Origin: Chlorokybus atmophyticus
Lineage: Eukaryota; Plantae; Mesostigma and Chlorokybus algae
Reading direction: 5' to 3'
Assembly: GCA_009103225.1 (NCBI GenBank)
Contig: RHPI01002262.1
Coordinates: 785,213 to 849,212 of the forward strand
Length of the DNA stretch: 64,000 nucleotides
The position numbers were made by a program, and so were the translations under genes. Positions 1 to 64,000 of the stretch are shown here, in pieces. The notes under the pieces are model-generated. The model was not told where the DNA came from, did not search any database, and saw only the letters and a list, made by a program, of their open reading frames with translations. How positions within the stretch are numbered: the first letter of the stretch is position 1; each line of letters starts with the position of its first letter.

Positions 1-35
1 GAGCAATCTCTGTAGTTAATGCGCACAGCGCGGCA

Positions 36-1694
36 GTGGTCACTGGCATAGGAGTGGTTGAGCAGGAAAAACGTTTGCGACTCATTATGGACCTGAGGTA
101 TATCAACCTCTTTTTGCGCCACATTCCCTTCAACTATGAGAGGTTGCGCGATATATTGCTGTACACAAAGCGCCACTTTTGGCAAGTAACAGCGGACTTG
201 AAGTCGGGTTATCATCATGTGCCCATTCATGAGGACAGCAAGCCTTACTTGGCTTTGCGATTTGCTGGAGTCACATACAGGTGGAATGTGCTGCCATTTG
301 GCCTGAGTCAAGCATGCTGGCTGTTTACGAACTTGATGTCCACTATCTTCACGCCTTTACGGGCTATGAGCTTTCCATGCCTTTCCTATATTGATGACAT
401 GCACTTCAGCCATTCCAATCGTTGGCATTTGTGCTGGCGCATTCGCCGCGTACTGCGTCTGTTTAAGGTGCTTGGAATATATATTTCTGTGAAGAAAAGC
501 CAGTTGTGGCCGGAGCAGGTGGTACAGATGTTGGGTCTGCTGGTGGACACTGTGGCAGGCTCTTTTGCTATTCCTGCAAGCAAGCTGACCAAGCTATTGC
601 AGCTGATGAAGGAGTTAGCAGAAGCTCCTATATTGACCAAGCGTCATCTGGCACGCATTGCTGGCAAATTGATTGCGCTAAGACTAGCTTTTGCACCTGC
701 AAGCATTTATGCTCGCCAGCTGATGCGTTTAGCGTTGGTTGCTGATGCATGGGACGATACTGTGAGTGATACGAACGCCTTCAGACACTTCTATGAGTGG
801 ACTGCGGCTGGCTTGCAGACTTACAATGGCAACGCTTGGTGGAAGCCCCCCGTACTGCTTGAGCTGCACGTGGATGCTTCGGGTACCATTGGTTGGGGGG
901 CGACAGGTCCTTGGCCTCGCATGGCAGGCAACTTTCAGCCTGAGCATATGTCGCTGCCTTCGGCCATCAAAGAGGCACTCGCTTATGTCCAAGCATTTAC
1001 TGAAGTAGCACGCACGCACGATCTTCAGCACTGTACAGTGCGCATTATTGGCGATTGTCAACCAGCGATTCAAATGCTCAACAAGCTGTCTGCTTCTGAG
1101 CCTCATATCCTACAAGCTTTACATCAATTGTGGTCTTTGTGCTGGGAGCGTGATATTGCGCTGACATGTGTGTGGCGCTCACGTGATGAGCTGCGTGATG
1201 CGGATGCATTATCTAAATTTACTGACAGAGGAGATTGGGCCCTGACCGCAGACGCAACCGCGCTTGTACAACAACGTGTTGGACACCCAATTTTGGATTG
1301 TTTTGCAGCTGATTGGAACAGCAAAGCACCTGCTTATTTGAGTTACATACACATGCCTGGAAGTTTGGGCAATGCTCTTACTACAAACTGGCGCGATGTT
1401 CTTCAACGCTTAGGGGGCGGCTTTGTTTGGTGTCACCCGCCATTGGCCCTCCTGCATGAAGCCATAGCATTATTGCAATATTACCAGCTGCCAGCTGTGG
1501 TGTTGGTGCCTGAATGGCACTCTGCTGTGTGGTGGCCAGTGTTCCGCAACTGGCAATTCACTTATTATGAGAGATTAGGCCCACGGCCCGAATGGTTTGA
1601 ACGTGGTGCTCGAGTACCCGAAAACAGCATCAACCCTGGACGCTACCCATACATTTGTGCTTTTGTGCATTGGGTAAGCGCACCTTTCGTGTAG
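36..1694 (+). CDS. DIRS-type retrotransposon pol ORF: reverse transcriptase + RNase H + C-terminal DNA N6-adenine methyltransferase-like domain (5' end probably outside the window)
   Basis: Uninterrupted 552-codon frame. RT motifs DLRYIN, DLKSGYHH, LPFGL, YIDD. RNase H motifs LHVDAS, KEALA, IIGDCQ, RDADALSK. MT-like motifs LDCFA...WCHPP...VLVPEW, as in DIRS elements. Confidence 0.93.
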   Translation: MVTGIGVVEQEKRLRLIMDLRYINLFLRHIPFNYERLRDILLYTKRHFWQVTADLKSGYHHVPIHEDSKPYLALRFAGVTYRWNVLPFGLSQACWLFTNLMSTIFTPLRAMSFPCLSYIDDMHFSHSNRWHLCWRIRRVLRLFKVLGIYISVKKSQLWPEQVVQMLGLLVDTVAGSFAIPASKLTKLLQLMKELAEAPILTKRHLARIAGKLIALRLAFAPASIYARQLMRLALVADAWDDTVSDTNAFRHFYEWTAAGLQTYNGNAWWKPPVLLELHVDASGTIGWGATGPWPRMAGNFQPEHMSLPSAIKEALAYVQAFTEVARTHDLQHCTVRIIGDCQPAIQMLNKLSASEPHILQALHQLWSLCWERDIALTCVWRSRDELRDADALSKFTDRGDWALTADATALVQQRVGHPILDCFAADWNSKAPAYLSYIHMPGSLGNALTTNWRDVLQRLGGGFVWCHPPLALLHEAIALLQYYQLPAVVLVPEWHSAVWWPVFRNWQFTYYERLGPRPEWFERGARVPENSINPGRYPYICAFVHWVSAPFV

Positions 1695-2813
1695 GTAACG
1701 GTGCATGATAACAGAACTTCTCCATGTGCCTTGAGCTTGTATTTCTTCCAGAGTAACGCCACAGCGGAAGGCGCTCTGAGCGGCACCACGTCTGAAAGAG
1801 TGCAACCCCAGGTGCGGCCTATATATGCCACATGCCTTGCAGCAGCGCGCAATTGCATGGTATGCACAGTTACCAGACATGCTATGTTCTTCCCACTTCA
1901 ACCTATTCTTCGCAACAGGCCGAAATAGAGGACCAGCGGTGATGGCAAAGCAGCTCCCGCGACAGTAGGTCAAATAGGCATAGAGCACTTCAGAGAACTC
2001 CACAGGCAAACCACTGCTGCGCACTGGTATAGTGGGTGCACCTCCAGTGCTGTAATTCTTGAGATGTGTTACAGTGGCCGTCAACCCAGAACCTGCCGCT
2101 TGTATCTCGTGCATCTGTAAACGCGCACCTTCACCACCCCGTTGCCATGTGCACCATAGGTATAGGCAAAGTGCATAGTCGCGCCAGAGCACAGCCTTAT
2201 CATGTGTGACTGTCAGTTGCTGAGGTATGGTAAACAGCTGGTGTTGGAAGTATGCGATAAGCGTTCGCATGTCATCAATTGCCAATGGCACAGCAGGAAT
2301 AGGTTGAACTCCTTGCCGAGCAGCAATCTTTGCATATCCTTGACGGAACTCGCGCACGTCTATGGACAGAAGCGGGTTCCCTGTGGATGTGTCGCTGTCC
2401 CATGGGCTGATGCGCCCTAGAAGTCTGAAGGAGCATGTGAGATGTGAGATCACATTGTCTAGTGTGGTGCTGGCGATCATGCGATGACCATGGCGGTCGA
2501 GCCTGCGAGCTTTGCCGATGTGTGTGTCGGTCCAGTGCCCAGCAAGGTAGCTTGTGACAATAGCTGGGGTGACGTTGGCGACGGCAATGTTGAGCTCAGG
2601 ATGTTGCAGGTAGTTGGCAAACTCTTGCCAGACGCGATCGCGTTGGTCGCGAGTGCCATCAGATACAGCTTCACGACTGATGCGCTCTACTTCCAAAAGC
2701 GCTGCTGCTGCTCGCTCTCGCAGATTACACCCCATTACTTGCTGTGGACGCACAGTCGCGCGTGCGGTGCGTTGTGCATCAGCGGTATGTTGCAAGCGCT
2801 GTGCGAAGTCCAT
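1575..2813 (-). CDS. Tyrosine recombinase (integrase) of the DIRS element, antisense to pol
   Basis: Open frame with catalytic residues R (WQRGGE), K (HLKNY), HxxR (HSFRRG), W (GTWRS) and Y (HRYL). Likely ATG at 2813, directly after a cag acceptor. The ORF track extends the frame to 2924 from a non-ATG start. Confidence 0.92.
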   Translation of the reverse strand: MDFAQRLQHTADAQRTARATVRPQQVMGCNLRERAAAALLEVERISREAVSDGTRDQRDRVWQEFANYLQHPELNIAVANVTPAIVTSYLAGHWTDTHIGKARRLDRHGHRMIASTTLDNVISHLTCSFRLLGRISPWDSDTSTGNPLLSIDVREFRQGYAKIAARQGVQPIPAVPLAIDDMRTLIAYFQHQLFTIPQQLTVTHDKAVLWRDYALCLYLWCTWQRGGEGARLQMHEIQAAGSGLTATVTHLKNYSTGGAPTIPVRSSGLPVEFSEVLYAYLTYCRGSCFAITAGPLFRPVAKNRLKWEEHSMSGNCAYHAIARCCKACGIYRPHLGLHSFRRGAAQSAFRCGVTLEEIQAQGTWRSSVIMHRYLHERCAYPMHKSTNVWVASRVDAVFGYSSTTFKPFGPWA

Positions 2814-2990
2814 CTGCACAACGATCACACACATTGTCAGACGACTGCGCGCAGCACTCTGCGCAAGGATCAAACACTGTGTCAGGCAACCAAACAAAAC
2901 TATCTTGATTTGCAACTTTGGCAATACAAATACACCAGGCTCTACACCTACAACTCGTCCCTACTGATATATGCTTGGGAGGGGGAGGTA

Positions 2991-3664
2991 GAATGTTCAA
3001 TGCATTCGCAGTTGTTCATCGTGTAAATCATACTTATAACGATGAACGCGTATGATCGTAGGGCTTAGGTGTTCTTGCCAAAGTTGGACTGTAGGTAGGA
3101 TAATTGTTTGAAACAAAAGGAATGTAAATCGTCCATCGTGTGCAAAGTAGTATAATGGGCATTACTCGTCGGCTTCAACCATTGGCCGGCGAGTTTTCGT
3201 TTAACAAATTAATAAGTAAGTGATTAATACGTATAGTTTAAGTTAGGGTTTGCCTCTGTTGCTTGACACACACGTGTCAAGCAACAGAGCAGTTGAGGCC
3301 GTCACCTCAGCGGCGGCGTTGTTGGCGACGCTGCTGGCGACGGCGAAAATTCGCCCTTCCCGCCCCACCCTGATGCGCCGCCGCGCTTCACAAGAACTAT
3401 GCGCCTCGTCTCGATTGCGCTTTCAAGTTCATGCTCATGCTCAGGAACGAGATAAGTGGATCGTGATTTTAAATGCATTCGTCTCGGTTGAATAGGATCC
3501 GGGTTGCGTCAACGGCGTGCTGCTGACCGTGCGATTACGTTGTTACATCGACGGCATTTCGCTTCATTGCTAGCCACCGTCGGTACATCCCGAATGTTCA
3601 ATGCATTCGCAGTTGTTCATCGTGTAAATCATACTTATAACGATGAACGCGTATGATCGTAGGG
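2991..3664 (+). repeat. 73-bp perfect direct repeat, copies 2991-3063 and 3592-3664
   Basis: gaatgttcaatgcattcgc...gtatgatcgtaggg is identical at both positions and contains a gttcatcgt/acgatgaac stem. Confidence 0.95.
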
Positions 3665-3860
3665 AATTTTCGCCGTCGCCAGCAGCGTCGCCAACAACGC
3701 CGCCGCTGAGGTGACGGCCTCAACTGCTCTGTTGCTTGACACGTGTGTGTCAAGCAACAGAGGCAAACCCTAACTTAAACTATACGTATTAATCACTTAC
3801 TTATTAATTTGTTAAACGAAAACTCGCCGGCCAATGGTTGAAGCCGACGAGTAATGCCCA
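3156..3860. repeat. 197-bp inverted repeat, arms 3156-3352 and 3664-3860
   Basis: tgggcattactcgtc...cggcgaaaattc is the reverse complement of gaattttcgccg...gacgagtaatgccca. Each arm holds a 16-bp-stem hairpin (3254-3289 in the left arm) and a telo-box. Confidence 0.95.
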
Positions 3861-4295
3861 GTACGCGGAGAAAATGTACGGTACCCTCCCAAGCCAGCAG
3901 AAGGCCCCAGTCGTGATACCTTGGTGGTGGTGGGTATCTTTAGCACACATACGGCAACGCCCACTTGCCGCCAATAAGCTAACGCCCAATTAACTAACGT
4001 CAGCTCTCAGCTCACTGGCAGCTGGAAGCTGCATGTTAGCACACAGTCAAGATAACAGAAACTAACGTTTGTCACAGCAGCATGAGTGCATGCAAGGAGA
4101 TGCCGCCTCGGCCGCCGCCGCCGCCGCTGGCGGCTGCCATCATGATGCACGTGCCCCTACATGCGCATGCATGTGGCCTAGAGGCATCCTGCAAGATGCC
4201 TTGGGCTTACCACCCAAGGTGTAAGTCACAACCTGAGACCAACACAGCAGCCTTATCTCAGTGTGTGCCCCGTCCATCTCTCCACTGCCGCCGCC

Positions 4296-6598
4296 ATGGC
4301 TCAGGCTATCATACAACTCCTGCTGGTGGTCCTGGCCCTCATCGCCCCCGCTTCTGCCCACAACATTGTGTGCGAGTCTGCCCAAAAGCCAAAGACCACC
4401 GCTGGTGTGCATGGCTGTCACATACCTCGTTCTGAAGTGTTTGTAATCAACGTGTATCCCCTCACGTATTGCATGTGTGTGGCAGATTTGTTCAAGTATG
4501 TGCAGGCGGACCCATGCACCCTTGGTCCCAACTACTGGTGCACAGCCCCCAACGTGAGTTGCAGTTGTATCTGCTGAATAAGAAACAACCAACCAACAGT
4601 TGCAACAACAAGGCCTCATTGTCACCTCACTCATGTAGGGTCTGAACCAATGCCAGTCGGCCGGCAACGTCATTGGTGTGTGCGGATACAGCAGCGGAAA
4701 ATGCCCAGTCACCACGCAGGTGAGAAGCAGATTCCCTTCACATATTGTGTCACATCCTGTCTTGGCAGCTGGCACCTAATGCTTCAACAACACATGTGAA
4801 TGTCTTGCTTGTATCAGGAGGAGTTCTGCTCGAACCCGAGCTACCAGCCGCTGGCATTCAATGGCGGTATTGTCGGCGCCAACCAGGGTGAGTAAAGCAG
4901 CCATGTGTATCTCGCATGCACATACACACTTGCATGGAGAGGTGCTATAAGCCTGCTTTATTGATTGTTGTCATCTGTTCAGGCCTGTTCGGTTACTTTG
5001 CTTTCGCTCTCTATTGGGCGCCGACCTCGTGCCAGGCGGACAGCGGTGCTGGCGGCGGTTTCTGCAGGTGGGTGTGCATGTCTACTATAACTAGAAACAC
5101 CTGTAGTGACACTGTTGGCATGTGTAAGTAACACAACTTTCTCTCCACAGTGACTTCACCATCTCTGGCTCCCACGCCGCCAGCAACCTGGTCCTGCACG
5201 GCCTATGGCCGGACTTTGGCAGCGTGTATGCGTCTGAGCCTGCCCCGCCCAACTTCCCTGGCGCATACCAGGGTGGGTGTTGTTGTAGTCGTTGTTGCGT
5301 GCCCGTAAGTGCTTGATTGCACGCGTCTGTGTGTGCGCGCGTGCGCGTGCGCGTGCGTGTGTGTTTGCGCGCGCGTGTGTGTATGTGATCGTGCACGCGT
5401 ATGCACACATGTGCATCTGTGCGTGTGATATGCATGCAACTCAGTCAATCTTTGCAGGTTGGTCTCAATACTGCAAGGCAGCTTACCCCGGCGCCCCCGA
5501 CTTCAGCCTCTGCCATGTCAACGCCGCCCCCGCCCTCTGCCCCTGGGTCAACGCCTCCTCACCCACCTTTTCGCAGTCCGACTACGAAACCTGCGTGCGC
5601 GCCGAAGGCATCAAGCAATGCCAGGTAAGCATCAAAACACAACTCTTCACATCAACAACGACACCTTGATGAAGATGATGATGATGGGGATGATGGGGAT
5701 GGTGATTATGGTATCTTGCAGGTTCCTGATGAGACTGTTGCTGCTCTCGGTGACAAGTTTGAGGTGTATGCGCCCGGTTACCTTGCTGCGAAGGGAGTTG
5801 GGTCTTCGTTCCTGGACCACGAGTTCTTCAAGCACGGCTCGTGCCTAGGCGGTTACCTCACCAGCAACACCACCGCATACTTCGAGACCGGTCTAGGTCT
5901 CACCAAGGTTCACACACGCAAGGGCTCCGGTGAGAATAGTGTGCATACATGTGCACATGCATGCACTGTGTGTGAGTGAGTACATATATACACACATGCC
6001 AACGAGTATGCACACATGTGCATGGGCGCCTGTATGCACGTGCATATGCGCACACACGCGTATATGTATATGTAACAGAAAATGCACGCGCGCTTTCAGG
6101 CGTACACTTGTCACCTAGATTCGCTGACTCTTTGTCGCTTGTGCAGTGGGTTACGAGCTCGTTCACAAGAATGCCGGTGGCAGCGTCCCTACCGCCAAGC
6201 TGGTTGCCGCCTTCAAGAACAGGGCCGTGCCCCGCTGCACACGCGACTGCAAGCTCAGTGAGGTGAGTGACTCAGTGAAGTTCAGTAGCCTTGCGCGTGT
6301 GCCAGCTGTATAACGCTAACACACGCACGCACATGTGCACACACATGTTTGGGCACATGCAAGTACACGCACGCATACGCATACACGAGCGCTCATGTAC
6401 GCACGCATGGGTACACACACACGCACACATCATGTGACTGACTCAGTCTCTTACACGCTATACGTGCACGTGCAGATCTGGTACTGCTATGGCCGCGACG
6501 CTGCTGGCTTCCCGACCAAGCCGGTCAGGTGTCCGGCTGGAACCCTCCTCAGCAACAGCTGCGGCAGCTGCCCAGACATCCTGCTGCCAACCTACTAA
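4296..6598 (+). CDS. Secreted T2-family ribonuclease (multi-exon) with an N-terminal Cys-rich SapA-like motif
   Basis: Signal peptide MAQAIIQLLLVVLALIAPASA. CAS-I LVLHGLWP and CAS-II FLDHEFFKHGSC. FALYWAPTSC motif. GT-AG introns. Stop taa at 6596-6598. Confidence 0.9.
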
Positions 6599-7984
6599 GC
6601 ATCCGATCATCCTGTTAGCTCCACACTGTGTGGTCTTGTCGAGCGTCTCTGATTATAGACTTGGCTCAATAGTTAACTTATTGATATGTCAGATGGACAA
6701 CCTTGTCAGCTCAATTACCGATGCTGCGGTTTTGGTCACTAAGAAACATACGACCAAGTTGTGTGAACGATTTGAATAACTGCCTGCCAAATGGTTCGGT
6801 CTCAGTGCGGCCGCTGCAAGCAGTCCTGGAAATGGTGACATGGTTGCTGGCGCTGGGACAGTGCATGAGTCTCGTATGCACAACACCTCACTGTCACACA
6901 CGCCTACGCTTGCAAGCATGCAAAGTTGTGCACATGTTTCTCTTATATATAAACCCAGAAACACGTGTACATGAACACATATATGGGAGAGTGAGTGCAA
7001 ACTGCGTGCTGTTCCAATGCATGCGTGTGATGAATGACACTATGCATGAGCAATGACGCAGCGCATTGTGTGTACATACCAGCATACCCCTTTTGTACAA
7101 TAGTTTTGGAGATTTACGTGTACACACGCAAACAGGTAATTGACATTTACTAATTGTGCCTGAACAGCACTTACATATCTTGTTGCTGGCAGCCATGCTG
7201 CCGCATGCCTGTGCATAACTGGCACAGCTTATCAGATATAAGCTGGACACCAGAAGCAGCTGACGTTGTGCCTAACACGCAGCAGCAGACCCACCAGCAC
7301 GCACAGCACCAAGAGAGCAGAGCATACAACTCAACGCAGCGCTGGCCTTTCTGCCACAAACACTGGTGGCTCCATTGCAGAACACAACATGTAACGCACA
7401 CTTTGCTCTGACAATGCAACGTGGCTGAGTCACAGTTCATGATGACTACACAGCTTTGTCCCAACTGACCCCTTTGATCAAACAGGTAAAGTCTACAGCA
7501 AAGGTCGCAATCCTCAGCTGACACACCCCAACATTGCATTCCACAACAAACAACTGCAAACGTCTCAACTCTAAGCTACATTGTCCTGAACAACTGGCAA
7601 CAAGCTTTCCGCGCAGCGTAACGGTCACAACGTTCGAAAACTTGACGCCATCACCGTTGTCGCCGTCATCGCCATCGTGGTTGGCATCCACCTCCAAAGC
7701 ATCCAGCACCGCCACCGTCAAACCACCATCACCAACGCCACCACCATCATCATCGCCATCTCCACAGCCATCAGCAGCGCAGCGTAGCTCAGCAGCAGCA
7801 CCGTCGTTGTGTGTGAGCACCGTTGCTGGTGTGGCTTGCAAGCTTGCGGCGGCGGCGGCGGCGGGGTTGGAGGAGAAGGAGGAGTTTGAGCTGAACATGG
7901 ATGTGGAGGCGGTGGTGAGTGAGCAAGCCTGCAAGCATCGTTTAGGCGTGAAGAAGCTGTGACCTCAGCTTAGCGGCCCAGCTC

Positions 7985-10252
7985 ATGGTGGACAGGGTGA
8001 AGCACTGGCTGCGTGGGATGGATGAGGAGGGCGGCGGCGGCGGTGGAGGCAGCAGCGGTAGCAGCAGCGCTGGTGGCGACGGCAAGAGCTCGTTGATTGT
8101 GAGCAGGAAACCCAAAATCGCTGCTCGGAAAAAGGTTACTAGCAAGATCAACCACCAGGATGGGCCGCACTCTCCACGTGAAGACCATCAAGGCTCAGCT
8201 GAGGAGGTGAGAAGCATGACCGGTGACGAATAGTTGGGAAGAATTTTATGCTCAAGTGGACTTGGCAACCTCTTTGGTTGTTTTGTCACTCTTTCACTTA
8301 ACTGATCAATTGATTGTGGTTGACTCAGTTCGACTTGCTGTTGTGGCACTTCCTTTGGTAGTTAACGTAGTCTTGAAGTGTGGTTAAACTATTGCTCTTG
8401 TGGTGCATGGGTTTTTCCGTTCTAGAACTTGAACACAGATGTACCTCATTTAACATTGTCATTCACAGCTACATTGTGCCGAATGCAGCATAACCGGTGA
8501 AGTGTTCACCGGTGTAAGTAGCCAACATGTGCTGCATGTTGCACTTGCTCAGCTTATACCCACAGTAGCATGCTTACATGCATTCGGAGGATGTGTGCGC
8601 AATCTACATGTCAAACCGCAACTGCGCAACTGCACAATGGGCGTGCGCCTTCATGGCCTAAAGGCAAGCCTGTGCATGGTGATACCGCAGGAATTGCAGA
8701 AGCTTCGCAAGAAGTATGCAGACAGCACGCGATCCCTCGCGCAGCAGGCGCGCGCGCTTAACGCCTTGCAAGCAGCTCTGGACGAGGAGCGAGGCATGAA
8801 TAACAACAACAATACGGCTCTCAAGGTGGTGTTGGTCATGTGACTTGCGCGCCTCGAGTGTTGGTGATGATTGCGCACGGCTTATGTCTGCTTGCATGCA
8901 GTTGGAAGGAGCTCCCGATAACCCCACAGAGAAGCTCAAGCATGATCGCATCAAGCGGCTGGTGCGAGCGCATGGAGAGGTGCGCTGTACTTGTAGTGTT
9001 CAATCATGTGTTAAGCCAGCAATGCGCGCGCACGCATGCACTTACTCACACATGCCTGCGCACATATGGACAAAACAGTCATCACATGCACCAATACATG
9101 CATGCACGTGTGCACGCATATGCGCGTACACATGCAAGGTATTTTCGCCACTATCGATTGGTATAAGTTTGTGGCTTCACTGCACAATGATTGAAGGCTG
9201 AGTGTGCTTTATAACCAGTCTGCCACTGGCAGGAGCTGCTGCGTGCACGGAGCGAGTCCAGCTGGCTGCAGCGCGCTCTTTCCGCTGCAGAGGAGCGCGC
9301 TCGTTTCTGCGAACGCCGCAGGTTGGATACATTTGCCTGCACACAATCGTCGTTGGTTGTGTTGCTGGCCCAATGACACGCTGCTTTATGTCCTTTGTGT
9401 GACATCAGTGCTGCAGTTGCTGCTGAGGCCACAGCTGCCATCAATGAGGTGCAAGTGGCCGCGTCGGCCCAACTGGCCAAAGCCAATGCTCAGTCGCGGG
9501 CCGCGTTGCAAGCAGCAGAGGCTGCTAAGGTGCTGCTTTGTATGTCCATGATTTGCAAGCCGTATCACCCCAATCACCTTTGCGAGCATGTGTAATGAGA
9601 ACCTTCCCTGGCAGGAGGTGATGGAGGCGGCTGTTGACGAGTGCAGGAAAGAACGAGACAGGGCTGACAAGCTGCAGCAGCTGGTGAGTGTCATCATTAC
9701 TTACACATTCGTTCCTTTGCCAACATGAACCTGAACGCGGCTTGATTGTTGTTTTGGCAGCCATGCAAGGTGTGTTGCATGCATGTTTGCATGCATACAT
9801 GCGTGCATGATGCGTGCGTGCATTTGGCGTGCGTGCCTGTGTGTTTGGTTTGTTGTTCAACTTGCTTGCCATTGGCTTTGGCAATTGCTTGGTTTTTATT
9901 ATCTCATCATATTCTTCAAGAATCAACCTTGACTTCCCCGCAGCACATCTATCTTGATTGTACACAATGGCGTAATACTCTCCTCGTGTTCAGCTCGAGG
10001 AGCAAATGGCGCTGTTGCGAGTGCTGAAGGGCGAGAACGAAGCGCAGTACGAGAGGGCGAACGCGGCCGCAGCAGAGCGCGATGCCTTTGCCAAACAGCT
10101 GCAAGAGTCGACGGCTGAACTTCACACTGTCAAGGCCACTGCAACATTGCAGGTAGGTCACTCACAAGTTGTAATGTTTCACGCCAGGATGCTGTGAGCA
10201 CACATACGAGACTTTGCATAGCACGTGCGCATGCCCGTGAGTGATAGCAACA

Positions 10253-10291
<39 letters not shown>

Positions 10292-12540
10292 GCGTGTAAG
10301 TGTACATAGGCAAACACGTGTATATGTGCATATGTAATGTGCACACAAAGTCGTTTTACTGTATGCATACACACATGTTTACATAATGCTGTATACATAC
10401 ACAATGACAATGTACACATGCTTGCTTAGACTCGCTGCTTTATCAGGTGCAACAAGATGAGTTGCGACTAGCAACTGCGCATGCGGATGTGGAGTCGTTC
10501 TCCCGGCGTGCGGACACAGCGGAGAGCGACTTGGCGAAAGCGATTGCGAGCCGTGACACCATGGAAGAGGAGTTGAAGCTGACGAGGGCGCAGTTGAATG
10601 CCACACGGTACGTAATTTTGCATACTTATAGTTGCACACATAAAAACTCATACACACGTGCGCACGTACGCACGCACGCACACACGCACAGCACTGCTGC
10701 AATGCAATCAGCGAACTGCAACCTTTCGTTATCTACTTGGGTTTTGACTCCATTGTTTGACTTTGTTGTGAGTTACATAACTTGCGCAACATGCTTACAA
10801 CAGCCACCTTTCGGTTGTCACTTTTCTCACATGAGTTCAACTCGCTGATTGCACACTTTGCGTCCTTCTCTGCAGTGAGGAGCTGCGGCTTGTGCGCGTG
10901 GACTCGGCTGCCGCTGTGCAAGGTTCTGCAACTGCCATAAGCGCAGCAGATTCAGCAGAGGACAAGGCTCAGATTGCACGCAACCTGGAGTTCACAGTAC
11001 GCACCGTCCTTGACATCATTCAGCATGCTCAATGATCAGATCTGCATTCGTGTGCTACCTTTGCTTGTGCGTGTAATGATGTGTGTACTTGTGTGTGCAG
11101 GTCAGGCGCCTGCGCCTTGAGCTTGAAGAGTACAAGACGGAGTTGCAGCAAGAGCGCGAACAACGCCAGTCTGAAGTGAAAGAGCTTGCCAGAATGAGAG
11201 AAAGCCTTGCTGAAGCGCAACAGCAGGCAAGCCACATGGTTGTATCTGTATGAAGGTTGTACGAGTGCATGCGTGCATGTATTAGGCTGCACATGCAAGG
11301 CACATATAGTTGTCTGTTGTGTGGACGCGCTGTGCAATGGTGACTACAGCTGTGATGTGTGCCAGCTGGCTGATGTAGACAAGCGGGATGACGAGCAACA
11401 GATGCTGCAAGCTGCGATTGATGCTCAGGAACAAGCCCAACGGGTATGCAACCGTTGTTGGCTATGTGCCTTTGTTTATGTCTGACTGTTGCCATGTTAT
11501 GTCTGACTGTTGCCATGCAGATGTGCGATCAGCTGCTGCGCGAGGCCGCTGTCACGCGAGCCGTCCTGCTTGCAGCGTACAAGCGGCTGCGTCAGCTGCC
11601 CTCATCGCCTCACACCAAGTCTGAGGGTTCGTTGTGCAAAGTGATGATGATGATGATGATGATAGTGATGATAGTGATGATGATGAATGCGGGACAATTC
11701 ATAACATGTTGCTGACAATCCGACATATTCATAGGCAACTTGCCTCTGTTGGAACACTTGTTGGATGCGCTCGAGTGTGAGCGTGAGGAGTTGCTGGCTG
11801 AGGTGGTTTTCCAATACGGCGCATGCTTGAGTAGATGACATTGTTTGCCTCTAACTCTAATTGTGATATGGTGTTTGCTCAGAGTAATGTTCGCCTCAGG
11901 TGGAGCAGCTGCAGTCTGAGAACAGCGCTGCGGCCGAAGCCGTGCACGCACAGAGCGGGCTGCTGAGCCACCTCGAAGCTCAGACAAAGGACCTGAAACA
12001 TGAGCTCCGCCACATTGATTCACTGTGCACCACCGATCCCTTACACAACTTGCATGGTGTGTTGCTGCTGTTGTTGTTGCTGCTGCTGTATGCATGCTTC
12101 CTCGCTTCTTTCATGAGGTAACACTCTGACATTAGCTCTGAGCGTTACACATGTTGCAGACGCCATTCCATTGACAAGCGACAATGGCGCTGACTCAAGG
12201 ATGGAGCGCTCACGAGAGGGCAGAGGGGAGAGTACTGCCCGTATGGCGCATGATGATGAGAGAGATGCAGTATCGTGGAAACTCAAGGAAGCCGAGCAGG
12301 AGCAATTCAGGCTGAAAGATAGCATCCGTCAGGTAACGCAGTTGGCATGTTGATGTGTCATCATATTGATAGAGATCTTTACCCCCATCATTCTATGTGG
12401 CTGTGGCACCTGTGATCAAGGCTTCACCTATACAATGTGTCACTCTGCAGGCGCAGCAGCGCATGGAGCAAGGCGTGAAGCGGTGGGCTCAATTAGAGGA
12501 GGAAGTAAGCGAGCTGCTCGCGGAAAGACAAGGCAGCTAA
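7985..12540 (+). CDS. Long coiled-coil protein of unknown function (about 15 exons; start uncertain)
   Basis: A series of in-frame A/E/Q/L/R-rich exons bounded by AG/GT, e.g. ELQKLRKKYADSTRSLAQQARALNALQ and VRRLRLELEEYKTELQQEREQRQ, ending AERQGS-taa at 12540. Confidence 0.75.
10251..10292 (+). repeat. (GCAC)n tetranucleotide repeat in an intron
   Basis: Direct reading. Representative of the CA/TG/CACG-rich tracts found in most introns of the window. Confidence 0.9.
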
Positions 12541-13459
12541 CGCCATACGTTGTGTGTATACATTACATTGGCGTACATGTGCCATCATGCACAATGATTA
12601 TACAAGCTTAACAGGTCAACTTAGGTAAACGCGCACATGAGCTCAGCGTTTATGACTTATGTAAGTTGAATAATGCAATGCAGCCACATGGTTGCTACAA
12701 CGGGGGGCATCATGCTGCATGCACACAATATAGATGACAGGTACCGCCGAGCTCAGCGACCAAGAATAAGTATACCTACATGCTTGCAGCTGGTAACACT
12801 TTGATGCAGTGGCCTCCAGTCCAGTTGAGCTTTGTCCTGGGAGCTTTGTGTTGTACTATCTGGACATATCAATCAACCTTTGCTTCCGTAACAGCTATGG
12901 TGATGCCAGCGCACAATGTGACCGCCATCATGTAATCTACTTGGTTGCAATCTATTTGCTGTGCTTGTTTGTGCACACGCTTGCAATTACACACTTGCAG
13001 TCTACAGCTCGCACACTTGCACCCTATAGCTTTGTACTTGTAAGTGAGGTGGTACAGTTGGTGGTGAGGTCAGATGATGTTTTTGTTGTTGACTGCCATG
13101 ATGGTTTACTATGCCCAATGTATATAGTGCTCTAGACTGTGAAGGCACTCGCGCACAGACCTCCAGAAACAGCTTGCAAGAAGACCTGCCTTGCTGTGTT
13201 GAGTACAATCTTGTTGAAGGCACCCGTAAGCGACCCTATTGTCCAGTTTGCGTTGTTGCATTGCATACACTGATATTGACATTTCCCATACTCATCACTT
13301 CTACCCATGATCAACATCACATGCAGCGAGACACTTTAAGCTTAACTAACCCCAACTCAGAGGGTGTGAAAGCTGGAGAGAACAACACAATAGAAGATAC
13401 CATCCCAACTTTTGTTTATTGTCTGTGGCTGCCAAGACGGCGAACAGTACAGCTGTGTG

Positions 13460-16091
13460 TTAGGCCCTTAGGCAAGCCTTCTGTACTCTGACAACAAGCA
13501 ATTGTCGCATATTGGTGCAATCTTCAGCTGGACGTCTGAACTGCTTGACAGTCTTCCTTTCCCTGCGCAAACCTTTGAAAGCCTTGCGTTTGCAAATTGA
13601 CCGGGACCCTGGCCGGGACCCTTTGTAGGTTGTATTACCCTTAGGCAATATCAACTCAGCCTTCTCGTCCTCGCCCAAGTCCCATAACTGAGTGCCTATG
13701 CATTCATCATCCTCATACTTGATGTGGTGCGAGCATGTGGCCGCATCAAACTTCACCACAACACCTATGAAAGGAGCCAGATGAGTGGTAACATACTTGA
13801 ACAGATGATAACAGTGTGTCGTGCCACATTGTAAGTTCCTCACCTTTATACCACTTTTGATCTTCTGGCCAGTACACTCTGATGCTTTGGGCCACCAGAT
13901 GCGACCCTTTCAATGCAAGCTGCGCAACCATGACAGCTAAATACGGTCTCACGAACACAAATCTGTGTGCAGCACTGATCGTGTGGAAAATGATGAAAGC
14001 ACAGCAGGATGTTGTGCTGATGCACTGAGTGTGATGCTACTTGTATTTGCATACACAATGCAGCTGGGTTAGTGCTTACATGCTGACCTGTGCACCATGG
14101 TTGCCAGCGGCAGCCAGATCCTCTATCTTTCTCTTCAGCTCTTCATCAACTGGATGTGCATGTCGTAAGTACTCTTCAGCACCCTGAAATACTGCAGACA
14201 TATGTAGGATACATCTTACCTTCACAGCAACCGTCCTGTGCATGTGTGGCTGTGTCCACCACTGCAGGTGGCGCATCTGTAGCGTTGTCCAGCCGTGGTG
14301 GTTCTGCAAATCCCGGCTCGCCCTTGTTGTCAATCCTGTCATCTTTGCCCTCACCCTCCTCGTCCTCCTCCTCCTCCTCGTCCTCCTCGTCTTCGTCGGG
14401 ACTCTCATCATCCAGCTCCAGAGCATCGTTCTCACTGTCAGGATCAAGTTCCGAGTCATCGTGCAGGTTGAGGTCCCCATCCGAGTCATCTTCATCTGAC
14501 TCGGGCACTGCAGCTGGTGCAGGCGGACGGGAAGGACTGTCGCTGTCTTCAAACCCATCTGAATCCTACCCATCACATGAGTCAAAAGACCATGAATGAC
14601 TGTCTCAGACTGTTAGCTGACAGCCTTGCACATGACTTGTATGGCATCCTGACCTCGGTGAGCAGCTTGACGTTCTCTATGTGCTTGGTGCCGGCACGGA
14701 TGATTTCCATCTGATATGTGAATGCGCTCGGGTCTGGCTGGTAGCAGAGGACTGCATCACCAGTGCGGAGCTGCGTTACACCTGAAGATTGGTCACCTTT
14801 GTTCTCTTGCACAGGCGTGCACAATGGTACACACAGCAGCGATTGCAGACTGCGGGTGAGCTATGCATGCGAGTGTGTGCACATTCACTATAAATACACA
14901 TATTAAGTCAGCAGTTGGCAAGGGATTGCAGGTTGTGCTAAAGATTTTTACCAGCAAAGTGACGCCAACCACCGCTCAAGCCGCCACCATTGGCCCCCTT
15001 CCTGATAAACTTCATTGGGAAATCTACTTCCCGAAGCCGCATCATGACAGGAAACTGCTCATCTATCTGGCCCTGTAGGTTGTGTTGGGCGTTAGGCAGA
15101 GTTGCGTTGCCACCGTTTGGACACGCACACATACACAAGCGCACAAGCCTGTGACAATCGTAACAACTCTTCGGGGAGTCACCTTAGGTAGGTATGTGGC
15201 GAATTCAGCGGGCAATGCCATCCAGTAGCCTTTGGAAACATGTGATGGCAAGATTTTCTGTGACAACGATTGGCGAGATAAGCGTTGGTGGTGCAGTCTA
15301 TGCATGTCGTTGTTTATAACAAAGCTAATACCTTTGCAAAAGCTCGCCGGAGATTCTCGTCATCAATGTACTTCATGGCTGCATGCAAAGCCACTTCAGC
15401 TTGTCCATTCCTGAGAGTGTCCAACTCCTCTTGCGTGCAGAAGTCGCGGCATCCGTTCCAGCTCATACTTCCAGAGCCCGCTTCACGCTGCATGTTAATC
15501 GATGGAAAATTTACACGAGCATCCAAGCATGTCAGAACAGGATTATTGTGGCCGCAGCATGAGCGGTTGCTAACAAATGCTGGCAAAATGCTGTTATTTG
15601 AGAGGTGTACATGATTGAAAGCAGCCTCAGTGCTGCATGTTCTGACCTTGCTGTTGCGCCTGCCTCCTCTTCTGGGTTTTGCATCAACAATCTGCGCATA
15701 CTCATGGTCTTTCTCTGCGTAGTTGACCTTTGGAACGCCGACGAATCTAGTTAAGTTGGAAGGTTAGTATACTGTTCAGGCAACCTTTGACCCCAGTGCA
15801 GCATGTTGCAATGAATAGTCACCTGCTAGATGTACGCACGGGTGATGCCGCAAGCAAAGAGTGCGCTCGTGCTTGCACATTTCTGTGATTATAATGCACA
15901 CTGTGAGACACATATTCAAGATGCTTTAAGGGCACCGCTTTAAGTCAGACGGCATGCAGCTACCTTCTGGGTGGTGTTGCCTTCTTGCGCAAGGATTCTG
16001 CATGCTCCAATAATTGCAAATCCCGTAACTTCTGCTTGTTAGCTTCCACTCGCTCACGGCGCTGTGCCTCAAGGTCTACATGCAACACCAT
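13460..16091 (-). CDS. REM-type B3 DNA-binding protein with an acidic tract and a Tudor-like domain (paralog A)
   Basis: N-term MVLHVDLEAQRRERVEANKQKLRDLQL. B3 motifs KILPSHVSKGYWMALPAEF, GGLSGGWRHFA, LRTGDAVL. D/E tract at 14330-14510. Tudor-like LVAQSIRVYWPEDQKWYKG/VVVKFD...HHIKYEDD. The 3' end is less certain. Confidence 0.82.
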
Positions 16092-17660
16092 TGTGGGCAA
16101 AACCTGCATTGCCAGAAGCATTGAGCAGATTGAGCCTCCAACTGTCTTACAAAACACACACACGCAGTAGAAGGCAAAATGGATGCAGACAATGCGCGTA
16201 CACTGGTCGCACGAAGAGCAAGCCATAACCTGTTGTACAAACTGAATCAACTGAATCAACTTGTACATGCTTGCTGGCACGCAAGTTAGGGTCGATTTTC
16301 AGCTGATGGGGTCAGTAGTATTCTTTCCTTAGGAGGCTGAACTGTGACACAGCAGTAGCAACGAAATCAAAACTTGCAGCAGCTTGCTGCTTCACTGTGG
16401 CTTGCACCAATCGTGCATGCTGAAGAATACCGGAAGAACTCAAGTTGCATTGTGTAGGGAGTGATTGAGAGGAAGATGAAGAAGAGGCAGCATTGCATGC
16501 ACGCCAGACTGGTTGGCAAGAACCAGTCAAAAGCTTGGACATTGGCAGGTTTGGTAACAGACTGCAGCCGCAAGCAAATGACGGATTGTATTACAAAACA
16601 ACGCTTTGCGTGTCTTGCATACCATAATATCTCAAGGGTTCAGACGGACCACACCTTACCAATCAGCAGCAGCCAGAAGCAATCCAATGCAACGAACAGC
16701 TAGGGGAAGATGCTGATCCGCGAGCACCAAACCCTTCAGGTGACGTATCCAACTCTCGCAGACTGCAGCTCTTTACAACCCTGGCTATGCCACCAGCAAT
16801 GCCAACGCCAAGCTTGCCGCCGCCGCCGTAATAGCGTCCAGCGCAACCTTTTTGGCGGTTTGTGGTCAAGTCACGGCCGGTTGGGGTCGTAAACTCAAAC
16901 CGGCCGTCTTGAACGGTTACGAATCACCTAAGCAGCCGCCCAATATCGGTCATGGCGTCATGGTAAGCTGCCATTGTCCGGCATTAGCTTCTGAATGTCC
17001 GAACAGAAGCGGTTTCCCGCGCGATTGTCATGGTTAGTTAGCCACGTTATTTTAACCATGTGGGGAAGCATGCAGCAGCCAAGCTGATGCTACCAGCTAT
17101 GCTGCAGCTTGCCGTTGAGGCGTCGGCAGCTGTGAGCTTCTCCTGCTTGTGGTTGTGGCTGAGGACGTGGTCGTGATTGTGTGTTGTAGCTTCTTGAGCA
17201 TGCTTGAGGTTGCATGAAAGCCTGTGCGGCTGTGTGTACGGTCAGGCGGGCGTTTGGCTGGCTGGCTGGCTGGCAAGCGTAGCCGGCGTCAGCGTTGGGC
17301 GCTGCTTGTTGCTAAGCGGAGCGGAGAAAACTTTCTTCAAGAAAGCGCGCACTTTCTTTCAAAAAGAACGCTTGTTGTCAGGTAGCTACGTGCATGTAAG
17401 CAGTAGACAGACGTTAAGTACATAACTTTTGACGGCAAGCAGTGCAGTTTGGAGAACCCACATTGCTTGGTAATCCTGTAGCTTTTCGCGAGATGACCAC
17501 TTGCCTCAGTGTCATACTCATTGGCACATGAAAGCTACAAGATGGTATAGCAGTTTGAAAGTGAAGTTTGTGTGACATGTCAGCTGACTCGTGCAAGCGC
17601 TGTGTGTAGCTTGTCAGAGTGGTTGTCTGCTTCGGCTGACACCACTACTCTGGGCAAGAA

Positions 17661-20218
17661 ATGGTTGACGGGTTGAGTGAGCTTGAGGCGCAGCGGAAGG
17701 CACGCATCGAAGCCAACAAGCACAAGCTTCTGGAGCTTAACCTCGCACAGCATGCCAGCGCACTGCGGCAAACCACTCCGCGCAAGAGGTTTGTACTTTC
17801 CAAATGGGTGTAACAAACGCAAACAGTCGCTGTGCTTGTTACTGTGTACAGCAGCATGCAGATTGCATGCACTGAGCTATGTCACATAACCAGCTAGTTA
17901 ATTGATCCGCTGTGCTGCATGCAGACCTACGCAACCCAAAACCCCGGCGTCTGCACCAGTTGGTTCAAGGCGCTTATCTGACAGGTGCGGCCAAGCACAG
18001 CACATGCAAACACAACACACAAGGTCTGATAACTCTGCCCGTCATTGCAGGGTGCGCAACATAACGCCCGTCAGCTGCAATTTGGAGAAAATATACCGCA
18101 TGAGCAGGTTTGCAAGGACCGGGAGGCTTACTCGCTCTGATAGAAAGGAGTGTGAAGCAGCAGAACTAGCTAGTCTCCGTAATGGCAAGGCTAAGATGGC
18201 ACGTAAGTATGTATACAGGTGAATGGTCCCCCTCTCCTGCTTGAGTAACAATCCTCACGAGTGTCAGCACATGCAACTGACAAAAGGATGCTGCTGCAGA
18301 TGAAGCTGCTGAAGAACTAGAAGCTGCATCGCCATACCCTGGAGTAGTAAGAGTAAGTACTACTGCTTCTTATACGGAAAACATTGCCATTGGACAGCTG
18401 CTGACTGTCTTGTTGTCAGCCTATGTTGCCTTCGCATGTTTCTGGCGGCTACTGGTTGCAAATGAGTATGAGCTACCACAAAACATACATGCCTCAGGTA
18501 TGTTTCATGTTACTCCAGCCAAGCAGCTTGCTCGCATGCAATGCTGTGTGCATGTTCACGTAGGGCGCCACTGGGGACAAGCACCAGATCTACTTGAGGC
18601 TGAAGAACCGTCCTGACTTGCCATTGTGGGATATCGTCTACTTGTCCAGACCAGGCGGCTCGGGTGGCCTGTCAGGCGGGTGGAGAGGCTTTGCCATTGA
18701 TTTGGAGCTGCGTGTTGGCGATGCAGTGCTGTTTGAGAAGCCAATGGAGGACACGTGGGTGTATGAAGTTACAGTGGTTAGAGCAGGAGAAAGAGAAGCA
18801 GATGAGATCAACACTGAAAACATTCGCATACTCATGGTATGTGAGTGTGCAACCCTTGCACGCTGGTGTGCCTTGTACATGCTTGCAATGCATGTTCATG
18901 TGCTGTTCTTATGTGCAGCAACAAGCAGGTCTGGAAGATGGTGATAATTCATCAGAAGAGGACACAGATGATCAAGTAGAAGACGCGAGGCTGAAGCCGA
19001 AGCCAAAGCAGAGCACAGTGGAAGAAGAGCTGCTGCGAGTCAAGACACCTCAAGTAGCTGACCTACCAAGAACCAAGCGTGGCAAGCGCGTGGTTCCGGA
19101 TGATGAGCAGCCCGCTGTTGTTGTGAAGACGGACACCGATGAAATACTAGCTGCACTTGATGACATAGAGCCCTCAGGTGTGTATCCAACATTGCTGTGT
19201 GGAAGCTGCTTGCCCACATGCTGTGCTTTACCTTGATTTGTGCAGCGGCAGTGATGGCGGCATTCCAAAGTGCACTTGCACACGAGGACGACTGTCCAGG
19301 CAAGCACTTGTTATTGTTATTAACGCACGTGCTTGTGCATGCTTGGGTAGCAGTGTCATAGCATGCTTTGTCTGTCAAGCGATGCACGCATACACCTGAG
19401 CAGTAGCCTCAGCGACTTCGCACAGCCTTACCAACTTGTAAATGCGTCACGGTATGCGAGTACCTTGGAACTGAGCGCCCATTCATCTTTACCTGTACCT
19501 CCAGGAGATGACCTTGATGATGCTGTCATCAACATGTTTGAAGCTGCACTTGCTGGTGGCAACAGCAACGAAGACGCTGTGCCCAATCTAGCAGGTGTGT
19601 GACCATCTGTTATCAAGGAAGCTCTGGAGATGTTTGTAGATACAGAAGTGCACATGCACGAACACAGAGTAACGCACACACACGAAACAGTCACTACCCG
19701 GGTTGGGGCCACAAACATGCTCCTTTGCGCACCAACATGCTTGCATATCGGTGCGCAGAGGAGAAGGAACGGAAGCGAAGTGTGTCATTAGCATTGTCAA
19801 CTGGTCTTCAGAAGCAAGTGGCATCATTTAACACGTTGGGTGCGACGTTGGCAACGATGGGGGCGCAAGCAGAGGGCACGAAGCTGCGAATCTTCTCTGC
19901 TACTCTCAATACCTGGTTGAACGGCATTATCATCAGATATACAGCCTCTGACATCTCACACGAGATCCACTTTGAGGACAACACTATTGTTACTTGCCAG
20001 TTGTGGGATTTGCGGGACGACGAACTGGCACTCATTGAAGGACAACCCGCTGGTGAGTATTGAAGATAACTGTCCCATTCTATGTTGCCAGCGTGTGCGT
20101 GTGCGTGTTGTGATGCTAACCTGAGGTGGACGCAGTTGCAGGCCAGCTGCGCTTGACTGACTACTACAAGACGGTGAAAGCCTCACAAGCGACAGGGTCG
20201 GCGAAGGCCGAGCGTTGA
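17661..20218 (+). CDS. REM-type B3 DNA-binding protein with a degenerate Tudor-like domain and a C-terminal PIP-box-like motif (paralog B)
   Basis: MVDGLSELEAQRKARIEANKHKLLELNL. B3 LWDIVYLSRPGGSGGLSGGWRGFAIDLELRVGDAVLF. Tudor-like GTKLRIFSATLNTWLNGIIIRY...HEIHFED. Last exon GQLRLTDYYKTVK...tga at 20216-20218. Confidence 0.82.
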
Positions 20219-21337
20219 CGTGTTTGTATAAAATCTGTGAGTTTTTGGTACGCACACATGCATAGCATTGCATATACGCTACACAGAAGCAGCAGAGTAT
20301 GTGCATTACACGCATAACTAGTACTAGCACTGTAGGTAGTTTGTTGCGGTAGACCGGAACAAGGATATATGTACAGCAGAGCCAATTTGTATCTGCGTCG
20401 GTGTTTGGCAGTGCATAGAGTCAGCCAAATTTGCGTGCTACATACCATCTTGACCTCAACTAGACGGGTGAGTAGTTAGTCTTACGTGTTGTCTCACCAC
20501 TAGCCCATTATTGTGCCAAGTTTGCGCCATGAGAGCTCAGTCTGCCTGCACGTGGCTGCTGCAGTCGTATAATCTGGGCTTTCAATTTCTCTCATGTGCT
20601 TGGGCTTTGTATACTTGTATACTTGCCTCATGGCAACCTGGTGTGTTTGCTGTGCAGTAGGTGCGACTCGCACGGAGAGCTTCCATTTGCGCATGGATGG
20701 CATTGCAGTCCTCAGTCATGTCTGCTAGCTGCAAACCATCACTCAGTTGTGTTACCTGCTCGCATCAACTGACACATTATCAACAAGCGCCCAGGGGCAA
20801 GGTCAAAGCCCTGCTAGTACAACCTCGCATCACAGCATTCCCACTGATGCATGGTAGCTGCGTGTTTTTGCAAGGCCATTTACTACATACTAGGCAGCAG
20901 CTAGCTTAGCAGCCCAGTGGTTAATGAGAGTGCTTCATGGTGTGGTGAGTAGACTGCTCATGCATGTGCGTGTCACACTCTCATGCATGGCACAATCCTT
21001 GCATTCAATTAATTACACTCTCGATGTAAACTTGACATGGGCTATGCAATGGTTCATTTGCTAAAGCAATGACTACCAGCCCAACACCACAACAGCAATT
21101 GTCCCCATTGAAAAAGGCGTGTGCGTCCCTGTGGTAACCTTTTGAAGCTGCCGTTTCATATCTGCAATAAAGCATGACAGACAGTGAGAAAACATACAAT
21201 ATACCATGGCTGCTGGCTTGGACAACATTCATGTTGGAAGTGAACATCGCACCTTTCACCATCGCTGGTTGCCGGAGTCCCAATGTACAACAAGTCCAAT
21301 CGCTGGTTCACCCGACTTCAACTCAGGTGTGCTAAAC

Positions 21338-23277
21338 TCAGCTGGTGGTGTCTTTGCTCCTGGCCTTCTTTGCTTTCTTCATCTGAGATATCAAGTTTGA
21401 AGCAGCATCCGTGCTTTGATGGCTGTCAAAGCCAACCGCTGCTGGCTCTGCTTCACCTTTCCTCCTCTTTTTCTTCTTTGTGGGAGTGTCTTCAGCAGCA
21501 TCAGGTACTGTGCTTTGTTGTTGTTCTTTGTCGCGCTTGCGCTTTGCGCCTTGTGATGAATCTACGGTCGGTGGCTGCACCACCACATTGTGTTTTCTTT
21601 GTTTTGGCTGCGGTCGTTCTTCAAATGGTGATGATGTCGTTGTTGTTGGCGCTGTTGCTGCTGCGCTCTCTTTGGCCTGGAAGCAATGTGTGTGTGACGA
21701 CAGATGGCCAATGCGAAACTGCAAATACGCGACTTCATGAACACATCACGAACATGAACCCAACCTTCTTTCTCTCCTCCCTTCTCCTGTGCCTGCCTCC
21801 GTCCTCCTCAATCACCTTCGCCTCCTCCATCTGCCGCCTGTTTCTGTCCATGTGCTCCACTTCCTCATCAGTCACCTGATGCTTCACCTTGTTCTTCACC
21901 TCAATGCTCCCGTTTTCCTTTACCTTCTCCTTGTCCTGGACCCTGCCCTGCTCCTCCTTCACCTCAATCGCCTCCCTGTGCTTCCCCTTCTCCTTCCTCT
22001 TCCCCTTCCCCTTCCCCTTCTCGTTGCTCTCCTCCGCAATACCATTTGGCTCCTCCTGCTCCTGCTCCAGCTCCTTCTTGACCTTTGCCTTCTCTTTCTT
22101 CTCTTTCTGCTCCTTCTCCATCTCCTTCTCCTCGTCCTCCTCCTCTTTCACCACCTTCTCCTTCTCCTTCTTCTTCTTCTTTTTCTGCTCCTTCTTCTCC
22201 TTCTCCTTCAGAACCTTCTCCTCCTTTACCTGCTTTCCCCTCTCCCTGGCCTTTCTATCCATCTCAGCCTGCGTGTGGGCGTCCGCAAGCGCCTGCTCAT
22301 GCGCCTCCGCGCTCTCGCCTGCCAAATACACACAGTGGCTCTGTGCTCTCCACAACACAGAGGACCACCACAACAACACATGCTTACTCGTAGCATGAAA
22401 GTAGCATTGCACTGCGAGTGCATGTATGTGCGCATGCGCGTGCCTTGAAGTGTGTGCCTGTGCGCGCGTGCGTGCTCGCACGCGCGTGTGTGTGCGAATG
22501 TGCACGTGTGCACACGCATGTGTGCCTTCATGCATGTGAGTGTGCGTGTAAAGACCAACCAGCGAGGTTGGAGGCAGCGGCTGCGGCTCTGTGGAGCTGC
22601 TCGTTGGCATCGGGGGCGTCCGTAACCAGATCACTGTTGTACACACAGACACATTAGAGAAGGATAGCACAGACAGACGACACAATTGCAGTAGCAGGCA
22701 AAATGGCAGCTGCTGGAGTACCATTGAGTGCGTTTCAATGAATGAATGCACGGATGGATTAGTGCTTGAATACATAGTTGAGTGAGTGTACCAATGCATG
22801 AATGAGCCGATGACTGAGGATATGTGATGATTGTGAAACAGTGTTTGAAAATTTGAATACGTAACTGAAACTAGGTGTGAAACATATACACATTCATGTA
22901 ACTGAATCAACGAATATTTCACTGAATGGGTGAAAGATTAAATGAGTGAATGACTGACTGAATGCGCATTGCAGAGAGTAAATAACTGGGTAACGAGTGA
23001 CTGATTGACTGCTATAGTCAACGCAATGCATGCCTAGGTTGGCGTGGAGTGCACAAAACCAATTAGAGACGTAAATGAGCAACTGCACTGAATGTGTCCA
23101 AGACAAAAATGTGTGTGTGTGTTTGGGAAACAGCCTGCTGACAAAAGGCCCTGATCTCCACACCGACCTGCCCTTGGCGGCAAGGAAGCGCCTCAGTGCA
23201 GCCGCCGCCTCCCCCGGCGCCACCACCCTCCACGACCCCGCCACCACCGCCGCCCTCACCGCCCCCGCCGCCGCCAT
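21338..23277 (-). CDS. Lys/Glu-rich, probably nuclear or nucleolar protein (4 exons)
   Basis: Exon 1 MAAAGAVRAAVVAGSWRVVAPGEAAAALRRFLAAKG; exon 2 SDLVTDAPDANEQLHRAAAAASNLA; a long K/E low-complexity exon at about 21770-22325; last exon has the NLS-like KKKKRRK. Confidence 0.7.
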
Positions 23278-23448
23278 CCCGCATCCGCCAGTTCACTACA
23301 AAGAGAGTGATTCACTCAAGTGATTCATGCAGGCAAGTATGATTCACTGGGAGTGCAAGTATGATTCAAATTGAACGTGTGAAATCAAGTCATTGCAGGC
23401 GTGAATCAAATGCGGTGAATCAGTGGGTTGTTTAGTTCATTCGGTTGG

Positions 23449-25851
23449 ATGGTTCCCAGGCAGGTGCTGGCGGCGGCGGCCGCTGGCGCTGCGCTGGCAG
23501 CTGCACGGAGCTTAAGGCTGCCAAGGTAAGAGTACTTGTGAGTTTGTATGCTGATCTTCAGTGGTGAATGTAGCTTGTGTTTTGAAGGCATGGATGGGTC
23601 GATTGTTGGTTTCGCTCCATGCTTTGCGCGTGGCACTGGAGATCGTTGCATTGCAGTCGGCCAAACAGTATGCATGCTTGTACACATCAGATTGCAAGCG
23701 CTTGTTGTGGGGGTGGTTGCTGCTGCAATGTCATTCTGTTGTGTCAAGCTTGAGCATGTCCATCGCACAATCAGCATACTTAAACAGTACCATTCACAAC
23801 GGCAACAGCAGATCTGTCATCACCTTCATCATTATCATCACCGTTGGCATCATCACACACACGCACATGCAGGCGCACGCACGCACGCACACATACACAC
23901 ACACACACTTCTGCTTACACGCAGGCTCATCACCGTTGCGGCCGCCGCCGCTGCCGCTGGCGCGGTGTTCATCCGTCCGTTCGCCCTTGCGCGCAGCCGC
24001 AACGCCGTCCGACCGCCCAAAGCCATCCTCGTGCTCGGTACTGATGATACTGTGAGAAAGACATCTCACATTTTAGGGACACCCTGCTGCTGCTGCAACA
24101 CCAACACAAGAACAGCAACTGGAACAACAGCAGCAACATTGATACCCATCGCAACAACAACAGCAACAACAACAACAACAGCAGCAACATTAACAACAAG
24201 TGGTGCATTAGCTGTTGTGGTTGTTGCTGCAGCTGCAGCTGCAACTGCAGAGTTGAACACCTCGATCAATCACTTGCTGTTGGTGTTGGTGGTGGTGGTG
24301 TCGGTCACGTCACTGTCATCACTGTCCTCATCGTTGTCATCGTCGCTGTCACCTCACGCACCCCAAACTCCAACCTCTCAACCCCCCTGCCAGGCGGCGA
24401 ATGGGACCGCATGCGCCACGCAGCCGACTTCGCCTCCGGTCGCCTGATCCCCGGCTGCTTTGTCGCAGCACCGTCGTCCAGGAGAATGCCGCGGATACCC
24501 GTCCCGATGGAGAACGAGAAGTGGATGCATCTGCATTCCAAGTGAGAGGGAGCGTTGGGTGTGGTTGGGCTTGGTGGATGAGTGTGCATGGGCGTGTGGG
24601 CGTGGCGTGTGCACAGGATACATTCGCAAGCACACACAGGCGTAAGCACGCTCGCACTCCCATGTGCATGCGCACACACGCATGCGCGCTCATCAACAGG
24701 CACACATACCCGTGCGTGCTCACACGCACACACACACGCACGTGTGTACCGACGGCCTCCTCTCTTAGCTTATTCACTGAAAATTGAACTAACCGAGTGA
24801 AGTACTGGTCCAATGAGTGCAGTCGTGTTCTAGAATGGAACCAATGATTCACTGTGTTGCCAGTTTGCCTGTGTACGTGTCGACGGGTCCCGACGGCGTG
24901 GGTCAGCTGATGCTTGAGCGGGGCGTCCCCGCCAACAGACTGCACATCGACAACCGCGCCGTCGATACGGTGAGAACCAGACAGATATCCATGCTGGTAT
25001 CAATGTCAAAAAAAAATGACTGTTGGGGTATTGACATGCGTTGCAGGTGACGAATATGACTACTTTGGTGGATGACTTCGCGAGGAAAGGCCTGTAAGTG
25101 TACTTATGTGAGGGAGGGAGTGTGCATGTGTGTATGTGCGCGTGTGGGGGATAAGCCAGGAAGGGGCGAGGTGGTGTTGATTTGTTGTTTGTTGTGTTAC
25201 AGCGTGCATGTGTACGTGTTGACGTCGGACTACCACATGCGGAGGGCGTCGGTCATCGCTTCCATCGTGCTCGGCAGCAGAGGCATCGCCTACACAACAG
25301 TCAGGTCAACTGCTGACTATTGCACTTGACTTGCTTGACACATGAGGTGGATGAATGGGGTTAAGTAAGGGCAGCAAGTAAGCAACAACAGGGAAGTCAC
25401 GCACACACACGTGTGTACTTGTGTGCGAGGCGCCTTGCACACATGACCCGCAGGATAAATGAAAGTGAGATTAAGTGCAGCAAGCCAGTTATAAAAACTA
25501 AGCCATGCACACACGTGTGTACTTGTACGCAAGCGCGCGCACTGGTACACCCACCCGCACACGTACACACGCAAAGACACATGACCCACGTGCACACGCA
25601 CGAGTCCGCGAATACAGGCAAACCGCTAGCGTGTACTAACTTGTGTTCCCCTTGCCAGCGTGCCCTCAAGACAGGAGGTTAGCACCGTCCCCACCCAGCT
25701 CGGCGAGTCGTCCCTCCGCGTGGCGCGCGACGCCCTGCGCTCCCTGTCCTGGGTGTTGACGGGTTGGGACGGCGCGTGGCTCGTGCGCTTCGTGCATCCG
25801 GACAGGTTCCCGCAGCGGGTGAAGGGAGACAGGACTGTCAATCCTGGGTAA
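23449..25851 (+). CDS. DUF218 (YdcF/ElyC-like) domain protein with N-terminal targeting/TM segment
   Basis: Spliced motifs AILVLG/GEWDRMRHAADFA, LPVYVSTG, RLHIDNRAVDT/VTNMTTLV, VYVLTSDYHMRRASVIASIVLGSRGI, RDALRSLSWVLTG. Confidence 0.85.
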
Positions 25852-26521
25852 AGAGTGGGGAGGGAGAAAACGAAGTGATTGTTGGGAGAGTATTAAGGGT
25901 CATTGGTTGGTTCAAGCATTGTTAGATTGGCCGCACGCGTTGTGGATTACCATTGTTAGTGTACTAGGTGGCTGTGTCAACATTTGACGCGACCTAAGGC
26001 CGTTGTTTTAGCTGGCAGAGTTTGCGAATAAATCACAACAGCGATGTTGCGAATTGAAGAATAAGAGTGAGCAAGTTGATGGCGCGGTGGTTGGCAGGCC
26101 AATGCATTGGGCAACCGGTGGCAATGGCTGCGCCAAGGAGCTCGTCTGAAATGAATGAACTTGGGTGGTGTTATGGAAGTGAGTAGGCCGCGCGCAGCGA
26201 CCCATATACATGAGTAGTGTTACTACGGTGAGATCATGTAACATGTACAGCTGCATAGAGTAGTTGTGACTGTTGTTTTTCAAAGGCGTCTCGCTCATGC
26301 CGAGAACACAGGGACCAAAAAGCATGGACGCACAACACACTATGCAGCTTGCACCATGCAGGCGCACACAAAAATTCCTTGAACACTTAGCTGCCTGCTT
26401 GCATCAACACTCTTAGCTAGTTGCTAGCACTACATAAATACCTACACGAAAAACGGGGTATAACCTGCGCTCAGCTGCCGGAGAGGGATAACATAACAAC
26501 TTGCTTGATAATAATCACCTT

Positions 26522-28779
26522 CTACTTGATGGCAGCGTAACCTCCAGACTCCAGCTGCTTTGCCAGGCTCTTGTCTCCTGTTCGTACGATGCGTCCGCTC
26601 TCCATGATGTGCACGAAGTCGGGCTGGATATACTCCAGCAGCCGCTGGTAGTGCGTGATGAGGATGCTCGCGCGATCAGGACTGCGCAGCGCATTCACCG
26701 CCGTCGCCACATCGCGCAACGCGTCCACGTCGAGACCGGAATCGATCTCGTCCAAGATGGACAAATCAGCCTGAAAGCAAGGTGAGTAGATATGGGTATC
26801 AGTCTGGCCTTCGCCAGAATGAGTCACTTGCGCAACAGGTGCATGCACGCATCTATGCACAAACGCAGGCTTTCGCGCGCGTGTGTGCAACAAGTCTGCA
26901 TTTGTGCATGTGCAACGCATACATACACGCGCACACGTACTTACTTCTTGTACATGCATGCATACGCTCGTGCGTGTGTGAACATGAGCGCAAGCGTGCA
27001 AAACAATGAGAGAGACTAACGCATATCTCACCTCCAGTACAGCTAATTGAAGAATCTCATTCCTCTTCTTCTCTCCACCAGAGAAGCCTTCATTCACATT
27101 GCGCTGAAACCCAACACAAATATCAGGTTCAAAGCCTTAATGACCAGTTACAGTAGCTCCTTGTTGCAGATGCATGGCCAGCTGCAAGTCGGTTTCACAA
27201 TTCAATACTAACGATGATGTGCACCTGCAGATAGGATATATCCATGTTGAGCTGCTCCAGCTTGGGCGTGAGCCAGCCATAGAACTCAAAGGGGTCCATC
27301 TCGGGCTTCCCGAGGGCCTTGCGTCGCGCGTTAGCCATCAGCCGCAAGAAGTCCGTGTTGCTCACGCCGGGGATCTCCACCGGCGACTGGAAGGAGAGGA
27401 AGAGGCCGTTGTGACTGCGCTCCTCGGGTTCCAACTCAAACAGATCCTGAGTGAACCACGAGAGTGTCAATAAAGGTACTATATGCAAGTGTGTACTGCA
27501 AACACAGGTACGGACATGCGTGCATGCATCTGCAGACGCACGCATGTCTCTGCATGTGTGAGCCTGTGCAATTGCATGCATGTGCATGTGTGGGCGTGTG
27601 TTCACGCGTATCCAGGGGTGCGTGTGTGCGTCTGTGTGCGCGTTAGCGTAAGCGTGCGCACCTGTGTGCATGTGCATGTGCATTCGCGCTAGGCGTGAGT
27701 GCTTACGCGCGTGTGCGTTCGTGTGAGCAAACCCTACAAGAGTGAGCGAACCTGTCCCTTGTACATGGCTGTGCCTCCTGTGACTTCATACTGCGGGTGG
27801 CCAACAAGAACCTTTGATAATGTGCTCTTGCCACTGCCGTTTTTCCCCATGACCGCATGGATTTCGCCTGCCCAAAGATAAACAATTGGGCACATACTTT
27901 TGACAGAAATCAGCAACTAAATGCATGCATGCATGTGGTGAAACTTGATATGGTAGCACTGTCAAAAACAAGTATGTGCAGGTGCATGGCCATACGACAT
28001 CATTGACACACAAGCTTGCATGCACACATGCACGCAAAGTGCAGTTTATTATGCATGCAGTAATGTGAGCGGACTCAAACAACGGCCATGTGCTTGTGGT
28101 GAGTGCAACACATGCATGCTGACAGCTTAATTTTGGCTTGACTTCTGTATAGGAACCTTTCGGTGGCAATGCATAACTTACGTGTCAATCAAACCACTGC
28201 GACATAGCAGGGAGCATGCACACATACGTACGCCGTGTGTACACGTAATGCGACCATGCCTGTTGCTTGGGGGCCGTGCATGTTAGCATAAATGAAGTTA
28301 GGACTAGCGCAAAGCCTGGCGGTACTGAAGGTCATGTAGCAGCTAGTGTTTGGGCTAATGGCCTGCGTGAGTGCATGCATGCATGCGATTGTTAAGCATG
28401 ACGCAACTGAGTGCCTATGCAGCTATATGTTAGCATGTAGCAGCTGTGCTACCCAACACACATGCTTGAGCTGATAAACACCGCTGCTTAACGGACCTTC
28501 CCGCACAGTGAGGTCCACGCCTCTAAGAATGTCCAGCTCAGAGTCCACCACCTTGGCGCACAGGCCCTTCACCTCAAGAATGACATCGCCGGCGGCCGCG
28601 GAGACAGCTGGCCTGCTAATGCTTCTGCTAGAGGGCACCGCCCTGCACCTCAATCGGCTCGCACGTAACCCTGTGGCCGGCCTCAGCAACGACGGCGACG
28701 CTGACGGCGACGACGACTCTGCCCTTCCGGCGGCCGACCAGGACAGCGCACCGCCCGCAAGCGCCGCAGCTGCACTCAT
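26522..28779 (-). CDS. sufC: Plastid Fe-S cluster assembly ABC ATPase SufC (ABCI6/NAP7), nuclear-encoded
   Basis: Transit peptide, then [12 protein letters not shown], Walker [24 protein letters not shown], signature [13 protein letters not shown], Walker [23 protein letters not shown]. Confidence 0.97.
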
Positions 28780-29270
28780 CTCAGAAAGAATGCAAGCTCG
28801 CTCGCTGACCTAGAAGCCACTCCTGATCCACCTCCTCCTCCTCCTCCTCTTGCTCCTCCACCGCCGCCGCCGCCGCCGCCGCCGTCGCCGCCCGTACTAA
28901 ACCCTAAGTTGGAAGTACGGACGGATAAGCCTGAGATCAACATTCCGATCAGGTTCGAGAAACCCTTCAGCTTGGAGCAGGATCGATTGAACTGCATTGT
29001 GTACGGGACTCGACGCAAGCATATGACAGCGGCTGTGTATAGGAGTGAGTGCGTCTCTGCATGCAGCTGGGCATTGGCGGTGTTGTAGGCGGCGAGGGAG
29101 ACGACGGTGACGGCAGGGGTGTGGCTGGTTGGCCTTATGCTGGCATGATATAAGTAGTAGCGCTTGTATGGCTTGGCGGATGGAGTCCAGTTGAGAATGC
29201 TGCTGGCTTCTCAAGCTGCCAGCTGCTTGGAGCCTGCTGGTACGCAAATGGCATTGCATGCAGGGGCAGC

Positions 29271-30246
29271 ATGAGCTTCAGCGACGACGACATTGACGAC
29301 GAATTCATCGCGCCCGACACAGATGATGAAAGCAGCGCTGCCAACGCCCCCAGCCTGGGCAAGGCACGCCGCGTCTGCCCCGTTTGCTCAAGCAAACGCA
29401 AATACGCGTAAGTACAGCTGAGTGTGCCATACTTAGAGTGCTGCACGCTTGAGCTGTGCGAATGCTCAATGCCAGTGTGTCAAGCAGCTGAAACCTGTTG
29501 ACACTTCATGCATTACCTGCAAGCTGGCTCTGGTAGGTGCGCCACTTGCACCAACGCTACCATGCATGCAGCCGTACTTGCGCAGTCGCGCAGTTTGTCT
29601 TGTCCTCCGCATTGCTAACGTCGGTGCTAGCACTCATGCGCCAGCTGCAACATTGTAGTACTGCTGTGTTGTGAGCTTTGCCACTTTCTGCTGCTTCCGC
29701 ATATGCTGAAGCTAAGCCGTTATCATGCTGTCCTGCTTGCTAACTTGCTCAAATGCTTGCATTCATGTGCAGGTAGGTAGCTCGTTGTTGTGTCTGAAGG
29801 CTGTCAACTGTCAGCTGTTAAACGTCATGCCAACAGGAGCGCCCTTGACCTCTACAAGCATGCTAGAGACATTACGACGAAGTCGGTTGCGCACAGAATG
29901 CTGGCAAGCAAGTGAGTGGGGTATACTCTGACTGCAGTCAAAGGCATGACCTCAATGTTGGTGTATGGGTGTCACTTTGCGCGTGTGCATGCGTGTAGGT
30001 GGCAGCAGGAAGCAGAACAGCTAGAAGCGGAGCTGGAGGCACGCAACCAGCAGCAGACGCGGTACTGGCAGCAAGCCCGAAGCAGGTGTGCCGTTACTGC
30101 TTGGCTGCATGAACACAGCAAGCAAAAAGCAGTATGCAAACGCAGCATTGTTTGTCAATTGGCCTGCAAGTGAGTAAGCTCATGTGGGCCACTATTGTGG
30201 CAGATCACGTGGAGGCAAACAGAGCACAGCAACCAGCAGCAGATAG
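29271..30246 (+). CDS. Small (about 110 aa) protein with acidic N-term, zf-XS-like C2H2 zinc finger and coiled coil
   Basis: 4 exons splice in frame: MSFSDDDIDDEFIAPDTDDE...RRVCPVCSSKRKY/ASALDLYKHARDITTKSVAHRMLASK/WQQEAEQLEAELEARNQQQ...RS/RSRGGKQSTATSSR-tag. Confidence 0.7.
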
Positions 30247-30661
30247 TCATTGAAATGGCGTCACTGCAGTTGACAGTGCCAGATGTTTCATATAGGGCAG
30301 CATTATTGCAGGCCGACAGTGACTAACTGTTTGATTATGTACACTACTATTGCCAGCCGTGTTGCACATGTTCACGCTGTAATCATCCATCAGGAGGTTG
30401 TGTATTGCAAACGACTGTATTTGTGCTTGTGCGACCCTCCCCGAGTTGAGTACCGTAGGCTAAGACGCTGCCGCTCTGTGACACTTCTGTCTGCACTACA
30501 TCACTCCCTGAACAGCTGTATGAACTTACAACCTACCCTATCCTACCCTATATGTATTATCAACTTGTCGTTGTGCAGGTATGAACACTTGGCTGTGTAT
30601 ATGCTTATCAGTACCTTCAATGCTATGGCATTGCTAAGTAGTTTGTGAAACTTGTTCTTCC

Positions 30662-33600
30662 TCATCCTGTGGGATCGTGTACTTGGTACTCCCCCGACGC
30701 GTGCAGCACCCCCATCAGGTACAGCATGGCGTCATACGCTGGAAACTCCCCTTGCGGCACCTATGAGACCACTCAGGTAAGTGCATTACACCAGCAACCA
30801 ACTACTTATTCAACACCTCTCTCCCATGCTCACCTCTGTGTCCCACAGCGTCTGTATGTACCCCAAACCCTCCTTCCCCGTCACTTTCTTCGCCAGTCTC
30901 GTCGTCAGCCGCGGCAGGAACGCGTTCATCCCCACCAGACCGAAGCGGTCGACCGTGCCGTTGGAAGGGAGCGGAGAGCCGGAGAGGGAGTAGAAGGGTA
31001 GGTAGTGCTGCTGGCCTTGGGCTGGGTGGGGAAAAGTGTGAGTGTGTGGGAAGGTAGGAGGCAAGTGGTTGGGGTGAGGGGGCGTACCATTGAAGAAGTT
31101 GAAGAGGCGTTTGCGGTAGGCGTCTGAACGGAAGATCTCCTTCGGCTCAAACCATGCCCAATCCAACTGTGGTCGTAAAGGTCAGAACCATGGTGTGCTT
31201 GCATGCGTGTTGAGTGTCGTGTGCATGCAGTGGTACAACGCACATGCGCACACATACACGCGAGTACACACACGCTTACACATTCAGGAGTGGTCAAGAG
31301 GCGAGTACACACGCACGCACGCATGCATGCAGACGCGTGCACACAAGCGCACGCACAGAGACACACATGCACGCAAGCATGTATGGGCATGCATGTATGT
31401 TTGTGAGCGCGCGCAAACACCCTCACACTCCAGCACCAACTCACCGCAAGTTGGTGTCCTGCCATCCACGCATGCTTTCCGAAATACGCTTCCCCGGTCC
31501 CCTCCCCGACCGGCGTCCCGTCATGCAGCGTCGCTTCCGGAAACAGTCCGGTCTTGGCATTCGCTACAGCCTCCATGTACTGGCGAGACTTCACGGCCAA
31601 CTGGTGCCAAAAAGCTTTCTTGCCGCCACCGTAACTGACAAGGGCAAGTTTGATAAGTTAGGTGTCATCCCAACATACAGATTTGACTGCAATTGCCAGT
31701 CGTTCACACGCAGGCATGCATGTTTGCACTGCTCACAGCATGGGGTATGGCATGTAATGAGCCTATCACTTGGTATTGGAGCGTTTACTAAGAGTGACTA
31801 AATTTCATGTAGAGCATTACAGTATTGCACCCCTTTTGGTTGGCTGTGTCCAAGGCCACGACCTACTTACCGGTGGGACATGGTTTGGGCTAGGATCTCA
31901 TAAAAGGCTGGCATGTGGACAGATGGCCGCGTGAGGACAGTCCTGCCAATTGAAGTGAGTGATCACATTTCAACATGTGTGTGCCTGTGCATGTCCGTGC
32001 GTGCGTGCACGTGTGACGCATCATGCAGAAAATAAGGTATGTTTTGCTCACCCTCCATCAACATTGGTAAGGTACACGTCCAGCGTCGTCTTGTTGATCA
32101 TATTGACTATCCCCGTGCTGGCGTTCCAGCTCCCACCGGTTTCCTTGCCTATCATCGCCTGGAGGATGTTCTGGCCTTCCAGGTAATAGTCTCCACTCGC
32201 ATCAGGTCCTGAGACACAAAGCGTGTTGATGTGGTCCTGTAACGTTGTCCTGTGATGTGTTATGCAACATGTTTGTGTTGGCAATACCTTCGAATTGCCA
32301 GCGCTGCGCGGCAAATATGAGAGACATAGCCATATATTGTGCAGCGAAGGTGTCGGGATCGGGATCAACTAGTTGTCCATCAACAGTGACCTGAACAGGT
32401 GATGAAGAGAGGTTTATGACTGTCAGTCCCATCATGACAAGTAACGTAAATGACCAGTTTAAATTGAATAAACTCACTTCTCCTGCGCAAAGGCCTGCGA
32501 GCAAGCTTGGAGGCTGATACTGCATGCGCAAGCGCACAAAGTTCCAGATCTTGTCAAAGTCTGGCTTGACGCTGAGTACAAGATGTGAATGTTTGTAATA
32601 TGTCCTTGCAATGCATTACACACAGAGACTGCGTGCTTGCGTGCGTGATGAGTGCGTGTGTGCATGTGTGTGTGTACGTGTGTGAGTGTGTGTGTGCGCG
32701 CGCACATGTGTCAGTGTAGCGCTATGTTCGCATGTGACTGGGCGTAAGTGTGCATGCATGTGCACACAAGCACACACACACATACTGTCAAACATCATGT
32801 CTCCCTCTCCCTCACTTGTATTGTAGCGTGACCATCATTGCGAGCGCCATGACATCCGATCGCACAACATCTGCCGACCCATCTTTGACCCATCCCATGT
32901 AATCAGGAGTCTGCGTGTAGACAGGGACCCTACCTCCAACACCGTAAAACACTTGCTGGTAAGAACTGTTCATGTTGGTTTGGACCTCCAGAGTGCTCTG
33001 CAGAGTGTGAGGACATTTGTGTTAGGGGGGGGTTGGATTGGGTGGGTAGGTGGGTTGTGGTGCACTTACGTAGCCCAATGTGGCGAAGTAATTCTGGTAT
33101 TTCCCGGTGTAGAATGAACCGAAGCGAAGGTCGCCTTGGCCGGCCTTGCCAACGATGGTAACGGCTGCAAAGAAAACGTGTGTTCACTTGTGTGCATGCA
33201 CACTAACATACACGCGCACACACATACACGGATGCACCTGCGCACGCACGCATGGGCATACGTGCATGCACACATACGCGCACACGCACACAGGCACGCA
33301 CATATACACACATACACGTGCACACACGCGCGCACGCATGGGCACACGCTCATGCACACACAAGTAAACACGCACACAGGCACGCACATACACACATACA
33401 CACACGCTTGCTCGCGCTCGCGCGCACGCATGCACGCATGTAACGTTGCGGCCCTGCTTTACCTGGAACACCTCCAACGATGATCACTGCCAGTATAGCA
33501 AAGGCAGGCGTGCGCAGACCCCTGTGTCGCACAAACCACATTATGTTATAAGCATGTTAACACTGCGTGCATCACAAACCGTTCGTGACAAACTTGCGGG

Positions 33601-36600
33601 TACTTATGGGGTACTCACCATACTGGCAAGTTGAGTATCGCCGCAAGTGTGCAGCGGGCAGCGGGCCACGTGTTGAGAAGCACAAACATGCCCAAACCAA
33701 GGGAACCGCCGACGCTGAACGCACCCCTCGCTGGACCAAGTATCTGATGCATACAGCGGGTTAGTCAATGGGTGGTGAACAAAACATTGCGCGTGTCCGT
33801 GTGCATGTGCCCGTTTGTGCGTGTGCGCAGATGCGTCTGCACGCAATTATGGGTGTATGTGTGTGTGCGCACGCATGTGCGCATGTGCATGCGTGCGTGC
33901 GAGTGTATGCGCGTGTGTGTGCACACGCGCGTGGTCGTGTGTGCGTTTACGCGTGGGCATGTGTGTGCGTGCACGCGTGCTTATGCATGCATGTGTGCGA
34001 GCGTGTGTGCGGGTGTATGTGTGTGCATCTGCGCGCGCATGTGTGTCTCAATGCGTGATACGAGTTCAATTGCACGCACATCGACTGCTCCCCACTCACC
34101 GGCACCCACAGCGACGCGAGCGCGACCCCCATCCCGCACCATATGCTCACGCACATGAACAGGTTCGGCAGCTCCAGCGACGGGAAGATCCCCTCCACGT
34201 GGGTACCCCACGCCATGGCCTTTCCACCAACAGCAGTCAACACCGCCTCGATAGTACCTATTGAAGGTGGTGTTATTGTTGTTGTTGTTGTTGTGAGCGT
34301 TAATGTATCACTTACCGAGGAATGTAATCCATGCGAAGCCGAACCATCCCTGCATGGCGCGCCACAGGTCCACGGCGGCGGTGCCGTCCAGGAAGAGGAT
34401 GTAGCAGGCCAGCATCATGCCGATGAAGCGGAAGGACTGCGTGCGGGAGGATGGGTCAGTGTGCGTGCGTGCGGNNNNNNNNNNNNNNNNNNNNNNNNNN
34501 NNNNNNNNNNNNNNNNNNNNNNNNNNNNNNNNNNNNNNNNNNNNNNNNNNNCCCTGTTACCACCAGGCATGTGTTACACGCGGCGGTGAATGACTGTTGT
34601 TATCTGACAGTGCAATGTGTCACTACACGCTGAGAAAGAAAACACAAAAAGGAAACACAGTTTGTGTCTCTCTACGCTTTCTCGTGCACATCGCCTATCA
34701 CGTATAAGTAAACTTGTTGCATTGGTGTCATTTCATTAACCAAAGAGTCTTAAGTTACGCTTGTTTGTCGGGGGGGGAGGTGCGTGCGTGTGCGCGATAA
34801 TGTGTACTCACCTGGTACAGCACCATGCTTGCGACAAGTATGCTACCCTTTGTCCAACCCTCACCTGAAGGCGCAGGTGTTGTACTGCTTGCCAGTGTGT
34901 GTGTTGTTGTGTGTCTTGCATGCGCGCTCACACACGCACGCACGCACGCATGTGCATAGCACTCATGGACGCATGGACGCACCTTGCACGAAGAACTGCA
35001 CAGGGGAGATGCCGGCGATGAGGTAAAACATGGCAAGGATGAAGATGTTGAAGGCCACAATACTCCCAAGCGGGTACAACGTCTGCATAACCAAAACAAA
35101 TGTTATCTCTGTGATAAGGTCTTCACATGGGTACAAGCGTCAAAACTCACACGTGCGTACCATGTCGCAGAAGACCATGAGGCGCGCGAACCAGATGAAG
35201 AAACTCTGCCGCCGCTGGGCGCGCGTCCAGTAGCCGATATCGTCCTGGTGAAGGGGCTGCATAGGGTAAAAGGTAAGGGTCCTTGACTGTAACCCAATAG
35301 CTTCTATGTGGCAGTATAAGCTAGTTCTGTTGGATTGTGTATAGGGTGTGCGTGCGTGCGTCCAAGCGTCCTTGTGTGTGGGCGGGCGTGTGCATGTTTG
35401 CACGTGCGTGTGCGTGTACGTGTGTGTGCGTGCCCCACCTGTGTTTCGCCGGCGATGTCCTGTCGGTGATAGTCCTGCAGCCGTCGCTTGTACTGCAGCC
35501 TGAGCGGCGGCTCCAGGAACCGCTTCTTGAAGATGCGCCAGTCCAGCGCCAGCAGAAGCATCTGGACGGACCTGCAGGTAGCGAAAGCAGTCGATCTGTT
35601 GGTATACTCACAAGAACATGCATACTTTGCATGCATGTTATGGTGCAAGCAGACGGCGGTTATTACTGTATGAGTGTGCACAATGTGCATGCGCATATGT
35701 GCGTGCGCATGCGTCCGTGCACACGCATACTTGCATGTGTTTGTGTCGCACATTCACAACCTACTACTCCCCACTCACCCGCACACCCATCGCTTCCGTT
35801 CTTCCATCGTCTCCCCCGCGCTCTCCCTGCACAGCCCGCTGCACAGGTTCAGATTCAAGTAACTCCCCTGCCACCCGAACGCGTGCAGCTTGTTGCCCGT
35901 GGCCGCGTCCTCCGTCAGGCAGCCGTAGATGAAGCCGAGGGAGTCGTCGAGGGCGGGGCGGAAGAAGAGGGCGTTGGTGCCGGCGAAGGAGGCGAGGCCG
36001 AGGCCGTCGCGACCGGGCTGGGGGAGGGAGAGGGTGAGTGTGAGTGTGTGCGTGCACGGAGTGAGTCTTGGTGGGGTTGATGGTTTTGTTGTTGGTGTGA
36101 TGCTATATGGTGTGGCGTGTGGTTTGAGTTGTGGAGTGACAGATGCATGTGTGCGCATGCGTGCGTGCGTGCATGTGTTTAAGTGCTTGATGGCACTGTG
36201 TGTGTGCGTGCGTGCGTATGTGTGCATATGTGTGCGTGCGTGCGCGTGCGTGTGTGTTCGTGTGTGCTCTTCAGATCACTGATGCACTACAACTTTTGTG
36301 ACCTGCATGGATGCGAAGAAGAGGCCGTTCGATTGGTACAGCGGGTCATCCTCCCCATTCGACTCCGCAATATTCGTGAACGTTTGCGGCGTCTGCACCC
36401 CATGCACCCACCATCACGCACCATCACCCACACACCCACACACCCACATCACATTTCACACGTCCCTTACCTGCACAAAAGCGACCTCCCAGTTCGGCCT
36501 CCACCTCAGCTCCTTCTTGTCGTAAGTGTAAAAGACAGGCAGAGTGTACTGCAAGAAGGTCGGCTCGGGCTCCATGTCGGCGTCCAAGAAACCCAAAAAG

Positions 36601-39238
36601 TCAGCCGTGGTGCCTGTGGGGGATACACACAATATGTAGTTTGCTGTTGTGTTTTGGCATTGTTATGTTGTTGGTTGATGTCGCGCGCGCGCACACGCAC
36701 GCATGCACACGTACACACATATACACGAGCGTGCAAGCGCACATACACAAGTGTATAAGTATACATGTGTGCATGTGCAAACACACGTGTGCCCTTGCAC
36801 GCGTGTGGGCGCATGTGCGCAAGCAAGGTGTAGATACGCGTGCGTGTGCAGGCGCGCGCACGCACGCATGTACACGCGCACGCTCGCACACACACACTGA
36901 CTCCTCTACCCTCCCCTACCCGCATTGTATATGGCGTTCTCCAGGTTCCCCGTCTTGAAGTGCGACTCGCGTCCCTTCATCCGCGCGATGATCGACACCG
37001 CGGGGAGCTTGCCCGAATCGTCCACGTAGGTCACGATCAGGACGCCGCCGGGAGCAGCATGCCTCCTGTTGGGTTAGTAAACATGTTGGTCATGTGGGTT
37101 ATGTGTAAGCTTGTGTTTGTGGTTGTGGGTGGGTGGGTGTGGCTTGCCTGGGGAGCATGTGGCCGGGGACTTTCATACGGTAGCTCTTACAACCCTTCAT
37201 CAGACCGGAGACCTGTGTGAGTTTGCGGGGGGTTAGGACATGATGTTGACAATGACGGTGGTGGTGGTGGTGGTGGTGGTGGTGGTGGTGGTGGTGGTGA
37301 TGATGATGTTGCCACTTAAAAACAACAACTGAGATATGCAGATGTTTACCATTTCTTCCATCTCTTGCCCAAGAGTGGACACGCTGTATCTCCCGTCTTT
37401 CCTCTTGCCAAGATACCCATCATCCAGAATCTGCGCACACGCACACGCACACAAGTGAGGCACAATGCAGACGTGATAGTAAAGACCAAAACACAGTCGT
37501 TCGAACGATGATCCCTGTGCACAGGACAGGTTTGCATGTGTTACCTTCACTCTCAGCTTGCTCGCAGGGTAATCGAGCGCGAGACACTTCTGCAAAGGCC
37601 CCTTCACCTGCATATGCAAAGCCAAATGGCTCCAGTCTCCTGGTTGCATCACTCAAGCACCTTGAGGTAATCTGTGCGTGTGTGCACGCATGTGCGTGTG
37701 CGTGCGTGTGTGCAGGCGTGTGTGTGTGTGCAGGCGTGTGTGCACACACCGCCACCCCCACCCACACGCACGTACACACGCATGCACACGCACATGCGTG
37801 CACACTCATACGCACATGCACATGTGTACGCACGTGCGATTGCACACCTGTGCGTGCATGAGTGCACATAAGCACATGCCCATGCACATGTATGCGTGCG
37901 TGTGCACCCACCCACCCACAGGCACACGCGCACGCACACGCCCCGCNNNCCTCCCCCTCACCACATCGACCGGTTCCAGATAATGGCATATCATCATGTC
38001 CACGACCGGCCACCCCCGTTCATCAAACCGCGGCCTCAGCGACCGCAGCGTCCGGAACTCCCGCCGCGTCGACCCCCAGAAGTTGAAGAAGAAGAAGATG
38101 TTGAGGAGGAAGGAGAGGAGCTCGGAGAGGAGGAAGAGGGTCGAGACGAACGCGTTGTCGTAGGCCTGGAGGGAACAAGTTGTCTGTCAAGTGGGTGGGA
38201 GTGATGGTGATGGTGTATGTGTGCGTGTGCGTGTGTGTATGTGTCTGCGTGTGCGTGTGGGTGCGTGCGCACGCATGCGCCAACACACTCGCTCGCGCGT
38301 GCGCATGCAGGCATGCATGCATGTGTGTGTTGAGACGTACTTGTATCAGGGCCCAGAAGTAGAAGGGACTCAGCAACATGAATATTATGTAACAGGGACG
38401 GAAGAGGTACCTGGCATGTACACAGCGAACGCATTGAGAATAGGGACCACTCTCTCATGCATGTTTTACGCACTCACACACGTACGCATGCGCACACACA
38501 CACGTGTGCACGCGCGCGTGCACACATACATGCTTGCCTAATGATCATAGGAGTGGTGTACTTGGAGGCCGCTTCACGCATGGGCTCGTCTTCAGGCACG
38601 TCTTTGTGTTTGGCCCATCGGCCTCTCAGCCCAATCTGCGGTCGCTGCCACCACCGTGGGCTTTTCATCGACGGTGAATGAGCCGGTATGTTGCTGCTGC
38701 CGTTGTTGATGCTGTTGTTGTCCTTTGGTAACACTCTCCCGTTGCTCACTTTTGGCATTTGCGTCTTGGTCGCAGGCAGCGTGGGCGTGTTGTTGGGACT
38801 CTTCAAGTCCACATGCACGCTGTTGTGATCAACTGTTGGGAACATTGAGAGTGAAGGGTTGGCTCGGACTGAAGTCACATGCTTAACCGGTTCTGGCGAT
38901 TCCGATAGGGAGGACAACTCTGAATCCGGATCTACATGTGGATCTGGTTCTGGTTCTGCATCCGGGTCAGGTAGATCCGGATCGATGTTGCTCTCGGGTG
39001 GAATGAGCAGGAGCAAGCGAGAAGCTGGCGACAAGGGTCCAAGAGTTTGAACCGGTTCAGCTGATGCGGCTCCATTTGAGGTTGAGATTGGGACGGGTTC
39101 AACGGGTTTGGCTGATCTGGATCTGATGGATGAACCCCTCTCCTCACCCTCTTTGAACCCAACATGTTGGCCTGAAGCACGCCCGAGCGGAGATGCGCGG
39201 AGAGTGCGTGGGGAGCGCGAAGAGGTAGAAGGCAACAT
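30662..39238 (-). CDS. Cellulose-synthase-like GT2 processive glycosyltransferase fused to a C-terminal GH8 (Rex-like) domain; about 25 exons
   Basis: GT2: [24 protein letters not shown]...[45 protein letters not shown], plus several TM helices. GH8: [88 protein letters not shown]. Intron phases are compatible across the junction and across the N-gap. Confidence 0.9.
34475..34551. other. Assembly gap (N run) inside an intron of the GT2-GH8 gene
   Basis: N bases. The flanking exons (…VLYQ| and |SFRFIG…) are both phase 0, so no coding exon is obviously missing. Confidence 0.95.
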
Positions 39239-39903
39239 TGTGGTTGAACAACTTTAGAATGCTTGTCACAAAGGGTGCATCTGCATAGAGCCACAGCACA
39301 CGCAATGGCCAAGACATCAGAGATGAATTTCCTGCGACTCAGTGCCTTCTTGTTCAAGAAGGCACTGGGGTTGGCAGCCTTGCACACATAGTCTGCTGAT
39401 TTTATTCACAGTGGTTATGTGTCAGGTTGACAAAAAGCACCACTCCTACACCACTCCAGCACTCTGCGCTGCATGACTTTACCGCAGGTGTGCCTGCTGT
39501 TGGCGAGCTTTGCTTGCACAGTTCCTTCCGACAAACGACTGGAAATTCTGCACTGTGCAGTCGTTCATGCCTGCTGAAACCTCTAGCACAATCCATCATC
39601 AGGCTGCATGCTGTCTTGAATCAATCTGTCCACATGGTGTGCAGGTGTGTATGTGTTGCGCGCGTGCGTGTTACACAGTGAATACCCTGTTACCACCAGG
39701 CATGTGTTACACGCGGCGGTGAATGACTGTTGTTATCTGACAGTGCAATGTGTCACTACACGCTGAGAAAGAAAACACAAAAAGGAAACACAGTTTGTGT
39801 CTCTCTACGCTTTCTCGTGCACATCGCCTATCACGTATAAGTAAACTTGTTGCATTGGTGTCATTTCATTAACCAAAGAGTCTTAAGTTACGCTTGTTTG
39901 TCG
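34552..39903 (+). repeat. 219-bp identical direct repeat, copies 34552-34770 and 39685-39903
   Basis: ccctgttaccaccagg...cgcttgtttgtcg is identical at both sites. The first copy starts immediately after the N-gap. Confidence 0.9.
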
Positions 39904-40493
39904 TTGCATCAACCAAGCTGTGGTGACTCACTTCAGGTTAAGGAGGGTCACATTCAGAGTGCAACTCACTGTGTAACGTCACTGCAACGCCACCTTCATA
40001 TGCTGAGCCCAAGACGTCATCCTCCCAAGCTGTTGCAGCCTCCTTCCCCCTCCTCCTCCTCCTCTTCCTCAGCCGCCGCCGCCGCCGCCGCCACTTGCAA
40101 TGCCACGTGACGTGCCGGTACTGCATACCACCTGAGGGAGTGGTTAAAGCCGATGACGTTCAACTGACGCAATGCAATCAGCTCTCACGTGACGTACACG
40201 TCGTACACATCGTACCACCACGCTGACTACGCAGACTGTCGGCGCAGTACTACAACTAGCATGGACTGATGTTTTGTCGATGCATAGCGAAATGATAGCG
40301 CGCACGCATTGTGGCGCGGCATACGGGGAGGTTTTACGTGCTGGCCATAACCTAGGCAAACCCTAACCCCTAGTGGGCGGAGGTGTCGTTGCGGGTGTCG
40401 GTGGTGTGGGGGGGGCGGGGGCGGGGGCGGGGTGTTGTCGTTGGCGGATTGGCTGCGAGTGTTGGAGAAGGCGTTGCCGCTGGTGCTGCCGCT

Positions 40494-41181
40494 ATGGTGA
40501 CCTGGATGGAGGCCGCCCCTATGGGCAGGTTCATGGCCAAGCAGGCCAAGGAGATGTGGCCGTTCGTGTTCGGCTTCGCCGTCACATCCACACTGTTTGC
40601 CAGATTGGGAATGAGCATCACAGGTGTGTGCGTGCGCTGTGTGTTTTGCATTTCTCTTTATTTACATGGATTTGTAGTTGAGTGCTCGTTTGTTTGATTC
40701 TGTGTTTGTGTTTGTATTCGCATGTGTCACTGTGTTTGTGTGTCTATCTTTGGCTGTTCGTTTTCGTGTTGTTTTAATCCGTTTTTGTCTGCTTCTGTAT
40801 TTGTGTTCATGTTTGTGTATGTTTGTGTTTGTCGCCCCTGTTTGTCTTGTGTGCAAAAGCTAGAAGGGTCTAGTGTCCCTGCATCCAGCGCAATGCTAAT
40901 CTGCAGCTAGATAGCGGGAATGCAGTATGCTTGTACGTTGTGTGCATTTCCGTGGGCAAGACATGGAACTTGTTCGCTTGTAGAGAACACATAGATGGAC
41001 GTTGTCTCATCACCACCATGATCTCATAGAGTAGTACTCCATTAGCACGACAGTTTATACATGTTTTGCTTGCTTGCTATCGTAAGCTGTCTTTGGTCAT
41101 GTGACGGGTGATGAGGTGATCTTCTGCACTGCAGATGAGCAAGTGAAGGCCTCCAAGTCGTTTGGTGGCAACAAGCATTGA
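40494..41181 (+). CDS. Mitochondrial ATP synthase 6 kDa (plant-type) subunit, 2 exons
   Basis: MVTWMEAAPMGRFMAKQAKEMWPFVFGFAVTSTLFARLGMSIT/DEQVKASKSFGGNKH matches the plant pattern WPFLxGFAVTGxLIxKLxxGLTEEDAKNSKF. Exons 40494-40623 and 41135-41181. Confidence 0.8.
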
Positions 41182-42299
41182 TGATATGCTACTTAGCATG
41201 GCTTTCATATGAATGGAGAAACATCACGATGATGATATACGTGTAAGTAAGGAGTGCTTGCAGACGTCGCCTCCAAACCCAACACATTGCATGCTTTAGG
41301 CTGGGCGCATCTGCCTGCTGCTGGCCATATATACATTGATGCAGTGGCTTTATACATGACAGGATGCTATTGACTGGGTGCTGTAATCCTTAATCACTGC
41401 CTGCGGGAGGCTGCGGTGTCATGGGTTCCTTTGGTTGATTGATCTTGTTACCATTGCATTGGATCGTGGCTGTAAAGTACGTCGTGATTCACGCAATGGC
41501 ATGTATTGGCCACGTGCAGTAACGCACATTACTCACTGACCCAAACACATGGATGTTGGCAATGCCAACATCTCGGAACATAGGCAGATTACATCACAAG
41601 GCAATGCTAATGCAATGCTGTGAGGGTGCTGTAGCACACATGCACGCGAGCACAACCGCGCTTTGCAGGTAATGACGGTTTGCATGCTTTGATACAGAAC
41701 ATTGGTTAGCGGGTAGTGTGGCTAGTGGTAGTGCTGGCAGTGAGCTGAGGTAGCTGGCAGGCTAGCCCAGTGGTCGTGTGTATGAGTTGAAGGTGATGCT
41801 GGCATGCATTGCTGCTCCTTGCATGTGGGTGAGGGCTTTCTTGCATGTGCGCAATGCTCGTTCCATCTATTGTGCGAATTAATAGCACAGTGCAGCTGGT
41901 TTGTAGAGCTTGATGAGCTGAAATGGTAGTTGTTGTCATTTTCAACATACGCTTGCTGAGGAGACTCGTGTCAGTCAGCGCACATAGCGCGGTCGAGTTG
42001 CCAACGCAACATCCCAACTCACGAGAATGGTTGTTCGAATGCTTTGGTGATAGCGAGCCCAGATCTGAATAAAGCAACCTGACAGAAGGAGTCAATAACA
42101 GTAACAGGGCATTCAGCTCGCCACCGATAACATTACCACTACAGTAGTGATGTAGTAACTATTATTACCAAATCGCAGGAACAAAACTGATACAATCATT
42201 TCTAGCTGAGGTTCAACACTACGCCACTAAGCGGGAGAAAAAAACCAAACAAACCAGTTGCAAAATCTGGTCTGAAAGGCTGCAACTGTGTTACGCCGC

Positions 42300-43705
42300 T
42301 CACTGCAAGGAGAGGTCGCCAGCAGGGGTCTCACCAGACCTCAGCTTGGTCCAGAACTTGTTGGTCTCCTGGATGACCTTGAGGGTGTAGGCCTTATCCT
42401 GGGGCTTGTCATTGAGGCCAAACTTGTTCTGAGGCTTGCCATCGGGAGTCTTGTAGTCCCTGAACCACACGCGGATTGCCTCCAGCGTGCCCGGAAAGTG
42501 CTTCTCTACGTCGTCCACATCATTGACCAGCTGGGCCTTGGGGTCATTGACATCGATGGCAACAACCTGTCCAGTCACACAAGCACAAGCACTGTCAGCG
42601 TGCATGTGGATGCTATACACATGCGCATTTACGTGCGCGTATGCATGCCCACATGCACGCACGCACGCAACACAGCACAACACACATGCCTGGTAAGTAC
42701 ATGGTAGAGACAGACCAGCACACTAGCAAGCATAGCTTCCAGTGTTGTGGTGCATTGTGTGGTATGGTGTTGTGTGCACGCATTAGTGGAGCTGCACATA
42801 CCTTCCAGTCAAGCTCGCCCTCGTCAATCATAGCATAGACGGCTAGTGGCTTCACGCGCAGCACTTCGCCCATCTTGGCTTGGCGTTCGCCGATTTCAAC
42901 AACATCCACGGGGTCATTGTCGCCAGTGGGATTGCCCTCCACGTCCGAGGCGGCATGGGTGGGGTCCTCCCACGTCTGAGGCAGCAGGCCGTAGTTCCAG
43001 TTGATGGCGTAAGGGTAGAAGCGCAGCTTGCCCTTCTTCACATCCTGCTTGATGGGCGTGCGCTCCTCCTCTGTTGCCACCTCCATCTTCGCAGCAGTGT
43101 CCTGCACATTCACAATTCCACACACGTCACGCACACACATGCTCATGGTCCAACATGCTCAGTAACCAAGGCACGGACTGCGTGCACACAATGCTGGCAT
43201 TGCATTGCCAATGCACGCGCGCATTGAATGGACAACAACACGCTATTACTGAGCAACGCAGCAATGCAACATGCACCGCGACTGCAACGATGCGAGGGCA
43301 GCACATGATGAGCATGCATCATGGTTAGGGTTTCGGCACTGAGTTTGTCACTGGACTAAGTTTCTCTGCACTGACCTTAGGGATCTCCACGACGAAGTTG
43401 AAGAGGCCGTCACCGGCCTCAAGGGGGATGTCGTGCCATGGGCTGACGGCCTGGCCGCCCTCCTTGAAGAACAGCCTGTACTCGAGTGTGTTCTCCTCGC
43501 CCTTCTTTTCAAGATCCCACGTCACCTGAGCGCTGCTGCTGGCCGCCTGGCACCTCACAGCACCTAACCTGGCGGGCCGCCTCGCAGCCGCACGCAGCGC
43601 CACGGGCCTCAGCGCCGCAGCCGGCCTGCTGGCACTGCCTCTGCATAGCAATGCTGGCTGTGCGGCCGTCGACACAGCCGCCCTCATCGCCGCCGCCGCC
43701 GCCAT
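42300..43705 (-). CDS. ppa: Plastid soluble inorganic pyrophosphatase (family I, eukaryote-like; PPA6/sPPase1 type)
   Basis: Transit peptide; [70 protein letters not shown]. Confidence 0.96.
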
Positions 43706-43949
43706 CCTCACCACCAAGCTAGACAGCAACAATGCCCAGCAGGCAGCCAACCTGGCCCATAAGCTCAGATCCGGATTATATCTTCCCCACTTAGATACCG
43801 GATCAAAATACTCTGACCTCTCGAACCAGCCTCGTCAACCCCGTTATTTTCGGGCTTGTCTCGAAGCTTCAATGGATCGGGATCGAGCATGCATTGGGCG
43901 CACTTCGGCGCTGCGGCGGACAGAAGTGGTGTTGTTGGTGGCGGCGGCG
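43706..43949. promoter_or_regulatory. Compact bidirectional promoter between ppa and CPN10
   Basis: Start codons are 244 bp apart head-to-head. Site-II-like GGCCCA at about 43754, a gatccgg/ccggatc inverted pair, and a telo-box in intron 1 of each gene (43325 and 44127). Confidence 0.6.
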
Positions 43950-45263
43950 ATGGCGGCGGCGGCGGCGGGGTTCAAGAGGCTGGTGCCGCTGCTGGACAGG
44001 GTGCTGATTGAAAAAGTACTGCCGCAGGCCAAGTCCGCCGGCGGAGTGCTGCTTCCGGAGACCGCCGCAAGCAAGCTCAACCACGGCCAGGTAGAAAGTG
44101 GTGGCTGGTGAAAGGGGCATTCTGTTTTAGGGTTTGCTCTGGTCTTTCTTGCGAGCAGCAAATTGTTGTACACATGGGCTGGTGTGTGCCAAAGGAGCGT
44201 GCGATGTGCATGCATGGTCGTCGTTGGCCATGCATGCACAAGCAATCCAACGTAACGACCGTTAATTATTGGGGAAAGCGTGTCTGACCATTTGCCATTT
44301 GAGCATCATGCATTAGCTGCGCTATTTGTAGCGCGAAGACTCTTACTGTCGTCAACTGCATGCACGCTTTCGTTGTCACTTGCAGTAAGATGTCCACGCA
44401 TGAACTCCCCATTGCTGGCGCATGTTGCCTAAGGTGTTGCTTGCGCCTGTTTGGATGACAGATTCATCATCAACGCCTTAGATTACAAATCGGTATGACA
44501 TCAGAGGTGATGCTTGCTGTAGGCGCAGGTTTCCAAACTTTCTTTACCTATGTAAGCTCCCACATTCAAGCTGTCGTATTCTATACTCATGTTATGCTTC
44601 AAGTGCACGAATGCCGTCCACCAATTCTTTTATTGGCATTCATGCACTGCTGTTACAGCTTCATCCTGTCGCTTGCATTTTCTTGTTGGTATGCAACACT
44701 TGGTGTGCGAGTGCATGACTTGTTATACCATATAACGAAGAACCCCAAGTGGCAGTGCTGTTTGCATTGGTGGTGTACCATATTCAACAGCTCAGCTTGA
44801 TTGTTTGCATGTCCGTCAAATCATCAGCTGAAGCGGTATATGCGTTCAGGTTGTGGCAGTTGGCACTGGAGCCCGGACGCGAGATGGCAACACAGTCCCC
44901 GTTGCAGTCAAGGTGGGTCGCAAGATTTCACAATCATTGTACTGTACCACTGCACACTCACGAGCAAATTAGCTCTCAACGCAAGTGTTTATTTTTGTAC
45001 GGTGGAGTTACATCATGTGATAAGCAGTTGCACACATAGACATAATACACGCAGAACTACTTAAAGCATTGGCAAAGTGCATGTCGAGGGTTGTGGTTTT
45101 CGTGTCGGTACCAACTTGTGACATTATGTAATGATGTACTGTCAACCAGGTTGGAGACACGGTGTTGCTGCCAGAGTTTGGAGGCACCAATGTAAAGCTG
45201 GGTGAAAAGGATTACGTAATCTTTCGTGACGATGACATCCTTGGTGTGCTGCAAAAAGAATGA
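43950..45263 (+). CDS. CPN10: 10 kDa chaperonin (GroES/Cpn10), probably mitochondrial; 3 exons
   Basis: FKRLVPLLDRVLIEK...SAGGVLLPE / VVAVGTGARTRDGNTVPVAVK / VGDTVLLPEFGGTNVKLGEKDYVIFRDDDILGVL. Confidence 0.95.
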
Positions 45264-46031
45264 CAACCGCATCGCATAGCGCTAGATTATGAGCTTAGAA
45301 CACGCAATGGCCCCTACGCCCTAGCTTGCCACTCACGGAAAGCAAAAGCTGCCATTTGCTTTTCAATTTTGGTGAATAATGCGTCTTGTACCCAGCAGAA
45401 CCATGTGTGTGGGTGCTGATCATGCAGTCTGTACGGCATGATGGGCGCGTGCATCCCTGTGTACGGGGTGTTGTATCATCCTGTGTACACAGACCTCTAA
45501 GGCTGTAGCCTGTATGGAGTGCATTGCACACATTGCGCATGTCAGGCCAGTTGACCACATGCACACATGAACTCTGTACAACTGTTCCTTCAAGGGAATC
45601 AATATCTACCTAACGATTTGTGTACTGCGCACTACTTAACAACTGGTGGATAATGCGCACATGCTGCGCGCGGCAGGATGCACTGTGCCTTGGATACTGC
45701 CTTGCAAACGCCTCACATGTTGTTGAGTGGCCCAGCACACTGCTACTCTTTGCTTTGCTACCTAAAACTGATTTGCCACTTGCCTACATCGCCTGCCTTA
45801 CCCACCCCCCACCCACCTTCATGCCACTACTTGCACTGATGCTTGTCGTATATGTGGTGCAGTTAGGCTTGCTGTTTAGTCAATCGTACTCTTATCGTTG
45901 CCTATGCTGGTAATCAACAACACTTTGATGCACGAAATAAGCCAGGTAGAGAGGCAAGCATTTCATAACAGCAGACATGCAATGAAACCTCAATTGGACA
46001 ATTGCCAGCGCTATTTTTCAAAACTGCACAC

Positions 46032-48334
46032 CTATTCCTCACTAATAGCCAAAGCGGGAGCAGCTTCAACATCCACATTACCCATTCCCTCTTCCTCCTC
46101 CTGCAACAGGCCAACAACAAACGTGAGTACACCTCTGCAGTAGAGCAGCATACAAGTGCTAACATCATGGTGCTCACCTCGCTATCGAGATCTCCATCAA
46201 CCTCCCTGTTGGCAAGATCAAGCTTCTCCAACTTCTCCGCAAGTAACCTGTCATCTCTCTCACTTACCTGCAGGTGTAGCAGTTAAACAGTCAGCACAAC
46301 ATGGTACACAACAATGCAAAATGGCAACGCACTGTTCATGGCAAAATACATACCGCGCGCGGCGCATCCTTTACAAGTAGCTTTCCTTTATGCTTTTCAA
46401 TTACCACCTTGATGGCCTCAATGGCTTCATTCAGCACAGTTATGCCAACATCCTGCAAAAACCGCCTTGTTGGGACCAAAGATAAGCACAGTCACACAGC
46501 ACAGTCGGCAAGCACATGCCCTGTATTGCAAGGCAGACAGTAATGAGGTGCAAAGCATAGTGAAATAAGCACCTTATCGAGGGTGTTAGTGGTCAACACG
46601 TACAACGGTGGAGCAACCAGCTTGATTTTGACATTGCACTCCTCAGTGCCGACCTGTTCTCCTGCTGCCATAGCCGACTGCACACAGAGTCAGCATCAGT
46701 TATACTGCCTGATGCAGTTACGTACCTCTTACAACATTGACACCGCAACACTCACTGTTCCCGCAAAGCTGGTACATAAGCCCAAGTCACACACCTTGAT
46801 ATGCAAAACACCATCATAATGGAAGCAAGTGAGCTCGATCTCGGCTCGGATCTTGAGCGGTTGCGGTGTCATGCGTCTCCGGATGTTCAACACGATGGCA
46901 TCCTTGACCGGCGTTGTCAACGCTGGCTCCTCTTTGGTCACCTGTCAAACATTTCTGAGGATGGTACGATCAAATGCTGGTGCTTGCATGCGCGAGCGCA
47001 TGTAACAGCCGTAAGAGCTACTTTACATATACACCACCTCGACAACTTGCAAATTCAATTTACCTTCTCACCAGCTTCATTTGTTTCCTCAACTGGTTTG
47101 GTGAGCTGATCGAGCACTGCGTCTGGATCTGTGACAATCACTTTGAACGCCTGCCGTGCAAAGCATCAAGGGCGTCAACACTCATCTAGACAGACGTAAG
47201 CATGTAAACAGCAAACAGGGCAGCAGCCACGCATCAGAAAATACCTCAAAGGCGTGTCCATACTTCTTGTAGAGCGGCCAGCCTACATGTAGGTACAAGT
47301 CCTGTTCACAACAACCACAGCATGAGCACGCTCGTGATTAATGCCCGACCCTCATGCACATGATAGGCTTGGAACATTACTACACACCTCAAGATCCTGG
47401 TCGAGTGTCTCTGCAACATGCCGCATGATTGAATGCACCATCTTGGACTTGTTGTAGCGCTCTTCGCACTGCTGGATATCCTCTGGAGATACGCGACGCT
47501 TGGACAAGTCAATGTAACCCTTCTCTTTGTCCACACGAAGCACCATCACCGGCTCTTGCCTGCCGACCTGTAGTAGATATGACACACAATATGACAGTCA
47601 ACCACCGTCTTAATGCAGCAGACACGCAGCATGCTGCTACATGCAGCACTACACCTTACCTTGATGAGCTTGGATATGGATCGAATTCGTCGACGGGACA
47701 ACTCACTGAGCAGGATCATGCCCTCAATGTTGTTGTACTCTAGAAGCGACACGTATGCACCCATCTCTGCAATGCTCTTCACCTGCACATGTACGCTAAT
47801 ATCGTTGGCGAGTTATACAAACCTTCAGCTGCAAGTCGTACAACTACTAATCTGCTCAGTCATATAGCAGAGTAGCAAACGACGCAGAGATGGCCTGTAC
47901 GGAGCTGTACACTGCACAGCCAAGCAGCATACTAGGGATTATGTCAAACAAGAGCAGTGCAGTGCAAAGCAACAATCGAAAGGAGACTGCCTTGGACGAT
48001 TGCTAGGAGCTCAAGCGATGCTGTGCTTTACGCAGGCACATGCTCACATCCCAATCAAGGTTTGTACAGTTAAAGCTGCATAGCCAACCTCGGCAACAGC
48101 ACCACACGAATGCCACATGCAAAATAACAGCAGGACATTACTGCGTTGGGTGTGTTAAGGCCGACTAAATTGAGCACAAGAGAAGTGACGACTGAAAAGA
48201 AAACACACCAGAACCTGAGCCCAATCAGCCAAATTACATGCTGTCGTAGATTGGGAAAGTACACTGACCTGGACCATGACGACCTCGTCAACGTCCGGAA
48301 ACCGCTTCTCGTACATGCGCGTATCGGTCGGCAT
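46032..48334 (-). CDS. EIF2S1: Translation initiation factor eIF2 alpha subunit
   Basis: [22 protein letters not shown]; [16 protein letters not shown] (Ser51 site); [17 protein letters not shown]; [21 protein letters not shown]; KLVAPPLYV. Confidence 0.97.
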
Positions 48335-48972
48335 GGCTGCTGACCACTCACTCCCGCTCACCACCAAGAAGCTAGCACCACTCGCCCACAAGGCTTGCCC
48401 TGTTAACACCGCCACCAACCAAGATAATGCGGCTTCTGCAAGCTGCCCAACCGCACTGCCCTGTAGCTGCGACACTGACGCCGACAACAACAACAACGAC
48501 CACGACCACGACGAGGACGCCGGCAGCGACGACGGCGGCGGCAGTGGCGAGTTTTAGGGTTTACCTCAGCGTTAAGTTCTGTTAACGTATGAAGCGCGCA
48601 CATTTAGACATAAACGGAGTGTCCTCAGTGTCTTAACGAAGGTGCTTTGGCTTCAACCGCCTTAATACAGTACAAGATGCATTAAGCGCGGTAAAGCCGA
48701 GCTAAACCGCGCTGCGATGCAGGTAGCATTAAGAAACTGAACGCTTGCGCACAGTGGCGGTGGTGTTGCTGGCGAGGTTGTTGGCGGCATCGTTGGCATC
48801 GTGTCTATCGGCTGGGGCTAGTTGAGTTGTGACAGTTCAAACTCAAATGTGGTAGGTTAGCTACCATGACTTGGTATCAAGCTGTTTAGAGCTCAAGCAT
48901 GGCGCCTGCCTTCGTAGCAATGTCAAGCCCGCTTCATGCGGTCAACTCCACAACGGTGATGGTGGATTCTTA

Positions 48973-51900
48973 ATGCATGCTGTGGCTGTTACTGTGGCTG
49001 TTACTGCGTTTGACAAGCACGTAAACCAATTGTTCATGCATGCTGTGGCTGTTACTGTGATTGCTCAAGCGGCGTTTGGTAAGCAGGGGTGTGATCGGCT
49101 TGTCGGCACGCTGCATGCACGACCATTGCTGTCTTCTAGCCGCTGCTTGGCGCAAAGAAGTCGCTTAAGCAAAAAGGCAGCATCAAGTCAGGTTGGGGTT
49201 TGACTGCCACGCCAGCATACATGCAGATGGATCAATGCATTTTGCTGAAAGCAATAAATGCTACAGGAGCAATCCCGCCGCAGGCAGCCTGCAAGCTGCA
49301 AGCTGCTGTCTGGTCACCAACTTCACAGTCGGCAGAGCAGCAGCAGAAAAGCTACACAGCGAGTGTCAGCGGTAGCCGATCGTGCGGACGCTGTGGCTGC
49401 TAACAACCGTGAAGGCAGCACTACCACACGCTTCTCTTTTCATGTGGATGGAGGTGGAGTGGTAAGACTTGATGAGACTTGCTTACCACTTGCTTACCGG
49501 ATCTACTGTGTCGCTTGCTGCACACAACAAGTTGTATGCATGGAGCTTGACAGGCCTACATGCGCGTTAAATTGGTTGTGCACTGCGTTGCGGCAGGTGA
49601 CTGCGCGCGTTGAGCCAGTGCGCAACAGCTATGTGGTTACAATCACGGCGGACAGCATATCGTTGAAGGCAGAGTCCAAATTGCACCTTTACTGGGTATG
49701 CAGGCTGTTTTGCGCATATGCACAAATCGGTTACAGTTGTAGCACTGTCGTACTATCATTATTGACTTGTTGAAGCTCAGCTTACTGTGAGACCAATGCA
49801 GGGTTATTTCCAGTCCGATCGCAATGAGTGGTCCACACCCCCACGCGGCACTCTGCCACCGAACAGTTTGGTGGAACAAAGGTGCGCATGCCAGTGCCAA
49901 CACAGTGTATGTTGCGGCATAGCTGTAGTGCATGCGCTGATACCAATACCGCCATCAGTGGAGCTGTGAGGACGCCGTTTGAAGTGACAGGCAACCTGTT
50001 CATCAATGAAGGGAGAGAGCAGCACACCTTGCAGATCAAGCTCCCGAAACAGGATGCGCCTTACACACTGACATTCGTGTTGCTGCAGCCAGCAGTAACC
50101 AAAAAAGGAAAAGAAGTTTGGTACAGGTGGGTATAAGCTGCTAGCTGGTAGACACTGATTGTCCAACCACTGTGTCATTGCACACTTGATCGCTGATGTT
50201 TCATATACTGGTTTTTGTGCGGTGTCAGGCGTCTTGCAGGCGGGAACTTCTGCATTTCAGTGGGTATGCGGCCAGGGTCACCTTCACCTTTGGGTGCATC
50301 TGCAGTGCGCAACGGCGTGAACTTTGCGCTTTATTCGCGGCATGCTGAGGCTGTCAAGCTTTGCCTGTTTGACGAAGGTGCAGAACCAATGGTAAGGCCT
50401 TGTTGTGCAAGTACTTTACCTCCTATCAGTCATGTATTACATGCAACTGGTGTCCCTCTGATTTATTTCCTCTTTTGAAAGATGGAGCTTGACTTGGATC
50501 CTTCAATTCACCGCACTGGGGATGTATGGCATGTAGCCCTGGACGGCTTGGACACATCCAAACTTCAATATGGCTACCGTGTTGAGGTAATGAAGTGCTT
50601 CCTTCCACTCGTCTTCAGCAGCATGTCCGCTCATCAATCGTGACACATACTACAAGCCTCAACGCTGTCAAGCAGCATATTGCATGCAGTGGGAATCATG
50701 TGTAGCGTGCGCATGGCACAGTGATTGTCACCCAGCATGCTGCCTTCACAGTGCCTTTTGGGCAGGGTGATTTGTCATGGGAGAATGGTAACAGGTACCA
50801 TGCGGCAAACATCATGCTAGACCCATATGCTCGTCGGTTGGCACCTCCGGTTGTAGATCCCGGTAAGCATCGGTGGTAGTCAAGCGGTAGTGCCTGATTG
50901 CATGCAATCTCGAACAACTGCATTCCAAGTTGACCAAGTCAGTGGTATGCTCCAACAACCTAATGACCTTTGCTACTGCATTCAGCTGGCAAGAAAAAGC
51001 CACGCATATTTGGGCTTCTTGATGTGGATGAGCCTGACTTTGACTGGGAAGATGACTTCCGGCCACGGTATATATACATCGGCATTTATGCTAGTGCAAT
51101 GCATGCCATCTTACAGCAGTATGTAGCAGCGGCCATGTTGCTGGCGCACTTATGCTAGACAACTTGCATTGTACCAGCAGCTGCCAGGATGGTTCTAGGC
51201 TGATGGTTCTTGTTTGCTCAGCCGCTGTGTGCGCAACATCATCTGTTTCTTGATGCAGTGTACCCATGCACAAGATGGTGGTCTATGAGATGGACGTCAA
51301 GGCGTTCACTGGCCATCCTAGCAGCAACATCTCCAAACCGCACCGCGGCGGATACCTTGGCCTTATAGAGAAGATTGATCACCTCGCAGCGATTGGTCAG
51401 CACTTCTGCTAAGTCCATTTGTAATCCGCATCGTACATGCTAATGATGTATTCTGACTTTTGGAACAGCAGTCAAACACTGTAGTTTGCAGGTGTTAACG
51501 CAGTGCTGCTGCTTCCCCTCGTGGAAGTGGCGGAAGATGGCGGAAAGTTCCCTGCAGACTACAGCGGGTTTAGCAGACCTGTTAGCTTTTTCGCACCATT
51601 GAGCAAGCTGGCAAGTGACAGCACGTCGGCAACTGCCGCCAGAGAACTCAAAACCATGATCAAGGAGCTGCACAAGCGGGGCATTGAGGTAGCCGAGAGT
51701 CATTCTACCCGCCGTGTCAGGAGTTGTTTCCCTCAAACTTGTGCATTGCAGGTGCTGCTGGACGTTGTTTATGACCATACTGCTGAAGGCACGGATGACC
51801 AGCCATGGCCCGTCTCAATGCGAGGCATCGACAATGCCACGTACTATCTCACAGATGATGACGGCAAGGTCATCGATTTCAACGGCTGCAACGCACTGAA

Positions 51901-53789
51901 CGTCAACAACCCAGTCACACAACAGCTGGTGAGCAGTACAAGCACATGATGGTGCAGCTGAATGAAAGTTATGAAAGCAGTATGCTTTATCAATTTGCTG
52001 TTGCTTATGCCTGCAGGTGATTGACAGTCTAACTCATTGGGTGACTGAGTATCGCGTTGATGGCTTCTGCTTTGCTCGTGCTCCTTCCTTGCTGCGTGGC
52101 CAAGGCGGGATTGAACTTGTTCATCCTCCGCTCATTGAGGCAATCGCACATGACACCGTGCTCGGCGGGGTCAAACTTATTGCAGAACTGATTGACCAAC
52201 AGGGCAACTATCTGGTATGTGCCGGTTCATCAATAAGCAATGGCATGCTTGCAGTAATGCATTGAGAACGAGGGTCAATGAGTTGGTGTCCAGGAAGCGG
52301 TGACTTTCCCGCATTGGGGAAAGTGGGGTGAGAGGAACTTCAGCTTTTGTGGTGACATCCGACGGTTTATTAGAGGAGACAGCATGATGCTGAGTGGATT
52401 TGCAACTCGCGTGTGCGGCAGGTGCGTGCAACACAGCAACGCTGACTTGATTGCAAGTGTTCCAGTAGTACTGAGCTGTGCTTTGGTGGTTGCAACAGTG
52501 GTGACAAGTTTGTGCGTGGGAGAAGACCCAGCAGCAGTGTGAACTTTGTGACTTCCCGCGACGGGCTAAGCTTGACGGACCTCGTCAGTTACGGTGCTTG
52601 TCACATCGATGGCAGGGATGGCAAGCACATGGAAGACGCCCTCAGCTGGAACTGCGGTGTGGAAGGTCCCACTGTGGATGCTAACATTGCAGCCCTGCGC
52701 AACCGTCAGGTATTGATGCAAATCTTGGAGATTTGTATTGGCTGGTTTTGTGATAGCAGGTGCGTGGAGTCTAATGATGATGATGGCATTTATTTTTGTG
52801 AGCAGGTGCGCAATTTTGTCATGGCGCTGTTTCTATCGCAAGGCGTGCCGGTTCTCTCTATGGGCAGCGAGTATGGGCACTCCACTGGTGGTGTTGATGC
52901 CATCCGCTCCAACCCGTAAGTGACTAACTTCATGACACATATACACTCAACACGGCTTCATCGTATTGTTGGCTGATACGTGTATATCCGCGGCTGACAC
53001 AGCACTTTGAACTACTTCCGATGGGACCTGCTCGACGTGGAGAAAGGCGCGCGTGCCGGCCCCGCGTTGTGCAGATTCACGACAGCACTCATCAAGTTTC
53101 GCAAGAAGCGCGCATCGCTGCTGCAGCGCTTAACCTTTATCAGTCCCGAGGAGCTCGTTTGGCACGGGCGCGTGCCCAACCAGCCGCACTGGGATGATCC
53201 AGAGAGCAGGTTAATCGCTTTCACCCTGCTGGCAGAAGACAAAACTCTCGCCAAGGAGGGTGCCGGGGACTTGTACATCGCATTCAATGCACATGAGTAC
53301 ACCGTCACGCTGGACCTTCCTACGCCACCAATGGGCATGGTGTGGTAAGTTTATAACAAGTTTATCTGCCTGTGTACAATACAGGCTTATGGTAGTGTGC
53401 TGCTGCGAAGCTGAGCGGGCAATGAATTATGCAGGCATCGCTTGGCAGATACTAACCTGTCACCTCCCGAAGATTTTTCATCCAAGGGCACACCTCTGGT
53501 GCCTTTTACAGCGCCTGATGGCAGGTCTGTGCAATGGCATGTTGCATTTGTGATGAACTTAGCAAAAAACACGCGGTGAAGATTGGAATGGCTTGTACTC
53601 AACTACAATTCTGATGTTACCTTGTCGTTGTGTTGTGACAGCCGTGTGTCCGAGTACATGATTGCGCCGTACACATCAATTTTATTAGAGGCCAGAATGG
53701 ATGCTGCTGCTGTGAAGCGGCCGCCGTCGAGGTCTGCTCGCCGCAGCACCACGCCAAGCCTAAGTCCAAGCCCCACACCTCCGGCATAA
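48973..53789 (+). CDS. ISA2: Isoamylase-type starch debranching enzyme, non-catalytic ISA2 subunit (start uncertain)
   Basis: PSPLGAS...[47 protein letters not shown] (in place of DGFRFDL), [39 protein letters not shown]. Confidence 0.9.
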
Positions 53790-54371
53790 CTTTCTGTGAT
53801 ATACACCTTTTTGTAGCATTAAGGAGCAGTTGATAACGGCAACGCAGGTGCAACATGCAAATGCGTGAGTTACCTAGCGCTTGAATGGAGTGTGGTGTTC
53901 GAATGCTATGCAAGTGCAATAAATGCATGTGGTTGGTGCATGTACACAAGTGTGAGAGAATAAAGTTGGCTCAATGCAATCGTTCATGTGTTGGCGTTAA
54001 GAAAGTGTCAGCGATGCAGCTCGTGTGTGGTTGCATGTGAAGCACGATGAAGTGTCTATGAGGCTCACATTACTGATTGCAATAACACTGCGAAACTTGG
54101 TTCAAACAATAGCATGATCAAGTTCTGTACAAGCACACACGCCCCACCACAAGCCACTTGGCGGAAAAGGGTTGGCGCTTGTGTTTTGTTGTGACGCTTG
54201 TAATGCAGCAAAGATAAATAGGTTGATTGATACGGAGGTTGTTTGAAGCTGCAACATTTCCTTCACTTACATAAGCAGAAAATTGCGTAAATATAAGAAA
54301 AAGAATACAAGAGAAAGGCATTAGAGTAAGTACTGCTGTAGCTAAACAGGACATGAAGCCACCTTTTCGAC

Positions 54372-55620
<1,249 letters not shown>

Positions 55621-56953
55621 CCTCCCCGCCACCGCCGCCGACGGCTACCAGTGCACAAACAGAGCCCAAGGGCCGAACACTCCGACACTGGCCCATTTTG
55701 TAAGGTTCGCACTCGTATCTAGAGCTACAGGTATCCTGGTATCCTTTGCGCGGGAAACGCGGTATCTCCCACCGGCAGAACGACAACGGTATCTCTTGTG
55801 TAGCTGAGTGACGACGCCGTCTGCCAGTCGCACGCGTGCGCCTCGCGAGTTACGCGGTGATTTTTGGGCTTCGGTGCTCCAAAGGCCGGCTTCGCGGTAT
55901 GCGGCGGGCCCTTCAATACTTGCCCATACATCATGCCCTAAATAAGGGCCCCTTATGCCTCATTGAACATTTGGCCAATGTTGATTGATGTAAGAGACTT
56001 TATCATGTTGTTACGGCGGTGTAAAGTCACCAATGTATGGTACGCTTTACAAGCTAATGCCAACAATAAAACTAACATAAACTATGTTAACCATAAAAAT
56101 GTATTATTGAAGATGATTAAAGCGGTGCTATGCATTACATAACATGTTGTTAAAATTCATACTATCAACTTCTGCGGTAACCTTTTAACATGCAAAAACA
56201 TTATCTTAAACACTTAAGTACAAACATGGATATGGTCACGAGAGGGTAAAACAATAGTTCGGTTTGACAATTACTTCGATTCGTTGTAATAGCCTTGCGT
56301 TTACATTTAAACATCCCGTTATTAGATTGCACAATGGTTCAAACATATGAATAATTTAAAACATTACATTTATGTTCATATATGTAATACACCGCCACTT
56401 GCTTAAAGCAAAGGATATATACAACGTAATTATGACGTGAGTACTGAGCATTACATTACATTGGTACGTCAAGTGTTACTATTTGAAGTATTTAATTTTA
56501 CATATATACATATACCTTTCATTAACATGCATATACATTGTAACAAGGAGATGTTTTTATGTATGTATCAACATGCTGTCTCAACATCATTGCGTACGGT
56601 GCAATGTTGTCATAAGAATGTAAATTTTGCATGTTTTACATGTTTTCCACAACAAAAGAGGCTTGAAAAGCAATGCTATCTGGTAATATAAAATATATCT
56701 AACTTACATTTTTAGGCTTCGCGACATCTGTCCGTTTCCTTGTTTGTTTATTTTGCATGCATAATAAATGTGCATGTACACTCAAATGAATGACCAGCGT
56801 TATGTCTTAGCATATGTTGACCAACCATGGCGACCCATCTTATCTAGTAGGGGACTCTTTTTAAATCTACCTCATGCTTTAAGCAGAAGCTTGGGTGCCC
56901 ATTACGTACTTTGACTTGAGCGCAAACTGCTCATTGGCCTAAGTAACTCCACT

Positions 56954-57990
56954 TCAAAGATTACAGTGTAAGCTTGTTGACTTAATAACAAGTCGCATCT
57001 CCATGCTGACGTCTTGATCATTATCATGATCTTGTAAGAGCCATTTGCGCCATGAACATTCCCAATTGCAAGCCTTCATCAAGTAATCCAAATAAGGGCC
57101 CCTTCGGAAGCCAAAGTAGATTGTCAAACATATCATTCATTTGTACATGCATATATACATATATGTATATATGCATACACTTACGCACACATATTGAAGT
57201 GTACATCTACGCACACACCTTCCATTTTCACTGGCACGCGCGCGTGTGCGAGCAATGTGTGTGTACACCAACACATGCATGCTTCACGTACACACAAACA
57301 CACCTTTGAGCCGCCGCAGTGTAATGGTAGACATTCAGTCTCAAGGTAAGTGCCTGCAACTATTTGGGACTCCCTGATTGAGGCCAATGCAGCCTGCACA
57401 AAATGCGCCTATACTGTAGCATCGTATCGCATCACGCTGCCATATGAATGTCGCTCAAATGAACAACATCGCCATTCAAAAGGTACCAGCGCATGTCTCG
57501 GCCAACTTGATCGACTTAGGAAAAACCCCTGGCCTGCATCAGATCCTTTGATGCCTTCGTTGTCGCTGCTGTCGTTGTGTTCTTTTAATACATATTTCTC
57601 AAAGGGCTCCACGTTGTCGAACCCGCCGCGCATTACCAGCAACTTCACGTTGCGGTCCCGTTTGATCACGTTAATGGTCTTGCGCAGTGCACCTGCAGTG
57701 CAGCGATAGAAGCACGTGAGACATGCACGGGTCACATGCACACGCATGCACACGTATTAGTGCGCGCAACCGCATGTGCACATGTGCGCGTATATGGGCG
57801 TGCGCGCACGTGCGTGTGTGCGGTGTTACGACTTGTGGAGGGATTCCTTGCGTGTCCACACAGTGCCAGTGTACTACTACTCCCTACTCTGTTGCAGTGG
57901 TGGGAAGAGGAAGTCCGGCGGTGTTGCTGTGGCGGTGTAGTCGCACGATCAGCATCGTGACGCCTCGAGCAGCGCAGGGGGATCGGGCAA
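56954..57990 (-). pseudogene. Degenerate spliced coding remnant of unknown family
   Basis: Frame GALRKTINVIKRDRNVKLLVMRGGFDNVEPFEKYVL...YDATV continues through an in-frame TAG (57409-57411) into AHFVQAALASIRESQ...GGSK, then an intron donor. Confidence 0.45.
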
Positions 57991-58349
57991 TTGCTGGTGG
58001 TGAGTGCCGCGGGAACGCGACGTGAACTTGGGGCTGGAGTAAGACGGCAGCGAAGGGTACACCCCTAACAAGCTACGTGGGCTTTACACCACTGCACGCA
58101 CGCGCACCATCACCATCACCATCATCGCTGTTTGATAACAAGTTATCCTATGCAGCCATCACTTTTCAACGCATCCATAACCAGGAAAAGTAACAACAGA
58201 TCACTTACGTGAAGAGGAACTGAAGGTGTATGCGCTCATTTGATGGCATGCCCTCCACATCTTTGCTCAGCAGCGGGCTGCGTAGCATGCCGATTACTTT
58301 GACAACGACACATACATGATGGCCGAGCTACCCTTCTGCGTAAACCCCA

Positions 58350-59125
58350 TCGTCGCAAATTTTACACGGTGACTGACAAGGGACTAAGGGACTGACGGGT
58401 GCCTGACCCTGCCTGACCCTACCTAACGTAACGGATTGGTCCATAAAGGGACTTTTTAGGACGGCCGAAACTATCAAGCAACATTAACCGACGGCAAGCG
58501 GTCGATCAATAAGTACAATTGACGGCGGCCTGCCTGATGGCAACATCGCACTTTAAGGTGACGGCCGATTGTCGGTCGTCCCTTTTGCGCGATGGCGACC
58601 TTTCTGTATAGCAGATAAGTCACGTTTTGGTCACATACAGTGACGGCCGACCGTCGGTCGTACCCTGACTGTCGAAAAGTATGCGCAACGGCCTGCCTAC
58701 TTTGGCAAGCCAGTCACCGTTAGTCCCTATCAGGTGACCTTACCGCGTTTATTATTATTAATATTGTTATATATATTAAGTGACGGCCGATCGCCGGTCG
58801 TGCACTTAACGCGGCGGCGACCTACTTATTGTGTGTCAAGTGTGATAAGCAAGTGACCGTCGGTCCCTAAAGGTCGGCAAGTCGGGACGGTAGTACCGGC
58901 CGGCAAGTAAAGACGCTGATACAATGCAGCCGCCGTACTATGTCAATTGTATGAACAGTGCCATTGTCGCGATGACACTATCGTACCATACTAATGGTAC
59001 GATAGTGCCATGGCGACAATGGTACTTTCGTACCATGATAATAATACATTAATGCCGTTGCGAGTCACGATCGACAACGCGTTTGAATAACAAACGCTCA
59101 ACGGCTTCAAGTTGAACAGAGCGTT

Positions 59126-59161
<36 letters not shown>

Positions 59162-59920
59162 TAACAGTAGGTGAGCTTGGTTGCTGTCTGACGTTGTACT
59201 ACGCGAAACACCGCATGCCATCTAACCACCCTCCTTGCCTTAGGGCGGCCAGGCCAGGCCAGGCTAGGCCAGGCGGCGGCAGCGGCAGCGGCGGCGGAGA
59301 AGGAACGGCAGCGGCGGAGCGGGAACGGGCGGTGCAGGAGCCGCAGCTCAGTACAAGGGCAGTACTAGCAGTAGTACCTAAGGTAGTAGTAGCAGTAGTG
59401 GTAGTGGTAGCAGAAGTGGTAGTCTAGTCGTACTAGCAGCAGTAGTAGTAGCTCAGTATATTACATTGTAATTTACTTTGTTTTTGAATATTTGTCATGC
59501 ATTCTTGCACAGCTGATGACGACAATCATGTGTGACACCTAATCATGACTAATCATGACTGAGCGGTACTAACAGGTACCTTTAAAAGTACACATTATTA
59601 ACGATAGGTACCTTAAAGTACCTAACAATTTCGCTTAGTTAGCGTACAGTCGCCGGTACCTAACCGATAGGTACCGGTCAGTTACCTGTTAGTTAGGTCA
59701 AGTCCCCTTTGCTTAACTGTTGAGTACCTGACAGGTACCTATCAATTAGGGTCAGTCCCTTAATGCAGACGGCCGCCAACTAATGGTGATGGCCGTTATG
59801 CTCAGGTCCCTGTATCAAGATCGCGGGTAGACAAAAGGTCGACAGTCTAAATAAGTATCCTCAAGTGCACGGCCGTTGCCAATATTCAGTCGGCCGGCAG
59901 GGGAAACATTTTGCGACGAT
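58350..59920. mobile_element. Putative non-autonomous DNA transposon end or remnant with arrays of short subterminal-type repeats in both orientations
   Basis: Repeated gtgacggccga...cggtcgt hairpins (58558, 58641, 58780), taagggactgac and its reverse complement (about 58387 and 59751), atcgtcgcaaa and its reverse complement (about 58354 and 59910), and a (ata)ggtacc array. Confidence 0.5.
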
Positions 59921-59999
59921 CGTGCTCGCAGTAGGCAGCCGTAAAAAATACAAGCCAGTTCTTAAGCAGCACCTTGCCTTCTTCAATGCCTTGAGACAT

Positions 60000-62330
60000 C
60001 AATGCCAACTTTTGCGATGATTGTCACCACATAGCCGATACACATACACGCGTACAATATAACCTACACATACACACCTCTTCTAGTGTGGCAACGATGA
60101 CTTTGTGCGTGAGCGAAATCAGCACCGTGCTCTGCTCACGACGACATCGGCAGTGGTCGCACCATAGAAGTGTTGAGTTTGTGCGCCATTTTGGCCTAAA
60201 CATGCAGCAACCCCAAACCAGCTGCATCCACCTGCAAGACCCAAACATACTTTGTGCTCAGGTTGACATATGTGCAAGCTGCGCGTGACTGCAATCAGCT
60301 TTCATTGTTGGCATCACGGAAGCTGTATTGCTTACCTCCCATGATGCTATGCACTGCCGTTAGAGTATCGTCCTCGACTGCTTTCATAGGGATCAGAACA
60401 GTGTGCCATTTGCATTGTCAGTAGGCAATCCAAGTAACGGCACAGTTCTGAAGGCACAGGCACAGCTCCAAGGAATGGTTGTGAATGAGAGACAACCAAC
60501 ACTGCCGCAAGGATTAAATGTTCTGATGCCGTTAGCATTATGTGATGACACGCGTGCACGCACGCGTGTGCTTGTGCTTTACTGTTGTGAACGCCATTGC
60601 ATGCGCGCTTGTGTTCTCTTCAGTGTGCTTTTGCGTGCGAGAAGATGAGCTGCCAACACTCACAATAATAGTACAGCATTTGGGTTTGAAGAGCCACAGA
60701 CTGACTTACTAAGCAAGGGGTACTTGCAAGTCAGGTGTATGCTCTCCAACGATATAGCAGATAGGTCCACGCGCATTTCGGCGACCACCGCGTGCCCCGC
60801 CACAGCCTCGTAAGATGCCGACTGCCTCACGAGCCATCTGGCGCACGCGGCGGCGGCATCCAGGTGCTTATGCAACGACCCAACACCGTGCTTGGGCGGA
60901 ATTGAGAACGACAACAAGCCAACACCCTGTGTGAGTACAAGTGACAAGACTTTGTTCCATAACTCAACATGGGCATGCGCGTGCACACGCACGCACACAC
61001 ACACGCGCAAGCATTGGTGAGCGCGTGCGCGCTCCAGAGTAAAGTGAGACTGTTGTGTACCCAACATGTCAAAATCATAAAGTTGACACACACACTTGGC
61101 ATACCTAACAGAAATGCGAGGAGTCGTGCGCCAACATATGTCCCGTGGGGGTAGTCCGTGAACTACTTGTGTAGTCCATCGAGAGCGGGTCGAAAGGCTC
61201 TGCAGCCATCCTCATCAGAGGCAGCAACAGCTCCGTTGGCCAAAACTTGGCCGCGATCCGCTCGCCGAACCCGTTATCCGCGGTGGCGGGCCGAAGAGAA
61301 TCCAATGCTGCCATAAGCGCCTCTTTATACTTGTCAACCTGTAATGAGGCAAGTACGACATGACCAAGCTGCGCACTCTTGCGTGTACACAAGTGCATAA
61401 GTACACCATAATACAAGAGCGCGCACTTGCATACAAATATGCACTTACACACGCACACGCACACACAGTGCGCGCACGCACGCAAATGCACGCAGACACG
61501 CACGTGCGTGCGCATACATGTGTGCGCATGGACACGTTGGCGCGTGCACATATGCAATCGCACGTATCACACACTGAAGCAAGCAAATTGTTGTTAGGCA
61601 CGACATCATCGCTGAGTTTGCCGCCGCCGCGTTTCCCGCCAATGGCAACATACTTCACATCTCCCTCCCTTATGCATGCTGTACAGGCCCACGCGCCTCG
61701 CCACGGTCACGAGGCCAAACAGCGCACCGGGCCAGAGGACTGCAAAAGATTAACAAACCCCCGTGACACTGAGCATACAGACAAAAGACAGACCATGTCA
61801 CTAGACGAACAACGAGTGTTTAAGACCGCCAAGAATAGGTACTGTATGTATGAGTGGTGGTACTCACAACATGAGGTACATACATAGGTGTTTACATGAA
61901 TACAATTGTGCGCGCACGCACTCACACATACACAACTTTCTGTACAAGTATAAAGAAGGAGCCAGAAGTACACCAATTATCACTGTACGAATATGTGGAA
62001 GCATGCACGTGAACACCTCAACACCACACCAACCTTGCATGCACGCCTTGCTTCAATGCTAGCATTCGTGGCAGCAAGTGATAGTTGTTGTTACCTTCCA
62101 GTGCAGCCATTTATGCGCTTTCCATGAGCTATAAAAAGTCTTAGTACCTGTACATTGCGTGTGCGTGAAGCTGCTGACATAGCCAACATACAACGATTCC
62201 CGCCAACAACAACAGCAATAAAGAAATGCTAGCTTACAGCTCAAGTCTACGACGGCAGCGTACACAAGCCTTATCAAGATGGCGATTGCGTCAACAGCAT
62301 TCTCACTGTCTTTCTCAGCACCAATGTAAG
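60000..62330 (-). other. Intron-containing, probably degenerate gene of unknown family (possibly transposase-derived)
   Basis: Exon-like frames with AG/GT borders: IGAEKDSENAVDAIAILIRLVYAAVVDLS/CTKTFYSSWKAHKWLHWK/YLFLAVLNT..., VDKYKEALMAALDSLRP...KFWPTELLLPLM, GVGLLSFSIPPKHG...; not joinable into one clean ORF. Confidence 0.4.
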
Positions 62331-62538
62331 GCTGGTTAGCGGTTTATTATTATCAATATCAATGTCGGCATGCAGATCACTCAGTGCATAGGCTATGCAA
62401 CAAGTTGTGCAGCACTCCGAAGTCAATTTCTGACACACGTACACCACCGTTTACAATTGTATGCGACATTGGCAAGTCTTCCACGCAACATCATGTAGTC
62501 TGCACATGACGTACATGAAGCAGCTGACAAACCGCTGC

Positions 62539-63048
62539 TATACCAATTGGGGCCCGACCACTAGGCTATGGTAGTAAAAGACACTACCATGAGTGAGGTC
62601 TGTCACAATGTATCCCAATTCGTAACATTCCTCCCAATTTAACCCATGTATTTCTCATTATCCAATGAGGCACTAGCCCACGTCGCCGTGTTCGCGGCCG
62701 TACCATCATGGTGATTGGTCTGCCCGCGGCCTGTTGGATCCAGCCCACCAACGGTCCTAACCGACCGAGCGGCCATCCTCACCGCGCGACCTGCCATCGC
62801 AGCACGACCGCTCATGCAGCCTTAGGTTGAACTGGCTCGGCGCGCAGGTTGTGATCCCGCGCCCAGCCTAGGGCAAGCCGCCCCAAATGTTTTGTTTTTG
62901 CCTTGGATCTGCCTAGTTTTCTATGGGAATTGAACCTGAGACGTTAAGCTCCGTTACCATTGTAACAATTGGGGCCTGACTACTAGGCTATGATAGTAAA
63001 AGACACTACCATGGTGAGGTCTGTCACAATTTATCCCAATCCGTAACA
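62539..63048 (+). mobile_element. Miniature LTR element (TRIM-like) with one full LTR, two collapsed LTRs and a 5-bp TSD
   Basis: LTR-like 62601-62967 (TGTCACA...TGTAACA). About 84-bp direct repeats at 62544-62627 and 62966-63048. PBS-like attggggcc after the LTR. gctgc at 62534-62538 and 63049-63053. Confidence 0.6.
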
Positions 63049-63655
63049 GCTGCAGCAACTGTGTCGTTCAGATCAATGCTTTAGTGCTTTTTCAACCAAT
63101 CTACGTGTCACCTACAAAGGATGGAACTTTGCATGCTACAAGATTGGAACGTGTATGCGTATGTGCCGCTGCATAGCATGCACACACTGTAGCAGAATAT
63201 ACACTGACATTCGAGTGTATGGTAATTGGCGCCATATACAGCCACATGTACGTACATACAATCAAGTACAACCAAATTGTTTGCATATTCTGCATTTAAC
63301 ACAACATCACACTTCGCTAGCACTGGCAGAATACCAAATGTATTGATCCCTGACGCGATCAACTCATAAACTTACTTCTAAGTAGCAAAGGCCGATGCAA
63401 GTACAGCAGTCCTCGCAGCGTGCTATGCCTTTGGCTCTGGCATCGGATGAGAATGTTGACGGTGTTGTCGTTGGTGTTGGTGATGTTGATGATGATGTTG
63501 ACGTCTGCGGTATGCTTGCAAGCTGCTTTTATGATGCTGCATTACGCCGCCCCCCATGGAAGGCAAGCCTCATCCTTCAGCGAGCCGAATGGATTGTTGT
63601 TGACTTTCGACTGAAACCTTTGATCAGCCAAGCAGCTGGCCATCCCTTTTACAAT

Positions 63656-63687
63656 TAGCTATCTCAACGTATACGTTGAGATAGCTA
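63656..63687. repeat. Perfect 32-bp palindrome
   Basis: tagctatctcaacgtatacgttgagatagcta equals its own reverse complement. Confidence 0.97.
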
Positions 63688-64000
63688 CTTGATTGAACTG
63701 ACTGGTTGTTATGTTGATTGCATGCAGTTCCGCCTGGCTAAGCTACACATCCTCCAACATTGTTGCCACAAGTGTTGGGGTTTGATGTGCGTAATGTCTG
63801 CTTGTTTTTTGCTCTCCTCCTTACCGTGCTTGGGGGAAACTGTCCGTGATGAACCGGATGGACCTGGCTTAGGCACAGGCACATTCAAGTTGCTGTGTTT
63901 GTTGGGTGCCACTGCATCTCACGGTATGCGGCGGCCCGCTCCACCAAACACAAGCAACGATGGCCGCCGCATACCGTAACTTAGCGTAACCTGGATACAC

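Follow-up and report, generated by a model that had tools for sequence, protein, structure and literature searches.

Positions 30662–39238 of the window, the 64 000-nucleotide stretch of DNA analysed here, hold what is probably a single green-algal nuclear gene, encoding a membrane protein of 1286 amino acids in which a GT2 synthase continues into a GH8-fold domain that would handle glycan without hydrolysing it. For this explanation as a whole our probability is roughly 0.6. Twenty-six GT–AG exons on the minus strand, on which all exons and motifs given below lie, chain into a single open frame from an ATG at 39238 to a stop codon at 30662–30664; the 1286 residues are its predicted spliced product. 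The peptides quoted in the sequence-only reading were all found where it had placed them on this strand. Its overall exon chain stands as well, but the long GH8 exon is split by a further in-frame intron of 87 nt (32477–32391), and two peptides that had been taken as exon, IMWFVRHR and another of 18 residues, are both intron. Exon 1 (38478–39238) carries the start codon and a low-complexity N-terminal region of ∼250 amino acids. Its 3′ border is uncertain: the final ∼20 codons are TG-repeat-like and frame-keeping alternative donors lie at 38526 and 38502. The GC3 of the exon 1 region is 0.55, compared with 0.81 for the GT2 part and 0.68 for the GH8 part. The sole TGTAA downstream of the stop codon (30526–30530, minus strand), 132 nt past it, likely marks the 3′ end of the mRNA; TGTAA is the poly(A) signal type of green algae.

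Two independent RNA data sets (X1 from 2021 and X2 from a different study of 2013) show that the exons are transcribed and spliced. Each holds 0.32 of the words sampled from 30600–36500, where the expected share is 0.318 for all 19 exons plus the UTR, 0.174 for the GH8 exons alone and 0.144 for the GT2 exons alone.

Exons 2–3 (37962–38410) encode two N-terminal membrane helices (amino acids 258–279 and 280–308), recognized by hydropathy, as well as the beginning of the catalytic domain, and align with E. coli BcsA 239–315. The GT2 catalytic domain extends through exons 4–10 (35439–37607), of which exon 5 has a weak, uncertain donor (37330, gttgtt). E. coli BcsA matches the spliced protein with 73 bits over amino acids 291–372 and 426–613, with ILDDG (37430–37416), HFKTGN (36962–36945), LDAD (36587–36576), QTP and TED (35915–35907) in register. 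Of the D, DxD, TED and QxxRW layout described earlier, the first three motifs align with those of BcsA, but the last reads ERKRW (35801–35787). All 14 matches of exon 9 in the PDB are cellulose synthases, the top one being BcsA (E = 4.8e-9), which places the catalytic domain nearer to BcsA than to plant CesA. Pfam matches of the GT2 part (PF03552, PF13641 and PF00535) are below threshold. Exons 11–16 (33463–35256) encode the C-terminal membrane region of the synthase, with hydrophobic peaks at amino acids 677–707, 709–738, 745–765 (IF3-like), 781–811, 811–840 (weak) and 842–877. Apart from its ERKRW motif, the protein differs from BcsA in having no PilZ domain, only two N-terminal helices and no BcsB partner in view; the RING, P-CR and CSR regions of plant CesA are also absent.

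An assembly gap of 77 N (34475–34551) lies within intron 12 (34989–34437), 38 nt upstream of the exon 13 acceptor (34437/34436). Adjoining it is a dispersed repeat of 219 nt (34552–34770), a 100% copy of 39685–39903 upstream of the gene, which probably caused the assembly break. Exons 12 and 13 are each in phase 0 and encode adjacent hydrophobic helices with a short loop between them, a pair like the double TM5/TM6 peak seen in E. coli BcsA. The frame across the gap closes only with the donor TTC/gtgcaa (34990), the weaker of two adjacent donors; the alternative CAAG/gtgcgt, 7 nt further, is out of phase. The unread stretch may hold a small unseen exon, and the joining of the scaffold across the gap is provisional. 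The junction of TM7 with the GH8 part is nevertheless independent of the gap, since exons 13–26 all lie on uninterrupted sequence (30662–34474) that encodes four hydrophobic synthase segments (three membrane helices and one IF3-like helix) and then the entire GH8 part.

Intron 16 (33165–33462), which is 298 nt long, TG/CA-rich (gtaaag...ttgcag) and in phase 1, separates the exon of the last membrane helix from the first exon of the GH8 part. Exon 16 ends in GGT GTT CCA G/gtaaag at 33463 and exon 17 begins ttttctttgcag/CC GTT ACC at 33164 with a strong acceptor, both in phase 1, and their splicing would yield the junction as it had been written earlier, leading into STLEVQ. Exon 17 contains no Met and an in-frame stop lies six codons upstream of its strong acceptor, so that it must be spliced to upstream sequence; in the GH8 part no Met occurs before amino acid 908, which is already within the domain. 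The same exon holds the hydrophobic end of helix 7 (AVTIVG) and the start of GH8 homology, where 13 residues align with KGAYATGAYRNLF, the linker between helix 7 and the GH8-fold domain being ∼9 amino acids. As had been claimed, there is no stop or new signal peptide between the domains: the GT2 frame enters the full-length GH8-type domain without a stop or a new start. Read-through of intron 16 would meet a stop after 36 more codons, and no TGTAA or AATAAA occurs within the intron. Intron 16 is not retained in RNA. The RNA runs hold 0.15 of the words of 33070–33521 around it, compared with an expected 0.154 for exon 17 alone and 0.223 for exons 16 and 17, values between which 46 words are too few to discriminate.

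Exons 17–26 (30662–33164) complete the protein with the end of helix 7, the linker, the GH8-fold domain (amino acids 882–1284) and the stop codon. The last ∼405 amino acids are a full-length homologue of Rex/xylanase-type GH8. Six exons match GH8 chains in the PDB in colinear order, the spliced GH8 part matches an annotated Novosphingobium GH8 in a xylan locus with 127 bits, and a profile built from 121 PF01270 proteins places it in GH8 with 169.6 bits, the best of 2000 shuffles reaching 7.1. The best solved or database matches over the whole domain are Rex of B. halodurans (PDB entry 1WU4), Rex8A (6SHY), TtGH8 (6G00) and pXyl (1H12), with which it has the fold-defining residues in common. E. 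coli BcsZ gave no match to the protein. The earlier assignment to the Rex/xylanase type agrees with these results, the relatives being named reducing-end xylanases and sited in xylan-utilization loci. Retained here are 58 of the 104 near-invariant columns of the bacterial relatives, mostly structural, and the frame is intact over 418 codons in ten exons with nine canonical introns, free of stops and frameshifts.

The catalytic site did not fare as well. The acid Glu, an Asp, a Tyr, the base Asp and one Arg are conserved in 80–81 of 81 bacterial relatives, and the same five positions are here occupied by Asp947 (32856–32854), Phe1006 (32348–32346), Val1086 (31920–31918), His1156 (31474–31472) and Met1159 (31465–31463), respectively. 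As aligned, every residue of the GH8 catalytic machinery is replaced in the predicted protein, and further conserved aromatics (W939eq, Y951eq, W990eq and Y1262eq) are lost. Rex and the GH8 xylanases are soluble, secreted enzymes of xylan-utilization loci with the Glu/Asp/Tyr/Asp set intact, whereas the algal domain is tethered to a synthase. The domain had earlier been considered a possible editing module; because the five conserved residues are replaced, hydrolysis is unlikely and the domain would more likely bind glycan than edit it. Lacking a catalytic site, it also says little about the product, and a xylan or glucoxylan is pure conjecture.

Hydropathy gives six peaks after the ExxRW motif, compared with five in E. 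coli BcsA. The segment that decides the side of the C-terminal domain, amino acids 811–840, scores only 1.4 on a 19-residue Kyte–Doolittle window; we take it to correspond to a real helix in the structures of BcsA (TM8) and CesA (TM6). It is followed by a very hydrophobic extra helix (2.62). From this one additional membrane pass relative to BcsA, we infer that the GH8-like domain lies on the outer or lumenal face beside the channel exit, and the lumenal or extracellular placement suggested earlier is likely. The four sequons that had been cited in its support are all present (amino acids 909 NSS, 1054 NAS, 1064 NKT and 1212 NGT), but four in 418 amino acids is about chance level.

A BcsA-like gene within 8 kb was found at none of the 81 bacterial GH8 loci, which argues against inheritance of the fusion as a bcs operon; the GT2 and GH8 halves were probably brought together in the alga. 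The branch of the GH8 part is very long, at ∼47 times the median. No orthologue with the GT2–GH8 architecture was found with a library-wide query that contained an intron and with other protein queries that were exon-sized and unable to reach 1286-residue proteins. The literature likewise yielded no published GT2–GH8 fusion, in line with the sequence-only reading, which knew of no eukaryotic one, but tunicate CesA is a well-known case of such a design with GH6 (PMC7464555).

Several known systems share parts of this design. Bacterial BcsA is paired with the periplasmic GH8 endoglucanase BcsZ, and there, as would be the case here, a BcsA-type core has a GH8-family partner across the membrane; BcsZ, however, is an active enzyme in its own right and belongs to a different branch of GH8. 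Plant CesA works with the membrane-anchored GH9 endoglucanase KORRIGAN, again a synthase plus a glucanase-fold protein at the outer membrane face, but KORRIGAN is a separate active enzyme. Co-expression of the two has been noted (PMC11096116). Lichen-forming Trebouxiophyceae possess a free GH8 lichenase that was horizontally acquired and is, as the GH8 part here probably is, of bacterial origin in a green-algal nuclear genome (PMC11126685). A free-standing GH8b protein, it is active and cleaves lichenan, whereas the present domain, of the Rex/xylanase branch, is fused to a GT2 synthase and no longer has its catalytic residues. Similar in architecture is tunicate CesA, in which a processive GT2 is followed by a C-terminal GH6-like domain, a bacterial-type glycoside-hydrolase fold with its active site substituted, encoded by a eukaryotic gene that also has spliceosomal introns (PMC7464555). 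The two differ in fold, an (α/α)6 barrel of GH8 compared with GH6, and in host, a green alga compared with an animal. The tunicate gene has been proposed to stem from a joint transfer of GT2 and GH6 genes that were neighbours in bacteria, unlike the situation at the GH8 loci surveyed here.

In the explanation that we prefer, a disordered cytosolic N-terminus and two helices would precede a cytosolic processive GT2 β-glycan synthase of the BcsA/CesA superfamily, and further membrane helices would form a chain-export channel, with a complete GH8-fold domain of the reducing-end-xylanase/xylanase type following ∼9 residues on. Devoid of the acid/base pair, this domain would not hydrolyse; its (α/α)6 groove would be retained as a glycan-binding module to receive, guide or tether the chain as it forms, serving for instance in release control, chain alignment or wall attachment. 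In fused, non-catalytic form it would correspond to the BcsZ that accompanies BcsA, to the KORRIGAN that accompanies plant CesA and to the GH6-like domain that tunicate CesA carries. Its nine spliceosomal introns and very long branch point to a probably ancient bacterial origin, and its union with a synthase already present would have taken place in the algal lineage, helix 7 replacing the bacterial signal peptide.

The locus might instead comprise two transcription units, or an annotation-style chimera, with a synthase mRNA ending near exon 16 and the GH8-like exons in a separate mRNA or a short isoform with its start within the synthase gene, and hence no GT2–GH8 polypeptide. The unequal GC3 of the halves, the word share around intron 16, which equals that of exon 17 alone, and the plausible synthase without GH8 that an unspliced exon 16 donor would produce all fit such an arrangement. 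It is quite unlikely given the matching phases of exons 16 and 17, the strong acceptor, missing Met and upstream stop of exon 17, and the absence of intron 16 from RNA contigs and of a poly(A) signal within it; furthermore, the 19 exons and UTR use up the RNA word share, leaving little room for an additional first exon, and the GH8 part minus helix 7 has no signal sequence. A cytosolic C-terminal domain, replacing PilZ as a regulatory or substrate-sensing module after a BcsA-like even number of passes, is distinctly unlikely: the peak count exceeds that of BcsA, the weak segment is presumably a real helix with the extra one following it, and the GH8 relatives are all secreted, the helix occupying the position of their signal peptide. 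The low score of that segment and the proximity of the catalytic domain to BcsA, in which the extra C-terminal domain is cytosolic, speak for this topology.

Two further alternatives concern the function of the domain. Active glucanases do work alongside synthases, BcsZ and KORRIGAN being examples, and a remodelled active enzyme, a transglycosylase or lyase-like trimmer with Asp947 as acid and His1156 as base, could edit or release the emerging chain. The acid position does retain a carboxylate and the base position a possible base, in a fold whose defining residues and reading frame are kept across ten exons. We nevertheless consider activity unlikely, as all five nearly invariant residues are changed, including the site Tyr and Arg, conserved aromatics are lost on a branch of such length, and the same pattern in tunicate CesA has been read as loss of hydrolysis (PMC7464555). 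It is very improbable that the GH8 part is functionless, the decaying remains of a transferred gene attached to the end of a synthase that still works: its 418 codons with nine canonical introns hold no stop or frameshift, its retained columns are mostly structural and its exons are transcribed and spliced in both data sets, even though the lost catalytic residues, the long branch and a GC3 below that of the synthase half would suit decay.

If the single-protein reading is correct, the fused, dead GH8 domain of this alga may serve to keep hold of the new chain outside the cell, not to cut it; the fusion recalls the cellulose synthase of sea squirts.

The gene reads as a single open frame of 26 minus-strand exons, running from the ATG at 39238 to the stop codon at 30662-30664 and encoding 1286 amino acids. 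The exon model was assembled from peptide anchors and GT..AG borders, and all 25 introns are of the GT-AG type. The region is eukaryotic in character, with many short introns that abound in TG/CA repeats. Imperfect TG/CA-rich repeats (family D1, 33 copies) are found in most introns of the gene, and intron 5 (37245-37300, minus strand) contains a long (ACC)n microsatellite that reads as poly-Thr or poly-His/Pro in ORF lists. Three exon borders are not firmly placed. At its 3' end, exon 1 has codons that resemble TG repeats, and alternative in-frame donors are available; the other two borders are the exon 5 donor (gttgtt at 37330) and the exon 12 donor. None of them touches the fusion point.

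The open frame that the sequence-only reading had drawn through both halves is retained, but one of its GH8 exons is divided by an in-frame, stop-free intron of 87 nt (intron 19, 32391-32477, minus strand). The peptide IMWFVRHR and a second peptide of 18 residues are intronic. Retention of intron 19 would add 29 residues to the GH8-like domain with the frame unbroken. Four HMMER matches of a 94-residue stretch (to ankyrin, CE2_N/BACON and a Cys-rich repeat) were discarded as chance, the query having included this intron and the matches falling in the intron-coded part. At the other end of the gene, the 254 codons of the first exon (38478-39238, minus strand) encode a low-complexity region rich in Ser, Pro and Asp and have a GC3 of 0.55, equal to that of the local noncoding DNA, compared with 0.81 in the catalytic part. 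The true coding start or extent may differ from the model here.

The two halves meet at intron 16 (33462-33165), which joins the exon encoding the last membrane helix to exon 17. A canonical donor (CCAG|gtaaag) and a canonical acceptor (ttttctttgcag|CC) bound the intron, each in phase 1. Exon 17 contains no Met and is preceded by an in-frame stop six codons upstream of its acceptor, and the GH8 part has no Met until residue 908, which falls within the domain. The residues AVTIVG from this exon complete helix 7 and are followed by a linker of nine residues, after which the GH8 homology starts where the leader of a Novosphingobium GH8 protein ends (residue 63 of that protein). Neither TGTAA nor AATAAA is present in intron 16; the sole TGTAA lies 132 nt past the stop codon.

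Of the 31-letter words sampled from 30600-36500, a share of 0.32 is present in each of two independent RNA data sets, X1 (2021) and X2 (2013), which come from separate studies. The predicted share is 0.318 for the 19 exons plus UTR, 0.174 for the GH8 exons alone and 0.144 for the GT2 exons alone. The same samples thus contain spliced transcripts of both halves, with little room for an extra exon. Across the junction (33070-33521) the share in the RNA runs is 0.15, against 1.0 expected under intron retention; over its 46 words this value fits 'exon 17 only' (0.154) and 'exons 16 and 17' (0.223) alike. In a further run (X7, 2018, of unknown kind and labelled as organism D) the share of the same interval is 0.28, compared with 0.15 in the organism A RNA runs, which could mean that X7 is DNA from this species or a near relative, filed under a different name. 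No orthologue came to light: a protein search with the stop-free sequence surrounding exon 23 and exon 18 returned no homologous protein, its length window being too short for proteins of 1286 residues. The gene structure and the RNA word shares fit a GT2 synthase and a substituted glycoside hydrolase-fold domain carried on one mRNA and one polypeptide. We predict a single polypeptide with a probability of about 0.8.

The assembly contains a gap of 77 N (34475-34551) inside intron 12, 38 nt upstream of the exon 13 acceptor, and a run of three N (37947-37949) inside intron 3. With the larger gap inside it, the assembled length of intron 12 is not reliable. On its other side this gap adjoins 219 nt (34552-34770) that recur with 100% identity at 39685-39903, about 450 nt upstream of the start codon, and both copies share the same end base. 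The pair stems from a dispersed repeat or else from duplication during assembly, and a dispersed repeat probably broke the assembly at the gap. Exons 12 and 13 have the same orientation, are both in phase 0 and encode two neighbouring hydrophobic helices with few residues between them, like the TM5/TM6 double peak of Escherichia coli BcsA. Across them the frame is maintained by the donor TTC|gtgcaa (34990). The stronger-looking candidate 7 nt downstream (CAAG|gtgcgt) is out of phase, so that a small unseen exon may exist in the gap. Exons 13-26 lie on uninterrupted sequence that encodes four hydrophobic segments of the synthase (three membrane helices and an IF3-like helix) followed by the whole GH8 part, and the junction between the synthase and the GH8-like domain is thus independent of the gap.

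In processive GT2 synthases the first Asp motif (DDG) and DxD bind the UDP-sugar, TED holds the catalytic base and Q(Q/R)xRW on the interface helix holds the acceptor end. The spliced protein aligns with E. coli BcsA over residues 291-372 and 426-613 (73 bits), with ILDDG, HFKTGN, LDAD, QTP and TED in register. ILDDG (residues 367-371) and LDAD (residues 458-461) are aligned with ILDDG and FDCD of the E. coli enzyme, so that the DDG and DxD motifs are present, and TED (residues 561-563) is aligned with TED of both Rhodobacter BcsA (PDB entry 4HG6) and E. coli BcsA. Among solved structures exon 9 matches cellulose synthases only, the best being Rhodobacter BcsA (5EJ1, E = 4.8e-9; 4HG6, E = 5.7e-9), with TED and the RW motif aligned. 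The canonical layout D, DxD, TED, (Q)xxRW had been claimed from the sequence; the first three motifs hold, but the fourth reads ERKRW (residues 599-603; 35787-35801, minus strand), with Glu in place of Gln and with Arg and Trp kept. The change is an unusual one in a catalytic core that is otherwise canonical, and the synthase is a variant at QxxRW rather than a textbook member of the superfamily there.

Pfam searches with single exons gave GT2 matches below threshold only. The alignment to BcsA stops at residue 613 (507 in BcsA); a PilZ domain is absent and the C-terminus is occupied by the GH8-fold domain instead. Hydropathy indicates two helices before the catalytic domain, compared with four in bacterial BcsA proper, and five to six hydrophobic segments after it; in processive GT2 synthases the helices flanking the domain form the export channel. 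The N-terminal 250 residues contain no CxxC pairs and hence no RING domain, and the P-CR and class-specific insertions of plant CesA are absent, the segment from a 14-residue stretch to TED being contiguous as in BcsA. In the structure search with exon 9, plant CesA chains align over 30 residues around TED only. By these sequence features the synthase classifies as a BcsA-like or Csl-type processive GT2, neither BcsA proper nor a plant CesA.

The C-terminal half had been assigned along its whole length to GH8 of the type of the reducing-end xylose-releasing exo-oligoxylanase (Rex) of Bacillus halodurans, and this family resemblance is borne out. A profile of 121 PF01270 proteins, all of which carry this domain and many of which are named 'oligosaccharide reducing-end xylanase', matches residues 882-1045 and 1080-1284 with 169.6 bits (the best of 2000 shuffles reached 7.1), so that homology to GH8 extends over the whole (alpha/alpha)6 domain. 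When six exons were compared singly with solved structures, GH8 chains were the best matches and were colinear: exon 18 with GH8 residues 23-84 (E = 0.008), exon 19/20 with 85-101 and 117-144 (E = 0.2), exon 22 with 198-216 (E = 0.5), exon 23 with 214-263 (E = 6.7e-6) and exon 26 with 368-398 of 399 (E = 2.9e-4). A protein annotated as GH8 and encoded on a Novosphingobium plasmid is matched by exon 23 as well (E = 9e-6), and the spliced C-terminus aligns with this protein over residues 882-1045 and 1082-1284 (127 bits). The Novosphingobium protein is the closest annotated bacterial relative and is encoded in a complete xylan-utilization cluster (690-16440 of the 757-kb plasmid pABRDHK22) together with a TonB receptor, GH3, two GH43, an acetylxylan esterase, xylA and xylB. 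Pfam gave no GH8 match for single exons, the ESM Atlas returned weak leads of the (alpha/alpha)6 type for exon 23, and exon 23 alone recovered no related genome loci; three metagenome 'relatives' found with it are threonyl-tRNA synthetases. The observation made from the sequence is thereby confirmed, and the architecture proposed from it was right as well.

The active site is a different matter. In a comparison with 81 bacterial relatives (Acidobacteriota, Pseudomonadota and Bacillota), the acid Glu (Glu70 of B. halodurans Rex, 81/81) is replaced by Asp947, the signature Asp (Asp128, 80/81) by Phe1006, a conserved Tyr (81/81) by Val1086, the base Asp of the GH8a/Rex branch (Asp263, 81/81) by His1156 and the Arg neighbouring the base (81/81) by Met1159. 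Several conserved aromatic residues are missing as well. The near-invariant columns that are retained (58 of 104) are mostly structural and include Trp969, Arg1021-Trp1022, HxPxFYE (1087-1093), Trp1111, Trp1158, Trp1170 and Trp1251. As its catalytic residues are replaced, the domain is a GH8-fold homologue and is not to be filed as a GH8 enzyme. The 'editing' role suggested by the sequence-only reading was wrong on this count, and its xylan-type product gains no support from the tests. Less probably, the domain is an active enzyme with a remodelled site, which would have to operate with acid, signature Asp, Tyr, base and Arg all substituted. A functionless relic is less likely still; the lost active site would fit it, but the retained structural columns and the continuous, spliced frame speak against it.

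A third possibility, a cytosolic regulatory domain in the position of the PilZ domain of BcsA, depends on the topology. Global alignment of the C-terminal membrane region is untrustworthy, and peak counts were therefore compared with BcsA. After the ExxRW motif there are six hydrophobic segments (residues 677-707, 709-738, 745-765, 781-811, 811-840, which is weak, and 842-877, the strongest), against five in E. coli BcsA (TM5, TM6, the interface helix, TM7 and TM8). One extra pass puts the C-terminus opposite the cytosolic PilZ side of BcsA, and the GH8-like domain is thus predicted to be outside or lumenal. From published structures we take the weak segment to be the counterpart of TM8 of BcsA and TM6 of CesA; the extra helix, with 'RTP' before it, is presumably that of the seventh helix of plant CesA. 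Four N-glycosylation sequons had been put forward in support of this topology; they are compatible with an outside position, but their number is at chance level.

The most likely working model, which we hold with moderate confidence, is that of an exit-side GH8 groove that binds the chain. The chain would be extruded by the synthase through its channel, and the tethered non-catalytic groove at the channel exit would bind it and could thereby influence its release, alignment or anchoring. The closest design is that of the tunicate CesA, whose GT2 synthase is followed by a GH6-like domain in which the active site is substituted (PMC7464555). More tentatively, the alga might have reached the tunicate solution independently, with a catalytically stripped bacterial glycanase fold on the outer end of a GT2 synthase acting as a non-catalytic clamp that would set how the chain is released, how long it grows or how fibrils assemble. 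The chain end that is made first might sit in the Rex-type reducing-end pocket, which, together with the Gln-to-Glu change in QxxRW, might mark a product other than cellulose.

A bacterial origin of the arrangement itself, through an inherited bcsA-bcsZ operon, can be dismissed. A BcsA-like gene is found within 8 kb of the GH8 gene in 0 of 81 bacterial loci, and the spliced protein gave no match to E. coli BcsZ, the GH8 partner of BcsA (all HMMER filters off, E up to 10), so that no relationship to BcsZ exists at this level. Inheritance of a bcs operon therefore does not account for the fusion, which was probably assembled in the algal lineage. The tree places the algal domain outside all bacteria, with a branch length of 6.6 changes per site (median 0.14). 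Such a branch allows no donor to be named from the GH8 domain tree and, together with nine introns, argues for an old event. Intron 16 lies between the two copies of a short direct repeat, GCAGTGATCATCGTTGG (33490-33474) and GCCGTTACCATCGTTGG (33166-33150) on the minus strand, encoding AVIIVG and AVTIVG; the similarity of the copies is marginal (33 of 2000 shuffles reach the score). Read-through of the donor gives GKAGPQ, which resembles GKAGQG of exon 17. The repeat may hint at how intron 16 arose.

Our literature search found no description of a GT2-GH8 fusion, an absence that is no proof. Lichen-forming Trebouxiophyceae possess a free, active GH8b lichenase, and the paper that describes it names bacteria as the sole source of GH8 in CAZy (PMC11126685). 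The algal gene would lengthen the still short list of GH8 genes that eukaryotes have from bacteria and would be a further case of bacterial genes recruited to algal walls, here as a domain-level fusion that probably arose in the algal lineage rather than the inheritance of a bacterial operon.

To our knowledge, every well-studied cellulose synthase has a glucanase-fold partner, be it BcsZ, KORRIGAN or the GH6 domain of tunicates, and the role of this partner is still debated. The algal synthase would offer a compact system of a single gene and a single polypeptide, and a second, independent case. The fusion of its partner domain and the loss of that domain's catalytic residues suggest that binding or guiding the nascent chain, and not cutting it, is the useful property. 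If the alga did arrive independently at the tunicate solution, a chain-handling groove at the channel exit would be a recurrent requirement of such synthases.

Follow-up and report, generated by a model that had tools for sequence, protein, structure and literature searches.

The 64,000-nucleotide stretch of the Chlorokybus atmophyticus genome analyzed here in full (the window; contig RHPI01002262.1, positions 785,213 to 849,212) carries on its minus strand a gene whose 3' portion encodes a GH8 glycoside hydrolase-like domain, with coding exons extending from 33164 down to a TGA stop at 30662 (Table 1). This portion comprises exactly ten exons, which encode approximately 419 residues and are bounded by AG acceptors and GT donors at all nine introns, with compatible phases throughout. 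Over these ~419 codons no in-frame stop or frameshift was found, where about 15 stops would be expected were intron-like sequence read in frame, and the exon composition is of the coding type (GC3 0.68, GC2 0.41; intron GC 0.50). The original prediction, which had placed some ten exons with an intact frame at these coordinates, was thus borne out.

Table 1. Exons of the transmembrane/GH8 part of the gene, with residues of interest (window positions; segment lengths refer to translated segments that are not printed here)
Feature	Positions	Strand	Segment (residues)	Content
Exon X6	33463..33521	-	20	last transmembrane helix
GH8 exon A	33070..33164	-	31	profile positions 1-13 (TGKYQNY..GY)
GH8 exon B	32816..32997	-	15	GAT (Asp) at acid position, 32856-32854; Arg67 equivalent retained
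GH8 exon C	32478..32571	-	24	invariant Trp of FAW replaced by Gly, 32483-32481
GH8 exon D	32288..32390	-	34	Phe, 32348-32346, at signature Asp (Rex D128 / PbRex8 D127)
GH8 exon E	32052..32208	-	39	profile positions 139-167
GH8 exon F	31871..31942	-	23	Val, 31920-31918, at Tyr of PSYH (Rex Y198)
GH8 exon G	31445..31634	-	36	His, 31474-31472, at base Asp (Rex D263 / PbRex8 D261)
GH8 exon H	31088..31166	-	26	profile positions 264-285
GH8 exon I	30834..31021	-		least conserved exon; contains ..TVDRFGLVG; Asp, 30950-30948, at reducing-end-recognition His of Rex
GH8 exon J	30662..30760	-	32	profile positions 362-382, then TGA, 30664-30662

The exons upstream carry the GT2 motifs DDG, DAD and TED, together with weak Pfam matches to Cellulose_synt and Glyco_tranf_2_3, and exons X1 to X6 can be linked in phase with one another and on to GH8 exon A, the step from X2 to X3 being phase-compatible as well. 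Exon X6 has a CAG acceptor and a GTAAAG donor and is compatible in phase with exon A; a GCC (Ala) codon forms at the junction, from the last G of X6 and the CC of exon A. The GH8 domain begins roughly ten residues past the transmembrane helix of X6. The GH8 exons are contiguous, without a gap, with the four transmembrane exons X3-X6, which provide a part that would otherwise be missing from the GT2 core. Between the GT2 core and the part with the transmembrane and GH8 exons, the X1-X6 chain crosses a 77-N assembly gap (34475-34551), which abuts a 219-nt repeat; a copy with 100% identity lies at 39685-39903. The fusion originally proposed stands as an in-phase join to a transmembrane exon, while its connection to the GT2 core takes the form of an in-phase chain across the 77-N gap. 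On this gene model, the protein is predicted to be a glycan synthase of the GT2 (cellulose-synthase-like) kind with several membrane passes, the last transmembrane helix of which is followed in frame by the GH8 domain. Relative to the plan that we assume from BcsA (TM5, TM6, interface helix, TM7, TM8), the synthase appears to add one helix, and because the GH8 domain follows this apparent extra helix, it probably lies on the outer face of the membrane, near the channel exit.

A Rex-type GH8 profile made from 120 bacterial sequences aligns colinearly with nine of the ten exons, from position 1 to position 382, and in a six-frame scan of the 64-kb window (2399 pieces) the GH8 exons were the top seven profile matches, in colinear order; exon I had no match of its own to this profile. 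The best solved-structure matches, exon by exon, were to Rex (B. halodurans 1WU4 and P. barengoltzii PbRex8 5YXT) and to the GH8 xylanase TtGH8 (6G00), with phmmer against the PDB matching exon G to PbRex8 5yxt (E=6.7e-6) and exon B to TtGH8 6g0n (E=0.006), and with no BcsZ, CelA or chitosanase chain in this exon-level search even at E up to 10. Pfam, including PF01270 (Glyco_hydro_8), gave no match for any exon or raw ORF piece, these fragments of 23-63 residues being short and diverged. Rex, TtGH8 and the Chlorokybus domain have in common the order and spacing of a series of motifs, namely TGKY.N, VRS(E)G..MM, F..IW and DG...(ASDGE)..RW, followed by PS(Y)H.PAFYE, TGL.P(D/E), DGTP, (D)AW and YD..LYL...SG.Y, and in exons D, E-F and G the anchors are spaced exactly as in Rex or P0003. 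Overall identity to the nearest bacterial relative is ~27%, and helix-core motifs (RW, AW, PAFYEI, YD..LYL..SG.Y) are retained. The colinear profile alignment, the PDB matches and these helix-core motifs bear out the GH8 identity and the kept structural motifs that had been recognized by eye, and the ten exons appear to encode a complete domain descended from a bacterial Rex/xylanase-type GH8 glycoside hydrolase, which presumably reached Chlorokybus by horizontal transfer. Rex is a soluble bacterial enzyme, whereas the algal domain is interrupted by nine introns and tethered to a membrane synthase.

The catalytic center of the domain was compared with the same 120 bacterial Rex-type sequences, over which conservation was measured, the catalytic profile columns being E58, D116, Y187 and D253. 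All four are invariant (120/120), and the Chlorokybus domain has D, F, V and H in their place. In VRSDV, the Asp aligns to the acid Glu of VRSEG on helix alpha2, which corresponds to Glu73 of TtGH8 (6g0n/6g00) and Glu69 of PbRex8. The GH8 signature pattern of PROSITE is A-[ST]-D-[AG]-[DE]; the domain reads D-T-F-A-A within PDTFAAQY, with Phe at the Asp of the signature, and the spacing from the DG to the RW anchor in exon D (24 residues) is identical to that of PbRex8, which makes the ungapped alignment of this exon the natural one. In PSVH, Val occupies the position of the Tyr of DPSYHLPAFYE, inside a block of 70% identity and within a 12-residue segment that is not printed here, and in FGKHAWM, His occupies that of the base Asp of F(S/Y)DAW, which in GH8a/Rex-type enzymes ends helix alpha8 and corresponds to Asp261 of PbRex8 (5yxt), in an exon where the spacing from DGTP to the base equals that of P0003. 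No inserted loop of the GH8b type was seen between exons G and H. The four substitutions that the original prediction had read by eye (Glu to Asp, Asp to Phe, Tyr to Val and Asp to His) all held in the exon-by-exon alignment and against the invariant columns. Residues that follow have changed too: Gly, Ser and Tyr beyond the acid position are replaced, as are Arg and Asn beyond the base.

Two other placements were considered and rejected. Aligning PDPD on the PAPD of Rex, by which the signature Asp would be retained, needs a 2-residue indel where the DG-RW spacing matches PbRex8 as it stands, and is opposed also by the fit of T and A to the [ST] and [AG] positions of the signature and by a gapped BLOSUM alignment to P0003, which has no Asp there. 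A Gly at position 263, from a local alignment to the 2drq mutant chain, is an artefact of the end of that alignment; the AW anchor indicates His, and three other alignments agree.

The consequences of changing these residues are documented in the bacterial enzymes. TtGH8 uses Glu73 as acid and Asp281 as base, and the D281N mutation cuts activity ~10^4-fold (PMC6173055). Glu69 and Asp261 are catalytic in PbRex8, in which His317, Arg67, Asn122 and Arg253 act as recognition residues (PMC6661730), while in B. halodurans Rex the base is Asp263, and Y198F, D263N and D263C are hydrolysis-deficient glycosynthase mutants (PMC11600177); Glu, Asp and Asp are likewise conserved in BeRex8A (PMC8417218). 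Loss of canonical GH8 hydrolysis in the Chlorokybus domain is well supported by this comparison of aligned residues, and we infer that the domain is a pseudo-hydrolase, in which the canonical inverting mechanism of GH8 would no longer operate.

The changes extend beyond the four catalytic positions, to other residues of the cleft. Compared with Rex (EC 3.2.1.156), the invariant Trp of FAW has become Gly, the equivalents of Asn122 and Arg253 (-3 subsite) are Pro and Gly, and the His of the reducing-end loop (His317/319/321), which takes part in reducing-end recognition and blocks subsite +2, is replaced by Asp, this last placement being made by eye on the GLVG anchor in exon I, where the alignment is of lower confidence. 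Across the domain, 40 of the 74 mappable near-invariant columns are replaced, so that the loss of all four catalytic columns, with a chance of ~0.54^4 = 0.085 at this background rate, is not strongly enriched over background; the GH8 domain appears simply to be very diverged.

The Asp at the acid position is still a carboxylate, and the His could in principle act as a base; carboxylates nearby (DPDPD, and GEGTGE before the His) could still reach the active site. His serves as general base in some glycosidases, as in the Asp-His dyad of GH3 NagZ. The domain might then still be a glycosidase or transglycosylase with a non-canonical set of residues, in which Asp would be a shortened acid and His or a recruited carboxylate the base, and which would trim or remodel the chain made by the GT2 synthase, in the manner of BcsZ or KORRIGAN with cellulose synthases. 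The carboxylate retained beside a conserved Arg (VRSD), the acidic residues near two of the lost positions and the active lichenase among the algal GH8 proteins of another lineage (PMC11126685) are in keeping with such an enzyme, but all four invariant catalytic columns are altered together, where a change of the base Asp alone is so costly in TtGH8, the Tyr that holds the nucleophilic water has become Val, and the neighbors of both acid and base have changed too, and we regard continued catalysis of this kind as unlikely.

If the domain is a pseudo-hydrolase, it would have been retained by selection for a non-catalytic job. From its probable position on the outer face by the channel exit, it could touch or guide the chain as this leaves the synthase, or else act in assembly or as a spacer. 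Binding of the chain is the weakest step of this explanation: the chain-binding, length-measuring or anti-crystallisation lectin role that had been suggested for the domain is weakened because the cleft residues have been lost too. The barrel may instead have been re-purposed for another chemistry or ligand, or function only in protein-protein contacts or oligomerisation, unrelated to carbohydrate. Other (alpha/alpha)6 proteins include lyases, epimerases and phosphorylases, and the active-site region here is remodelled as a whole with the helix-core motifs retained; against this, nothing observed points to a particular alternative activity, and the exon G searches (1.84 billion representatives, and metagenomes) returned no relatives with the same new residues D/F/V/H, which leaves re-purposing quite improbable in our judgment.

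Relatives of the domain were sought with exon G. An exhaustive phmmer search of 1.84 billion representatives, at a threshold too strict for matches of less than roughly 45% identity over 63 residues, returned no orthologue or transcript-derived match, its one true match being a bacterial GH8 at 40% identity and two others being repeat artefacts. A metagenome scan found bacterial-like loci only, at 42% identity, and the ESM Atlas was uninformative for this exon. In the GH8 tree of Puginier et al., the members of a large green-algal clade include a 1KP transcript of Chlorokybus (Chlatm_2020016_AZZW), which may come from this gene or from another (PMC11126685). The intact frame, the conserved segment lengths and spacing and the codon bias would be in keeping with purifying selection on the domain, as the original prediction had suggested. 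That the GH8 exons are instead a relic, absent from the mature mRNA or protein, only recently in decay, or joined to the GT2 core by a scaffolding artefact, would agree with the empty exon G search, with the gap and identical repeat that separate the GT2 core from the transmembrane/GH8 part and with the failure of Pfam to recognize any single exon, but is very unlikely given nine canonical, phase-compatible introns and a frame free of stops and frameshifts despite such low identity to the nearest bacterial relative, the coding-type composition, and the contiguity with X3-X6 and phase compatibility of X2 with X3.

Taken jointly, the explanation that we consider best, and on balance probable, is that a bacterial-derived GH8 domain, with its catalytic residues replaced, sits as a pseudo-hydrolase on a GT2 synthase and is kept for a non-catalytic job. 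Hydrolases are associated with glycan synthases in several other systems. BcsZ and CMCax are GH8 endoglucanases of bacterial cellulose synthase operons and are functionally coupled to the GT2 synthase. BcsZ is a separate, active periplasmic enzyme, whereas the Chlorokybus domain is predicted to be synthase-fused and matches structures of the Rex/xylanase type. KORRIGAN, the endoglucanase anchored in the membrane with the cellulose synthase complexes of plants, likewise holds a hydrolase fold beside a glycan synthase (PMC10334666). Unlike the Chlorokybus domain, it is a separate polypeptide, belongs to GH9 and is catalytically active. Among green algae, Trebouxiophyceae that form lichens have a GH8 described as GH8b-like (Puginier et al. 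2024), and a recombinant GH8 protein had measured lichenase activity (PMC11126685). Both algal GH8s are bacterial-type genes in a green-algal nuclear genome, presumably via horizontal transfer; the Chlorokybus domain differs in being Rex/GH8a-like, fused to a synthase, without the catalytic residues, and in a streptophyte.

The closest known analogue of the predicted Chlorokybus GT2-GH8 protein is the tunicate CesA, in which the GT2 is followed by a C-terminal GH6 domain that lacks a catalytic Asp and is considered to have no hydrolase function (PMC10334666). In both proteins, the Chlorokybus one as predicted across the 77-N gap, an N-terminal processive GT2 would be combined with a C-terminal bacterial-type hydrolase whose catalytic center is mutated. 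They differ in fold and lineage, GH6 in an animal as opposed to what is by homology a GH8 (alpha/alpha)6 barrel in a streptophyte alga, and in the number of catalytic positions lost, one in the tunicate GH6 and four in the Chlorokybus GH8; moreover, function has been proved genetically for the tunicate gene, whereas the Chlorokybus gene is known from sequence alone. A streptophyte alga may, as a tentative and somewhat doubtful proposal, have done independently with GH8 what tunicates did with GH6, placing a silent bacterial-derived hydrolase barrel on the outer face of a GT2 synthase, where it would handle the chain on its way out of the channel.

Our literature search found no paper naming GH8 together with Chlorokybus, and the gene adds a bacterial-type GH8 to the streptophyte lineage. 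It has long been asked why glycan synthases need a hydrolase partner, as with BcsZ, KORRIGAN and the GH6 domain of tunicate CesA. The Chlorokybus gene, if the reading above is true, would be a second independent case of a hydrolase fold that was joined to a synthase and lost its catalytic residues, and, being compact, would lend itself to tests in an early-diverging streptophyte. It would also suggest that the essential contribution of the partner can be non-hydrolytic, for example in binding, guiding or spacing the nascent chain.

The domain related to glycoside hydrolase family 8 (GH8) lies in DNA that is eukaryotic, with spliced genes, and is encoded on the minus strand in ten exons, A–J, read from three frames (33200 to 30640) with script-checked junctions. 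Each of the nine introns (66-278 nt) is bounded by GT and AG, and the exon phases are compatible, so the coordinates, strand and "about 10 exons" of the original prediction were right. Imperfect low-complexity repeats of a (CA/CG)n-like type, GCACACGC/GTGTGCGT, which form a 30-copy family, fill the introns (33170-33460, 32600-32800, 31200-31440 and many others) and give rise on both strands to long spurious ORFs in which C, V, H, A and R abound.

Exons and substituted catalytic codons of the candidate synthase-GH8 gene, with matches to the Rex-type GH8 profile
Feature	Position	Strand	Profile positions	Remark
X1	35082-34983	minus		
X2	34864-34812	minus		
X3	34436-34316	minus		
X4	34257-34100	minus		
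X5	33743-33619	minus		
X6	33521-33463	minus		
Exon A	33164-33070	minus	1-13	
Exon B	32997-32816	minus	17-69	
Exon C	32571-32478	minus	75-91	
Exon D	32390-32288	minus	119-132	
Exon E	32208-32052	minus	139-167	
Exon F	31942-31871	minus	182-199	
Exon G	31634-31445	minus	203-256	
Exon H	31166-31088	minus	264-285	
Exon I	31021-30834	minus		
Exon J	30760-30662	minus	362-382	TGA at its end
Acid Glu to Asp	32856-32854	minus		VRSDV, GAT, codon checked
Signature Asp to Phe	32348-32346	minus		DTFAAQY, TTC, codon checked
Water-holding Tyr to Val	31920-31918	minus		PSVH, GTC, codon checked
Base Asp to His	31474-31472	minus		FGKHAWM, CAT, codon checked

Pfam gave no match for raw ORF fragments or single GH8 exons. 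Using phmmer against solved structures, exon G matched the reducing-end xylose-releasing exo-oligoxylanases (Rex) 5yxt (E=6.7e-6) and 1wu4 (E ~1e-5), and exon B a Teredinibacter GH8 xylanase, TtGH8 (6g0n/6g00, E=0.006); BcsZ, CelA and chitosanase chains were absent from the matches of both exons up to E 10. When exon G was run exhaustively with phmmer against 1.84 billion representative proteins, one true relative emerged, the 683-residue bacterial GH8 protein P0003 (E=9e-4, 40% identity); two other matches were rejected as repeat artefacts. Against a profile of 120 bacterial Rex-type GH8 proteins, gathered via the GH8 region of P0003, nine of the ten exons matched in strictly colinear order when searched one by one, and when the 64-kb window was cut into 2399 six-frame pieces, the seven top matches were GH8 exons. 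Exon I, the family's least conserved stretch, had no profile match of its own and was placed between H and J by its length and a GLVG anchor. Taken together, the exon matches, the colinear fit and the window ranks indicate that the algal domain is a genuine, full-length and very diverged Rex/xylanase-type GH8 descendant, with ~27% overall identity to P0003.

In GH8 enzymes helix alpha2 carries the acid Glu, and the base Asp stands where helix alpha8 ends; in TtGH8 these are Glu73 and Asp281, and D281N lowers activity ~10^4-fold (PMC6173055). The catalytic residues of PbRex8 (5YXT) are Glu69 and Asp261 (PMC6661730), B. halodurans Rex has Asp263 as its base and becomes a glycosynthase when mutated to Y198F, D263N or D263C (PMC11600177), and Glu, Asp and Asp are conserved in BeRex8A (PMC8417218). 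Profile columns E58, D116, Y187 and D253 are each invariant in the bacterial sequences (120/120), and the alga carries D, F, V and H there, bearing out the four substitutions first proposed by eye. The Phe is assigned to the signature Asp because the DG-to-RW anchor distance is 24 residues in both the alga and PbRex8, Thr and Ala of DTFAA are residues that the family signature allows at [ST] and [AG], and HMMER aligns the block without gaps; on the same three grounds we rejected a register that sets PDPD, two residues upstream of the Phe, on Rex PAPD and so spares the Asp. The base position was set by the following AW and by its distance from DGTP, which is the same as in P0003.

Other conserved positions are also altered, including the Gly, Ser and Tyr just after the acid, the invariant Trp of FAW (Gly, 32483-32481), the Asp preceding PSYH, one Trp of EIWA, and the Arg and Asn following the base. 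In PbRex8, His317 reads the reducing end, Arg67 belongs to subsite -1, and Asn122 and Arg253 to subsite -3 (PMC6661730); the algal equivalents of Asn122, Arg253 and, by-eye, His317 are Pro, Gly and Asp, leaving Arg67 the sole survivor of the six catalysis/recognition residues assigned in that study. Among the 74 mappable columns with at least 97% conservation the alga retains 34, and with 54% of near-invariant columns altered, loss of all four catalytic residues has an expectation of ~0.085, which by itself is no strong enrichment. Canonical inverting GH8 hydrolysis requires the Glu/Asp pair and a Tyr-held water. Since the alga has substitutions at all of these positions, the domain is very unlikely to be a conventional hydrolase, and canonical activity has probably been lost; the argument is not one of enrichment, but that an active enzyme would retain exactly these four residues. 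Two caveats to this reading are the carboxylate that Asp still supplies at the acid position and the ability of His to act as base in some glycosidases; residual or non-canonical catalysis is improbable.

Upstream on the same strand, exons X1–X6 form an in-phase chain with canonical splice sites and encode hydrophobic helices; X6 joins exon A across a GCC codon, and GH8 starts ~10 residues past the transmembrane helix. Exons farther upstream carry the glycosyltransferase (GT2) motifs DDG, DAD and TED, with weak Pfam matches to Cellulose_synt and Glyco_tranf_2_3. X1 to X5 resemble, in order, TM5 and TM6 of BcsA, its interface helix (here with a degenerate motif of the gating loop), TM7 and TM8. 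X6 would then be an additional helix, which would bring GH8 to the outer side of the membrane. The link from GT2 core to GH8 is a candidate fusion, as it spans a 77-N assembly gap in the X2-X3 intron (34475-34551); the GH8 exons are contiguous with X3–X6 irrespective of it. The adjoining 219 nt (34552-34770) are 100% identical to 39685-39903, a segment that precedes the first long exon of the gene by ~450 nt, and are most likely an unresolved repeat (or transposon), the alternative being a scaffolding problem.

The GT2 "QxxRW" motif reads E-R-K-R-W (35787-35801, minus), with Glu for the Gln usual in processive GT2 synthases, and the synthase half may be atypical too. The putative first exon (38474-39238, minus) is a 254-codon Ser/Pro-rich low-complexity stretch without a Pfam match, and very short N runs occur at 37947-37949, within the GT2 part, and at 55413. 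Neighbouring genes resemble a soluble inorganic pyrophosphatase whose N-terminus bears a transit-like extension (~42300-43750, minus) and GroES/cpn10 (an exon with LIEKVLPQAKSAGGVLLPE, ~43870-44110, plus).

The putative position of the GH8 domain suggests that it touches the nascent chain or plays a part in structure or assembly. The cleft losses disfavour strong, ancestral-type sugar binding, and no result supports the lectin, length-measuring or anti-crystallisation roles of the original prediction, of which the catalytic substitutions and the intact frame stand. A new chemistry, or a role limited to binding proteins, is improbable.

Despite ~27% identity and nine gained introns, the frame runs for ~419 codons free of stops and frameshifts, where ~15 stops would be expected of intron-like sequence read in frame. 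Anchor-to-anchor segment lengths match the bacterial enzymes, and exon composition is of coding type (GC3 0.68, GC2 0.41; introns 0.50; GC3 0.74 in the pyrophosphatase exon of the same window). These features speak for a reading frame kept by selection over the long term, and give no date for the catalytic loss. That the exons are a relic or artefact is the least probable reading in view of this open frame, even with no orthologue found using exon G, a search whose threshold relatives below ~45% exon G identity would escape.

Overall, we moderately favour a pseudo-hydrolase module kept on a glycan synthase. In architecture its nearest counterpart is CesA of tunicates, in which a GT2 synthase carries at its C-terminus a GH6 domain that is missing a catalytic Asp and "seems functionless" (PMC10334666). 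BcsZ of bacteria and KORRIGAN of plants work with synthases as separate, active enzymes. GH8 of lichen-forming Trebouxiophyceae is a different case, being a GH8b-like, active lichenase (PMC11126685). In a supplementary GH8 tree, the 1KP Chlorokybus atmophyticus transcript Chlatm_2020016_AZZW belongs to a large clade that also contains Spirotaenia and numerous streptophyte algae (PMC11126685); if it comes from the gene described here, it would offer expression evidence and a path to orthologues. Our literature search found no mention of GH8 together with Chlorokybus, in the Chlorokybus genome paper either. On this reading the Chlorokybus gene would be a GH8 version of an already known kind, the synthase-tethered degenerate hydrolase.
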